NCBI GenBank assembly: GCA_044892525.1
Contig: CM097885.1
Span: 33,916,001 to 33,980,000, forward strand
Length of the DNA: 64,000 nucleotides
Reading direction: 5' to 3'
Origin: Schmidtea polychroa
Lineage: Eukaryota
The notes under the pieces are model-generated. The model saw only the letters and a list, made by a program, of their open reading frames with translations, was not told the DNA's origin and made no database searches. The translations under genes were made by a program, and so were the position numbers. This document shows, in pieces, positions 1 to 64,000 of the stretch. The first letter of the stretch is position 1; each line of letters opens with the position of its first letter.

Positions 1-427
1 AAAATTGTAGATTTTTTTTTCATTTATCACAATCTATTCTGCGCAATGTAAATGAATGTGGATTGGAATCTTTATACGAATATAATCAGTCGTTTGCCAT
101 AAACATAAAAATATTACTATCACTTGCCCTGTTAACAGAAGAAGTGTTGGAAGCATTTTTAGAAGTCGCTGATCTGTTTTCTGATTTTAACGACTATAGC
201 AAACAAATCGAGCAAATTCTCCTCAGAAATTTTGGACAACATCATCAATGAATTATCCTTACAACATAAAAACTATTTGCACCACTTAACTGATCAACGA
301 TACTCCGGATGTTTTAGGTACGTTTCTTTAAAACAACGTATTTCAAACATAATACAGAGTTATGATCCTAACAGACGATTAGATTTCTTGTGTTGTGTAG
401 CTCATATGATATAGTGTTATTTAGCCA

Positions 428-509
428 CATGGGCGCCCTCAGAAAGTTTTCTCGACGGGTGGGAAAAACATTTTTAGTAATGTTTTTTTTAGTAATGCGG
501 GCGCCCATG
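428..509. mobile_element. Tiny hAT-like MITE
   Basis: Inverted ends CATGGGCGCCC...GGGCGCCCATG. Flanks TTTAGCCA / TTTAGTTA match at 6 of 8 positions, a possible 8-bp TSD. Confidence 0.4.
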
Positions 510-1777
510 TTTAGTTATTTGGTTCATTTTTTATAGTTAAATATAATTATTAATCTATGTAACCATAAAAAACTAATAAATTAAATCAATATTGTTTGTT
601 GGCTTTATTAAAAATGTGTTTTACTGTTATTTCAAAATATCCATAAATTTAATAAAATTGATGGTGTAGACCCTTACTATGTGTATTAAATAAAACAAAA
701 TTACATGAATTTTTAATTTCACTGCTTATAAACACTAAAAATAAAAAAAATAAAATGTGAAATTTTATCTTAAAGTAATTTTCGTAGGTGTAATTTCTTC
801 TATGTGTAATTTCTACTGTGTAGTTTTGTCAATTGTATTTCTGTCCTGTGAAATTTCTACATGTAACCATTGAATTCATATCCAGTGATTTTATTACTAA
901 TAAAAGGTATGTTGTCTAACAATTTACAATTATTCCAATTTCTAAATAACATCTGTAAAAATTTCAAAATTTTATTACAAATAGAAAGACCTAAAAAATC
1001 AAATTAAAAAGAAATCCTACTTTTATTTCTATAATGTTGTTTTGCAAACAAAGACAAAAAAGAAACCATTTTAACACACTATTTTAAATATTTTAAATTT
1101 GTATCAAAAATATGTATATGATTAAAGGGCAAATTGTTCATAACTTTTATATTGTTAGAAATCTTTTAATAATTATAAAAACACAAATTTTTAATCGGCA
1201 TAAAAATTGATATTTGTGCTTTTAAATTTTTAACTACATAAACGCTTTGTAGTGCCTCTGACTAGCACTTTTATCAATTTAATAATTGAACTATAAACAT
1301 ATTATTAAATTAATTAAATTAAAATTAAAAATGATTGTTTAAATAATCCTTTACTTTTGACTTATTCGAAAATCATCAAATTCAATTTAAAAAATCATCA
1401 AATTCAAACATGTCTAACGAAGTCACTGAAGTTGTCACTGAGGTCGAACAAGTTGCAGAAGTTACTGAAGAAGTTGAAGAATCATCAAATCGAGTCAAAA
1501 TGGATCAAATATGCCAGAAATGCAGGAAACAGGAAACCTCGTCTTATTAACAATGATATCTCTGATGATGGTCGAGATCTTCAACAATGTTAATTACAAT
1601 AAATTCTTTGTTCAAATTAATTGTATGTCACTACACGCTTTATTGAAACTTTATAGGTGCAATTAAAAAAGTTAGAGAAAAATAAATAGAAAAATATCAG
1701 ACTTCAAAAAAAAGAGATTGGTGGATTGATAGAAAAAGGTCAGAACTTGTAGATTTAAAACAATTTCCATTTTAATA

Positions 1778-3604
1778 CAGGTGAGCCCTTTTTAATATCA
1801 CCTCGGTTATTATCACGACCCGTTTAATATCACTAAAACTCAAAATCCACTTGCCAAACACTATTAAATCAATACATTTTTACTCGGTTAATATCATCTT
1901 GCATAATATCCATTTCCCACTTATTATCATGAATATTTTTTGATTTTGATATTTCAAATTCGCTTAATATCATGATTTTTATGATCTTTTTTATAATCTT
2001 TTTTATCAAAGTTCACACAAAAGAAGTTTAAAATATTTAAAACTGAAACTTGATAATTTTAATTTAAAATACATATATTTATTGGAAGCAACCAAAATCT
2101 ACAGGGTTTTGATATAAACAGAGGTAAATTTTAATAAGTTTTCTTAATTTTTTTGAGATTAAAGTGATTGTTGTTCTAATACACATGTATGTAATTTATA
2201 ATCTCTTACAAGGGCTAAATCAAAAATGGCAGAGCGTAAACGAACAGAATTAACTGTAAAACAAAAATTGGATATTATAGCAGCTTGTGATGGACCACCA
2301 AAACAAACATATGCAGCTGTTGCTAAGAAATTCAACATTGATTCATCAACAGTGATCAAAATTTAAAAAAACAAAAGTGCATTATCTGATGTTGTTAACT
2401 TAAACAGCAATAGAAAAAGAAAATGTAGATAAAGCATTGTATAAATGGTTTGTGGGTGCTTTAGCCACCAACATTAGTATCAGCGGTGAAATACTGCGTG
2501 TCAAAGCTGAAGCATTTGCTAGAGATCTATCCGTCATAAATTGTGTGGACACTAATGGATGGTTAGATAGATGGAAGAAAAGATTTGGAATCGTATATAA
2601 AAAAGCAAATGGGGAAAAAGTTGATGCAGATGTTCCTGCAGCAGGATAATGGTTATCTACAACCTTGGTCGATGTATTCCGCCGCTATCAACCAAAAGAT
2701 ATTTTTAACGCCGACAAAACTGGCCTTTTGTGGCATGCAATGCCGAATGGTTCACATGTCTTTAAGGCAACTGAACTTTCTGGGAGTAAAGTATCAAAAG
2801 AAAGAGTTACTATTTTACTTTGTGCCAGTATGGATGGTGAAAAGCAACCAGTTTTAGTAATTGGCAAATCTAAAACACCGCGTTGCTTTCAGACAGTTAC
2901 CTGTAAACTATAAAAATAATTTAAATACCTGGATGACGTCCTCTATATTTGAAGAATGGCTACGTCAATGGGATAAAGAACTGTATTCTCAAAGTCGGAA
3001 TATTGCTTTAGTCTTAGACAATAGCTCTATGTATCCAAAGTTAAAATTTAATAACATCGAATTAATTTTCCTCCCACCCAATGTAACATCACAAGCTCAA
3101 CTGTGTGATCAAGGCATTATCCGCAATTTTAAGTTCCATTATCGTCGATTACTTGTATTGAAATTACTAGCAGCAATTGAATCTTCCACTGATCAAATCA
3201 AGCTGGGCTAATAGTAAAAAAACTTTTGATACTTTTGATAAAAGAAGCATGAAACAACGTTACCAGCATAACTGTACAAAATTGTTTCAAAAAGGCAAAA
3301 TTTTGTAATAATGCTCCAGATTTAATTGAAAGTGACGAACTTTCTTTCAATATATTGGATGTATATTAAAAATAATTAAATTATTACTAAGTAGTCAATA
3401 TAATATCTTTTTTCATAAATAAATACATAAATAAATTCTCTATTGAAATAAAATTTCGGTTATTGTCATCAATAATTATAATAACCGAGTTTTCGGTTAA
3501 TGTCACGTATGTGGATATTAAGCGAGTTTCGGTTATTATCACGACCCGCTTAATATCATGATTTTTTTTGGAACCGTAAGCATGATATTAAGCGGGTTCG
3601 CCTG
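1778..3604 (+). mobile_element. Decayed Tigger/pogo DNA transposon in a CEP131 intron
   Basis: Imperfect TIRs (CAGGTGAGCCC..TTAATATCA and TGATATTAAGCGGGTTCGCCTG), TA on both sides (1776-77, 3605-06), and an internal broken transposase. Confidence 0.88.
2226..3330 (+). pseudogene. Tigger (TIGD-like, CENP-B HTH + DDE_1) transposase pseudogene
   Basis: Fragments MAERKRTELTVKQK (psq HTH), GWLDRWKKRFGI, IFNADKTGL, KERVT, WMTSSIFEEWL, LVLDN, FLPPNVTS..Q.CDQGII, spread over several frames with stops. Confidence 0.88.
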
Positions 3605-3791
3605 TAATTTTAAAATAAAATTTATCTAAAATATTAATAAAATCATTTATTATGTTCACTTTTGATCGATTTTTTAAACTTTTGATTGAATAATGAAATT
3701 AAATTCATTGTATAAATTGTATATTTAATGAAAGTGGAATGGGATAAAATGAGTTAATTTATTAAAGAAAAAATTAAAAATATAAAAGTAC

Positions 3792-17017
<13,226 letters not shown>

Positions 17018-17376
17018 TGTATAAAGTAAAATAAAATAAATTGATATTACAATCAAGATTATTAATAATGTAAAATATTTGAATATGAGGTTCCTAATAT
17101 CAACATATAAAAACAACCTTGGATTTATTATTTGAATATGACAAACAAAATTTAATTAATTTTAAGTATATTGAAAATTTTAATTATATAAAGAATTTAA
17201 AATTAATATATTTTTAGCAGTTATTTTTATTAAAAAGAGCTTGAAGATTATAAATCAGTAAATATTTCGATGTTTGTAATATTCACGAATTTTTTCACGA
17301 ATATATCTATTAATATTTTTTGAACCATATAAGATTTTGATGAAATTTTCTTATGGATAAATTCCTTATAACATAG

Positions 17377-18919
17377 TGTTGGTTACTTAGGGGTGTATCA
17401 TTTTTACATTTTAAAATGCGTTAGGGGTAATCATAATCGTTCGACTCTTTCCTAAGCACCTCCATGACTATTAAAATTTAAACCATTTGTGTACCCATGG
17501 TGACGACCATGTTGGTACTGTACACAAAGGCGAAAAAAACAATGAGCAGGTGAGCTCTATTACTAAAACTACTCCCCATTGTATTTTCTTTTCGGGTTCT
17601 AGACTGCCGATAGAAGGTCTTACGTCATTATTCACTGTGTATGCTATTTTTGAATCGTTGTTGGTCCTCAATTACGGGTATTTCTAATTGTTCTCTTATA
17701 AAATTTTGTGCAGGGATCCGCCCTTATTTTCCAGCTAATAATTATTGTTCTACACTTCCTACAATATCTAAATTATCCTTTGAAAAATTTGAGCAGGGAT
17801 TGGCCCTTATTTTCAAGTTAATCCACGCTTCCCATAATATTTACGTTATACTTCAAAAAATTTGAGCAGGGATCTGCCTGTATTCTCAGTCCTAACCTAC
17901 ATTTGACCACAGTACTTCCAGCGATAGGACCCGTGAGGAAGCCCCCACATTCCGGCCCAATCCAGCTGCGCGATTGAAAAACCAGCATACCCACCAGTCT
18001 GAGCATCCCGAAGGTACCTCAAACCATGATATGCTGAATCTCAATTCAGCGGTACTAACGTTCGTAATCAGTTAGTATAAAAATTGAACACAATAAAAAT
18101 TATTATTTAATATCTGCAACTAAATGAAATTAAACAATTAAAAGAAAATAACAAAAGAAAATTTAACTAAAAATTTTATTGCATATTAAATTTAATCATC
18201 TCATAAAATTACTACAACAATAAAAAATAAATTACCAAATCCACGTGGGCATAAAATCGAAAACTGAGAGCTTCACTGGCTACAACTAAATTTTGATGTT
18301 AGAGAAAAAGTAGTCTTAAATGAATTTGTGATCAGTATTTATACTGATTTTTCATGCATTTGCTGCCACTCTATCCAATCAGAGTGCGAGAAATTTTTAA
18401 TTAGTCTTGCATACCTGCATGAGTGTGTGCAATTGTTTATTTGTTTTAATTCAATAAATTTAATTAATTTCTTATTTAATTTTTATTAATTTTAATTTTA
18501 TAAATTTTATAATTTAAATAATTTGAGTTATATTAATTTTTATTAATTTAAACATTTTTATTCTTTAAATTTAATAAGTTAAATAACCATTTAATTCTAT
18601 AAACTTTACAATTTATATAATGCTAACTAATTTTATTATTTTTGACGATTTAATTTTTATATTGTTTAAATAATTTTCAACTAATTCTATTTTATATTTT
18701 ATTATTTTTCTATTTAAATTTTTAAGTGTTGAATTTTTTGTTAAATTTATTTATCTCTTATTCTATTATACGGGGTTTATTGGTTCTTAATGTGTGATGT
18801 AATTTATTTCATTTATTTTAAATTAAACCTTGGTCATAAATTTTTCAACTTTGCGGTTTTTGTGTTAGGTATTTTCGATCGATTAAAACAAACTCTCAGT
18901 TCTCGGCTTCAGCCCAACA
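17377..18919 (-). repeat. 3' LTR
   Basis: Starts TGTTGG and ends CCCAACA. Near-identical to 48831-50373; I spotted one C/T difference (18353 vs 49807). Confidence 0.95.
18336..18379 (-). promoter_or_regulatory. Candidate LTR promoter (TATAAATA plus upstream CCAAT box); same element at 49790-49833
   Basis: Minus-strand TATAAATA at 18343-18336 inside the palindrome ATCAGTAT-TT-ATACTGAT, with CCAAT at 18375-79 about 35 bp upstream. Confidence 0.5.
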
Positions 18920-19940
18920 AATCACTCCGGGACCCGTTAAAATTGCGTCTCGCAATTCTGTTAGACATATGAATTTCCCAGGTCATAGTCTATTACATTC
19001 CCATTAACCTATAAACATACTATAATAGCTTAAGACATGTTAGAATTCAATTAGCAGAAAAGGTCTAAGCTCAAATTCAAGCAGTTGCCACATACAGTGA
19101 CTGGTCATAATACATATACATACTGATACAGTGTCCAAACTCAAGTACGAGTCATATGCAAAAGTTTTATTTCTGGATAAATTCATCAGTTGGTTGTTTC
19201 TCTCGTTTCTGGGCTCGGTTTTCGATCTTTCGTCTGGGTTGTGTAGGCATGTTTGGTCCCTGCTGTTGATTTTCATAGTTAGCTCGTAATATTTACTGAA
19301 GATCATAGGATTTTCTCTATCAGGGTTTGACTGTTGTTCCCTGATTCTCTTTGAATTTTTAGGCTGGGATTCCGGTTTTCTGGATCATTTGATGGTAGCT
19401 GACAGACCTTGCTCAAGGGTCTTCGGGACTTTTGTTTAACTGGGTGATTTGACACATAGATTTTTCTTTTGGTTTTTCTCGGTGGTTTTTGTTTACGGTA
19501 TTGCTCTTATTAAGGAATTTTCTTTCTCTAATGGGTAACTCAAATTATCTTCGATTTGCGTCTTAGTTAGCTTGATTTGATTAAGTTTCACTGGGTCTGT
19601 GACTTTCGTCTCATTTATCAGGATCTTTTACCGTTCTTTGTTTAGGGGTTCCAAATTAGGTATTATTTTTAGATATTCGTTTAACTCATTCTTTCTAGGT
19701 TTGCATCTTTATCTTTCTTCTGGATTTATATTCTTTCTTCTCATTTGAGCCTCTGTTCTCCTTTACCATTGTAAGGGTTCAAATTTAGTATTTTTCCAAC
19801 TGATTACTTGATCCATTTCTATTTATACATCGATCTTTTGCCACATTATACATCAATTTATACCTATACATCTAGTACATTTAATTTGCTATTTATACAT
19901 CAATTTTTACATATGTTCACTTCCTTTTTACTATTTTCAT

Positions 19941-22502
19941 CTACGCTTCCTCTTTAATTTCCGCCACATCCTTTGGACTACCCTTCTTCTTTTCCTTGGC
20001 CGTCACCATTTGTGTCTCTTCTGCCCCATCTTTGCATTTTTTTCGATTACCCGTTATTTCATTGATTCTTAATTCGGCTGACCTTGCTTCTTCTTTTAGT
20101 CGGAGTATCGTTGTCTTAAGTACCTCATTTTCTCTTGTTTTGTTTTCTGCAACTTTTCTCCATATCATTATCAATTCATCCTGTCTCGTTTCTTTTACAA
20201 CCAGTTCCATTATTAACCTGCACTGTTCCACACATTGTCTCCTCAATTCCTCGTATGCGTTGGGTTTCACCTGTTCCTTCACGTCATTTGTCCGTCTATG
20301 TACATTTGTCGACTGTTGTTTTATTAACATTGGAGATTGATGTTTTCGTATCCCTGGCTGACAAATTCTGTTTTCGACATAGTTTTTATTGTTTTGTTCT
20401 GTGGCGTATTCTCGTGACTGATCTCTCACTGGATTGGTCCCATTCGGACAGTTATTGACCAAATGTCCAGTTCTTTTACATTCGTAACACCTTTTTATGC
20501 GGCGACATTTATTTTTTCCGTGCTCATTTTTCTGACAATTCCCATGCGTCTTATCGAAGAACCGATAGCGCTCATTATGTCCTTGTGGTTGGTATTCGTT
20601 CCCGTAATTGTTTGTACTTGCGTCCCATTCGATATCTGGTTCGCACTCGCTTTCAGTTTTTAACGTGTTTATGTCATGGTACTTTTCTTGCGTTTTTTCA
20701 TTATTTCGTTTTTCGTGATTTTCGCCATTCTCCGATTCGCGCTTTTCCGGGATTACTGCAATTCCAACCTGACTATCGATGCCGGTATAATCTCTCTGAT
20801 TGTCCCCAAATGGTTTGATGTTTTGATGGTCTAATATTACCTGTTCCAGTTTTTCAATTATTTCGCTTTCGATCCTTGAGTCCGGAATTTTTTGTAAATC
20901 TATTTCGTTGCTCGTTATCATTCTCATCATATTGATTTGTATTACTCTTTTTTGTTCTCTTTCCCACATTCTTTCTATCTTTTCCTTCTGGTTGTCGTTG
21001 GTGGTTAGTCTCATTATATCCATTTTTAAAAGTTCTTCCTTTCTCGTTCTCCAATATTTTTCTTCTCTTCTTGCCTGAGGTTCTTTTCGTTTACTCCATC
21101 TTTCTTCCGCTTCTCGTGCTTCCGCGATCTGTAAGGTATTCCATTCTCGTTGTTGTTTTGTTCGGATATTTTGAATTTGTAATGTGCCTCCCACACATTG
21201 TAATACATTTATTCTTGATTGTTGTTTTAATTCCGCTTGAAACTGATAATCGATCATGTTACTACACAGTCCTGTGAGAATTGTTATTTGATTTTGTATT
21301 TCAGCTAGTTGCTTTGCTGACGTATCCCTATTGTCACTCCATTGTTGGTTTCTTTTATTCGTACATGCAACTGCTAGATGGTCTCCTTGTCCGCACGAGA
21401 AACATTTTTTGGATACTCCACATCTTACTGCGGTATGTCCTTTCTTACCGCAATTCCAACATCTTCTTTGCCCATGACATTCATCGAGCCAGTGTCCTTG
21501 TCTCTTGCAGTCATCACAAAATTTTCCAATGTTTCTATTATTCAACCTCTTGCTTTTGTTGTCATTTTCGTTTCTTTGATTATTGTTGTTATGACTCCAC
21601 TGTCTGTGGTGTTGGGGTTGATTATCTGCGATAGGCCTCCTAGTTGGCGGTTGTGTTACTTTGTTGTACATTTCACATACATTCGCTGCCTCTACTGCCT
21701 TGTCCAGCGTCTTGCAGATTTTGCATCCGACTACACCTTTAATGTCATCTCGTCGCAATCCTTTTACAAATTGGGTTACTAGTTGTGTTTCCATATCCTT
21801 TTCACTGAACAGCGGTTTGGCTAGACGTCTTAGTGCGCTTGCGTAAAGTATATATGATTCATTCACTGCTTGTCCTCGATTGAAGAATTCTAGAAATTTG
21901 TATTGCGCATCTTTTGCTTCTCCAAATGTTTTTATCAGAGCTTCCTTAATTTCTTTCCAGGTTTTTAGTGGGGTTGTACACTCTTTTATTCCGACGTACC
22001 AATTAAACGCGTCGTCTGCTAGATATAGTGGGAGTCTTCTCACTATCATTTCGGGTGTCCATTTTAGAGCATCGCAATAAGATTCAAAATGTTGGATGAA
22101 GTTTGATAGTTTGTTCGGTTTTCCATCGAATTTTTCGCCATTGTATTTTCCTTGAAAATTGAATATCTCCATTTCACTGAGTCTCTTGTTGATCGCTTCC
22201 ATTTGGGCTGCTGTATCTACCATCTCTAATTGTATTCTTTTTCCGTTTGTCTTTTCTTTTATTAGGTTTATGTCACTTTTATTATTTCTGTTTTCAGATA
22301 GAGTTTTTCCTTCCTGAGGTTCTGATACGCGTATTACGCTTCTTGGCCTATTGTTTTCGAAATCCTTTTCACTGCTTCCTTTTATGGATCGACTTTTGGT
22401 CTTTGAGATGTCTTTTTGATTTTGCTTTTTGATTTCTTGTGCTTGCGTGGGTTTAATAGTTCGTCTTCCTTTCTTTGCAACTTTTAATTCTTCTTCTTTC
22501 AA
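19941..22502 (-). CDS. gag: Gag-like protein (capsid domain plus four CCHC zinc knuckles); first ATG at 22223
   Basis: KFDG..L..F..HFE......W..........YL...A..WY and Q...ES...Y...LR.LA....QFVKGL capsid motifs. Knuckles CDDCKRQGHWLDEC, CWNCGKKGHTAVRC, CFSCGQGDHLAVAC, CYECKRTGHLVNNC. Confidence 0.92.
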   Translation of the reverse strand: MKEEELKVAKKGRRTIKPTQAQEIKKQNQKDISKTKSRSIKGSSEKDFENNRPRSVIRVSEPQEGKTLSENRNNKSDINLIKEKTNGKRIQLEMVDTAAQMEAINKRLSEMEIFNFQGKYNGEKFDGKPNKLSNFIQHFESYCDALKWTPEMIVRRLPLYLADDAFNWYVGIKECTTPLKTWKEIKEALIKTFGEAKDAQYKFLEFFNRGQAVNESYILYASALRRLAKPLFSEKDMETQLVTQFVKGLRRDDIKGVVGCKICKTLDKAVEAANVCEMYNKVTQPPTRRPIADNQPQHHRQWSHNNNNQRNENDNKSKRLNNRNIGKFCDDCKRQGHWLDECHGQRRCWNCGKKGHTAVRCGVSKKCFSCGQGDHLAVACTNKRNQQWSDNRDTSAKQLAEIQNQITILTGLCSNMIDYQFQAELKQQSRINVLQCVGGTLQIQNIRTKQQREWNTLQIAEAREAEERWSKRKEPQARREEKYWRTRKEELLKMDIMRLTTNDNQKEKIERMWEREQKRVIQINMMRMITSNEIDLQKIPDSRIESEIIEKLEQVILDHQNIKPFGDNQRDYTGIDSQVGIAVIPEKRESENGENHEKRNNEKTQEKYHDINTLKTESECEPDIEWDASTNNYGNEYQPQGHNERYRFFDKTHGNCQKNEHGKNKCRRIKRCYECKRTGHLVNNCPNGTNPVRDQSREYATEQNNKNYVENRICQPGIRKHQSPMLIKQQSTNVHRRTNDVKEQVKPNAYEELRRQCVEQCRLIMELVVKETRQDELIMIWRKVAENKTRENEVLKTTILRLKEEARSAELRINEITGNRKKCKDGAEETQMVTAKEKKKGSPKDVAEIKEEA

Positions 22503-23095
22503 TAAACTTGGTTCTATTATTAGCTGTTTTGATCTGGTATGCTTTGTTATTGGTTCAATATTTCTGAACTTGGCTTAATTATTTGACAATAACTTCTATT
22601 TGATTGCTGATACTTGGCTATTGACTTGATTGATTGATTTACCTGAATAGAAAAATATCACTTCTCCCTATCGTTTATTATATTTATAAATTATAATATA
22701 TATATTATATAGTGTAATTGCAATATTTTTACTTTGGTTTCTTTGGGTACCGGCATATCTTAATATTCATTTCGTCGTTATTTTTGTTTACACATTGGTC
22801 CTCAAATTATTCTTAACTCGATTCTCCATTATCCATTCTATATCCTCATCTATTCTCCTACATGGTTGTCTATTTTCAATTCGTTTTTCGTCTTTTTCCT
22901 TCACAATCTTATTTATTTTCAGTTATATATCCGTCAATGACTTCGGCCGTATTCTCGTTTATATTCTCGTCTATGTTTCTTCCAGGTACTCATCTATATT
23001 CTCGTTTATCTTTCCTTTTACATTCTCGTCTATATTTACGTCGGTTATTTCCGTTCCTATTCGTAGCCATTATTCTCATTTATATTCGTATCTCT

Positions 23096-23465
23096 TATTC
23101 GCATCTATTATTTGCATCTATTATTCGCATCTATTATTCGCATCTATTATTCGCATCTATTATTCGCATCTATTATTCGCATCTATTATTCGCATCTATT
23201 ATTCGCATCTATTATTCGCATCTATTATTCGCATCTATTATTCGCATCTATTATTCGCATCTATTATTCGCATCTATTATTCGCATCTATTATTCGCATC
23301 TATTATTCGCATCTATTATTCGCATCTATTATTCGCATCTATTATTCGCATCTATTATTCGCATCTATTATTCGCATCTATTATTCGCATCTATTATTCG
23401 CATCTATTATTCGCATCTATTATTCGCATCTATTATTCGCATCTATTATTCGCATCTATTATTCG
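23096..23465. repeat. 13-bp minisatellite (TATTCGCATCTAT), about 28 copies
   Basis: Near-perfect tandem array, about 600 bp upstream of gag inside the LTR element. Confidence 0.97.
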
Positions 23466-26050
23466 TTTGCCTTTGACTCTCTTTGTCCCAATATTATTCT
23501 GCCTACCGGTTATCTTATTAATTTAGTCTTTAAGCTCTAATTGTTTCTCTTTACTTCGCTTTGTCTTTTTCCATTTACTTGGTTTTCTTTTTATTTCTCC
23601 TGCATGCTTCTTTTTACTACTCTTCCAGATTTTCCCCACTCTCCTGACTCTGGATGTGAAACACTCGCACTGGTCGATCTCCGATCGTGTGGTGATCAGT
23701 CACACGCAGAGATGTTCCAGTATATGCGATGGGCCCTGTTCCACATCTTTCGTCAGGACAGTTGGTACTTTCCTGGGCCTTATCCGTACTACGCTGAGCG
23801 TAGCTCATAGGTTGTGGATTTCCTAAATCCTAACAGAAAAATTTTTTCCTTATTCATTTGCTCTCAATCGTAGGACTTTATTCTCATTTTTACGTCGTGC
23901 TCTTAATCTACTTATCTCAATTACTCTTGGTCCTTCTTCATTATTCTAAATATGTCCACGTCTCTTGTCTAGTTAACGTCTTATTGCTATCGCTTTTACT
24001 CTTACCGCTTTAGTTGACTTGTTTCTCGTTAATATGCTCACTATTTCCTCAGGCAGATCCCTCTCGCATCACTCGTTAATATTTGTTTATCCATTTTATT
24101 CGTTACCCTTCTATTCGTCAATGGTTTATTTATTAACCATCCCTGCTCAATTTTGTAATTTATCACGCTTCCGTATTAGTATATTTTCCTTATCTTTGAT
24201 TTTTTATGTTACCTCACTGATTTCCCCGTCATAATGTTTCTCATTTCGTATATTTTACGTTTTCAAAATTTGTTTGTTGTTTTTCTGTTTATGGGCCTCT
24301 TTGTTCCACTCCCTATATTTTATGTTTTTAACTTATTTCCGCGTCTATTTGTTATTTTACTTTTGGCGCGTAACTTTGATTGGTCATTTATTTTCATTAT
24401 CTCATTTAATTGTTTATCTATGTCTACATATACACTCATATACTTATACATATACCCTTATCCATAACCGTATATTCATATACCTATATCCACCTATATC
24501 TGGATATCTACATCTGTACGCATTTCTCCCTAGCTGTTCCTGGAGTGGTTGATATTATTGCTTCCATCATTTCTGAATTTATTCAAATTTATCATTGAAA
24601 TTCCCACAATTGTAACTTTATAGTTCGTAATAAAAGTAGACAGTCCGTTCGTTTTTCATTATTGTAACTTTTTGCTCCATAGTAAAAGTTGGCAGTATGT
24701 TCGTTTTCCCTAATTAAAACTTTTGTTCGATATTTCTAATTGATCTCATTTTTGTTAGCATCTATTGTTATTTTAATTGACCGTGTCGTGATGTTAAGCT
24801 TTCAATTTTTTGTTCTGTTTCTCTGTATCATGTTTCATTTTATATTTGTCGTTTCTCGCTGTTTTGCCTTTTCGTTCAAATGTCTTTGGCCTTGCTTTCC
24901 TTCTGTGAATTTGTTATTTGTTGTTTCATGTTTGTTCATTTCGTTCTGTGTTTTCCTTGTCATTTTTATTGTGTTTATTTGTTCATATTCTATTTTGTTA
25001 TATGTGTGCTCTTCATTTTCTGTCAATCATGTTTTTGTATACTTTTTTCCGATTGTTCCTATTATTGCTCATGTCCATTTTGACTTTCATCTTGATCTCC
25101 CGTTTGTTGTTATCTTAGTTTGATCTCATTTTTCCTCCGCGTCTTCGCCAAATGTCGTCCCCGACATTCATTATTTAATTTATTTATTATCTTGTGTTCT
25201 CTCGGTTCTCAGTATTTTGTTCTCGTGTCCTCTCTACAATATTTGCCAAACGTCCATTTTTTCTGATTGATTTTCCTTACTCTTAAATAGGCGTAGATTT
25301 TAATATTTTTGATTTTTCGCATTATTTTATCTTTGTTTATGGTGATCGGTCCTCTACTTTTATTATATATCATTTTGGTTGGGGTGTATACACCGATATA
25401 TGCAATTATTTATATACAATTAGTCCTCTTTATGGCACTCAGTTCTGCCATTACTGTCTCTTTTCAATGCTATGACCATGCTAATAGTTCGTTGGTTTTC
25501 TCCCTTACCAACAGAAACCACCGGTACAAGTGTTCTTCTACTCATTCCACCTCCATCTCGGTATATTGAATGCTTCATTTTATGACTATTTTCCATGAAT
25601 ATAATGCTGTAATTGTTACAGCTATTTGTATTTCATCTTTTCCTTTTCCCGTTTCCTTTTAACGTCTGATATTATCCGTTGCATTTTTATCATATCTTTC
25701 TCTCCTTGATTTCATTTCTTGCATTTAACTTTATCATTAGAGTTGTTCTATTTCTCTTCGCTTTAGTTCAACTTTTCCTCTCTGGCCTTGATTATTCTCT
25801 CACGAACAAATTCATTGTTCAAATTTTCGATTAGATTGTTCCTCCATGAGATTCCTTACTTCTGTATAGCTAATGCTATTTACGATAATATGACGCTTTT
25901 CTGCTTCCATATTTCTCCTGTGGTGGTATTGGGATTGATTTCCATTGTGATCCGTTTCATTCTATTAATTCACCTATATTGATTCATAATCTTTTATCTG
26001 AATTTTATTTCATTTTACTTCCCGAAGTTATATACTAATTATACCGCGCT

Positions 26051-26153
26051 GATATATATACATATATATACACATATACACACACATACACACATATATA
26101 CATATATATACATATATATACACATACACACACATATATATATATATATTTAT
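26051..26153. repeat. Mixed TA/CA microsatellite
   Basis: Directly visible. Confidence 0.85.
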
Positions 26154-26501
26154 ATAATCATATACCTTTATATATTCATTGTTCACACTATATATAGTCA
26201 TCACCCTTTCTATGTATGTGGGTTCGTAATTCGTGATACTTGCTAGATCTCTCCCCACTGTAATTGGTTTAGTGTTCTGTACTCTTTCATTTACTGTATA
26301 TTTCACCCGTCTGGTTCTAATTGTTTCCAATTCTCTATCGTTGACGTTGGATAATTTTTCATACTTCTTTCCGGTTATTAATATGAGCATCGTACGTATA
26401 ACTGTCTTGTATATTCATATTACTTTGGCTAACCTTAGGCTTCCTGGTTTCTTTCGCTGGATCATTTTCGTTGATACCTATCATGTTATTCTCGTATCTT
26501 G

Positions 26502-26964
26502 AAAGGTTGATTTAGAAACTATTTGCAAATGGATTCAATTATCATGGGATGCAGTTAGTGAGGCAATTATTATCAAAGGATTCAAGAAATGTTGTTTGAG
26601 TAATGCTATGGATGGATCAGAAGACGATGTTATTTGGCAGGACGATATATCTGATGTAGGGAATGAGGATGATGATATGGAAAATGAATTAATGTTTGAA
26701 GAAGTGGACGAGTCCATTGAGATTGAGAATTTGATAAAAAGTGAAGATGAAAATAATGATCTCTGTAATGAAAAAAACATTCTGTAACTAATAAAGAAAT
26801 ATTTTGTATTAATTTATGCTTTATTTCCCTTGCCCATACCGGGTTTTCAGAAAATTTTCTGAGTAGGAAAAAATATTTCCTGTTATACCCATGTATAAGA
26901 CGCACCACGATTATCATCCCCAAAAGTGATGAAAAAAAAGCGTCTTATATTCGGATAATTACGG
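26502..26964 (+). mobile_element. 3' fragment of a pogo/Tc2-type DNA transposon inside the LTR element
   Basis: Peptide ..SWDAVSEAIIIKGFKKCCLSNAMDGSEDDVIW with an acidic tail (pogo-type transposase C-terminus), then the TIR-like end CGTCTTATATTCGGATAATTACGG followed by TA. Confidence 0.75.
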
Positions 26965-28387
26965 TATTTACTTTCATTGATTTCTCTCTATACTTTGTCA
27001 ATCTCCCGAGTCGTTTTACATAAGTTTTAGAATTCATTTTCTACGTACCCTGGGTGTCTGTGATGTTCGCCTATTTTGCAAAGTTTTTCACTGCCTTTTA
27101 ACTTAGTTCTCGTGCCTTTGTCACGAAGATTTTATTTCGATTTGTTTTTGCTCTATTTTTGTACCGTGATTTTATTTTTTCGCAGTTATTCTCGATTGTC
27201 TTTGGTTCAGATTTATTTTTCGAGTTACCAGCAAGCTTAGTTCTTGTTTTTGTTCTTTTACTTAACGCTTTTGTTCATTTTGTTCATTTCTATTCGTGAT
27301 GTTTCGATGTCTTTTCTTGTCTTTACTTTCTTTTACTTTCAGTAGAATCTGTTGACTCGCTCGGTTTCGTCTGGTAAACTCATCTCTTTATCTATAATGT
27401 TGTTCGTCTCAGATTCACATTTGCAGAAGCTAAGACATGGTTATCATTTGCTTTATTTATCGTTTGGTACTTTGTTATCTGTCGAGTTTTATCGTATTTT
27501 TCATTTGGATGTTTATTCAATCGTTTTTATGGTTTGGTATTTCCATTTTACCGATGCATTTAACATCCTTGGGTACTCTACCCTTGGGTTGGTATGCGTA
27601 GAAGGTATTACCTGTAGAGTATAATTGGTTTAAATAGTCCTTATCATACACTGTATGTATCGACAACTCAATACCAGAATCATATATAGCTTGCTTTTTC
27701 CTAAACCCCCTAATCCATACATTCTTATATATCATTTGCATATAATCATTCATACCATTACATATTCATTTATCAGTATATTCTCAAAAAGTTCCCCTTC
27801 TAAAGCCGCTATCATTCCCTCGGTTTATCCATTCACTAATCAACGTAATAACAATTAACATTTAATAATTCATTGACATAAATATTATCAAGAGCCTGCA
27901 TAACCAATCCTCAACCAATTGCTGGCCCATCATTCAACCATTCAACCAAACAAGGACACATTATCAAGGAGAAGACTTATTTATTTTCATAAAATTAGCT
28001 TATCTTACTTATCCTATTGTCAAACCTTGAATTTACTGAAATCCGGATGTAACGATATTCATACATTATTCTTTTGTTCTGGGTGTATCCAACCATTTTT
28101 AGCAAAGAACATTCCGTCTATCTTCGAAATAGAGTAATTTTGTCGAAACCAATTAATTACGATTTGCTACTTCGTATGATTTATAATTTCCTAATAAATT
28201 CCTATATGCACTGCTAGCAATTTCCTCGAAACAGATTATTAATTCCATACACACGATAATTGATTTTTGATTACGCCTAAGATTTATTTGCAAACCACAG
28301 CCTGTAACACAATATCATGATTTTATAGGAGTCAATAATGCACAATTCGATCAAGCTCCAATTACGAGCACTCGATGTATAGAAGCG

Positions 28388-29905
28388 AGTAGGTAGATAG
28401 TGGCCTACGGGAACAATTACCCCCCCCCCGGGGGGGGGGGGGGGTTTGTTCCCAAATTTTTATTACGCAATTGTTCCCAACTCATTTTTTTGCTTTCAGG
28501 GATTTTTGGTCCAAATTTTTTTTTATCACACTATAGTGAGAGGGTCTTGATGGTCCTGGGAATTTCTATACAAAAATCCGACTATCAATAAAAAAGTCAA
28601 GGATTATTCACACTATAGTGAGGGGGTCTCGATGGTCCTGGGATTTTCAATACAAATAAAATTTTTTCTATACAAAAATCCGACTATCAATAAAAAAGTC
28701 AAGGATTATTCACACTATAGTGAGGGGGTCTCGATGGTCCTGGGATTTTCAATACAAATAAAATTTTTTCAATACAAAAATCCGACTACCACTAAAAAAG
28801 CCAAGGATTATTCACACTATAGTGAGGGGGTCTCGATGGTCCTGGGATTTTCAATACAAAAAATTTTTTTCAATACAAAAAGCTGGTCTACACTAAAAAA
28901 GCCAAGGAATTTTCAGACTATAGTGAGGAGGTCTCGATGGTCCTGAGAAATAGGTGGTCTACACTAAAAAACGTGGTAAATTTTTCAATTACAGTAAATT
29001 ACGGTCCAAATTTTTCAATTAAAGTAAATAATGGTTCTAAAAATTAAATTAAAGTTAATTATGGCTCAAATTTTTCAAATAAGGTAATTATGGTTCTAAA
29101 AAATTAAATTAAAGTTAATTATGGCTCAAATTTTTTAATTAAAGTAAATAATGGTTCTAAAAATTAAATTAAAGTAAATTATGGTTCTAAAATATTAAAT
29201 TACAGTAAATTATGGTCCAGATTTTTCAATTAAAGTAAATAATGGTTCTAAAAATTAAATTAAAGTTAATTATGGCTCAAATTTTTCAATTACAGTAAAT
29301 AATGGTTCTAAAAATTAAATTAAAGTAAATTAAGGTTCTAAAAAATTAAATTAAAGTTAATTAAGGTCTAAATTTAAAATTAAGTAATCAATGGTAAAAA
29401 ATTTTAAATAAGTAATAATTTTTAAATAAGTAAATTAAAGTAATAATTTTTAAATAAGTAAATTAAAGTAATGTAATAAGTAAATTAAAGTAAGATTTTA
29501 AAATTTATTAACAAAAAGTTGAAGGTGTTTGAGAATTGAAATTTTTTAATGGAAATTTTTATGAAATATTTTTTTAAGTAATTTTTAATGGAAATTTTTA
29601 TGAAATATTTTTTTAAGTAATTTTTAATGGAAATTTTTATGAAATATTTTTTTAGGTAATTTTTAATGGATATTTTTATGAAATATTTTTTTTAAGTAAT
29701 TTTTAATGGAAATTTTTATGAAATAATTTTTTAAGTAATTTTTAATGGAAATTTTTATGAAATATTTTTTTAGGTAATTTTTAATGGAAATTTTTATGAA
29801 ATAATTTTTTAAGTAATTTTTAATGGAAATTTTTATGAAATATTTTTCAATGATAATTTTAGATGGAAATTTTTAAGATAACTTTTAATGAAAATTTTAA
29901 CGAAA

Positions 29906-29946
<41 letters not shown>

Positions 29947-30025
29947 TATCAACCAAATACATAAAAATGAACTAGACACATAAAACACAAACAATTAACA
30001 AATGTAAAGATATAAAATTTATTCA
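28388..30025 (+). repeat. Left TIR of the Polinton, with internal tandem arrays
   Basis: Reverse complement of 44526-46320 apart from array copy number. Contains a C10G15 tract, ~102-bp units with CACTATAGTG, ~29-bp and ~39-bp AT-rich arrays, and (AAT)n. Confidence 0.95.
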
Positions 30026-30366
30026 TCCAATATTTGCTTGTAATAAGCTCTTCTTAATTCTGCTAGTAAAATATGAACAACTTCTTTCATCTTATATTCT
30101 TGGCAGCATCTACATCTAAACGGACATGGTAATTTCATCGGATCCATACATACTTCACAATCGTCTATGCATTTAAATCTTGATTCTTGTACAGATTCGA
30201 AATGTCTTCGTATAAGTTCTTCTATATTGATCCCAGTTAATTGCTTGATTCTATAAGCTAATAATTCCGGAGCACAATATGAAAGTCTGTTCTTTATATT
30301 CGGGAACAATTCTTCCATCTTCGTTAATATAGTCTGGAATATGTAAGCTTGCTTATCGTCATCCAT
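30019..30366 (-). CDS. Polinton accessory protein of unknown function, 115 aa, with a Cys cluster
   Basis: ATG in an AAAAATG context; C-IDD-C-EV-C..C-PFR-C-R-CC. The stop codon overlaps an AATAAA at the TIR edge. Confidence 0.7.
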   Translation of the reverse strand: MDDDKQAYIFQTILTKMEELFPNIKNRLSYCAPELLAYRIKQLTGINIEELIRRHFESVQESRFKCIDDCEVCMDPMKLPCPFRCRCCQEYKMKEVVHILLAELRRAYYKQILDE

Positions 30367-30429
30367 TTTTGAATTTTTGTTATTGTAGATATTCAGTTAA
30401 TTTAAACACAATTAATTAAATTAATTTAA

Positions 30430-30906
30430 TTAACTTAATAAATATTCCAATATTTCTTCATTTGTTGTGATATTTATAGTTAATGATTTAATGAATTTCT
30501 GAATTTCTTGAATTTGATTAAAATAATCAAATGTTTTAATCCCTAATATAACAACTTTCCCACTTGAAAAAACATTTACACATAGGGGGTTATACTTGAG
30601 AATACGTAAAGCTGGAAATATTTCAGGCTCGTAGTAACTATCGGTTTTCCTTGACAATGCATTTAAATCAATGCATGTACCCATATCTAGCGTTAATGTA
30701 ATTGATTGGATTTGTAAATCTTGAATCTGATATTTGAGATCGCCTTCCTGTAATGGTTTCTTACATCCCATTATCCTACATTTCCCGCTCTTGAAGAATA
30801 AAATTGGATATTTTCCACTTCTGTCCACGACATGTTGAGGTTTTCCTGATGGAAACTTCATTCCATTAACTACACATCTTCCTCTATAATTAATGTTGCT
30901 GATCAT
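30430..30906 (-). CDS. TATA-binding-protein (TBP)-like protein, about 158 aa from ATG 30906
   Basis: Two TBP-type repeats: ISNIN..ILFFKSGKCRIMGCK and IQSITLTLDM..IDLNAL..YEPEIFPAL..VNVFSSGKVVILGIK. Canonical TBP has LQNIV..ALIFSSGKMVCTGAK and IQNMV..YEPELFPGL..LLIFVSGKVVLTGAK. Confidence 0.9.
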   Translation of the reverse strand: MISNINYRGRCVVNGMKFPSGKPQHVVDRSGKYPILFFKSGKCRIMGCKKPLQEGDLKYQIQDLQIQSITLTLDMGTCIDLNALSRKTDSYYEPEIFPALRILKYNPLCVNVFSSGKVVILGIKTFDYFNQIQEIQKFIKSLTINITTNEEILEYLLS

Positions 30907-30956
30907 TCTAATTATTGTAATTATAAACAAATTAAATAAAATAATTTAATTAAAAA

Positions 30957-31580
30957 ATGGAATTAAGAAATGACGCAGTATATCAAATAGTTGGACCTAG
31001 TGGAAGCGGGAAAACTTTATTTGTATGTAATTTATTACAATCAAACATGTTTAAATCTAAATTTAATAAAATATATTGGCATCGAGGTGCAGATGAAGAA
31101 CATGGATTGACTCAAAACAGTTTCTGTAAATTAAAAATGACAATAATTAAAGGATTTGATAAAAATTGGTCATCTAGATTACGTCAAGGTGATGTTATTA
31201 TTATCGATGATCTGTACCAGGAAGCAAATAAAGAAAAAGATTTTAATAATTTATTTACAAAAATCAGTAGACATTGTGGAGTTACAGTTATTTTCATTAC
31301 ACAAAATCTTTTTCATCAAGGTGGAAGTCATAGAACACGTAATTTAAATGTCCAATATTTAATTATTTTCAAAAATCCTAGAGATCAAACAATAATAGAT
31401 TTTCTTGCAAGACAAGCTTATCCAAATAATAGAAAATTTTTGATTGATTCATTCCAAGATGCAACAAAAATTCCTCATGGATATTTATTTTTTGATTTTA
31501 CACAACAATGTCCAGATGATATGCGTATTAGAACTGATATTTTTAATATAAACGGTGTTACGATTTATAAACAAAACTAA
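30957..31580 (+). CDS. DNA packaging ATPase (A32/FtsK-HerA-like)
   Basis: Walker A GPSGSGKT, Walker B IIIDD, SRH arginine motif, ITQNLF, FKNPRD and the GYL..D motif typical of Polinton ATPases. Confidence 0.95.
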   Translation: MELRNDAVYQIVGPSGSGKTLFVCNLLQSNMFKSKFNKIYWHRGADEEHGLTQNSFCKLKMTIIKGFDKNWSSRLRQGDVIIIDDLYQEANKEKDFNNLFTKISRHCGVTVIFITQNLFHQGGSHRTRNLNVQYLIIFKNPRDQTIIDFLARQAYPNNRKFLIDSFQDATKIPHGYLFFDFTQQCPDDMRIRTDIFNINGVTIYKQN

Positions 31581-31599
31581 AAACTAAATAAAATTAATC

Positions 31600-31752
31600 A
31601 TGTCATTTAAAAAAGTAGTTGTTAAAAATCTTCCAAGTGTTTTGAAGAAAATTACCAAGAAAACAAAACGTACAAAGAAAACAAAAAGTGGATCAAAAGG
31701 TACAAAAACTACAAAAACTAAGAAACAAATCAAGAAGTGGATCAAATTATAA
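31600..31752 (+). CDS. Small Lys/Thr-rich basic protein, 50 aa, putative DNA-condensing core protein; not in the ORF track
   Basis: MSFKKVVVKNLPSVLKKITKKTKRTKKTKSGSKGTKTTKTKKQIKKWIKL*. It fills the gap between the ATPase and the next gene. Confidence 0.65.
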   Translation: MSFKKVVVKNLPSVLKKITKKTKRTKKTKSGSKGTKTTKTKKQIKKWIKL

Positions 31753-31781
31753 ACAAACCGTCGCGTAAATTAATAATAATA

Positions 31782-32108
31782 ATGAAATTTGAACGGAGCT
31801 TACCATATTTTAATGCTTTAATAAAGGCACCAAATTCGAAACGAATATCAATTTTACAGTCTTTTCCATCATTTGTTATTGATGATTTACTTGAAGTTAT
31901 TATAAATGTTGTCCGCGGTAATGTAAATATAACTAAAGCTAAAAGATTAGTATTGCAAAGACATAAAAGATCACTTTTATCTCTAGTTGATACAAAAAAT
32001 CGTCGTCTAATGAGAAAGATAATATATAAACAAAAAGGAGGGTTCTTGGGTGCACTAATTCCTATAGTCTTATCTGCAATTAGTGCAATCTCATCATTAA
32101 GTTCTTAA
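31782..32108 (+). CDS. Conserved small Polinton protein (PW-like) with QKGG and a C-terminal amphipathic/hydrophobic peptide
   Basis: E.I.NV..GN......K..L..HK..L..L and QKGGFLGALIPIVLSAI, a pattern I recognise from animal Polintons. The family name is from memory. Confidence 0.75.
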   Translation: MKFERSLPYFNALIKAPNSKRISILQSFPSFVIDDLLEVIINVVRGNVNITKAKRLVLQRHKRSLLSLVDTKNRRLMRKIIYKQKGGFLGALIPIVLSAISAISSLSS

Positions 32109-32362
32109 TGGGTATCAAGAGTTCATTACCAAATAAAAATATTGTAGATTTTAATATTTTGACAACTTGTTGTAATAATGAAGGAAACGTATCACAAAAC
32201 CAACACAAAAGTGGAAAAAATGAAAACAAAAGTGAAAACAAATGTGAAAACAAAAGTGAAAAAAGTGAAAACAATAGAGAAAAAGTTAAAAACCATATGG
32301 ACAAACCCAAAAGATCCAGATGGTTTTGGTGGCGTAGAAAAATTAACAAAACGAGTGAATAA
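32108..32362 (+). CDS. Putative overprinted myristoylated protein, 84 aa, overlapping the integrase 5' end
   Basis: ATG overlaps the upstream stop (TAATG). It starts MGIKSS (MGxxxS), has CC at residues 21-22 and a basic/aromatic C-terminus. Confidence 0.45.
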   Translation: MGIKSSLPNKNIVDFNILTTCCNNEGNVSQNQHKSGKNENKSENKCENKSEKSENNREKVKNHMDKPKRSRWFWWRRKINKTSE

Positions 32363-33326
32363 TTCAAAGAAAGAAACTCAGAAATGGTTATCTAATCAAT
32401 TAGCATATAGTTTAAATAAACCAATGTTGAAACGTTTTCCAACAAGACCATACAAAACAATTGGAAACAATGATGTATGGCAAATGGATTTGATGGAAAT
32501 GATACCTTATTCAAAAATTAACAAGGGGTACAAATATATTCTGACTTGTATAGATGTTTTTAATAGATATGCTCGTGCTGTTCCTACAAAAACTAAATCT
32601 GCAAATGAAATGGCTGATGCGATAAAAGAAATGTTTGCAGATGGTAAACCTATTAATTTACAAACGGATTTAGGTAATTAAATTTAATTAATTAATTTTT
32701 AAATATATGATTTAGGTAAAGAATTTTATAACAGCAAAGTTAAAGAGGTTATCAAAGGAATAAACCATTACTCGGTATTTTCTCAGTTCAAAGCTGCTCA
32801 CGTAGAACGATTTAATCGAACTTTAAGAGAACGCTTGAAAAAATATTTTGTATATCAAGGTAATAAAACTTGGATAAATGTTTTGCCAAAAATTATTTTC
32901 AGTTACAATCATTCACCACACAGAGGATTAAAAGGACAAACACCTGCAGATTTTACTAAAAATCAAACAAAGTCAGAAAAAATCAATAAACCGAAATACA
33001 AGGTTGGTGATCATGTAAGAATTAGTAAAATCAATTCTTCACCATTCATCAAAAACTTTGATAATAATTGGAGTGATGAAGTATATCAAATTTTTAAAAT
33101 CGATACAAAACAGAATCCTGTCATGTATGTGATAGTTGATCATGAAAACAAACCAATCACTGGTAAATTCTATGAACAAGAACTCCAAGTAATTCCTGCT
33201 CCTACAATATTTAGAATTCAAAAGATTTTAAAAACCAAAAAAGATGGTAAATATAAACAATACTATGTTAAATGGCATGGATATGAAACTCCATCTTGGA
33301 TATCTGAAAATCAATTGATTAAATAA
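32178..33326 (+). CDS. int: Retroviral-type (RVE/DDE) integrase with C-terminal chromodomain; exons 32178-32673 and 32716-33326
   Basis: WQMDL, LTCIDVF. Removing the 42-nt GT..AG intron (32674-32715) gives QTDLGKEFYN, followed by KAAHVERFNRTL, YN...H, YKVGDHVRI and the chromo-like YYVKWHGY...SWI. Confidence 0.95.
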
Positions 33327-33331
33327 ATATT

Positions 33332-34357
33332 ATGAAAGATTTTTATATTATTTTACCTTCTAATAGTTGTCCTCTTATTTTCCCCGATAATGAAGCTAGT
33401 AAATTTAATGTCGAATTTCAAAATCCTATTTACTTGGATGGTGAATGGGAAGTAGCTCTCATGGACTTTACCTTTGTGTATAATACTTTTCCTTATTACA
33501 GTAATTCATTGATACAATATGAAAAAGTAAAGATGGATGAAGAAATTAAATATTTTAGAATAAATAATTCAAATCGAACCTTTGAAGTAATAAATCCTAA
33601 AAATACTCCTGAAGTTGACATGTTCATTGAAAGATATGAGAATTTGGTTGTTGTTTGTCCACATGTTCCATTTAAAATAACGTTTCCAGATTTTGAACAT
33701 GCTATTAAATTTGGATTAAAATCAGTATCGGTTATTAGTGATAGTGATCATTTGCGAATTAAATTACCAAAATTTACAGAAGATAAAACAATTGATCAAT
33801 TTGGTATAATTATAAGTGTTGTTGAAAAAACAAAATTTGAACATTATTTCGAAGATGAACTATACATCAATACTTTATCTGAAATACATGGTCAGTTAAT
33901 GACAATTAATCCGTCTCCCTTTAAAGATTTAAAAATACAAAATAATGAATTGGTTAAAATAAGTCTTGCTGATAACATTTCATCAATAACCTTTGATAAA
34001 AATTTAACAAAAACATTGGGATTAAAGAAACAAACATTTACAGAGAAAGAAATTATTGGAACAAAAATTCCAAAGTTATTTAATCATCATCAACAAATGT
34101 TTATTTACTCAAATATTATCGAACCATTGACTGTTGGAGATGTAAGAGTTCCGTTATTGAAATCTATTTGGATAAAAAAATATGAACAAGGAGAAATTGT
34201 GCAACTAGAAATGAAGAATCCAATGTATCTACCAATTTCTAATTCTTCTATAAACAACATTGAAATCAATATACGAGATGATAGTGGAAAATTAATAAAA
34301 TTTAGTAGAGATACAAAAACACACTTGACATTACATTTTCGTAAAATAAATGATTAA
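33332..34357 (+). CDS. Minor capsid (penton-like, single jelly-roll) protein, copy 1
   Basis: FY..LPSNS, N....F....NPI.L.GEWEVAL, FIYSNIIEP..VGD...PLL, P.YLP.....I..IEI.IRD..G and TLHFR motifs of Polinton minor capsid proteins. Confidence 0.88.
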   Translation: MKDFYIILPSNSCPLIFPDNEASKFNVEFQNPIYLDGEWEVALMDFTFVYNTFPYYSNSLIQYEKVKMDEEIKYFRINNSNRTFEVINPKNTPEVDMFIERYENLVVVCPHVPFKITFPDFEHAIKFGLKSVSVISDSDHLRIKLPKFTEDKTIDQFGIIISVVEKTKFEHYFEDELYINTLSEIHGQLMTINPSPFKDLKIQNNELVKISLADNISSITFDKNLTKTLGLKKQTFTEKEIIGTKIPKLFNHHQQMFIYSNIIEPLTVGDVRVPLLKSIWIKKYEQGEIVQLEMKNPMYLPISNSSINNIEINIRDDSGKLIKFSRDTKTHLTLHFRKIND

Positions 34358-35366
34358 AAAAGATTTTTATGTGAATTTACCTTCTAATAGTTGTCCTCAG
34401 ACTCATCCAAATAATGAAGCTGGTAAATTTAATGTCGAATTTCAAAATCCTATTTACTTGGATGGTGAATGGGAAGTAGCTCTCATGGACTTTACCTTTG
34501 TGTATAATTATTTTCCTTTTTACAGTAATTCAAATGTCAAATATAGTAAAAGTGTATTACATACAAGTTATGAATACTTTTACTTTAACCAAGAAAAAAA
34601 TGAATATACAATCAGTCACGACTCTCCATTTTATTTAATATATATTGATGGAAATACATTGAACATTAATTGTAAATATTTTCCTTTTAAAGTAGAATTC
34701 GATAGTATTAAAGAAGCGCAGAAATTGGGATTTTCAGAAAAAGAAATAACTTTTAAAAAAGCCTTGAACCAAATCACTATTCCTCCAAATAATCGAAAAA
34801 TAAAGTTTGATACAATTCGACTAACTATACAATATTATTACGATGTCGAGTATACAGATACATTCGAAGAAAATATCATTACAGATCTTTCACAAATAAA
34901 TGATCAACTATCACTCTTTTATCCTCGTCCATTTAAATCTGTTGATATTCAAAAAGGAAAAATCGTTAAAATTGTAATGGATGATGATGTCAGTAAAGTT
35001 CAATTTAGTAAATTTTTAGCCAATAGTTTAGGATTATTAGAAGAAGCATATACTGACAAACTTATTATCGGTTTTAAAGAACCTGAAGTATTACAACGCA
35101 ATCAACAATTGATGATCTATACAAATATTATCGAACCTATTATTGTTGGTGATACATTGGTCCCTCTTTTGAAATGTATTTGGGTGGAAAAACATAAAAA
35201 AGATGATTTAGTACAAATAATTGAAAAGAATCCAATGTACTTACCTGTATCGTCTTCATATATAAACAATATAGAAATCAATATACGAGATGATAGTGGA
35301 AAATATATATTTGGAAAAGAAGATAAAACATACTTGACATTACATTTTCGTAAAATAAATGAGTAA
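34350..35366 (+). CDS. Minor capsid (penton-like) protein, copy 2
   Basis: Same N- and C-terminal motifs as copy 1, with a divergent middle. Confidence 0.88.
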   Translation: MIKKDFYVNLPSNSCPQTHPNNEAGKFNVEFQNPIYLDGEWEVALMDFTFVYNYFPFYSNSNVKYSKSVLHTSYEYFYFNQEKNEYTISHDSPFYLIYIDGNTLNINCKYFPFKVEFDSIKEAQKLGFSEKEITFKKALNQITIPPNNRKIKFDTIRLTIQYYYDVEYTDTFEENIITDLSQINDQLSLFYPRPFKSVDIQKGKIVKIVMDDDVSKVQFSKFLANSLGLLEEAYTDKLIIGFKEPEVLQRNQQLMIYTNIIEPIIVGDTLVPLLKCIWVEKHKKDDLVQIIEKNPMYLPVSSSYINNIEINIRDDSGKYIFGKEDKTYLTLHFRKINE

Positions 35367-35757
35367 TCCTGACATAATACATTTTTATAGTAGTAACCAA
35401 TCGGGTGGTGATTTACCATATTTTGTTGGTAAACAATATGGAACCGGTTGGTTGAAGACAATAGGTAGATTTGCACTCCCAATTCTTAGACGAATAGGAA
35501 ATTTTGGTATGAAAACAGCTAATGACGTAATAAATAACAATGCAAATATCTTGCCTGCTTTAAAATCAAATGCAATTTCTGAAATTAAAGAATCATTACC
35601 AGCTGTGATGCAACATTTACCTGAAGTAATTAATAAAGTATCCGATGTATTTAAAAATGATAAAGAACAAAAAGGCGGAATACTTAAACGCCGAAAAATT
35701 ATGAAGAAACATATAAACAAAAGAATGAAAGGATATGGTACCATCTTTGAAAAATGA
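35359..35757 (+). CDS. Small Polinton core-like protein with multiple Gly-containing protease-site motifs
   Basis: Y..NQSGG..YF.G.QYGTGWLK.I.R...PIL amphipathic segment, QKGG and a basic tail ending GTIF. It lies between mCP and MCP. Confidence 0.75.
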   Translation: MSNPDIIHFYSSNQSGGDLPYFVGKQYGTGWLKTIGRFALPILRRIGNFGMKTANDVINNNANILPALKSNAISEIKESLPAVMQHLPEVINKVSDVFKNDKEQKGGILKRRKIMKKHINKRMKGYGTIFEK

Positions 35758-36977
35758 TTAGTGCTAAATCAGAATTATGTCTTTTTGATAGACCTTCTCC
35801 CCAAGCAGTGATTGAACATGGAGCATTTGAAGATGTATACCCAAGAAATTCAATTACAGATGCCGGTTCTTCTTCGATTCAATTTTACATAAATGGATCG
35901 CAGACTGAATATTTAGATTTGAATGATACTTTGTTATATATTCAATTGAAAGTTGTTAATAATTTAGGTGAGAATTTAGGCGAATCAGAAGTAATTCCAA
36001 ATAATTTCTTCTTCCAAACCCTTTTTAAAGATGTTGAATTAATTTTTAATTCAATCAAAGTTGAAGGATCAAATGATAGATTTGCCCACAAAGCATTAAT
36101 TGAAACACTTATAAATTATGACGGAGATACTAAACGAACATCTTTAGGTGGAATGGGGTATACTAACAAAGATCTTACGAGAAAAACATGGATTGAAAAA
36201 TCAAAATCCTTTTCTTTATGTTCCCCACTTCAATTTGATTTCTTTGATCAACCTAAATATTTACTACCAGGTGTTAGTGTTCAAATTAAATTAACAAGAT
36301 CAAATCCAACACTTAGTTTAACTTGTGCGAAAATTGAACCGAAAATTTTATTATTAGACGCAAAATTAATGGTTAGAAGAGTTCGTGTTGAACCATCGGT
36401 TTTGGCAGGACATCAAATTGGTCTGTCTACCAAAAATGCAATTTATCCTTTAAGAAGCAAAGAAGTTGTTGATTTCTCATTACCTATTGGTTCTTCCTCT
36501 TTTTATAAAGAACAAATATTTGGAGATAGACGATTACCTAATTTTATACTTGTTGCATTTCAATCTAGTAAAAGATTTAGTGGATCGTTTTCAGAATCAT
36601 TTTCTTTATTTGATCACTTTAATGTCAAGTCCATAACTTTAAGTAAAGGAAGTGATTATCGCGAAAAATATAGTCAAGATTTTGAGAATGATGATTATAG
36701 TACAAGTTATATGCAATCGATTATTAGAAATATGGGTTATCTAAATAAAAATATGAATTGTGGTATCACCATGTCTGATTTTAAGAGCAAGTATCCATTC
36801 TTTACATTCGTATTGGCACCAGATTTTGATCTTCATCAAAGTCAGTTACCACAAAGTGGAAATTTGCGATTAGATATTAAATTCGCATCTTCACTTACTG
36901 AAGCTGTTTCTGTAATCGTATATGGAGTTTTTGAAAAAGAAATTCAAATTACATCTACTCGTACTGTTTTGGTATAA
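35754..36977 (+). CDS. Major capsid protein (double jelly-roll)
   Basis: SEL.LF..P..Q..I, I.F.I.G....YLDL..T.LY, FF.Q.KYL.PGV...IKL.R and GNLRLDIKF...L...V.VIVY..FE..I.I...R.V, the pattern of Polinton MCP (PY). Confidence 0.92.
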   Translation: MISAKSELCLFDRPSPQAVIEHGAFEDVYPRNSITDAGSSSIQFYINGSQTEYLDLNDTLLYIQLKVVNNLGENLGESEVIPNNFFFQTLFKDVELIFNSIKVEGSNDRFAHKALIETLINYDGDTKRTSLGGMGYTNKDLTRKTWIEKSKSFSLCSPLQFDFFDQPKYLLPGVSVQIKLTRSNPTLSLTCAKIEPKILLLDAKLMVRRVRVEPSVLAGHQIGLSTKNAIYPLRSKEVVDFSLPIGSSSFYKEQIFGDRRLPNFILVAFQSSKRFSGSFSESFSLFDHFNVKSITLSKGSDYREKYSQDFENDDYSTSYMQSIIRNMGYLNKNMNCGITMSDFKSKYPFFTFVLAPDFDLHQSQLPQSGNLRLDIKFASSLTEAVSVIVYGVFEKEIQITSTRTVLV

Positions 36978-37011
36978 TATAAACCAAATATCGAAAATCA
37001 ATTAATCAAAT

Positions 37012-37384
37012 ATGAAGTAAGAATTAATTTAAATTATTTAATTATTATTAATTTAGTTCTATTCAGATACACGTTATCGGAAGAAAATTACTAGGAAAAG
37101 AATTTCTAGGTGTTTTCCCATTAGACAAAATACCTTATTTAGATGTCAACAAAGCAATAATTGTAAATACTCAATCTGCTAATCTGAATGGTGAACATTG
37201 GCTTGCAGTATACGTGAAACCAGACAAAATATATGCATTTGATCCAATGGGATTCTATTATCCACCTATATTAATCAATAAACTACAATCAATGCCAATT
37301 GAATACAATCGAATACGTTACCAAAATCCTATAACAAAAACATGTGGACAACATTGTTTGGCTTGGTTAAAGTCAATGAAATAA
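37012..37384 (+). CDS. Adenain-like (C5/Ulp1-type) maturation cysteine protease, 110 aa; exons 37012-37016 and 37057-37384; not in the ORF track
   Basis: A 40-nt intron GTAAGA..TTTAG (37017-37056) gives MNSIQI..FLGVFPLDKIP..IVNT......GEHWLA..FDPMG..Q......CGQHC, with the His-Asp-Cys triad and oxyanion Gln present. Confidence 0.93.
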
Positions 37385-37472
37385 ATTTTTATAATAAAAA
37401 GTTGTTTTTAAAATATTCACAAAAATAATATTCACAATTAAAATATTCACAAAAATTCACAATTAAAATAAT

Positions 37473-38555
37473 TTATTCACAAAACAAAATAATATTCACA
37501 ATAAATTTTACTAGCATATTTTTCAAAAAATCATCCCAAGTAATTTGCTCCATCAACAATCTTATCATTCGAGGTATTTCTAATAAACTATTGATATCTT
37601 CTATATTTAAAATATTATTGACAATAAATTGTATATTTCCCAAATATACTAAATATTGGTTACTATAATTCTCCAAACATATTTCCATTAATTCATATTC
37701 ATAACCTAAATAAATCGTTAATTTTTTTCTTGTTTCTAATGTTATGTTAGCATCTAAAAATAATTCAATTTTGCCAAATAGTCGTCTCAATTGATTTGAT
37801 ATCAAATTTTGATGAACTAATGTAATATTAGTTAACAGGTCTTGTTCAAATCTTATATAATCAATTTCTAATGGGTCTAAAATTGTATCTTCATCAAATT
37901 CTTGGAATGGAATAACAACATCATCTTCAGTCACAGTGAAATCTCGTAAAAATACATCGGAAATAAAAGATGTATACAGAGCTTTTTTGCGGATATTGGT
38001 TATAAAATTATCTTTAAAGTATATTTGATCTTCAATAAAAGAACCAATTATCCTTTCAATAAATTCTTCAGTATTTTCATTAATTAGTAATTTTCTAATT
38101 AAATGGTATATTTTCGTCAAATAATCTGATGCCAAATCAGTATTTTGAACGAGTATTTCAATTCCGAAAAAACTGGTATTCAAAGATTCTTCGAGCACAA
38201 TTATATATTTTTTAAAATTTGCAAAAGGAGAATTTCGATTACATTCTCTGATACTATTTAATATATATTCCAAATCCACAGGTGTTTTTCTTATATATTT
38301 CATCAGTTTGCGGTTGATATTTCTAATACATGATCTAAAACTAAGTTTATAAAATTCATGTTTAAGCTGAACTAATCTCATATAATCTATAAATAAATCT
38401 TTCTTCTTTAATAAATTCAATTCAAGTCTGTCAAGCGGACAAAGAGTAGAAATATTTAAACACTCAAATAAACAATTAGTACAAAACGAATGGTTACAGC
38501 CAGTAGTTATAAACATTTCTATAGCGTATTCAGTGTAGCAAACAATGCATTCCAT
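37473..38555 (-). CDS. N-terminal RING-finger protein, putative E3 ubiquitin ligase, about 360 aa from ATG 38555
   Basis: CIVC-x13-CNHSFCTNC-x10-CPLDR (C3HC3D RING variant) followed by a helical-looking region I do not recognise. Confidence 0.85.
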   Translation of the reverse strand: MECIVCYTEYAIEMFITTGCNHSFCTNCLFECLNISTLCPLDRLELNLLKKKDLFIDYMRLVQLKHEFYKLSFRSCIRNINRKLMKYIRKTPVDLEYILNSIRECNRNSPFANFKKYIIVLEESLNTSFFGIEILVQNTDLASDYLTKIYHLIRKLLINENTEEFIERIIGSFIEDQIYFKDNFITNIRKKALYTSFISDVFLRDFTVTEDDVVIPFQEFDEDTILDPLEIDYIRFEQDLLTNITLVHQNLISNQLRRLFGKIELFLDANITLETRKKLTIYLGYEYELMEICLENYSNQYLVYLGNIQFIVNNILNIEDINSLLEIPRMIRLLMEQITWDDFLKNMLVKFIVNIILFCE

Positions 38556-38744
38556 TTTTATTTTTCGATAAGTATATATCAAAATTTTGAATAATAGAGT
38601 AAGTAAATGATTTTTTATAATTTATAAATAAATCAATTGGATAAAATTAATTTAAATTATTTCAATAAATTTTTAGTTTATTATTTAAATTATTTCAATA
38701 AATTTTAGTTTATTATTTAAATTATTTCAATAAATTTTTAATTA

Positions 38745-38945
38745 AGTTAATTATTATGTAAGATATTTAATCCGTTAATTATTACGCTTGGTATTTAATC
38801 CTTTAATTATTACGCAAGTTATTTAATCCTTTAATTATTACGCTTGGTATCAAATTATTACGCTTGGTATCAAATTTAATTATTACGTAATGTATTAAGT
38901 AGAAGAAGAAGTATATAAATGATTTGTTTTTAAAAATTGGTCATA
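38745..38945 (+). promoter_or_regulatory. Candidate bidirectional promoter/enhancer between the RING gene and the pPolB leader
   Basis: Six AATTATTA(C/T)G repeats including TTATGTAA, TTACGCAA and TTACGTAA, then TATATAAA at 38912 and TCATA about 30 nt downstream. Confidence 0.55.
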
Positions 38946-39016
38946 AATTGATAGTACCAAGGATCGTAAGAATTTTATTTTTTAATTATTAAAATTTAAT
39001 TATTTTTAGATAAAAA

Positions 39017-39074
39017 ATGAATATTAATGCAACAATGAAAAATGTTAATAATGCAACAATGAAAAATGACAAAT
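39017..39074 (+). CDS. pPolB: Predicted first coding exon of pPolB (MNINATMKNVNNATMKNDK+T)
   Basis: Preceded by a 44-nt UTR intron (38966-39009). Ends at a consensus GTAAGT donor in phase 1, matching the phase-1 TTTTAG acceptor at 40299. The long pPolB ORF as called starts at TTG. Confidence 0.6.
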
Positions 39075-39504
39075 GTAAGTATTTTTATCAATTTTTAAAT
39101 AATATTTTATAATGAAATTATTATTATTTTTAATAAAATTTTATTTTAAGAGTAAAAATAAGAGTAAAAAATTTTTTAATAATATTTTATAATGAAATTA
39201 ATAATATTTTTAATAAAATTTTATTTTAAGAGTAAAAATAAGAGTAAAAAATTTTTTTAATAATATTTTATAATGAAATTAATAATATTTTTAAAAATGA
39301 TTATTAATATTTTTAATAAAATTTTATCTTAAGAGTAAAAATAAGGGTAAATCCCTCGTAAAATTTTTTTATAATGATGAAATTATTAACATTTTTAAAT
39401 AATATTTTATAATGAAATTATTATTAATGATATTTTTTTAATGATATTTATTTTGAAATAAGGGGAAATCCCTCGCAAATTTTTTTTTTTATAATGATAA
39501 TAAT

Positions 39505-39643
39505 AATGTAGTCTACAGTGAGCACGTAGCTACATAATAGTCTGCAGTGAGCATGCAGTAGTCTTTAATATAATAATGTAGTCTACAGTGAGCACGTAGC
39601 TACATAATAGTCTGCAGTGAGCATGCAGTACTCTTTAATAATA
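39505..39643. repeat. 69-bp tandem duplication, locally GC-richer and with short palindromes
   Basis: AATGTAGTCTACAGTGAGCACGTAGCTACATAATAGTCTGCAGTGAGCATGCAGTA.. occurs twice. Confidence 0.9.
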
Positions 39644-39713
39644 ATCTGACCCTTATTAAATACTTATTAACTTTAAAATTTTTTCAACAACATTTAAAAT
39701 AACACTTAAATAT

Positions 39714-40153
39714 TTATTCAAAAACATTTGTAATTTTCCAAATTGGTTTAATTATAACTCCATTTATCTTGACTCCTTGAATAAGTATTCGCACTTTTGA
39801 TTTTTTATCTTCGTCTAATTTACACCCTTTTTCACAATTGATAAATGTAAATTTTTCATTAAAAATCATTTCTTTATTAATTAATTTAAGAATTTCTCCA
39901 AGATTTTTTCTATCTTCTTCCCCAATATCTCCAATTTGAATATTGAATTGACATGTTTTTAAATTAACTGGTTCCTATAACAAATTAATATTAAATAATT
40001 AAATAAAAAAAAATAAATTACCTTGAACGAATAAGTAATAGGATATTTCAAATAGTACATATTATATTGAAGGAATTGAATAGGAGGTTTACATACCATA
40101 CCTATAACTGATGTACTATTTTCTTCTAATAGGATACTATTTATAGTAGACAT
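39714..40153 (-). CDS. Spliced 130-aa protein (exons 40153-40022 and 39974-39714), possibly an OB-fold ssDNA-binding protein
   Basis: A 47-nt phase-0 GTAATT..ATAG intron joins a 44-codon exon to a stop-free 86-codon exon ending ..KVRILIQGVKINGVIIKPIWKITNVFE*. The function is inferred. Confidence 0.7.
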
Positions 40154-40299
40154 TTTTTGTTAAATTTATTTCATTAAATTATCATTTATAGCAAATAATT
40201 AATTTTGATTGGATGCATACATGCAAAATTATAAGAAAATTTTAATAGTATTATTTTTATCAAATGTTTTAGCCAAATTTTTAAATGTATATATTTTAG

Positions 40300-43200
40300 G
40301 TATACTTTATCCAAATTATTGTTCGTCGAAAGAACATAATAATTGCCATTCTATAATGGAGAATTATTATTCTAAAAAATACTATAATAAAACTTTTTTT
40401 ATATGCCCCATATGTAAGATTAGCGAGCCCTTAACATATAGCGTTTTTTATAATAAGCATAAACAACATTTAGATAGGTTCAATTCTAAAAAAGATGTTA
40501 TTTTTAAACGTCCTTCAACTATTGAAATAAATACTACTAATAAAAAAATTAAATTAAATACATTTGTTGAATCCCAGGTCGGATTAGTTGATGAATCCAA
40601 TGATGGATTGCCTTTTGCTGAATCCAATGTTGGATTGTCTTTTGCTGAATCCAATGATGGATTGCCTTTTGCTGAATCCAATGTTGGATTGTCTTTTGCT
40701 GAATCCAATGATGGATTGTCTTTTGCTGAATCCGAGGTCGGATTAGTTGATGAATCCTATAATGAATTTGATAATCTTTCACTCGACTCTTGGGATGTAG
40801 GCGAACCCAATAATGAATTTGATAATCTTTCGCTCGACTCTTGGGATGTAGGCGAACCCAATAATGAATTTGATAATCTTTCACTCGACTCTTGGGATGT
40901 AGGCGAACCCAATAATGAATTTGATAATCTTTCACTCGACTCTTGGGATGTAGGCGAACCCAATAATGAATTTGATAATCTTTCACTCGACTCTTCGACT
41001 ACTAATGTACAAATAGGAGGTAATGTACCCATAGTACAAAAAGATTTAAGGGGTACACATCAAATTTTAAGTCTAAATACAAGTAACTTGAATATAAAGG
41101 AAATAATATTTCCAGAACAATTAATTATAAAATTACGAGATATTATTAACGAATTAGGCTCCGTCAAAATTCAATTCGGAATAACAATCGAATTTGAAAA
41201 AGACGGGGAAATAAAGGTTAATAATATTTCGAATTACGCAAAACCTTTAACTGCCTCATTTTTTGACGAAGGCATTAGAGAACTAAACGAGAAAATAAGT
41301 AATATCACAGAGTTAGGAAGTAGCTGGATCATAAAAAAAATAACTGAAATTCACTTCACCATAACAAAGATAAGTAGGCTAAGTAGATTAAGTGGTAGGA
41401 GTTTCATTGAACTACCTACTTGTCTAAAAAATAAAAAATGCTTAATTAATGTAAAAAACACCGACGATTCGTGTTTTTTATATAGCATTTTAGCTATTTT
41501 AAAATATGATGAAGTTATTAAACAATATAGAAATAGAACATCCAGTTATAATTTATCTGAGTTAATATATAATCCATTAGACTTACCAATGAAATTAAAA
41601 GATATTAGAAAATTCGAGGCCAAAAATCCTGGTTTAATAATTAATGTTTTTTCTTATGACAATAACAAACAATTAATAGATAATTACGTTTTAAAACACC
41701 CCCATTTAGACATTATACATCGTTCCAAAGTTTTAAATGGAACAGTAATTAATTTACTATTATTAAATAAAGGGAACAATTTCCATTACATTGCTATAAG
41801 CAATTTAAATAGGTTACTGAATTGCCACATAAACACTAGTTGTCCTACACGCATACAATCAATATGGTGTCATCGTTGTTTGAATGGTTTTAAAAATAGA
41901 AACGCACTAGAAAAACATGAAATATTATGCAAACGCAATCAATTAGGAACTACTCTTTATACTTTCCCTCAAAATAAATTCTTACAGTTTACTGACTGGT
42001 CGAAAACAGTAACTCCTCCTTTCGTAGTTTATGCCGATTTTGAGGCTATTTTACCTTGTGATAATGTTCATTTTCAGCGACACATGCCAATATCTGCTGG
42101 TCTTTTACTAGTAAATAACTTTGACGGATCTAAATCCTATCAACAGTTTATAGGTTTAGATTGCGTCGAGAGTTTTTTAAGTGCTATAGAGGATATAGCA
42201 TTAAATAAGGTTCTTCCTTTTTATTATAAAATGGGTAGGAAACCAATGATTAAATTAACTAAAAATGAGCAACAACAATTCATTAATTCAACGGTTTGTT
42301 ATCTTTGTTTGAAATCTATCGTGGATCCTGTTAGAGATCACGATCATTTTACGGGCAAATACTTGGGTGCAGCTTGTAGCACATGTAACGTAAATAGAAA
42401 AATAAATAAAATTTTGCCTATCGTATTTCACAACTTGAAGGGATACGATATGCATCATATACTTAAATATGGATTAAATAAATTTAAAAATTGGAATTTA
42501 GGGTGCATCCCAATAACTACGGAAAAATTTATATCTTTGATTGCTCATTTAGGCAAAATTAGCATAAGATTCATTGATTCATATCAATTTGTCAATGATT
42601 CTTTGGCTAAAGCAGTCAAAACTTTGAATTCTTTGACTTTTACTAATTCTGCTTTTTCTGGCACCATAGTAGGTGAAAAAGGAATCTTCCCTTATAATTT
42701 CGCCACTTCTTTAGATGTTCTACAAACTACGTATGAATTACCACCAATCTGGGAGGGTGTCACTGAGCTTGAGTATGAAAAAGCTCAGGAGATTTGGGTA
42801 GAATCTAATTGCAGAACTTTATTAGATTATATGATGATCTACCTAAAACTTGATTGTTTTCTTTTGGCTGATTTCTTTCATCAGTTTAGGTTGAAATCAA
42901 TTGCTCACAATAGATTAGAACCTTTGAATTATTTCGGAATTCCAGGCATGTCTTGGTCTTCTGCATTAATGTCTTTAAATGAACCAATTGAACTCATAAC
43001 TGAAAACGAAATGTTTAGCTTTTATGAGGGTGGAATAAGAGGCGGTCTTACTTTTGTGAATAAGCATTACGTAAAAACCGACGAGAACACCGAGTTACTT
43101 TATATAGATATTAATAATCTTTATGGGTGGGCTTTAAGTCAATCATTACCTTGTGGCGAATTTTGTTGGGTTCTTGATGGATTTGATAAAATACTGGATG

Positions 43201-44519
43201 AATGTAGGAATTTAAATCTTGAATCTTTGTCTTATGGATACACACTTGAAGTTGATCTTGTAATTCCTTCTGAGCTTCATGATAAGTTGGATGATTTCCC
43301 TGTAGCTGCTGAAAAAATGAAACCTGCTGGGTCTAAGGTTGAAAAATTATTATTAACTCATCTTCCAAAATCTAATTATGTTATTCATTGGAGATTATTA
43401 AAATTATATTTAGAACTTGGTGTTAAAGTAACACGTGTAAATAGAGGTGTAAGATTTAAGCAATCACCAATTTTTAAAAAATATATAGATACAAATACCG
43501 AATTAAGATCAAAAAGCGTAAATAACTTAGATAAAAATTATTATAAATTGCTAAATAACAGTTTATACGGCAAAACAGTTGAAAATTTAAAGAGAAGAAT
43601 GAATCTTCGTCTTTGTACAACTGCCGGTAAATTAGTTAAATATTCGTCAAAACCGACTTTTAAAAAATCTATTAAAATAGCTGATAATTTAATTGCAACA
43701 CTTTTGAATTCAGATTCTATATGTTTAGATAGACCGAGTTACATTGGTCAATCTGTACTTGATCTATCTAAACTTAGAATGTATGAATTGCAATATAAGG
43801 ATCTGGAATCATTTCGCAATGAGTTTAATTGTAAAATTAATATCGTTGCTGGTGATACAGATTCTTTTTTCCTCGAAGTCATTAACTGCAAACTTGAGGT
43901 TCTTTTACCTGCAATGATTCGAGATAATTTATTAGATACTTCCAATTACAATAGTTGTCATTCCTTATATAGTAAGAACCTTGATTCAGTCATTGGAAAG
44001 TTCAAAGACGAGAATAAAGGTCTTAAATATAAGGAGTGGGTTTTTCTTAGACCTAAATGTTATAGCTTGTTGGGTGATGAGGAAACAAAAAAGGCTAAAG
44101 GTGTAACATTGAAAGGTAGTGACATAAAACATCAGTCATACCTAGATTGTTATAACACTAACCAGATTTTTTCGGTTCCTCAGACTAAAATAACAAGCAA
44201 AAATCATCAAATTTTTACAATTAAAAACACAAAAATAGCACTAACAAACAAAGATGACAAAAGGGTTTGGGTGGGGAAAAATGCTAGTCTTGCATATGGG
44301 CATGTAAGATTAAGTGAATTAAATATTGGAGAAAATGTTGGAGAAATTGTTGCAGAAAATGTTTCAGAAAATGATGGAGAAGATGTTTCAGAAAATGATG
44401 GAGAAAATGATGGAGAAGATGAGGAAGAATTAAATGAAGATTTTGGAGAAGATGAGGAAGAATTTAATGAAGAAGATGACATCGATATCGATGACGTTAT
44501 TTTGTCCGATGAGGACTAA
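40300..44519 (+). CDS. pPolB: Protein-primed family B DNA polymerase, main exon, with terminal-protein/OTU-like N-terminal region and Endonuclease VII-like insert
   Basis: ExoI YADFE, ExoII FHNLKGYD, ExoIII YLKLD, KGIFPY, motif A YIDINNLYG, motif B KLLNNSLYGKT, motif C GDTDS, GKFKDE, KCY, KAKGV, DDKR, and the CYLC..RDHDH.TG..LG.AC..CN insert. The frame is uninterrupted. Confidence 0.97.
40569..40995 (+). repeat. In-frame tandem repeats in the pPolB N-terminus (27-bp and 51-bp units)
   Basis: ESN(D/V)GL(P/S)FA x5 flanked by ESxVGLVD, then NEFDNLSLDSWDVGEPN x4 plus a partial fifth copy. Confidence 0.95.
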
Positions 44520-44525
44520 TTTTAT

Positions 44526-44604
44526 TGAATAAATTTTATATCTTTACATTTGTTAATTGTTTGTGTTTTATGTGTCTAGTTCATTTTTATGTATTTGGTC
44601 GATA

Positions 44605-44681
<77 letters not shown>

Positions 44682-46320
44682 TTTCGTTAAAATTTTCATT
44701 TGACTTTGAAAAATATTTCATAAAAATTTTCATTAAAAGTTATCTTAAAAATTTCCATCTAAAATTATCATTGAAAAATATTTCATAAAAATTTCCATTA
44801 AAAATTACCTAAAAAAAATATTTCATAAAAATTTCCATTAAAAAATTTCAATTCTCAAACACCTTCAACTTTTTGTTAATAAATTTTAAAATCTTACTTT
44901 AATTTACTTATTACATTACTTTAATTTACTTATTTAAAAATTATTACTTTAATTTACTTATTTAAAAATTATTACTTATTTAAAATTTTTTACCATTGAT
45001 TACTTAATTTTAAATTTAGACCTTAATTAACTTTAATTTAATTTTTTAGAACCTTAATTTACTTTAATTTAATTTTTAGAACCATTATTTACTGTAATTG
45101 AAAAATTTGAGCCATAATTAACTTTAATTTAATTTTTAGAACCATTATTTACTTTAATTGAAAAATCTGGACCATAATTTACTGTAATTTAATTTTTTAG
45201 AACCATAATTTACTTTAATTTAATTTTTAGAACCATTATTTACTTTAATTAAAAAATTTGAGCCATAATTAACTTTAATTTAATTTTTTAGAACCATAAT
45301 TACCTTATTTGAAAAATTTGAGCCATAATTAACTTTAATTTAATTTTTAGAACCATTATTTACTTTAATTGAAAAATTTGGACCGTAATTTACTGTAATT
45401 GAAAAATTTACCACGTTTTTTAGTGTAGACCACCTATTTCTCAGGACCAAGGAGACTCACCTCACTATAGCGTGATAAATCCTTGGCTTTTTTATTGATA
45501 GTCGGATTTTTGTATTGAAAATATCCTGAGACCTTAAATTACCATGCTTCTTTATTGAAGACTCACCTCACTATAGTCTGAAAAATCCTTGGCTTTTTTA
45601 GTGGTAGTCGGATTTTTGTATTGAAAATATCCTGAGACCTTAAATTACCACGTTTTTTTTTAGTGTAGACCACCTATTTCTCAGGACCAAGGAGACTCAC
45701 CTCACTATAGTCTGAAAAATCCTTGGCTTTTTTATTGGTAGTAGGATTTTTGTATTGAAAATCCCAGGACCATCGAGACCCCTTCACTATAGCGTGAATA
45801 ATCCTTGGCTTTTTTAGTGGTAGTCGGATTTTTGTATAGAAAAAATTTTATTTGTATTGAAAATCCCAGGACCATCAAGACCCCCTCACTATAGTGTGAA
45901 TAATCCTTGGCTTTTTTAGTGGTAGTCGGATTTTTGTATTGAAAAAAATTTTTTGTATTGAAAATCCCAGGACCATCGAGACCCCCTCACTATAGTGTGA
46001 ATAATCCTTGGCTTTTTTAGTGGTAGTCGGATTTTTGTATAGAAAAAATTTTATTTGTATTGAAAATCCCAGGACCATCGAGACCCCCTCACTATAGTGT
46101 GAATAATCCTTGACTTTTTTATTGATAGTCGGATTTTTGTATAGAAATTCCCAGGACCATCAAGACCCTCTCACTATAGTGTGATAAAAAAAAATTTGGA
46201 CCAAAAATCCCTGAAAGCAAAAAAATGAGTTGGGAACAATTGCGTAATAAAAATTTGGGAACAAACCCCCCCCCCCCGGGGGGGGGGGTAATTGTTCCCG
46301 TAGGCCACTATCTACCTACT
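44526..46320 (-). repeat. Right TIR of the Polinton
   Basis: Inverted copy of 28388-30025 with different array copy numbers. Confidence 0.95.
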
Positions 46321-48804
46321 GAAGCGTGTCAATTAAAATCATTGTCAAGATGCGCACCAACCGAAATATATTTGTAAAAACTTATAGTTGCAAGTGTCTT
46401 GTCTTACCAGTGTATCTACATGCTCTTCGGGTGTACGATTTCACCCGCCTTCGTCTTTACTATCATCATAATTTGTAAATAATCACACCGACCGGTAACC
46501 GATCACAATCGAATGGGTACTGATTTGGGTTTTTATAATATAGACCTTAGTTTACCTATAATAAATGTGCGTATGAATTAGCAATGTGAGATTAAATTGG
46601 CAATTATATTATACAACAATAGGAAACAAAATCGATGTTAATAATATATATATTATAAACAAGCACACACAAACACGGCTCGCAAGACACATGCAACAGG
46701 ATATTGATCCAACAAGGGTATTTAATCAGCTGAAATTTTCCAATTTAAAATTAACAACAAAAATTGTACGAGGATGTTTGTAACCTCATCAGGATCGACT
46801 ATTTCGTTTCGAGAATTTCGTAGCCAAATGTGTAAGCTTTTCATTTAAACTTGAGACATTTTATAAAATCTATATGGAATGGCCATTGCTGACAACGAAA
46901 GAATCATCAAATCCATGGCGGATGGCCATAATTATCACGAATCAGGCCACATTCTCGGAATCCAACGGAATACAATAATCGGCACCATAAATAAAATTTA
47001 CTAACATTTTTAGAATAGAAATTCCACTACAGTTGTTTAGGACGCTTGTGATATTTTATTACAGACAAGGCAGACCAACATATAGAGTCAAGTCAATAAC
47101 ACTAAGACGCATAAATCAACACTACTTATACAACACACGAATTTATAATGGAATATTTCACGCATATATAAAAAAAATTTTGAAATTACCACTATCCTGA
47201 GATTAATAACACCAAATAAAATTGATGGTTCTGACCAGTGGACATGATTTATTAATACATTGATTATCCCATTACCGACTAACAATAATTATTTAAGTGC
47301 ATATAAATTTATATACAAGTACAAAATGCTATAGTAACATAATTAATAATCATTTCCATACCTGCAAATTTGACAATTTTCTGTTTTATTTTAACCAATT
47401 AAATCAAAAATAGAAAGCCATACATAATTTTATTAAAAACTGAATTTTAAAATACTTATAAAACATACTTGATTTAATTAGTAAAGTCCATAAAATCAAT
47501 AAAAATATATATAACCATTCCACCTATACTGTACTGAAAAATCGCTCAAAGTTTTATTCGACATCGACAAAAACAACGAAACGAACCGAGAGAAAATCAC
47601 CATGAATCGAAGAACTAATCAAATTTCCAGCATCATTTTCAAAAGTAAATATTCGAATCATTATTCCAATTGATAGACATATTAACATCAATAAAAACAA
47701 ATTCCATTTTCGTTTTGTAAATCTCATAAAATTTCAATTTCATCTGAACACTACAGCAAAAATCCAAATCCACAAGAAATGAAACCTAAAATCAAGAAAT
47801 AAATAATTGTTACACATCGCGTTTCTGATTGGCTGACTTTCATAAACGTAAATCATCCATACCTGTACATTGCATCCAAATCTCGCACCAACTTTCGAGC
47901 ACACATCACAACTGACACTCTCAAATCATTAGCGTTCACAACGCCATCTCCACTCAACCATAAAACGTTTAAGTACCGTACCTACGTCAATCATTCTCCA
48001 CTCACCCTCACCACCGATACACAATTTCCATACAATATTGCTCAAATGCGCGTCTGAACACGCCCTTGAGTTGAATTGCGCGTTGCGCATCACTGCGTTT
48101 CCTCGTTGAAACCAGTTCAGAAAAAGTTAAAACTATGAAAATGGGTAAAATCTTGTCTGAACATGTCGGTGTCTCCAAAGTTGGTTATAATACCATGAAG
48201 CATGTGTAGACTTGTCAGATAGAATGCTTTGAATAATAGATCGGTAAATAGATCAAAAAGTTTTCGGAAAAACTGAATAGTTGAAAAGTAGTACAAATTG
48301 TATATTTCATTATCGTTTTGGGAGAAAAATTTTATCCGATGAATAGTATTATTGTAATCTGGCTCTATAATTGTGTAGTTAATGATTAATTCATTTTATG
48401 TGCAATAGTATTGATAACGTTAAATGAACACTATGGCCAGATTATTCAATTTGTATTTATTTGTTCGCACAGATGTTGGATGAATAAATATTTTTAAATA
48501 ACTATTGCAGACCGAGTAGTGATTATTATTATTATCATTATTATATGAATGTTGATTATAATAAGTTTAAATCAAATAAATATAAAGAAATAATAAAGAT
48601 AGCGCCAATTTGTAAATCATAACAAATTTTTCTTAAAACTGGTAAAATTTACTATTAATTTTTTAGAAAATGATTATTATTATATTTTATTTTCATTTGT
48701 TGGAATCTTATTAATTTCAAATTAATATTGTCATTGCATTACATTTTGCTTCAAATTCGTGTTCATTCTCCTATTCATTGTGTACGTTTTGTATTTTCAA
48801 GTAG

Positions 48805-48823
48805 AATCCCGGCTGAGCCCCCA
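48805..48823 (-). other. Primer-binding site, tRNA-Pro type
   Basis: Minus strand TGGGGGCTCAGCCGGGATT, 7 nt inside the 5' LTR. It closely resembles the tRNA-Pro PBS TGGGGGCTCGTCCGGGAT. Confidence 0.88.
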
Positions 48824-48830
48824 AAAATCA

Positions 48831-50373
48831 TGTTGGTTACTTAGGGGTGTATCATTTTTACATTTTAAAATGCGTTAGGGGTAATCATAATCGTTCGACT
48901 CTTTCCTAAGCACCTCCATGACTATTAAAATTTAAACCATTTGTGTACCCATGGTGACGACCATGTTGGTACTGTACACAAAGGCGAAAAAAACAATGAG
49001 CAGGTGAGCTCTATTACTAAAACTACTCCCCATTGTATTTTCTTTTCGGGTTCTAGACTGCCGATAGAAGGTCTTACGTCATTATTCACTGTGTATGCTA
49101 TTTTTGAATCGTTGTTGGTCCTCAATTACGGGTATTTCTAATTGTTCTCTTATAAAATTTTGTGCAGGGATCCGCCCTTATTTTCCAGCTAATAATTATT
49201 GTTCTACACTTCCTACAATATCTAAATTATCCTTTGAAAAATTTGAGCAGGGATTGGCCCTTATTTTCAAGTTAATCCACGCTTCCCATAATATTTACGT
49301 TATACTTCAAAAAATTTGAGCAGGGATCTGCCTGTATTCTCAGTCCTAACCTACATTTGACCACAGTACTTCCAGCGATAGGACCCGTGAGGAAGCCCCC
49401 ACATTCCGGCCCAATCCAGCTGCGCGATTGAAAAACCAGCATACCCACCAGTCTGAGCATCCCGAAGGTACCTCAAACCATGATATGCTGAATCTCAATT
49501 CAGCGGTACTAACGTTCGTAATCAGTTAGTATAAAAATTGAACACAATAAAAATTATTATTTAATATCTGCAACTAAATGAAATTAAACAATTAAAAGAA
49601 AATAACAAAAGAAAATTTAACTAAAAATTTTATTGCATATTAAATTTAATCATCTCATAAAATTACTACAACAATAAAAAATAAATTACCAAATCCACGT
49701 GGGCATAAAATCGAAAACTGAGAGCTTCACTGGCTACAACTAAATTTTGATGTTAGAGAAAAAGTAGTCTTAAATGAATTTGTGATCAGTATTTATACTG
49801 ATTTTTTATGCATTTGCTGCCACTCTATCCAATCAGAGTGCGAGAAATTTTTAATTAGTCTTGCATACCTGCATGAGTGTGTGCAATTGTTTATTTGTTT
49901 TAATTCAATAAATTTAATTAATTTCTTATTTAATTTTTATTAATTTTAATTTTATAAATTTTATAATTTAAATAATTTGAGTTATATTAATTTTTATTAA
50001 TTTAAACATTTTTATTCTTTAAATTTAATAAGTTAAATAACCATTTAATTCTATAAACTTTACAATTTATATAATGCTAACTAATTTTATTATTTTTGAC
50101 GATTTAATTTTTATATTGTTTAAATAATTTTCAACTAATTCTATTTTATATTTTATTATTTTTCTATTTAAATTTTTAAGTGTTGAATTTTTTGTTAAAT
50201 TTATTTATCTCTTATTCTATTATACGGGGTTTATTGGTTCTTAATGTGTGATGTAATTTATTTCATTTATTTTAAATTAAACCTTGGTCATAAATTTTTC
50301 AACTTTGCGGTTTTTGTGTTAGGTATTTTCGATCGATTAAAACAAACTCTCAGTTCTCGGCTTCAGCCCAACA
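48831..50373 (-). repeat. 5' LTR
   Basis: 1543 bp, TGTTGG..CCCAACA, adjacent to the PBS and followed by the TSD ATAG. Confidence 0.95.
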
Positions 50374-51012
50374 ATAGCCTTTCATTATTGACAATAAAAA
50401 ATACGACCTTTTTTGAAACGTTTTTCCGGGAGAAATGGGACCGTTAAGAGGTTAAACATTATTATAGTAAATATTGGAATTATAAAAATTTTAATATTAA
50501 AGCTAGCTACTCGAATATTTTAATAATATCTTTTAAAAGAATATTACTAATTAATGATATTTAGTTATTTTAAATTCTTAGAAATTTTATTAAATTTACT
50601 TATTTTAAATTGAATTTTATTATTCATATAATGTTATAATAACTATTTATTTTTATAATTATTGCGAATTTAAAATTATGTACTTTCTAATTAAGATTAC
50701 TATCAATAATTGCGATAATGATAATAATATTACTAATTATATTTAGAAATGTTCACATTTTATATATTTAATGTTATTATTTTTTACTACCATTTAAAAT
50801 ATGAAAAAGATCATTTAAGCAAACTAGAATGTATGAAGCATTGTTAAATAAATTTTCACAAATGAAATATTGTCTTAATACACAATTGACAGGAACCATT
50901 GTCATATTAAGTATAAAATAAAATATATTCTCATAAAAGATTGTCTGAATAGTGACACTATAAAAGCAAAAATATGCCGGATTAAATAATTATTTCTGGC
51001 TTCTCAATATCG

Positions 51013-51634
51013 CAGTGTTGTCCAAACTGTGTGCCGTGAAATTTTTTTTAAAAAAGTCAAAAAAACCCTGTTTTTTCAAACAACTTAATAAAAGAAAATT
51101 GAATTGTGGATATTTTAACAGTTACCGTATATACTCGTGGATAAGCCGATCCGTATATAAGCCGAAGTGAGTTTTTATAGTCAATATTTTGTCCAAAATC
51201 AAGTACCCGTATATAAGCCTAAATATATAAGCCTAATTAGTAATATAATTAGTAATATATAATTAGTAATAATAATAGCCTAATAAGTAAATAAGCCTAA
51301 TTAGCTTAAAAAATAGCCCAAAATTTCTCGGCTTATACACGAGTATATACGGTATTTCCAATTTAAATGTTAATCAGTCAATTAAATGCGAAATTTATTT
51401 GTTTACAACAGTGTTGTCCAAACTGTGTGCCGTCTGTCATTCACTAATTTTTCTAAATTTAAAAGTTTTTACATTAAATTTATTTCAAGTAAATAAGTTT
51501 TTCATTTCTTTTTTAAAATATTAGTAAAAGTGCAATAAAAAATTGCAAATAAAGCAAAAAAAAATTTAGGTGTGCCGCGAAAAATTTTAATTCAGCCAAG
51601 TGTGCCGTGGCTCAAAAAAGTTTGGAAAACACTG
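51013..51634. mobile_element. hAT-type MITE with a duplicated left end (near 51409) and a nested pogo-type MITE
   Basis: TIRs CAGTGTTGTCCAAACT / AGTTTGGAAAACACTG, TSD CAATATCG / CATTATCG (7 of 8), and GTGTGCCG subterminal motifs. Confidence 0.8.
51125..51352. mobile_element. pogo/Tc2-type MITE
   Basis: TIRs CCGTATATACTCGTGGATAAGCCGA / TCGGCTTATACACGAGTATATACGG with TA on both sides. Confidence 0.85.
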
Positions 51635-52166
51635 CATTATCGTCTCTAACATTGAATACTGCTTTGGATTTGGGATCTGAATTTCATCTTACTGTATATA
51701 AATATACAATCGGTATTTGTTCGGGTTTACTTTATTGCATTTTAAAAGAACAAATGTTTGGATAAGATTTTCCGTATCGTCCAATATAAACTTTATTATT
51801 AACTTCAAATTTATATTTACTAATCATAACACACTTCTATTATAACAAAATCTACATAAATGAATTGAAAAAATCGCATGTTGGCTGTGTACAAATGATT
51901 CAACTAACTGTTTAGAATGTCCACATTTAATTTTAAAGTTGTAATTCCATGCATTTTTTGCCAAAAGACTATTTTGATATGAATGAAATACTTTCAAAGA
52001 CATAAGTTATTGTGCAGAAAAATTCAAACAAGTTTTCCCCAAAGAAATCTCCGCTTATAACAAAAATCACAATTATTTAGGCAAAACAAATGTTTATACA
52101 TAGTTTCCATTTTGTTTAATAGATACTTCACAATGCTTTCAAGTTTTTTTATTGATTTCTCTGTTA

Positions 52167-52520
52167 TCAACTTATCTTTGAACTCATGTTACTTTCTAAA
52201 CATTTGTCTCTGAAAGAATTTATAGTTCCTGAGGATATATCGTTCTTCAGATTGACACCAGGGTAATATGCTGGTCGACATAATATCTTAATTTCTTTGT
52301 GGTTTAGAAATTCTTTACTGACAATAGCTTCATGAGGAGTAGCAATATCATGCATTCAACATCATCGAGTTTGTTTTCGTACATCATCAATTTTCAGTGC
52401 TGTCAGTGCATTTCCAATAAAATCGGGTAATGGTTGCGATTTTACAATGCTATCATCATGGAGAACCTCCTAGTACACTCACCAGCATGGTTGAATGCAG
52501 AAATTATATGAACTTCCAAT
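52167..52520 (-). pseudogene. Mariner/Tc1 transposase remnant
   Basis: HDIATPH..V..EFL....IKIL..PAYYPG resembles HDNA.PH..YSPD; heavily decayed. Confidence 0.45.
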
Positions 52521-52539
52521 GAACACTTATGAGCTATGC

Positions 52540-54975
52540 CAGGGGTGGGCAAACTTTTTCTATAAAGGGCCACATAGAAAACTTGATTGTTATTGGGGGC
52601 CGCATATATATTTTGTCTACTACTTTACTTTAGTTACAATTTTTACAACTTATGAAAATATGAATTGATGAGAATAGTCATGTATTTGTCAGTTTATTTC
52701 ACATTCCCACTCTATTACAAATGCACATTACATTTTCAAATAGGAACTAAACGAATTGCTAATTTGGGAATAAGATTTTACTATTCATAATTATTCCAAC
52801 AAAAGTTTATTGTTACACGTCATAATAATTATGAAGACAAAGAAACTTTATTTACATACAAGCCGACCACAATGTACAAATATAATTAATGAGAAATATG
52901 TAACTGTTCACAATTTTGAATAATTTTCTTGAACTGTGAAACAAGTTTACTGGTTGTGATTCGCATAACTGCATTTAAATTGCAGTCAGTCAACATCTAT
53001 CATTTCTTAGACTTATTTATTTTCATACAAGAAAACGCTTCCTCACAAATGTATGTGGACCCAAATAGTGACAAAAGCTTGGCAGCAAAGTGTTTTAGCT
53101 GCGGAAATACTGCTGCTGGAAAACATCCATAAAATTCCAGCAAAAGAACTGACTTGAACTTCTCATTTAGATCATTTTCTGCTTGTAAGTCAAGCACTTC
53201 TAACTGTATATCCTCTGGGGCTGAATCAGCTTCTGCACAAAATGGCGAACAGAGGATATTGAAGAGTGGTTCTAGGGTTTTGAAGTCTTGGAACCTCCTT
53301 TCAAACTCCACAACCAAGGCATCCAACTGACCCTTGTACTTGTCAGCCATTTGACCATAAATGGTATTCTGATTCAGCAAAGGGAAATGGCAAAACCTGT
53401 TTTCACCAGCTTGCCTGGAGAACAGGAGAGGTTTGCCTGAAATGATTTAACATGTACATACATTTCATGTGCAAACAAGCTATTGCCCTGAAGTTTAACA
53501 TTCAGCTCATTCAACTTTTCCATAATGTCAACGGCAAACATGAAGTCTGACTTCAACTCTTCGTTAACAATGTTAGTGCCAAAGTCACAAACAACCCCCT
53601 TCATCTCCAAGAACATAACTATTTCTTCCTTGAGATCCCACACTCGCTTTAATATCTTGCCTAGGCTTAGCCAGCGGACACTGCTGTGGTAGATAACGTC
53701 AGAATGTTCAGTTTCCAAATCTTTAAGCAGTGTCTGAAACTGCCTGTGATTAAGTGCCCTGACTCTGATGAGGTTTATTACACTGCAGCTTTACACAGAC
53801 TTTCCTGATGGATGACACAGTGGAGAGGTAAAAGTGCATGGTTAGGATGTTTTTCTTTAATTTTATTATTCATCAACTTCACCAGACCAACATTTTTTCC
53901 AGTCAAAGCTCGCGCTCCATCGGTTGTTACACTTGCCATCTTGTTCCACATCAACCCAGTTCTTTCAACACAGTTCTCAACAGAGTTGAATAAATCCTGG
54001 CCTGTGGTTGTGTCTTTGAGCGGCTCAACACTAAGTTATTCTTCAGTAAGCTCGAAACGAGTGTTTGTTCCCCGTAAAAATACCAACATTTCGGCTGTGT
54101 CCTGTACATCGGTACTTTCGTCCAATGCAAGAGAATACCACAAAAAGTCTTTGCTTGCATCTCGAAGTTGGTGCATCAAATTGTCACTTATCTTCTCAAC
54201 ACGCCTGACTACGGTTCTCCTTGATAAAGAAATGCTGTCAAATTTTGTTTTCTGCTCTGGACACATAATACTTGCTGCATCTGACAAGCATTCCTTGATG
54301 AACTCGCCGTCAGAAAAGGGCTTGTTACGTTTTACAATCTTATGGGACAGCATCAAACTGGTCTCGGTTTCAGTATCTTGTATTACAGAATGTTTGGTGA
54401 GAACAGTTTGCTGCTTCTTTAAATTATTAACCAACTCCTGGCATTTCTTTTTTCTCTCTTCGTTTGTTAAATTGCGCCCGAAATCCAAATGTCTTGTTTC
54501 GTAGTGTCTTTTCAAGTTGTACTCTTCAAAGACGCTCACACACTCACGGCACAGCAAGCAGACTGCTTTGCTCCCAACGCTCGTGAAGTAGTATTTAGCA
54601 GTCCATTCGACATTAAAAACACGACATTCGTCTTCAATCTTTTTTTTAGCAACACTCATGGGTAATTCAAAGTCTATTCGCTTTAAAATTACAATTTTTA
54701 CAAAGCCTTTCAAAATGTAAATTGTAAATAATAGCCTCTTCTGGTTGAGCGGAAAAGCAGTTTCAATGTTAACTAGTAATGACCAGTAATTAATAATATT
54801 CTGGAGCCATAAAATCAATTTAATATCCATAAATTCGAATCAAAGCAATAAGAAATACATTTCAAAAATATAGGCAAAACTGCAAGTCTAAGCTCCAAAC
54901 AAAGAAAATTAATTTCGCATAGGATCGCCACATGTACATGCATACGGGCCGTGGGCCGTAGTTTGCCCACCCCTG
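52540..54975 (-). mobile_element. hAT (Charlie/Buster, GTF2IRD2/SPIN-like) DNA transposon, full length but decayed
   Basis: TIRs CAGGGGTGGGCAAACT / AGTTTGCCCACCCCTG and an internal transposase. No matching 8-bp TSD seen. Confidence 0.9.
52886..54659 (-). pseudogene. hAT transposase pseudogene
   Basis: ECRVF..EW..KY.F......CLLC......YNLKRHY...H, SLALDESTD, VTTDGA, VRWLS.G, FGSTYICEEAFS; several stops and frameshifts. Confidence 0.92.
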
Positions 54976-55200
54976 GTTTAAAAAATTAGATTATTGAATG
55001 TTTTTTTCAATTTGGTCGAATATTTATTGAATGCACAACTCAAATTTTATTTATTCCGATAAATTAAATTTATTTATTTTCCCAAAAATTTTAATTTTCC
55101 TTATAATGATGTGCGTTTCCAGCATGAATTCTATTTTATACGAGTTTCAGCTATCATTTTTTTTAATATTGTTTTATTTTAATTTCATTTAATTTGAATA

Positions 55201-55575
55201 GGGGTCATTGTAAAATTATGTCACGCTCGAGGGTGGGTTCCTTGAAAACCTGACGTGGATGGATAAGTTGAGCTGAATGTGACGTCACGATAGTTGAATT
55301 TTATGGACCACAAGAATTATTATTGCAACAATCTTCTTCAGCTACTATGCTACAGTGATGCTGATACTTAGACTAGACAGCGATGACTAACAATTATTGC
55401 TGCTAAAGCAAGCTCCCAAGCAGTCTAGAGGACCGTATGGTACCACTAGGCTATCCTCATTTACTGAACAATAATATGGCATCACTATGGGGGTGGATCA
55501 ACAGAAACGTGACAGGTTGGGATGGGTGGGTCAAAAATGGTCAATTTTGGCGTGACGTAATTATGTTATGACTCC
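55201..55575. mobile_element. PIF/Harbinger-type MITE
   Basis: Imperfect TIRs GGGGTCATTGTAAAATTATGTCACGC / GCGTGACGTAATTATGTTATGACTCC with a 3-bp ATA on both sides. Confidence 0.7.
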
Positions 55576-55914
55576 ATATGGGTTCAGTTTTCTATTTAAT
55601 ATTCTTATTGAAAAATTTTTGTAAAACAAATCCCGAAATTATTACTTAAAATTAAATTTTTTGGTCTTGTAATCCTTGATAAAGAGCATGCGAAATCAAT
55701 AAAATTATTTTAACCTTCCGAAATACTTTAGTAATTGAATTCAAATAGCCATCTTTAGGAAATCAGTGCATTTAAACAAATATAATATTTTTAGTCTATG
55801 ATATAAAAACACTGCAAAAATGTAAAACTTTCAACTCAAATTTCTATCAAGAATTATATTAACAAATAACAAATTTATTCAAAAAACAATTACAATAAAA
55901 TCAAAAGCACATAT

Positions 55915-57635
55915 CTAATCAATATTTTCACTGTTTTCCTGTTCATCGCCATCACTTTCCTGTAAGTTATAAAAATATTACTTATGCTTTTATTTCTAAT
56001 GTCTTACTTCTACACCAAATTTCATTTTTAATTCTTTAATTTTCTCTTCCTGATCACTTAAAAGTACCAATAAATCTTCGTGTTCTATTTTCAATGATAG
56101 ATGTTCAATTTTTAATTCTTCTAATTCTTTGCATGTCAGCTAGTAATTAAAAAAATGAAAACTGTTGTAATACATTATATGTGTTACATAAATTCATCCC
56201 CTCCCAATTTACTCTCCCGTTTTATCTTTTTGCTCATCCCCTCAAAGAACATTTCATTTTAATGCAACAAATCGAATCTAAATGTACAGACCAGTTACTA
56301 GGACAAAATGTAAGTTTGAATCCGAAAATTAATGTGCAAAATGTCGTGTTTTGAATGTTTTTAAATAATTTTTTTGTATATTGTAAGTATGGATTGTTGT
56401 TGTTAAATTAAATAATTATTAAATTAAATTTCAATATTTTCAAATTTTATAATTGATTGCTAAAATCTAAAAAAAATATATTATTTGAATTATAATTTTT
56501 AAAGAATTAAATATTTTTATTAAAAATTTGATAAACAGTAAACCTTCCAACTGCGCGGTAGATACGTTCCACAAAAACAACGCGCAAACCGAAACCGCGC
56601 ACTGTGAACCCGATTTTATATGTAATTATGGGGTTAGGTTCCAGATATTACAAAAATATTAAAAAATATAATAAAAAGTCTTTATTCAACGACTAATATA
56701 CTTATTTACATTTATATAAACATAAAAACTAATAAAAACAGTCTTAATTCATTGCTTTTACATAATTAATATTACTATTATAAAAATTAATAAAAATTTA
56801 ACATAAATAAAAATTATTAAAAACCTATTAAATCAAAATGAGTACTTACTTACTTTATACTTACTTTATAACACTCTTTAATTGATGTAATAATTTTTTA
56901 TTACGGTTATATCTAATGCACACGAATAAGATTTTTTTGAATTTAATACTAATATATTTTTAATTAAATAAACACTTGTATAAATATCTATTAATTAAAA
57001 CTATGTAATTTTACATCCTAATCCTAACCACATCACTAGAAAAATGAAACTGCCTTTATTATTTTTATATAAAAAATACAGTGCATCGAAATACGATGAA
57101 TCACTATTTTCACTACCATATGTATTCGTAGTTTTACGGGATTCACAGTAAAAAATTAAATTGACATGATTTTTCTTGTTAAAATAGACAAAAACAAAAA
57201 AAAAACCGCGCAGCTACGAAATTTTTAGCGCGCAGATCGAAATTTTGGTATTAAAGGTTTGGCCGCGCAATTGCGAAACCGCGCAATGAAAAACCGCGCA
57301 GTTGGAGGGTTTACTGTAATTTCTTCAAAAATCTATAATTTCTATAGTTATTATATCCCACCTGATAATGACAGGAAAACTGTCGAAATATATCATGAAA
57401 CGAATGTTTGAGTGACGCTTTCATATAATTAAATCGTTGCCGTGTATGTTTAACTATTTATTTAAAGAAAGAATCAAACCAATTTTCTTCTTCCTTTAAT
57501 ATTCGGTCATCCATTGGAGCTGGACGATATCAAAGTCATTCAAACAGATTTTTCAGTGCGACAAAACAAACTCTGCAAAGTGTATATATAATCATTTTCA
57601 TGGGAAAAGAACGAACGAAAAAGAAATTTGGGTTG

Positions 57636-57707
<72 letters not shown>

Positions 57708-59195
57708 TATGAAATGAAGAAGAAATAGAGAAATATGTATTATGTTAAAGACAAGCAAGTGAGAAAAGAAAATTGGAGATTGCCAAAGCGATTAAAACAA
57801 CGATAAAAACTCCGGGAAAGGCCGAATATTAAAATCTAGTTATATATAAAATAGGTATCGATATTTTTAATATATTATTTTGTCTATCTATTTTATGCAA
57901 ATTTTATGAGTTTTTGATTTTATCACGAGTATATTAAGATAATTTATAATCTCACGCGGTGCACCCAATAAGTACCTAGACTCGACAAGAAATAAGCAAC
58001 CGATTTTATTCAAACTTTCAGTAGCAAACAAGCAACATGTCATCATGACACCAAGGCCAAAATACTGTTTTCATATAAGGTATTCGGGTATGAAGTAATC
58101 AAATCCGTGATATGCTGCTGCAAATCACTGGCATAAACAAAGAATTTTCTTTACAAATCCTTGTTAAGTTATCGGAAGAGGTGAAAATCACTAGTGCAAG
58201 GTCGGTAGTGTATGGTTGATGAGGCACCACTGACAATCCACATGCGTCATATATTGATGTTGGATATCAGGTAGGAATGTGGATTTTGACATTGTTATTT
58301 AATAGCCAGATTTCATTATTTCCATTTTTTTCTGTTGCTTTCATCTTACTTTCATTATCAGTTGTACATAATAGTCTTTATTAATTTGGACATCTGATGC
58401 AGCGAGATCCATTTTCAAAACATATCATGTCCCAAAAGATTTTGAACATCATACATTTCTTGTGAGATGTGTCAGTTCTCATTTTCAGTGATGGTTTCTC
58501 TTATGGCATCTTCTATGCGGTAGATTCACGATTAGTTTCAGGTATGTCAGATGTGTCTCCTCTTCTATGATTATGTTTTTCAGAAAGGTATCATTAAGTT
58601 GTATAAAGATTTCCAAATTTTTCAGACAAACACTCAAATCGCCTTTGTTTCATGTCATGCGTAAGTAATCGGTACCACAAGTCGTTAACATGGTTTCCTG
58701 ATGCCCATTTCATTCAGAAAGTTATGCAAGCTAACCTTTTGGACGTTGATTTACATTTTTTCTTCTCATTTCCAATTCCCACAGGACTTTCAGGCTTTTC
58801 CAAATCAAAAACATTAAAAACAATTTAAAAATCACGAATTCAGTTGTAAATGGTTGCTTTACAAAGGCACTCACTTGTGCATTAATTTCTTGGTTACTGG
58901 TTTTCTTAAAGAAAAGAAAGCCAAAAATACTTCATTATCCATATATGTTTAAGTCAAGTCTAAGTACTTATTGGGCGCACCAAGTATTTTATTGAAACAC
59001 TTAGAAAAATGATGGAAAATAATATAGTTTTAAAATAACAATTATTGTCCAATAATGTCATTTGCATACCTTGAAATTTTCAGAGTCTTTTATCAAATCA
59101 CTATTTATGTGTTTCATATCCATTATTTCTTTTTCCAATATTTGGCATCGTTGGACATATTCCTCATTTTCAGTATGTTCATTTAATTTTTTCTT
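55915..59195 (-). CDS. USO1: Last three exons of probable USO1/p115 vesicle-tethering factor
   Basis: Phase-0 exons 59195-59070, 56139-56008 and 55959-55915 encode a coiled coil, EHEDLLVLLSDQEEK (p115 C-terminal motif EQDDLLVLLADQD) and an acidic tail ESDGDEQENSENID*. Not in the ORF track. Confidence 0.75.
56536..57316. mobile_element. Tigger/pogo-type MITE in a USO1 intron
   Basis: TIRs CAGTAAACCTTCCAACTGCGCGGT / ACCGCGCAGTTGGAGGGTTTACTG, TA on the right, and repeated AACCGCGCA subterminal motifs. Confidence 0.8.
57638..57706. repeat. (TA)n(TG)n microsatellite
   Basis: Directly visible. Confidence 0.95.
57955..58984. mobile_element. Decayed mariner-like element
   Basis: TIRs GGTGCACCCAATAAGTACCTAGACT / AGTCTAAGTACTTATTGGGCGCACC; DLAASD-like remnant on the minus strand near 58410. 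Confidence 0.6.
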
Positions 59196-62100
59196 CTAAA
59201 TCCAAATATTAAATTAGAAATTATAGAAACTCAAACTATATTTTAAAAAATTATAGATATTAATATTATAAAACGATAATATAATGTATTTATTAAGTGT
59301 CCAGGATAAAACTGTATTGTTAAGTTGTTATTTTTATCGAAATAGAACTTAAGAAAAATTTTTTGAAAAACGGTAATTGATTGGGATCATATCTGGTGAA
59401 TAGTAAAAGTGAAAAAGAATTTGGGATTGATAAAGGTATATAAATGGTTTTTGGTGAAGTACAGAGCCATACCTTGTCGTGAAGTAATATTACAAAATTT
59501 TGATTAATACTTTCTTTACCAATGAATCATATAAAGAGTCTAGTAGGGTGATCACGGTCTGCACGGTCTGTATGTGATATGTTATCTATTACCCTTCTAA
59601 CCGTTTTGTGACTCCTGGTACACACATGTACTACTAAGTTTTATGTAAGAACAAAATTGGTCGCGAAAGGATTAATTGGTATTTTTAAATATTATTTCCG
59701 TTAGTTTTAATATATTCCTGTAATTTTGTAATTATAAACAATCGGTAAAAAAGAGTTTTGTCTTTGGCCATCTGAGGATGTTTTTCAAAAAAGCAAGTGA
59801 AAAGTGCAAACAAAAGCTAATTTTTTCTTGAGTAGTATTCCTGTATGTTTCAGAAAAATCATGAATAAATAACCCATGCAGAACACTTAACAGTTATCAT
59901 AACATATCTTAAATGAAGACACAATTTTGAAATATATATCAAAATTTCATCTTTATCAACTAATTGAGGAAATCATCGACAAATATCGTAAAAAAGTTTC
60001 CATATCACATCACAAAATTATTCCAAGAAAAAGTCTATTTATAATTTGCGACTTCAAACGAACAAACTTTATATTGTAATCATTAAATCCATGTATAACC
60101 TATTTGTCGAAAACTTTGACATTTTCAATGAAATCCTAGTGTAAGTTTTCAAGTCAATATTTTCAAGTCCATTTACAAGTTTACCTTTTCCAAAAACCAT
60201 ATTCATATTACGAATAATTTGCTGTTTTATGTTTAAAATACAAAAATATAGCTGAATGAAATTTTAGATAAAATAAATGTGAATAATGGTAACATTAATG
60301 CATTCAAATTTAAAATTAGCTTTTCATAATTTAGTGAAGTCATAATACGGAATTTAACAATAAATTATTATATATACCGAAAAGTAACCAATTATTTTTA
60401 AGTCAATTATTATATCTGCATTTGTTAATTTCATTTTATTAATATTCATTTTTTTTCATAGTTTACTTTAGATATTCAATACAGAAATGAAGAAATTTTT
60501 TGAAACATTTTATGCTGTTTTGGTTTCATCAAGGACTAAACGCGTTTTATCGTTTTTTACCAAATGGAAACGCGATGAAGATCAACAAATGCTATCGATG
60601 ATTAACGAAATTTAAATCTGAAAATCTTGATCTTACTGATAGTTAAGACTCAATTAGTTTTGTTCAAACGTTCAAGAATAGTTGGAAAAATGAGTCCGGT
60701 ATGACAGTCGATATTATCTTTTTATGATAATGGAGTGTTAATATGAATACTAAGCCTAAAGGGTGGTGCTGTTGTCAGAAACAAACTCCAACTCTTTAGA
60801 ATGATATTAGCTTAAAATTTTTATAATATCTCTGGTGGAACATTCGGGTAAAAAATTTGTAATTCAGGTACAACCTGGTCAGACCTTTGAAACAAGAGAC
60901 ATTTACTGTGAACAATTGAAGTGATTACAACAAGCATTAGTAAAAAATTTCAGTTATTATGAAAAGAAAAATTATTATGAAAAGAAAAAAGAAATATTAC
61001 AGAAAAACAATGCCAGGTAACACAAAGAAAAAAGCTTTTCTAAATAAAGATATTAGAATATTTCGTTGGTTCTAGAAATGAAATATTTAAGTAGAGTTGT
61101 TAAAAATAAAGGTGACTATATTGCCTTACATTAAATTTTTTTCAATAAAGTATAAATTACTGAAAATGATTGAAATAGTTGATTACTTTACAGTCCTTAT
61201 AATAGATAACATACCAGAAATAATATTTCATCAGAGCTTTCTTCTAATTTTTTTTCCAGTAAATTTATCCTATTATACGTTTGATTCTCTGTATTTTTTA
61301 AATCAACTATTGGACTAGATTCGTTTAATATGAAATTTGAGTCTAAATTTAAAAAAATGTTTAAAAATGATATTATATTTCAGAGTAAAATGTCTTACGA
61401 TCGTTTAGAAATAAAAACCAATCACTTAAATTCACTGAATAAATTTGTTTTGAAATGTTATTAAAAAAGAAATTACTAAACGTGTAAGTAAATATATAAT
61501 TTGAAAGTTATTTGTATTAGGGTAAGGTGCCTTATTATGGTCTCCTTAAGGTTTTCTGTGGCTCAGGCTTAATAATTGGAAGGTAGTAAGCATCATGATA
61601 AATCAGTTTTTAATCAAACATGGCTGTAATCTAATGCAACAGTAAATGTAGCTAATTTATTACATTTTACATAATTTCTTTTAGCATAAAGGTTACATCC
61701 AAAGTTCCCATATTAAGCACATGTGTCCAAAAGATGGGCAACCGTGTTCATATTAAGTTTGACTGGTGCCTATAATTAGGTCCCAGCCGTCATAAAGGTA
61801 ACATGTTTCTTTATAAAGATCACCAATATGAAAGTAATACTATGAAGTGTACAACGTAGTGACCAATGACAAAAACATAATGCATGTATATAATAAAAGA
61901 TAAATATAAACAATATCGATCATCTAACATTCGAAATATATCTGGTTCAAGCTTTTTTGAACATTTTATGCATATATCAACAAGAGGCAATATTTGCGTC
62001 ATTTTTATTATTTAACCAGCGAAACAAAGTCAAATAAAAGATAAGAAAAAAACATGCAAAGGTTCCTATTGAAAAATGAATAATTTCATTGTGTGCTTAT

Positions 62101-64000
62101 TGCCGAAGATGATAGCAATAATTCTTCAATTAAAAAAGTTATTTTTGCAAAAAATAATATTTTTTAATGTGTTAGACTTGTAATAAATTCATAATTTGTT
62201 CTTGAATATATCAGTGTTGATTAATAGTGAAGGATTTTATATTTATCATTCTTTTCCATTTGTTCATTCGTAAGATCAAAGCTGAAAGACTTTATTTTAT
62301 TACTAAAATAAGAAATTTATAAAAAATATTTGAAGACAGTGTTTAAATAGTATTTCTGTCTGAACATAATCATTATATATTCTTAGCAACACAATGCAAT
62401 TATGTTAGTTTATTCTTTATCTTTTCGATTATTAATTGTATATATAAATTTTATTATCTTTTTCAAATGTTGAAAATAAGGACCAAGATCTAAACATTAA
62501 ACTTTAATCACATTGCTGCACTATTAAGAATTACAAAAATTCGTTTGAAGTATATAAACCAGTGATTGTAAGCTTTCTATAAATTTATTTCAACCTTCTC
62601 TCTACATAGCAATCCAAAAAAGGAAGACCAGAATTCACTTCTTCAGTCGTAAATTGTGTATTCTTATTAGAGCAACTCATACATATTCTAAAAACTATAA
62701 CTCCTTTTCCCAGTAGTGTGGTGTCAAATATTTAACTATTGGACAAAACTAAAAGTAATGGAGCTATGTTTGTCCCTATTGAAGTGCAAAGAATTGCTCA
62801 TGAATCTGAAAGATACGCTTTGGATTTAATGAAAGAAGGATTACGAAATAAAGAAAGGCACGTGTATATGAAACCTTGAAATTCTTGAAATGATGACAGT
62901 TGTGTTGTATTATGTTTCAAAAGTCGTCAATAAATACATTTTTGAAGTTCTTCTGGGTATTAATGTTTGCAGAAAACAGGGACCAAAGCTAAAAATTTTA
63001 TTTGGCCCTTTTATAATTTTTTTTAACAAAAAGGTTAATTTATTTCCTGCTGTTATACAGTTAAAATAATAATTTAATTTCGAAAATAATATTACATTCA
63101 TTCATATATAAAAGATACAATTCATAAATAAAAAAACATTAACTTTAAAAAACAAATAATTAATTAATATATAATAAAATCTATAAATTGATTGTAATTT
63201 AAAATAGAAATTCAAATTTTTTAATTATGAGTTAAATGTCAATAATTTTTTAATTTAAAATTTAAAAACTCAACTATATTATGAAATTTTTTTCAACAAA
63301 ATTAACAAAAAACTGACTTCCAATAACAAGCTCGGAGAGTTTCAAAAATTTTAACAAGCGACGCCCTACAGACTGACCAAACCGTTACCAGTATACTAGA
63401 GCTTATATCTGATTAGAAAAGAGTAAAAATATATCATAAAGATGTCGCTGGGATTTCTTAGATTCCACAAATGAAAAGTCTGAAATATTATTTTTCAATT
63501 TACAAAGAAAAATAAAAACAAATGTTGGAAACAAAAGAAAACCAAAACCTCGAATTGTTGCTATTAATTACAGGTATTGTAGAGAATTTCAATAATTCAA
63601 GAAAGAAAACATAATCAACTTCATCACCATCGATCTCATTTTTATTCCCTTTACCTTCATTTTTGTGAACTATCAATCAATATTGTGTTATATTAATCGA
63701 TAGCCTAAAAAAATTGAAAATACAGAAAACATTTTAAACATTTCTGATTAAGGAAATAATTAAACTAAAATTAAGGAATATGATTAAACTTTATTAAAAT
63801 TTATTTCAATCACAAAATCTTTTAACAATTAGCAAGTTTTCAATAAGGTATTCTAATATAAAAGTAGTTTGAAGCTTGTAACAAATAATATTAGCATAAA
63901 TAGTGAATAAAAATATAACATTAAATATTAATAACCATTGAAAATACTTGAATTTTGCTCAGGTTTTTTAGCTTTTAAAAGTGCATATTGATCCTTGGAA

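Follow-up and report, generated by a model that had tools for sequence, protein, structure and literature searches.

A coding-intact, probably young Polinton nested within a Gag-only LTR element

The window, by which we mean the whole stretch of 64,000 nucleotides that was analyzed, contains a Polinton/Maverick of 17,933 bp (positions 28388-46320), located within the 5' leader of a Gag-only, Ty3/gypsy-like LTR element. We think it quite probable that the LTR element retrotransposed recently and that a coding-intact Polinton from an abundant family then integrated into it. The Polinton is real, probably young, and coding-intact, and may plausibly be active. The family has presumably been mobile in recent times.

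In the scenario that we favor, a non-autonomous element of 15,058 bp would have retrotransposed in trans, leaving a target-site duplication (TSD) of 4 bp and near-identical LTRs. Later, a Polinton from an abundant family that carries a TATA-binding protein (TBP) would have entered the 5' leader by means of its own rve integrase, which would yield its TSD of 6 bp. Three introns of 40-47 nt would have to be removed from its transcripts by the host spliceosome. The Polinton encodes its own synthesis (by a protein-primed DNA polymerase, pPolB), its integration, and a complete capsid module (major capsid protein or MCP, two pentons, ATPase, and protease).

The two elements and their genes

The host element has these features:

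17373..17376 (partner 50374-50377), no strand: TSD ATAG of the LTR element, 4 bp
17377..18919, minus strand: 3' LTR, 1543 bp, TG...CA
19941..22574, minus strand: Gag-like ORF with CCHC knuckles, 760 aa from the first ATG, no pol after it
26480..26967, plus strand: 5'-truncated fragment within the LTR element, presumably pogo/Tigger-like, with one terminal repeat only
48807..48824, minus strand: primer-binding-site-like sequence, adjoining the 5' LTR
48831..50373, minus strand: 5' LTR, 1543 bp, TG...CA, 1 difference from the 3' LTR

These are the LTRs, short TSD, primer-binding-site-like sequence (which we take to resemble the 3' end of tRNA-Pro), and Gag of a Ty3/gypsy retrotransposon, and the Gag frame is open. 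The pol gene of an autonomous element is absent, which the preliminary description did not mention. We saw no pol motif (PR, RT, RNase H, or IN) in six frames, and a pol-family match was found for none of the 69 frames scanned (29 of 29 minus-strand frames of at least 48 aa and 40 of 66 plus-strand frames). Gag had no homologue at E 0.001 among 7998 candidates; the clusters nearest to Gag and to a neighboring host exon are from flatworms. In plants, TR-GAG elements are non-autonomous LTR elements with LTRs, a primer binding site, and Gag but no pol. The host element has the same parts, but it is in an animal, is 15 kb long, and has a leader of about 8 kb before gag. The AT skew of the two Polinton flanks (-0.06 and +0.07) differs from that of the rest of the LTR element (-0.34 and -0.39), and this shared composition fits a single segment that was interrupted by the Polinton.

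The Polinton has these features:

28382..28387, no strand: left TSD GAAGCG, 6 bp
28388..30025, plus strand: left terminal inverted repeat (TIR), 1638 bp, AGTAG start, tandem arrays of 102, 30, and 39 bp
30019..30366, minus strand: accessory ORF, 115 aa, stop at the inner edge of the left TIR
30430..30906, minus strand: compact TBP homologue, 158 aa (Pfam PF00352, E 3e-16)
30957..31580, plus strand: packaging ATPase (Pox_A32, E 8e-7; Walker A and B motifs)
31600..31752, plus strand: lysine-rich ORF, 50 aa
31782..32108, plus strand: small conserved core gene, C-terminal adenovirus pX-like motif (PF05829, E 2e-6)
32178..33326, plus strand: rve integrase with chromodomain (profile matches to both)
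33332..34357, plus strand: minor capsid protein (penton) copy 1, 341 aa, 47% identical to copy 2
34350..35366, plus strand: minor capsid protein (penton) copy 2, 338 aa (model pLDDT 83)
35359..35757, plus strand: small conserved core gene, 132 aa, found in 52 of 80 related loci
35754..36977, plus strand: double jelly-roll MCP, 407 aa (model pLDDT 96)
37012..37384, plus strand: adenain-type protease (PF00770, E 1e-5; His, Asp, and Gln/Cys motifs)
37473..38555, minus strand: accessory ORF, 360 aa, N-terminal RING finger
39711..40153, minus strand: two-exon gene, 47-nt intron at 39975-40021, homologous to intronless ORFs of loci L027 and L008
40221..44519, plus strand: pPolB with HNH/endonuclease-VII insertion
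44526..46320, minus strand: right TIR, 1795 bp, with more units of the 102-bp type and fewer of 39 bp than in the left TIR
46321..46326, no strand: right TSD GAAGCG, 6 bp

The perfect 6-bp TSD that was first described is indeed there, and from the composition of the flanks, such a match would arise by chance with a probability of about 3.5e-5. The termini are of the AGTAG type. Over their first 33 bases, the two ends are reverse complements of each other without a mismatch, and a 16-mer from the terminus is found at both ends and nowhere else (100 shuffles give an expectation of 0). The TIRs have the AG...CT ends of Polintons and are imperfect within their internal arrays.

The capsid module resembles that of polintoviruses, with a packaging ATPase (71-75% identical to the closest loci), an adenain protease, and, according to the models, a double jelly-roll MCP and a single jelly-roll penton. 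The MCP model matches the folds of the iridovirus, PBCV-1, mavirus, and Sputnik MCPs (E ~1e-14), and the best match for penton copy 2 is the mavirus penton (E 4.5e-9). We take the core gene at 35359..35757 to be PZ-like and the one at 31782..32108, which was found in 13 of 80 loci, to be PW-like. The order ATPase-PW-INT-mCP-PZ-MCP-PRO is common to this Polinton and the long loci.

The pPolB keeps its exonuclease and polymerase motifs, as expected for a protein-primed PolB, and alignment with relatives suggests that it likely starts near 40359. Residues 270-1370 are colinear over 99-100% with the best relatives, at 53-60% identity. Many of the top relatives carry PF03175, and PF02945 is also found in relatives; the pPolB in the window has no match to PF03175 at E 0.01 and matches Endonuclease_7 at E 0.001. 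The integrase has the D, D, and E motifs of a retroviral-type DDE integrase, split over two exons. TBP homologues were found in 9 of 80 loci, and the RING ORF had no homologue in these 80. No family was found for the 115-aa ORF. A basic ORF similar to the lysine-rich one is at the same place in L027, and the product might condense DNA. The two-exon gene possibly encodes a single-strand DNA-binding protein. None of 10 proteins from the window is present as an exact sequence in the protein collection that was searched. The viral contig collection had no match to the 18-base terminus, and neither pPolB nor MCP alignments revealed a relative there.

Age and order of the insertions

Because the Polinton lies inside a retrotransposon, its age has an upper bound that is independent of its own repeats. 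The preliminary description reported that both LTRs are 1543 bp with one difference, and alignment gives the same result (18353 C / 49807 T). This is a divergence of 1/1543, with a 95% range of 0.002-0.36%. One difference is a weak clock, as gene conversion or assembly polishing can erase differences between LTRs (PMC7251063). The coding sequence of the Polinton gives another limit: about 12.5 kb contains no stop or frameshift, so the divergence since insertion is bounded at roughly 0.5%, given assumed rates. At 0.5% neutral divergence, this lack of decay would have a probability of about 0.04 (considering stops only) to 0.001 (with indels), again with assumed rates. The claim that the Polinton is young is supported by both lines of evidence, and we would say that it is probably young. 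With assumed rates, we infer an age of about 10^4-10^5 years, with an upper bound below 10^6 years.

The TIRs are of unequal length (1638 and 1795 bp), which is absent from the preliminary description, and they differ by 14 substitutions and 10 gaps. We read these differences as slippage and exchange of units within tandem arrays, not as age. We rejected TIR divergence as a clock because most of the differences are rearrangements of the arrays. Of 13 substitutions examined, 5 have no matching variant elsewhere in the arrays, which gives 0.14-0.36%; this is above the point estimate from the LTRs and within their range.

It is also possible, though unlikely, that the nesting is older: the LTR clock would have been reset by gene conversion or by homogenization during assembly, and the Polinton would be moderately old and well preserved, in a family that may be silent. 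Among nested pairs of elements in plants, the nested element is more diverged than its host in 1042 of 4126 cases (25%), so LTR identity can make an element seem too young, and similarity is higher between longer LTRs (PMC7251063). The asymmetry of the TIRs and the truncated pogo-like piece would also fit. (If this copy acquired that piece itself, it points to a longer history.) On the other hand, the lack of coding decay limits the divergence independently of the LTRs, the two TIRs match perfectly over stretches of 382, 255, and 254 bp, both TSDs are perfect, and the Gag frame is open.

As for the order of events, insertion of the Polinton after retrotransposition, as was first proposed, remains the likeliest. 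The argument that was given for it, that the Polinton retains an intron, is weak because LTR elements export unspliced genomic RNA (PMC10309623). We suggest two better grounds. First, four minus-strand genes of the Polinton would need polyadenylation sites in the sense of the retroelement's RNA. Second, the Polinton's 1.6-kb inverted repeats would fold back in that RNA. Counts of AATAAA do not discriminate between the orders (34 in the Polinton versus 37 in the LTR element's own interior).

These grounds bear on a quite unlikely alternative, in which the Polinton was already in a master LTR element and a 33-kb composite was retrotransposed or segmentally duplicated, so that the LTRs would date the composite. 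Export of unspliced RNA makes this conceivable. So does size, as flatworm LTR elements of over 30 kb exist (the Burro elements of planarians; PMC6431247), and Gag and the host exon are closest to flatworm clusters. Also, this non-autonomous element already holds foreign pieces. But the RNA would probably contain the 3' ends of four minus-strand genes and a long duplex, and even if the composite did move, the absence of decay would still make the Polinton fairly young.

Predicted introns and coding intactness

The preliminary description called the Polinton intact and held that its core ORFs are open once introns are removed. Both statements are borne out: the introns are backed by relatives and there is no coding decay. 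No splicing is needed to open the frames of the pPolB, the ATPase, the MCP, the two minor capsid proteins, and the two small core genes, while the integrase and the protease are open only after GT-AG introns of 42 and 40 nt are removed. "Intact" should be taken as coding-intact only if the introns are spliced, as the relatives suggest. All three short introns (40-47 nt) have outside support.

The protease intron (37017-37056, 40 nt) begins five bases after the start of the start codon. Of the 40 loci with a protease match, 15 show the same pattern, and all 15 belong to the 16 whose MCP is at least 47% identical. The minus-strand intron at 39975-40021 is as it was described (47 nt, GT-AG). The two exons of that gene align end to end with intronless homologues at 31.9 bits, a score that was reached by 2 of 300 shuffled first exons.

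The integrase intron (32674-32715, 42 nt) lies just after the second catalytic Asp. An 11-bp direct repeat borders it on both sides, in the manner of a target duplication. The splice signals follow automatically from that duplication and thus do not independently prove that the insert is spliced. We considered that the insert might be spliced poorly or not at all, and that this young subfamily might move only with integrase supplied in trans. The insert contains in-frame stops and cuts off the last catalytic Glu, and it is absent from 14 of 14 loci that cover the junction and from P0273 (79% identity). But in P0271 (98%, with 3 residues that differ), P0272 (80%), and P0274 (74%), the frame of the integrase breaks off at the same motif, so the break is inherited and not private to this copy. 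(The introns in these three were inferred from the ends of the proteins only; P0278 and P0300 also end near this motif but were not counted, as these may be contig ends.) Also, the second exon is open and conserved, and the insert's size and AT content (93%) are like those of the conserved protease intron. So we give little credence to a defective integrase. Judging from these relatives, spliced genes are normal in this Polinton lineage, not decay, and the conserved intron positions are a more lasting result than the single copy.

We can practically dismiss an assembly artefact, with repeats misjoined or LTRs collapsed to one consensus: TIR arrays and homopolymers are prone to error, but misjoins would not be expected to give two independent TSDs of the correct sizes and exact termini, and the two TIRs were kept distinct.

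Relationship to known elements

Intact Mavericks are already numerous in the literature on animals, and this copy adds another. For example, 134 were described from 17 vertebrate species (Barreat and Katzourakis 2021, PMC8097293). As in those elements, there are 6-bp TSDs, TIRs, AGT-type ends, and genes for pPolB, INT, ATPase, PRO, MCP, mCP, PW, and PZ, and the size is within their range of 12.7-24.6 kb. The intact vertebrate elements have no introns, and their TIRs measure 46-1447 bp (PMC8097293). In contrast, the Polinton in the window has three predicted spliceosomal introns, longer and array-rich TIRs, two pentons, a TBP homologue, and a RING protein. With introns in its integrase and protease, it falls outside that paper's definition of intact, which uses intronless core ORFs.

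Nematode Polintons of the pPolB2 class (Jeong et al. 2023, PMC10748475) are also full length with an HNH-type nuclease inside pPolB. Most copies in C. briggsae are at strain-specific positions, which indicates recent mobility (PMC10748475). There, recency is seen from polymorphism among strains, while here it comes from the host's LTR pair and the lack of decay. Unlike the nematode elements, we saw no fusogen in this one. Adintoviruses (Starrett et al. 2021, PMC8502044) share the hexon, penton, adenain, packaging ATPase, rve integrase, and pX-like motif; some read sets show adintovirus genomes with free ends beside integrated ones, and a figure legend in that paper lists TBP-like genes among MELD viruses. 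In protists, retrotransposons and Polinton-like viruses nest in each other (PMC12220804). The cases described there have a retrotransposon inside a virus-like element, which is the reverse of the order in the window. The titles listed by our literature searches include none on a Polinton dated by its host's LTR pair.

Fish and nematodes are already known to have Polintons that are intact and have moved recently, and a single copy adds little. Nevertheless, no animal Maverick particles had been observed as of 2021, as stated in PMC8097293, and it makes sense to look for them in a genome that contains young, coding-intact copies. Tentatively, this could be a still-replicating, virion-forming lineage in an invertebrate (probably flatworm) host, although we would not bet on it. 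Such a lineage would depend on the spliceosome and would have its own TBP and a shared promoter word, TATAAAC, before the capsid-side genes. It would have a conserved intron in the maturation protease and a newer one in the integrase active site that arose by duplication of a proto-splice site. If so, then the insertion would be so recent that living animals could be polymorphic for it, and the host could give the first sight of natural animal Polinton particles. In favor of the main scenario, near-identical DNA of the family (at least half of 857 words) was present in 9 of the 24 runs listed, from 4 studies besides the possible source, with small word shares in metagenome rows left out of the count. 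No RNA run is listed among the carriers in these 24. One run that we guessed to be RNA, but which may be DNA, had 0.61 of the words.

Position and order of insertion

The Polinton is nested in the leader of a Ty3/gypsy-like LTR element (the host element), and the features that we discuss are as follows.

Features of the composite element and its introns
17377-50373, minus strand: host element; 15,058 bp without the Polinton
17377-18919 and 48831-50373: host LTRs, 1543 bp each, bounded by TG...CA and flanked by the 4-bp target-site duplication (TSD) ATAG
23058-23465: 13-bp tandem array in the host element
28388-46320: Polinton, 17,933 bp, with the 6-bp TSD GAAGCG at either side
28421-28445 and 46267-46289: in each terminal inverted repeat (TIR), a palindrome made of a C-run and a G-run, about 33 bp in from the end, with unequal run lengths at the two ends
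32674-32715: integrase intron, 42 nt
37017-37056, plus strand: protease intron, 40 nt, GT-AG
39975-40021, minus strand: intron of a minus-strand gene, 47 nt

The outermost 33 bases of the Polinton are exact reverse complements of each other, and the terminal 16-mer occurs at just two places in the window, both of them termini (0 expected from 100 shuffles). A GAAGCG match at the flanks has a chance of about 3.5e-5. Self-comparison also recovered a direct repeat of 1.5 kb with one mismatch, and aligning the LTRs, as the preliminary description had proposed, gave 1 difference in 1543 bp. Its figures for the TSD, the ends and the LTRs were all correct.

The host element is placed on the minus strand by a PBS-like sequence beside the right LTR, a Gag-like ORF, and an A-rich sense strand, and the Polinton lies 2.5 kb into its leader. 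We found no pol motif in six frames and no match to pol families in 69 frames scanned (on the minus strand, 29 of 29 of at least 48 aa; on the plus strand, 40 of 66), so the host element is non-autonomous. It is a 15-kb Gag-only element in an animal, with a leader of about 8 kb before gag. It has no clear polypurine tract, and its Gag has no sequence homologue at E 0.001 among 7998 candidates. The Atlas clusters nearest to this Gag, like those of the CEP131-like exon nearby, occur most often in Platyhelminthes, at most a hint at the host group.

The simplest reading, and very probably the right one, is that the Polinton inserted after the LTR element had retrotransposed: four Polinton genes end in the sense of the retroelement RNA, the long inverted repeats would base-pair with each other, and insertion of DNA elements into LTR elements is common. 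The preliminary description proposed this order, which remains the likeliest, but its argument that the retained minus-strand intron would probably have been spliced out carries little weight. The genomic RNA of retroviruses and LTR elements is exported without splicing (PMC10309623), and planarians have Burro elements longer than 30 kb (PMC6431247), so neither the retained intron nor size excludes co-mobilisation.

The LTR divergence is 0.065% (95% range 0.002-0.36%). If each site changes at a rate between 2e-9 and 3e-8 a year, an assumption that is not host-specific, the LTRs would be about 10,000-160,000 years old, with upper bounds of 60,000-900,000. LTR clocks can mislead, because ages were inverted in 1042 of 4126 nested plant LTR pairs (PMC7251063), and the nested position gives a useful but soft age bound. 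Coding intactness is a second bound that is independent of the LTRs. As the preliminary description stated, the core ORFs are open once the introns are removed: apart from these, neither a stop nor a frameshift interrupts about 12.5 kb of coding sequence. Had neutral divergence reached 0.5%, the probability of this would range from 0.04 when only stops are counted to 0.001 when indels are added, under the fractions that we assumed. The TIRs (1638 versus 1795 bp) differ by 14 substitutions and 10 gaps. We examined 13 of the substitutions: eight are variants also present in other units of the arrays and five are not, and three of these five adjoin a rearranged block. This gives 0.14-0.36% divergence, which is inside the LTR range and above its point value, and the TIR differences argue slightly for a greater age than do the LTRs and coding intactness. 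We infer that the large TIR gaps reflect array instability in replication. Overall, we consider it very probable that divergence is below 0.5%. The inner ends of both TIRs adjoin a stop codon (of a 115-aa ORF and of the protein-primed polymerase, pPolB) and may supply the 3' ends of these genes.

Gene content

Every defining Polinton feature that we tested is present. Pfam matches among 19 proteins scanned were TBP, A32-type ATPase, rve plus chromodomain, adenain protease, RING, and endonuclease VII. Residues 270-1370 of pPolB have 306 protein matches, the best at 53-60% identity across 99-100% of the region, and an alignment to eight relatives retains the exonuclease and polymerase motifs, with every block present. 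The 407-aa ORF, the major capsid protein (MCP), has 270 relatives at E <=1e-30, and its structure model (pLDDT 96) matches the double jelly-roll capsids of iridovirus, PBCV-1, mavirus, and Sputnik. For the second of a tandem pair of 340-aa ORFs, the top fold match of the model (pLDDT 83) is the mavirus penton.

Two side observations concern these genes. In-frame tandem expansions of 27 bp and 51 bp in the N-terminal region of pPolB (40561-41006) are absent from the eight relatives. Also, the penton genes (33329-33508 versus 34353-34532) are 91% identical in DNA over their first 180 bp and 47% identical as whole proteins, which suggests recent conversion of the 5' end.

We fetched 80 metagenome loci with an MCP alignment, and the core gene order is the same in those long enough to show it. 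Two pentons are also found in L027, L028, and L031. Relative to the capsid genes, pPolB points the opposite way in L002, L008, L009, L010, and L027, and the same way in L030 (window region compared, 37400-44520). L027 carries at 222-719 what we take to be a ubiquitin-conjugating-enzyme-like ORF; the window element has its RING protein at another place, and the two point to ubiquitin-pathway cargo.

Seven of 10 plus-strand genes, and none of 4 minus-strand genes, have the word TATAAAC in the 120 bp that precede them (word region 30922-36978). For the ATPase, the basic ORF, the PW-like gene, and the protease, it lies at 34-35 bp. This fits a putative private promoter of the capsid-side genes, read by the element's TBP.

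Introns

Calling the Polinton intact depends on its introns being removed, and in our judgment it is highly likely that all of them are functional. Intact vertebrate Mavericks are intronless as reported, whereas this lineage has a conserved protease intron, and the window element falls outside the vertebrate "intact" class on the intronless criterion. The protease intron follows the initial five coding bases. Of the 40 loci with a protease match, 15 share this pattern, at 37-47 nt (L001-L005, L008, L010, L011, L013, L015-L017, L027, L028, and L030). All 15 are among the 16 loci with an MCP identity of 47% or more, and none of the 24 more distant loci has it. Several of these loci are near-duplicates, so there are fewer than 15 independent cases. 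This spliceosomal intron is conserved over a lineage at 47-58% MCP identity.

In the minus-strand gene, the second exon is similar to ORFs in two of the loci, L027 and L008. An end-to-end alignment of the two exons, joined by an X, scored 31.9 bits; shuffled first exons gave 26.1 +/- 1.4 bits, and 2 of 300 reached 31.9.

The integrase insert contains in-frame stops, lies directly after the second catalytic Asp, and is absent from all 14 loci that cover the site. When we used the exon-1 frame as a query, we obtained 46 protein matches. P0271 (98% identical, three residues differing) stops at the same residue, P0272 (80%) and P0274 (74%) lose homology at the same motif, and P0273 (79%) reads through the site. 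Because three homologues break at one motif, the break was inherited in a sub-lineage, and we reject a private inactivating insertion. The break is most simply a gained intron, with splicing predicted from sequence. An 11-bp direct repeat flanks the insert (32667-32719), contains the AG/GT junction, and alone supplies donor and acceptor, a pattern that would be expected where an intron is gained through duplication of its target.

Mobility and neighbourhood

Under the Polinton model, as summarised in PMC11131425, the excised linear genome would be copied from its TIR ends by pPolB, and the rve integrase would insert it at cuts staggered by 6 bp; the ATPase, MCP, pentons, and protease would possibly package it. 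At least half of 857 words sampled from the Polinton core are present in 9 of the 24 runs listed, which come from five studies (four when the possible source is set aside). Several samples thus contain near-identical DNA of the family, which speaks neither to this insertion nor to activity. We lean slightly towards the family being mobile at present, and we are doubtful that it makes particles. Intact Mavericks of animals, 134 of them in 17 vertebrate species (PMC8097293), and recent strain-specific insertions in nematodes (PMC10748475) are already in print. The window Polinton is one more young, coding-intact copy, and it was correctly described as such.

The CEP131-like host gene has minus-strand exons at 3933-16777 (Atlas 0.97 for 3936-4262), and the 33-kb composite lies either on its 5' side or within one of its introns. 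A hAT/SPIN-like transposase at 53000-54839 is frameshifted and includes a Spin-doc zinc finger. The stretches 2400-3211, 5691-6005, 15520-15700, and 51123-51354 include what are presumably a decayed pogo-like transposase, a gypsy-integrase-like fragment, and an Hsp90-like fragment, and also a small element whose inverted ends are 27 bp long.
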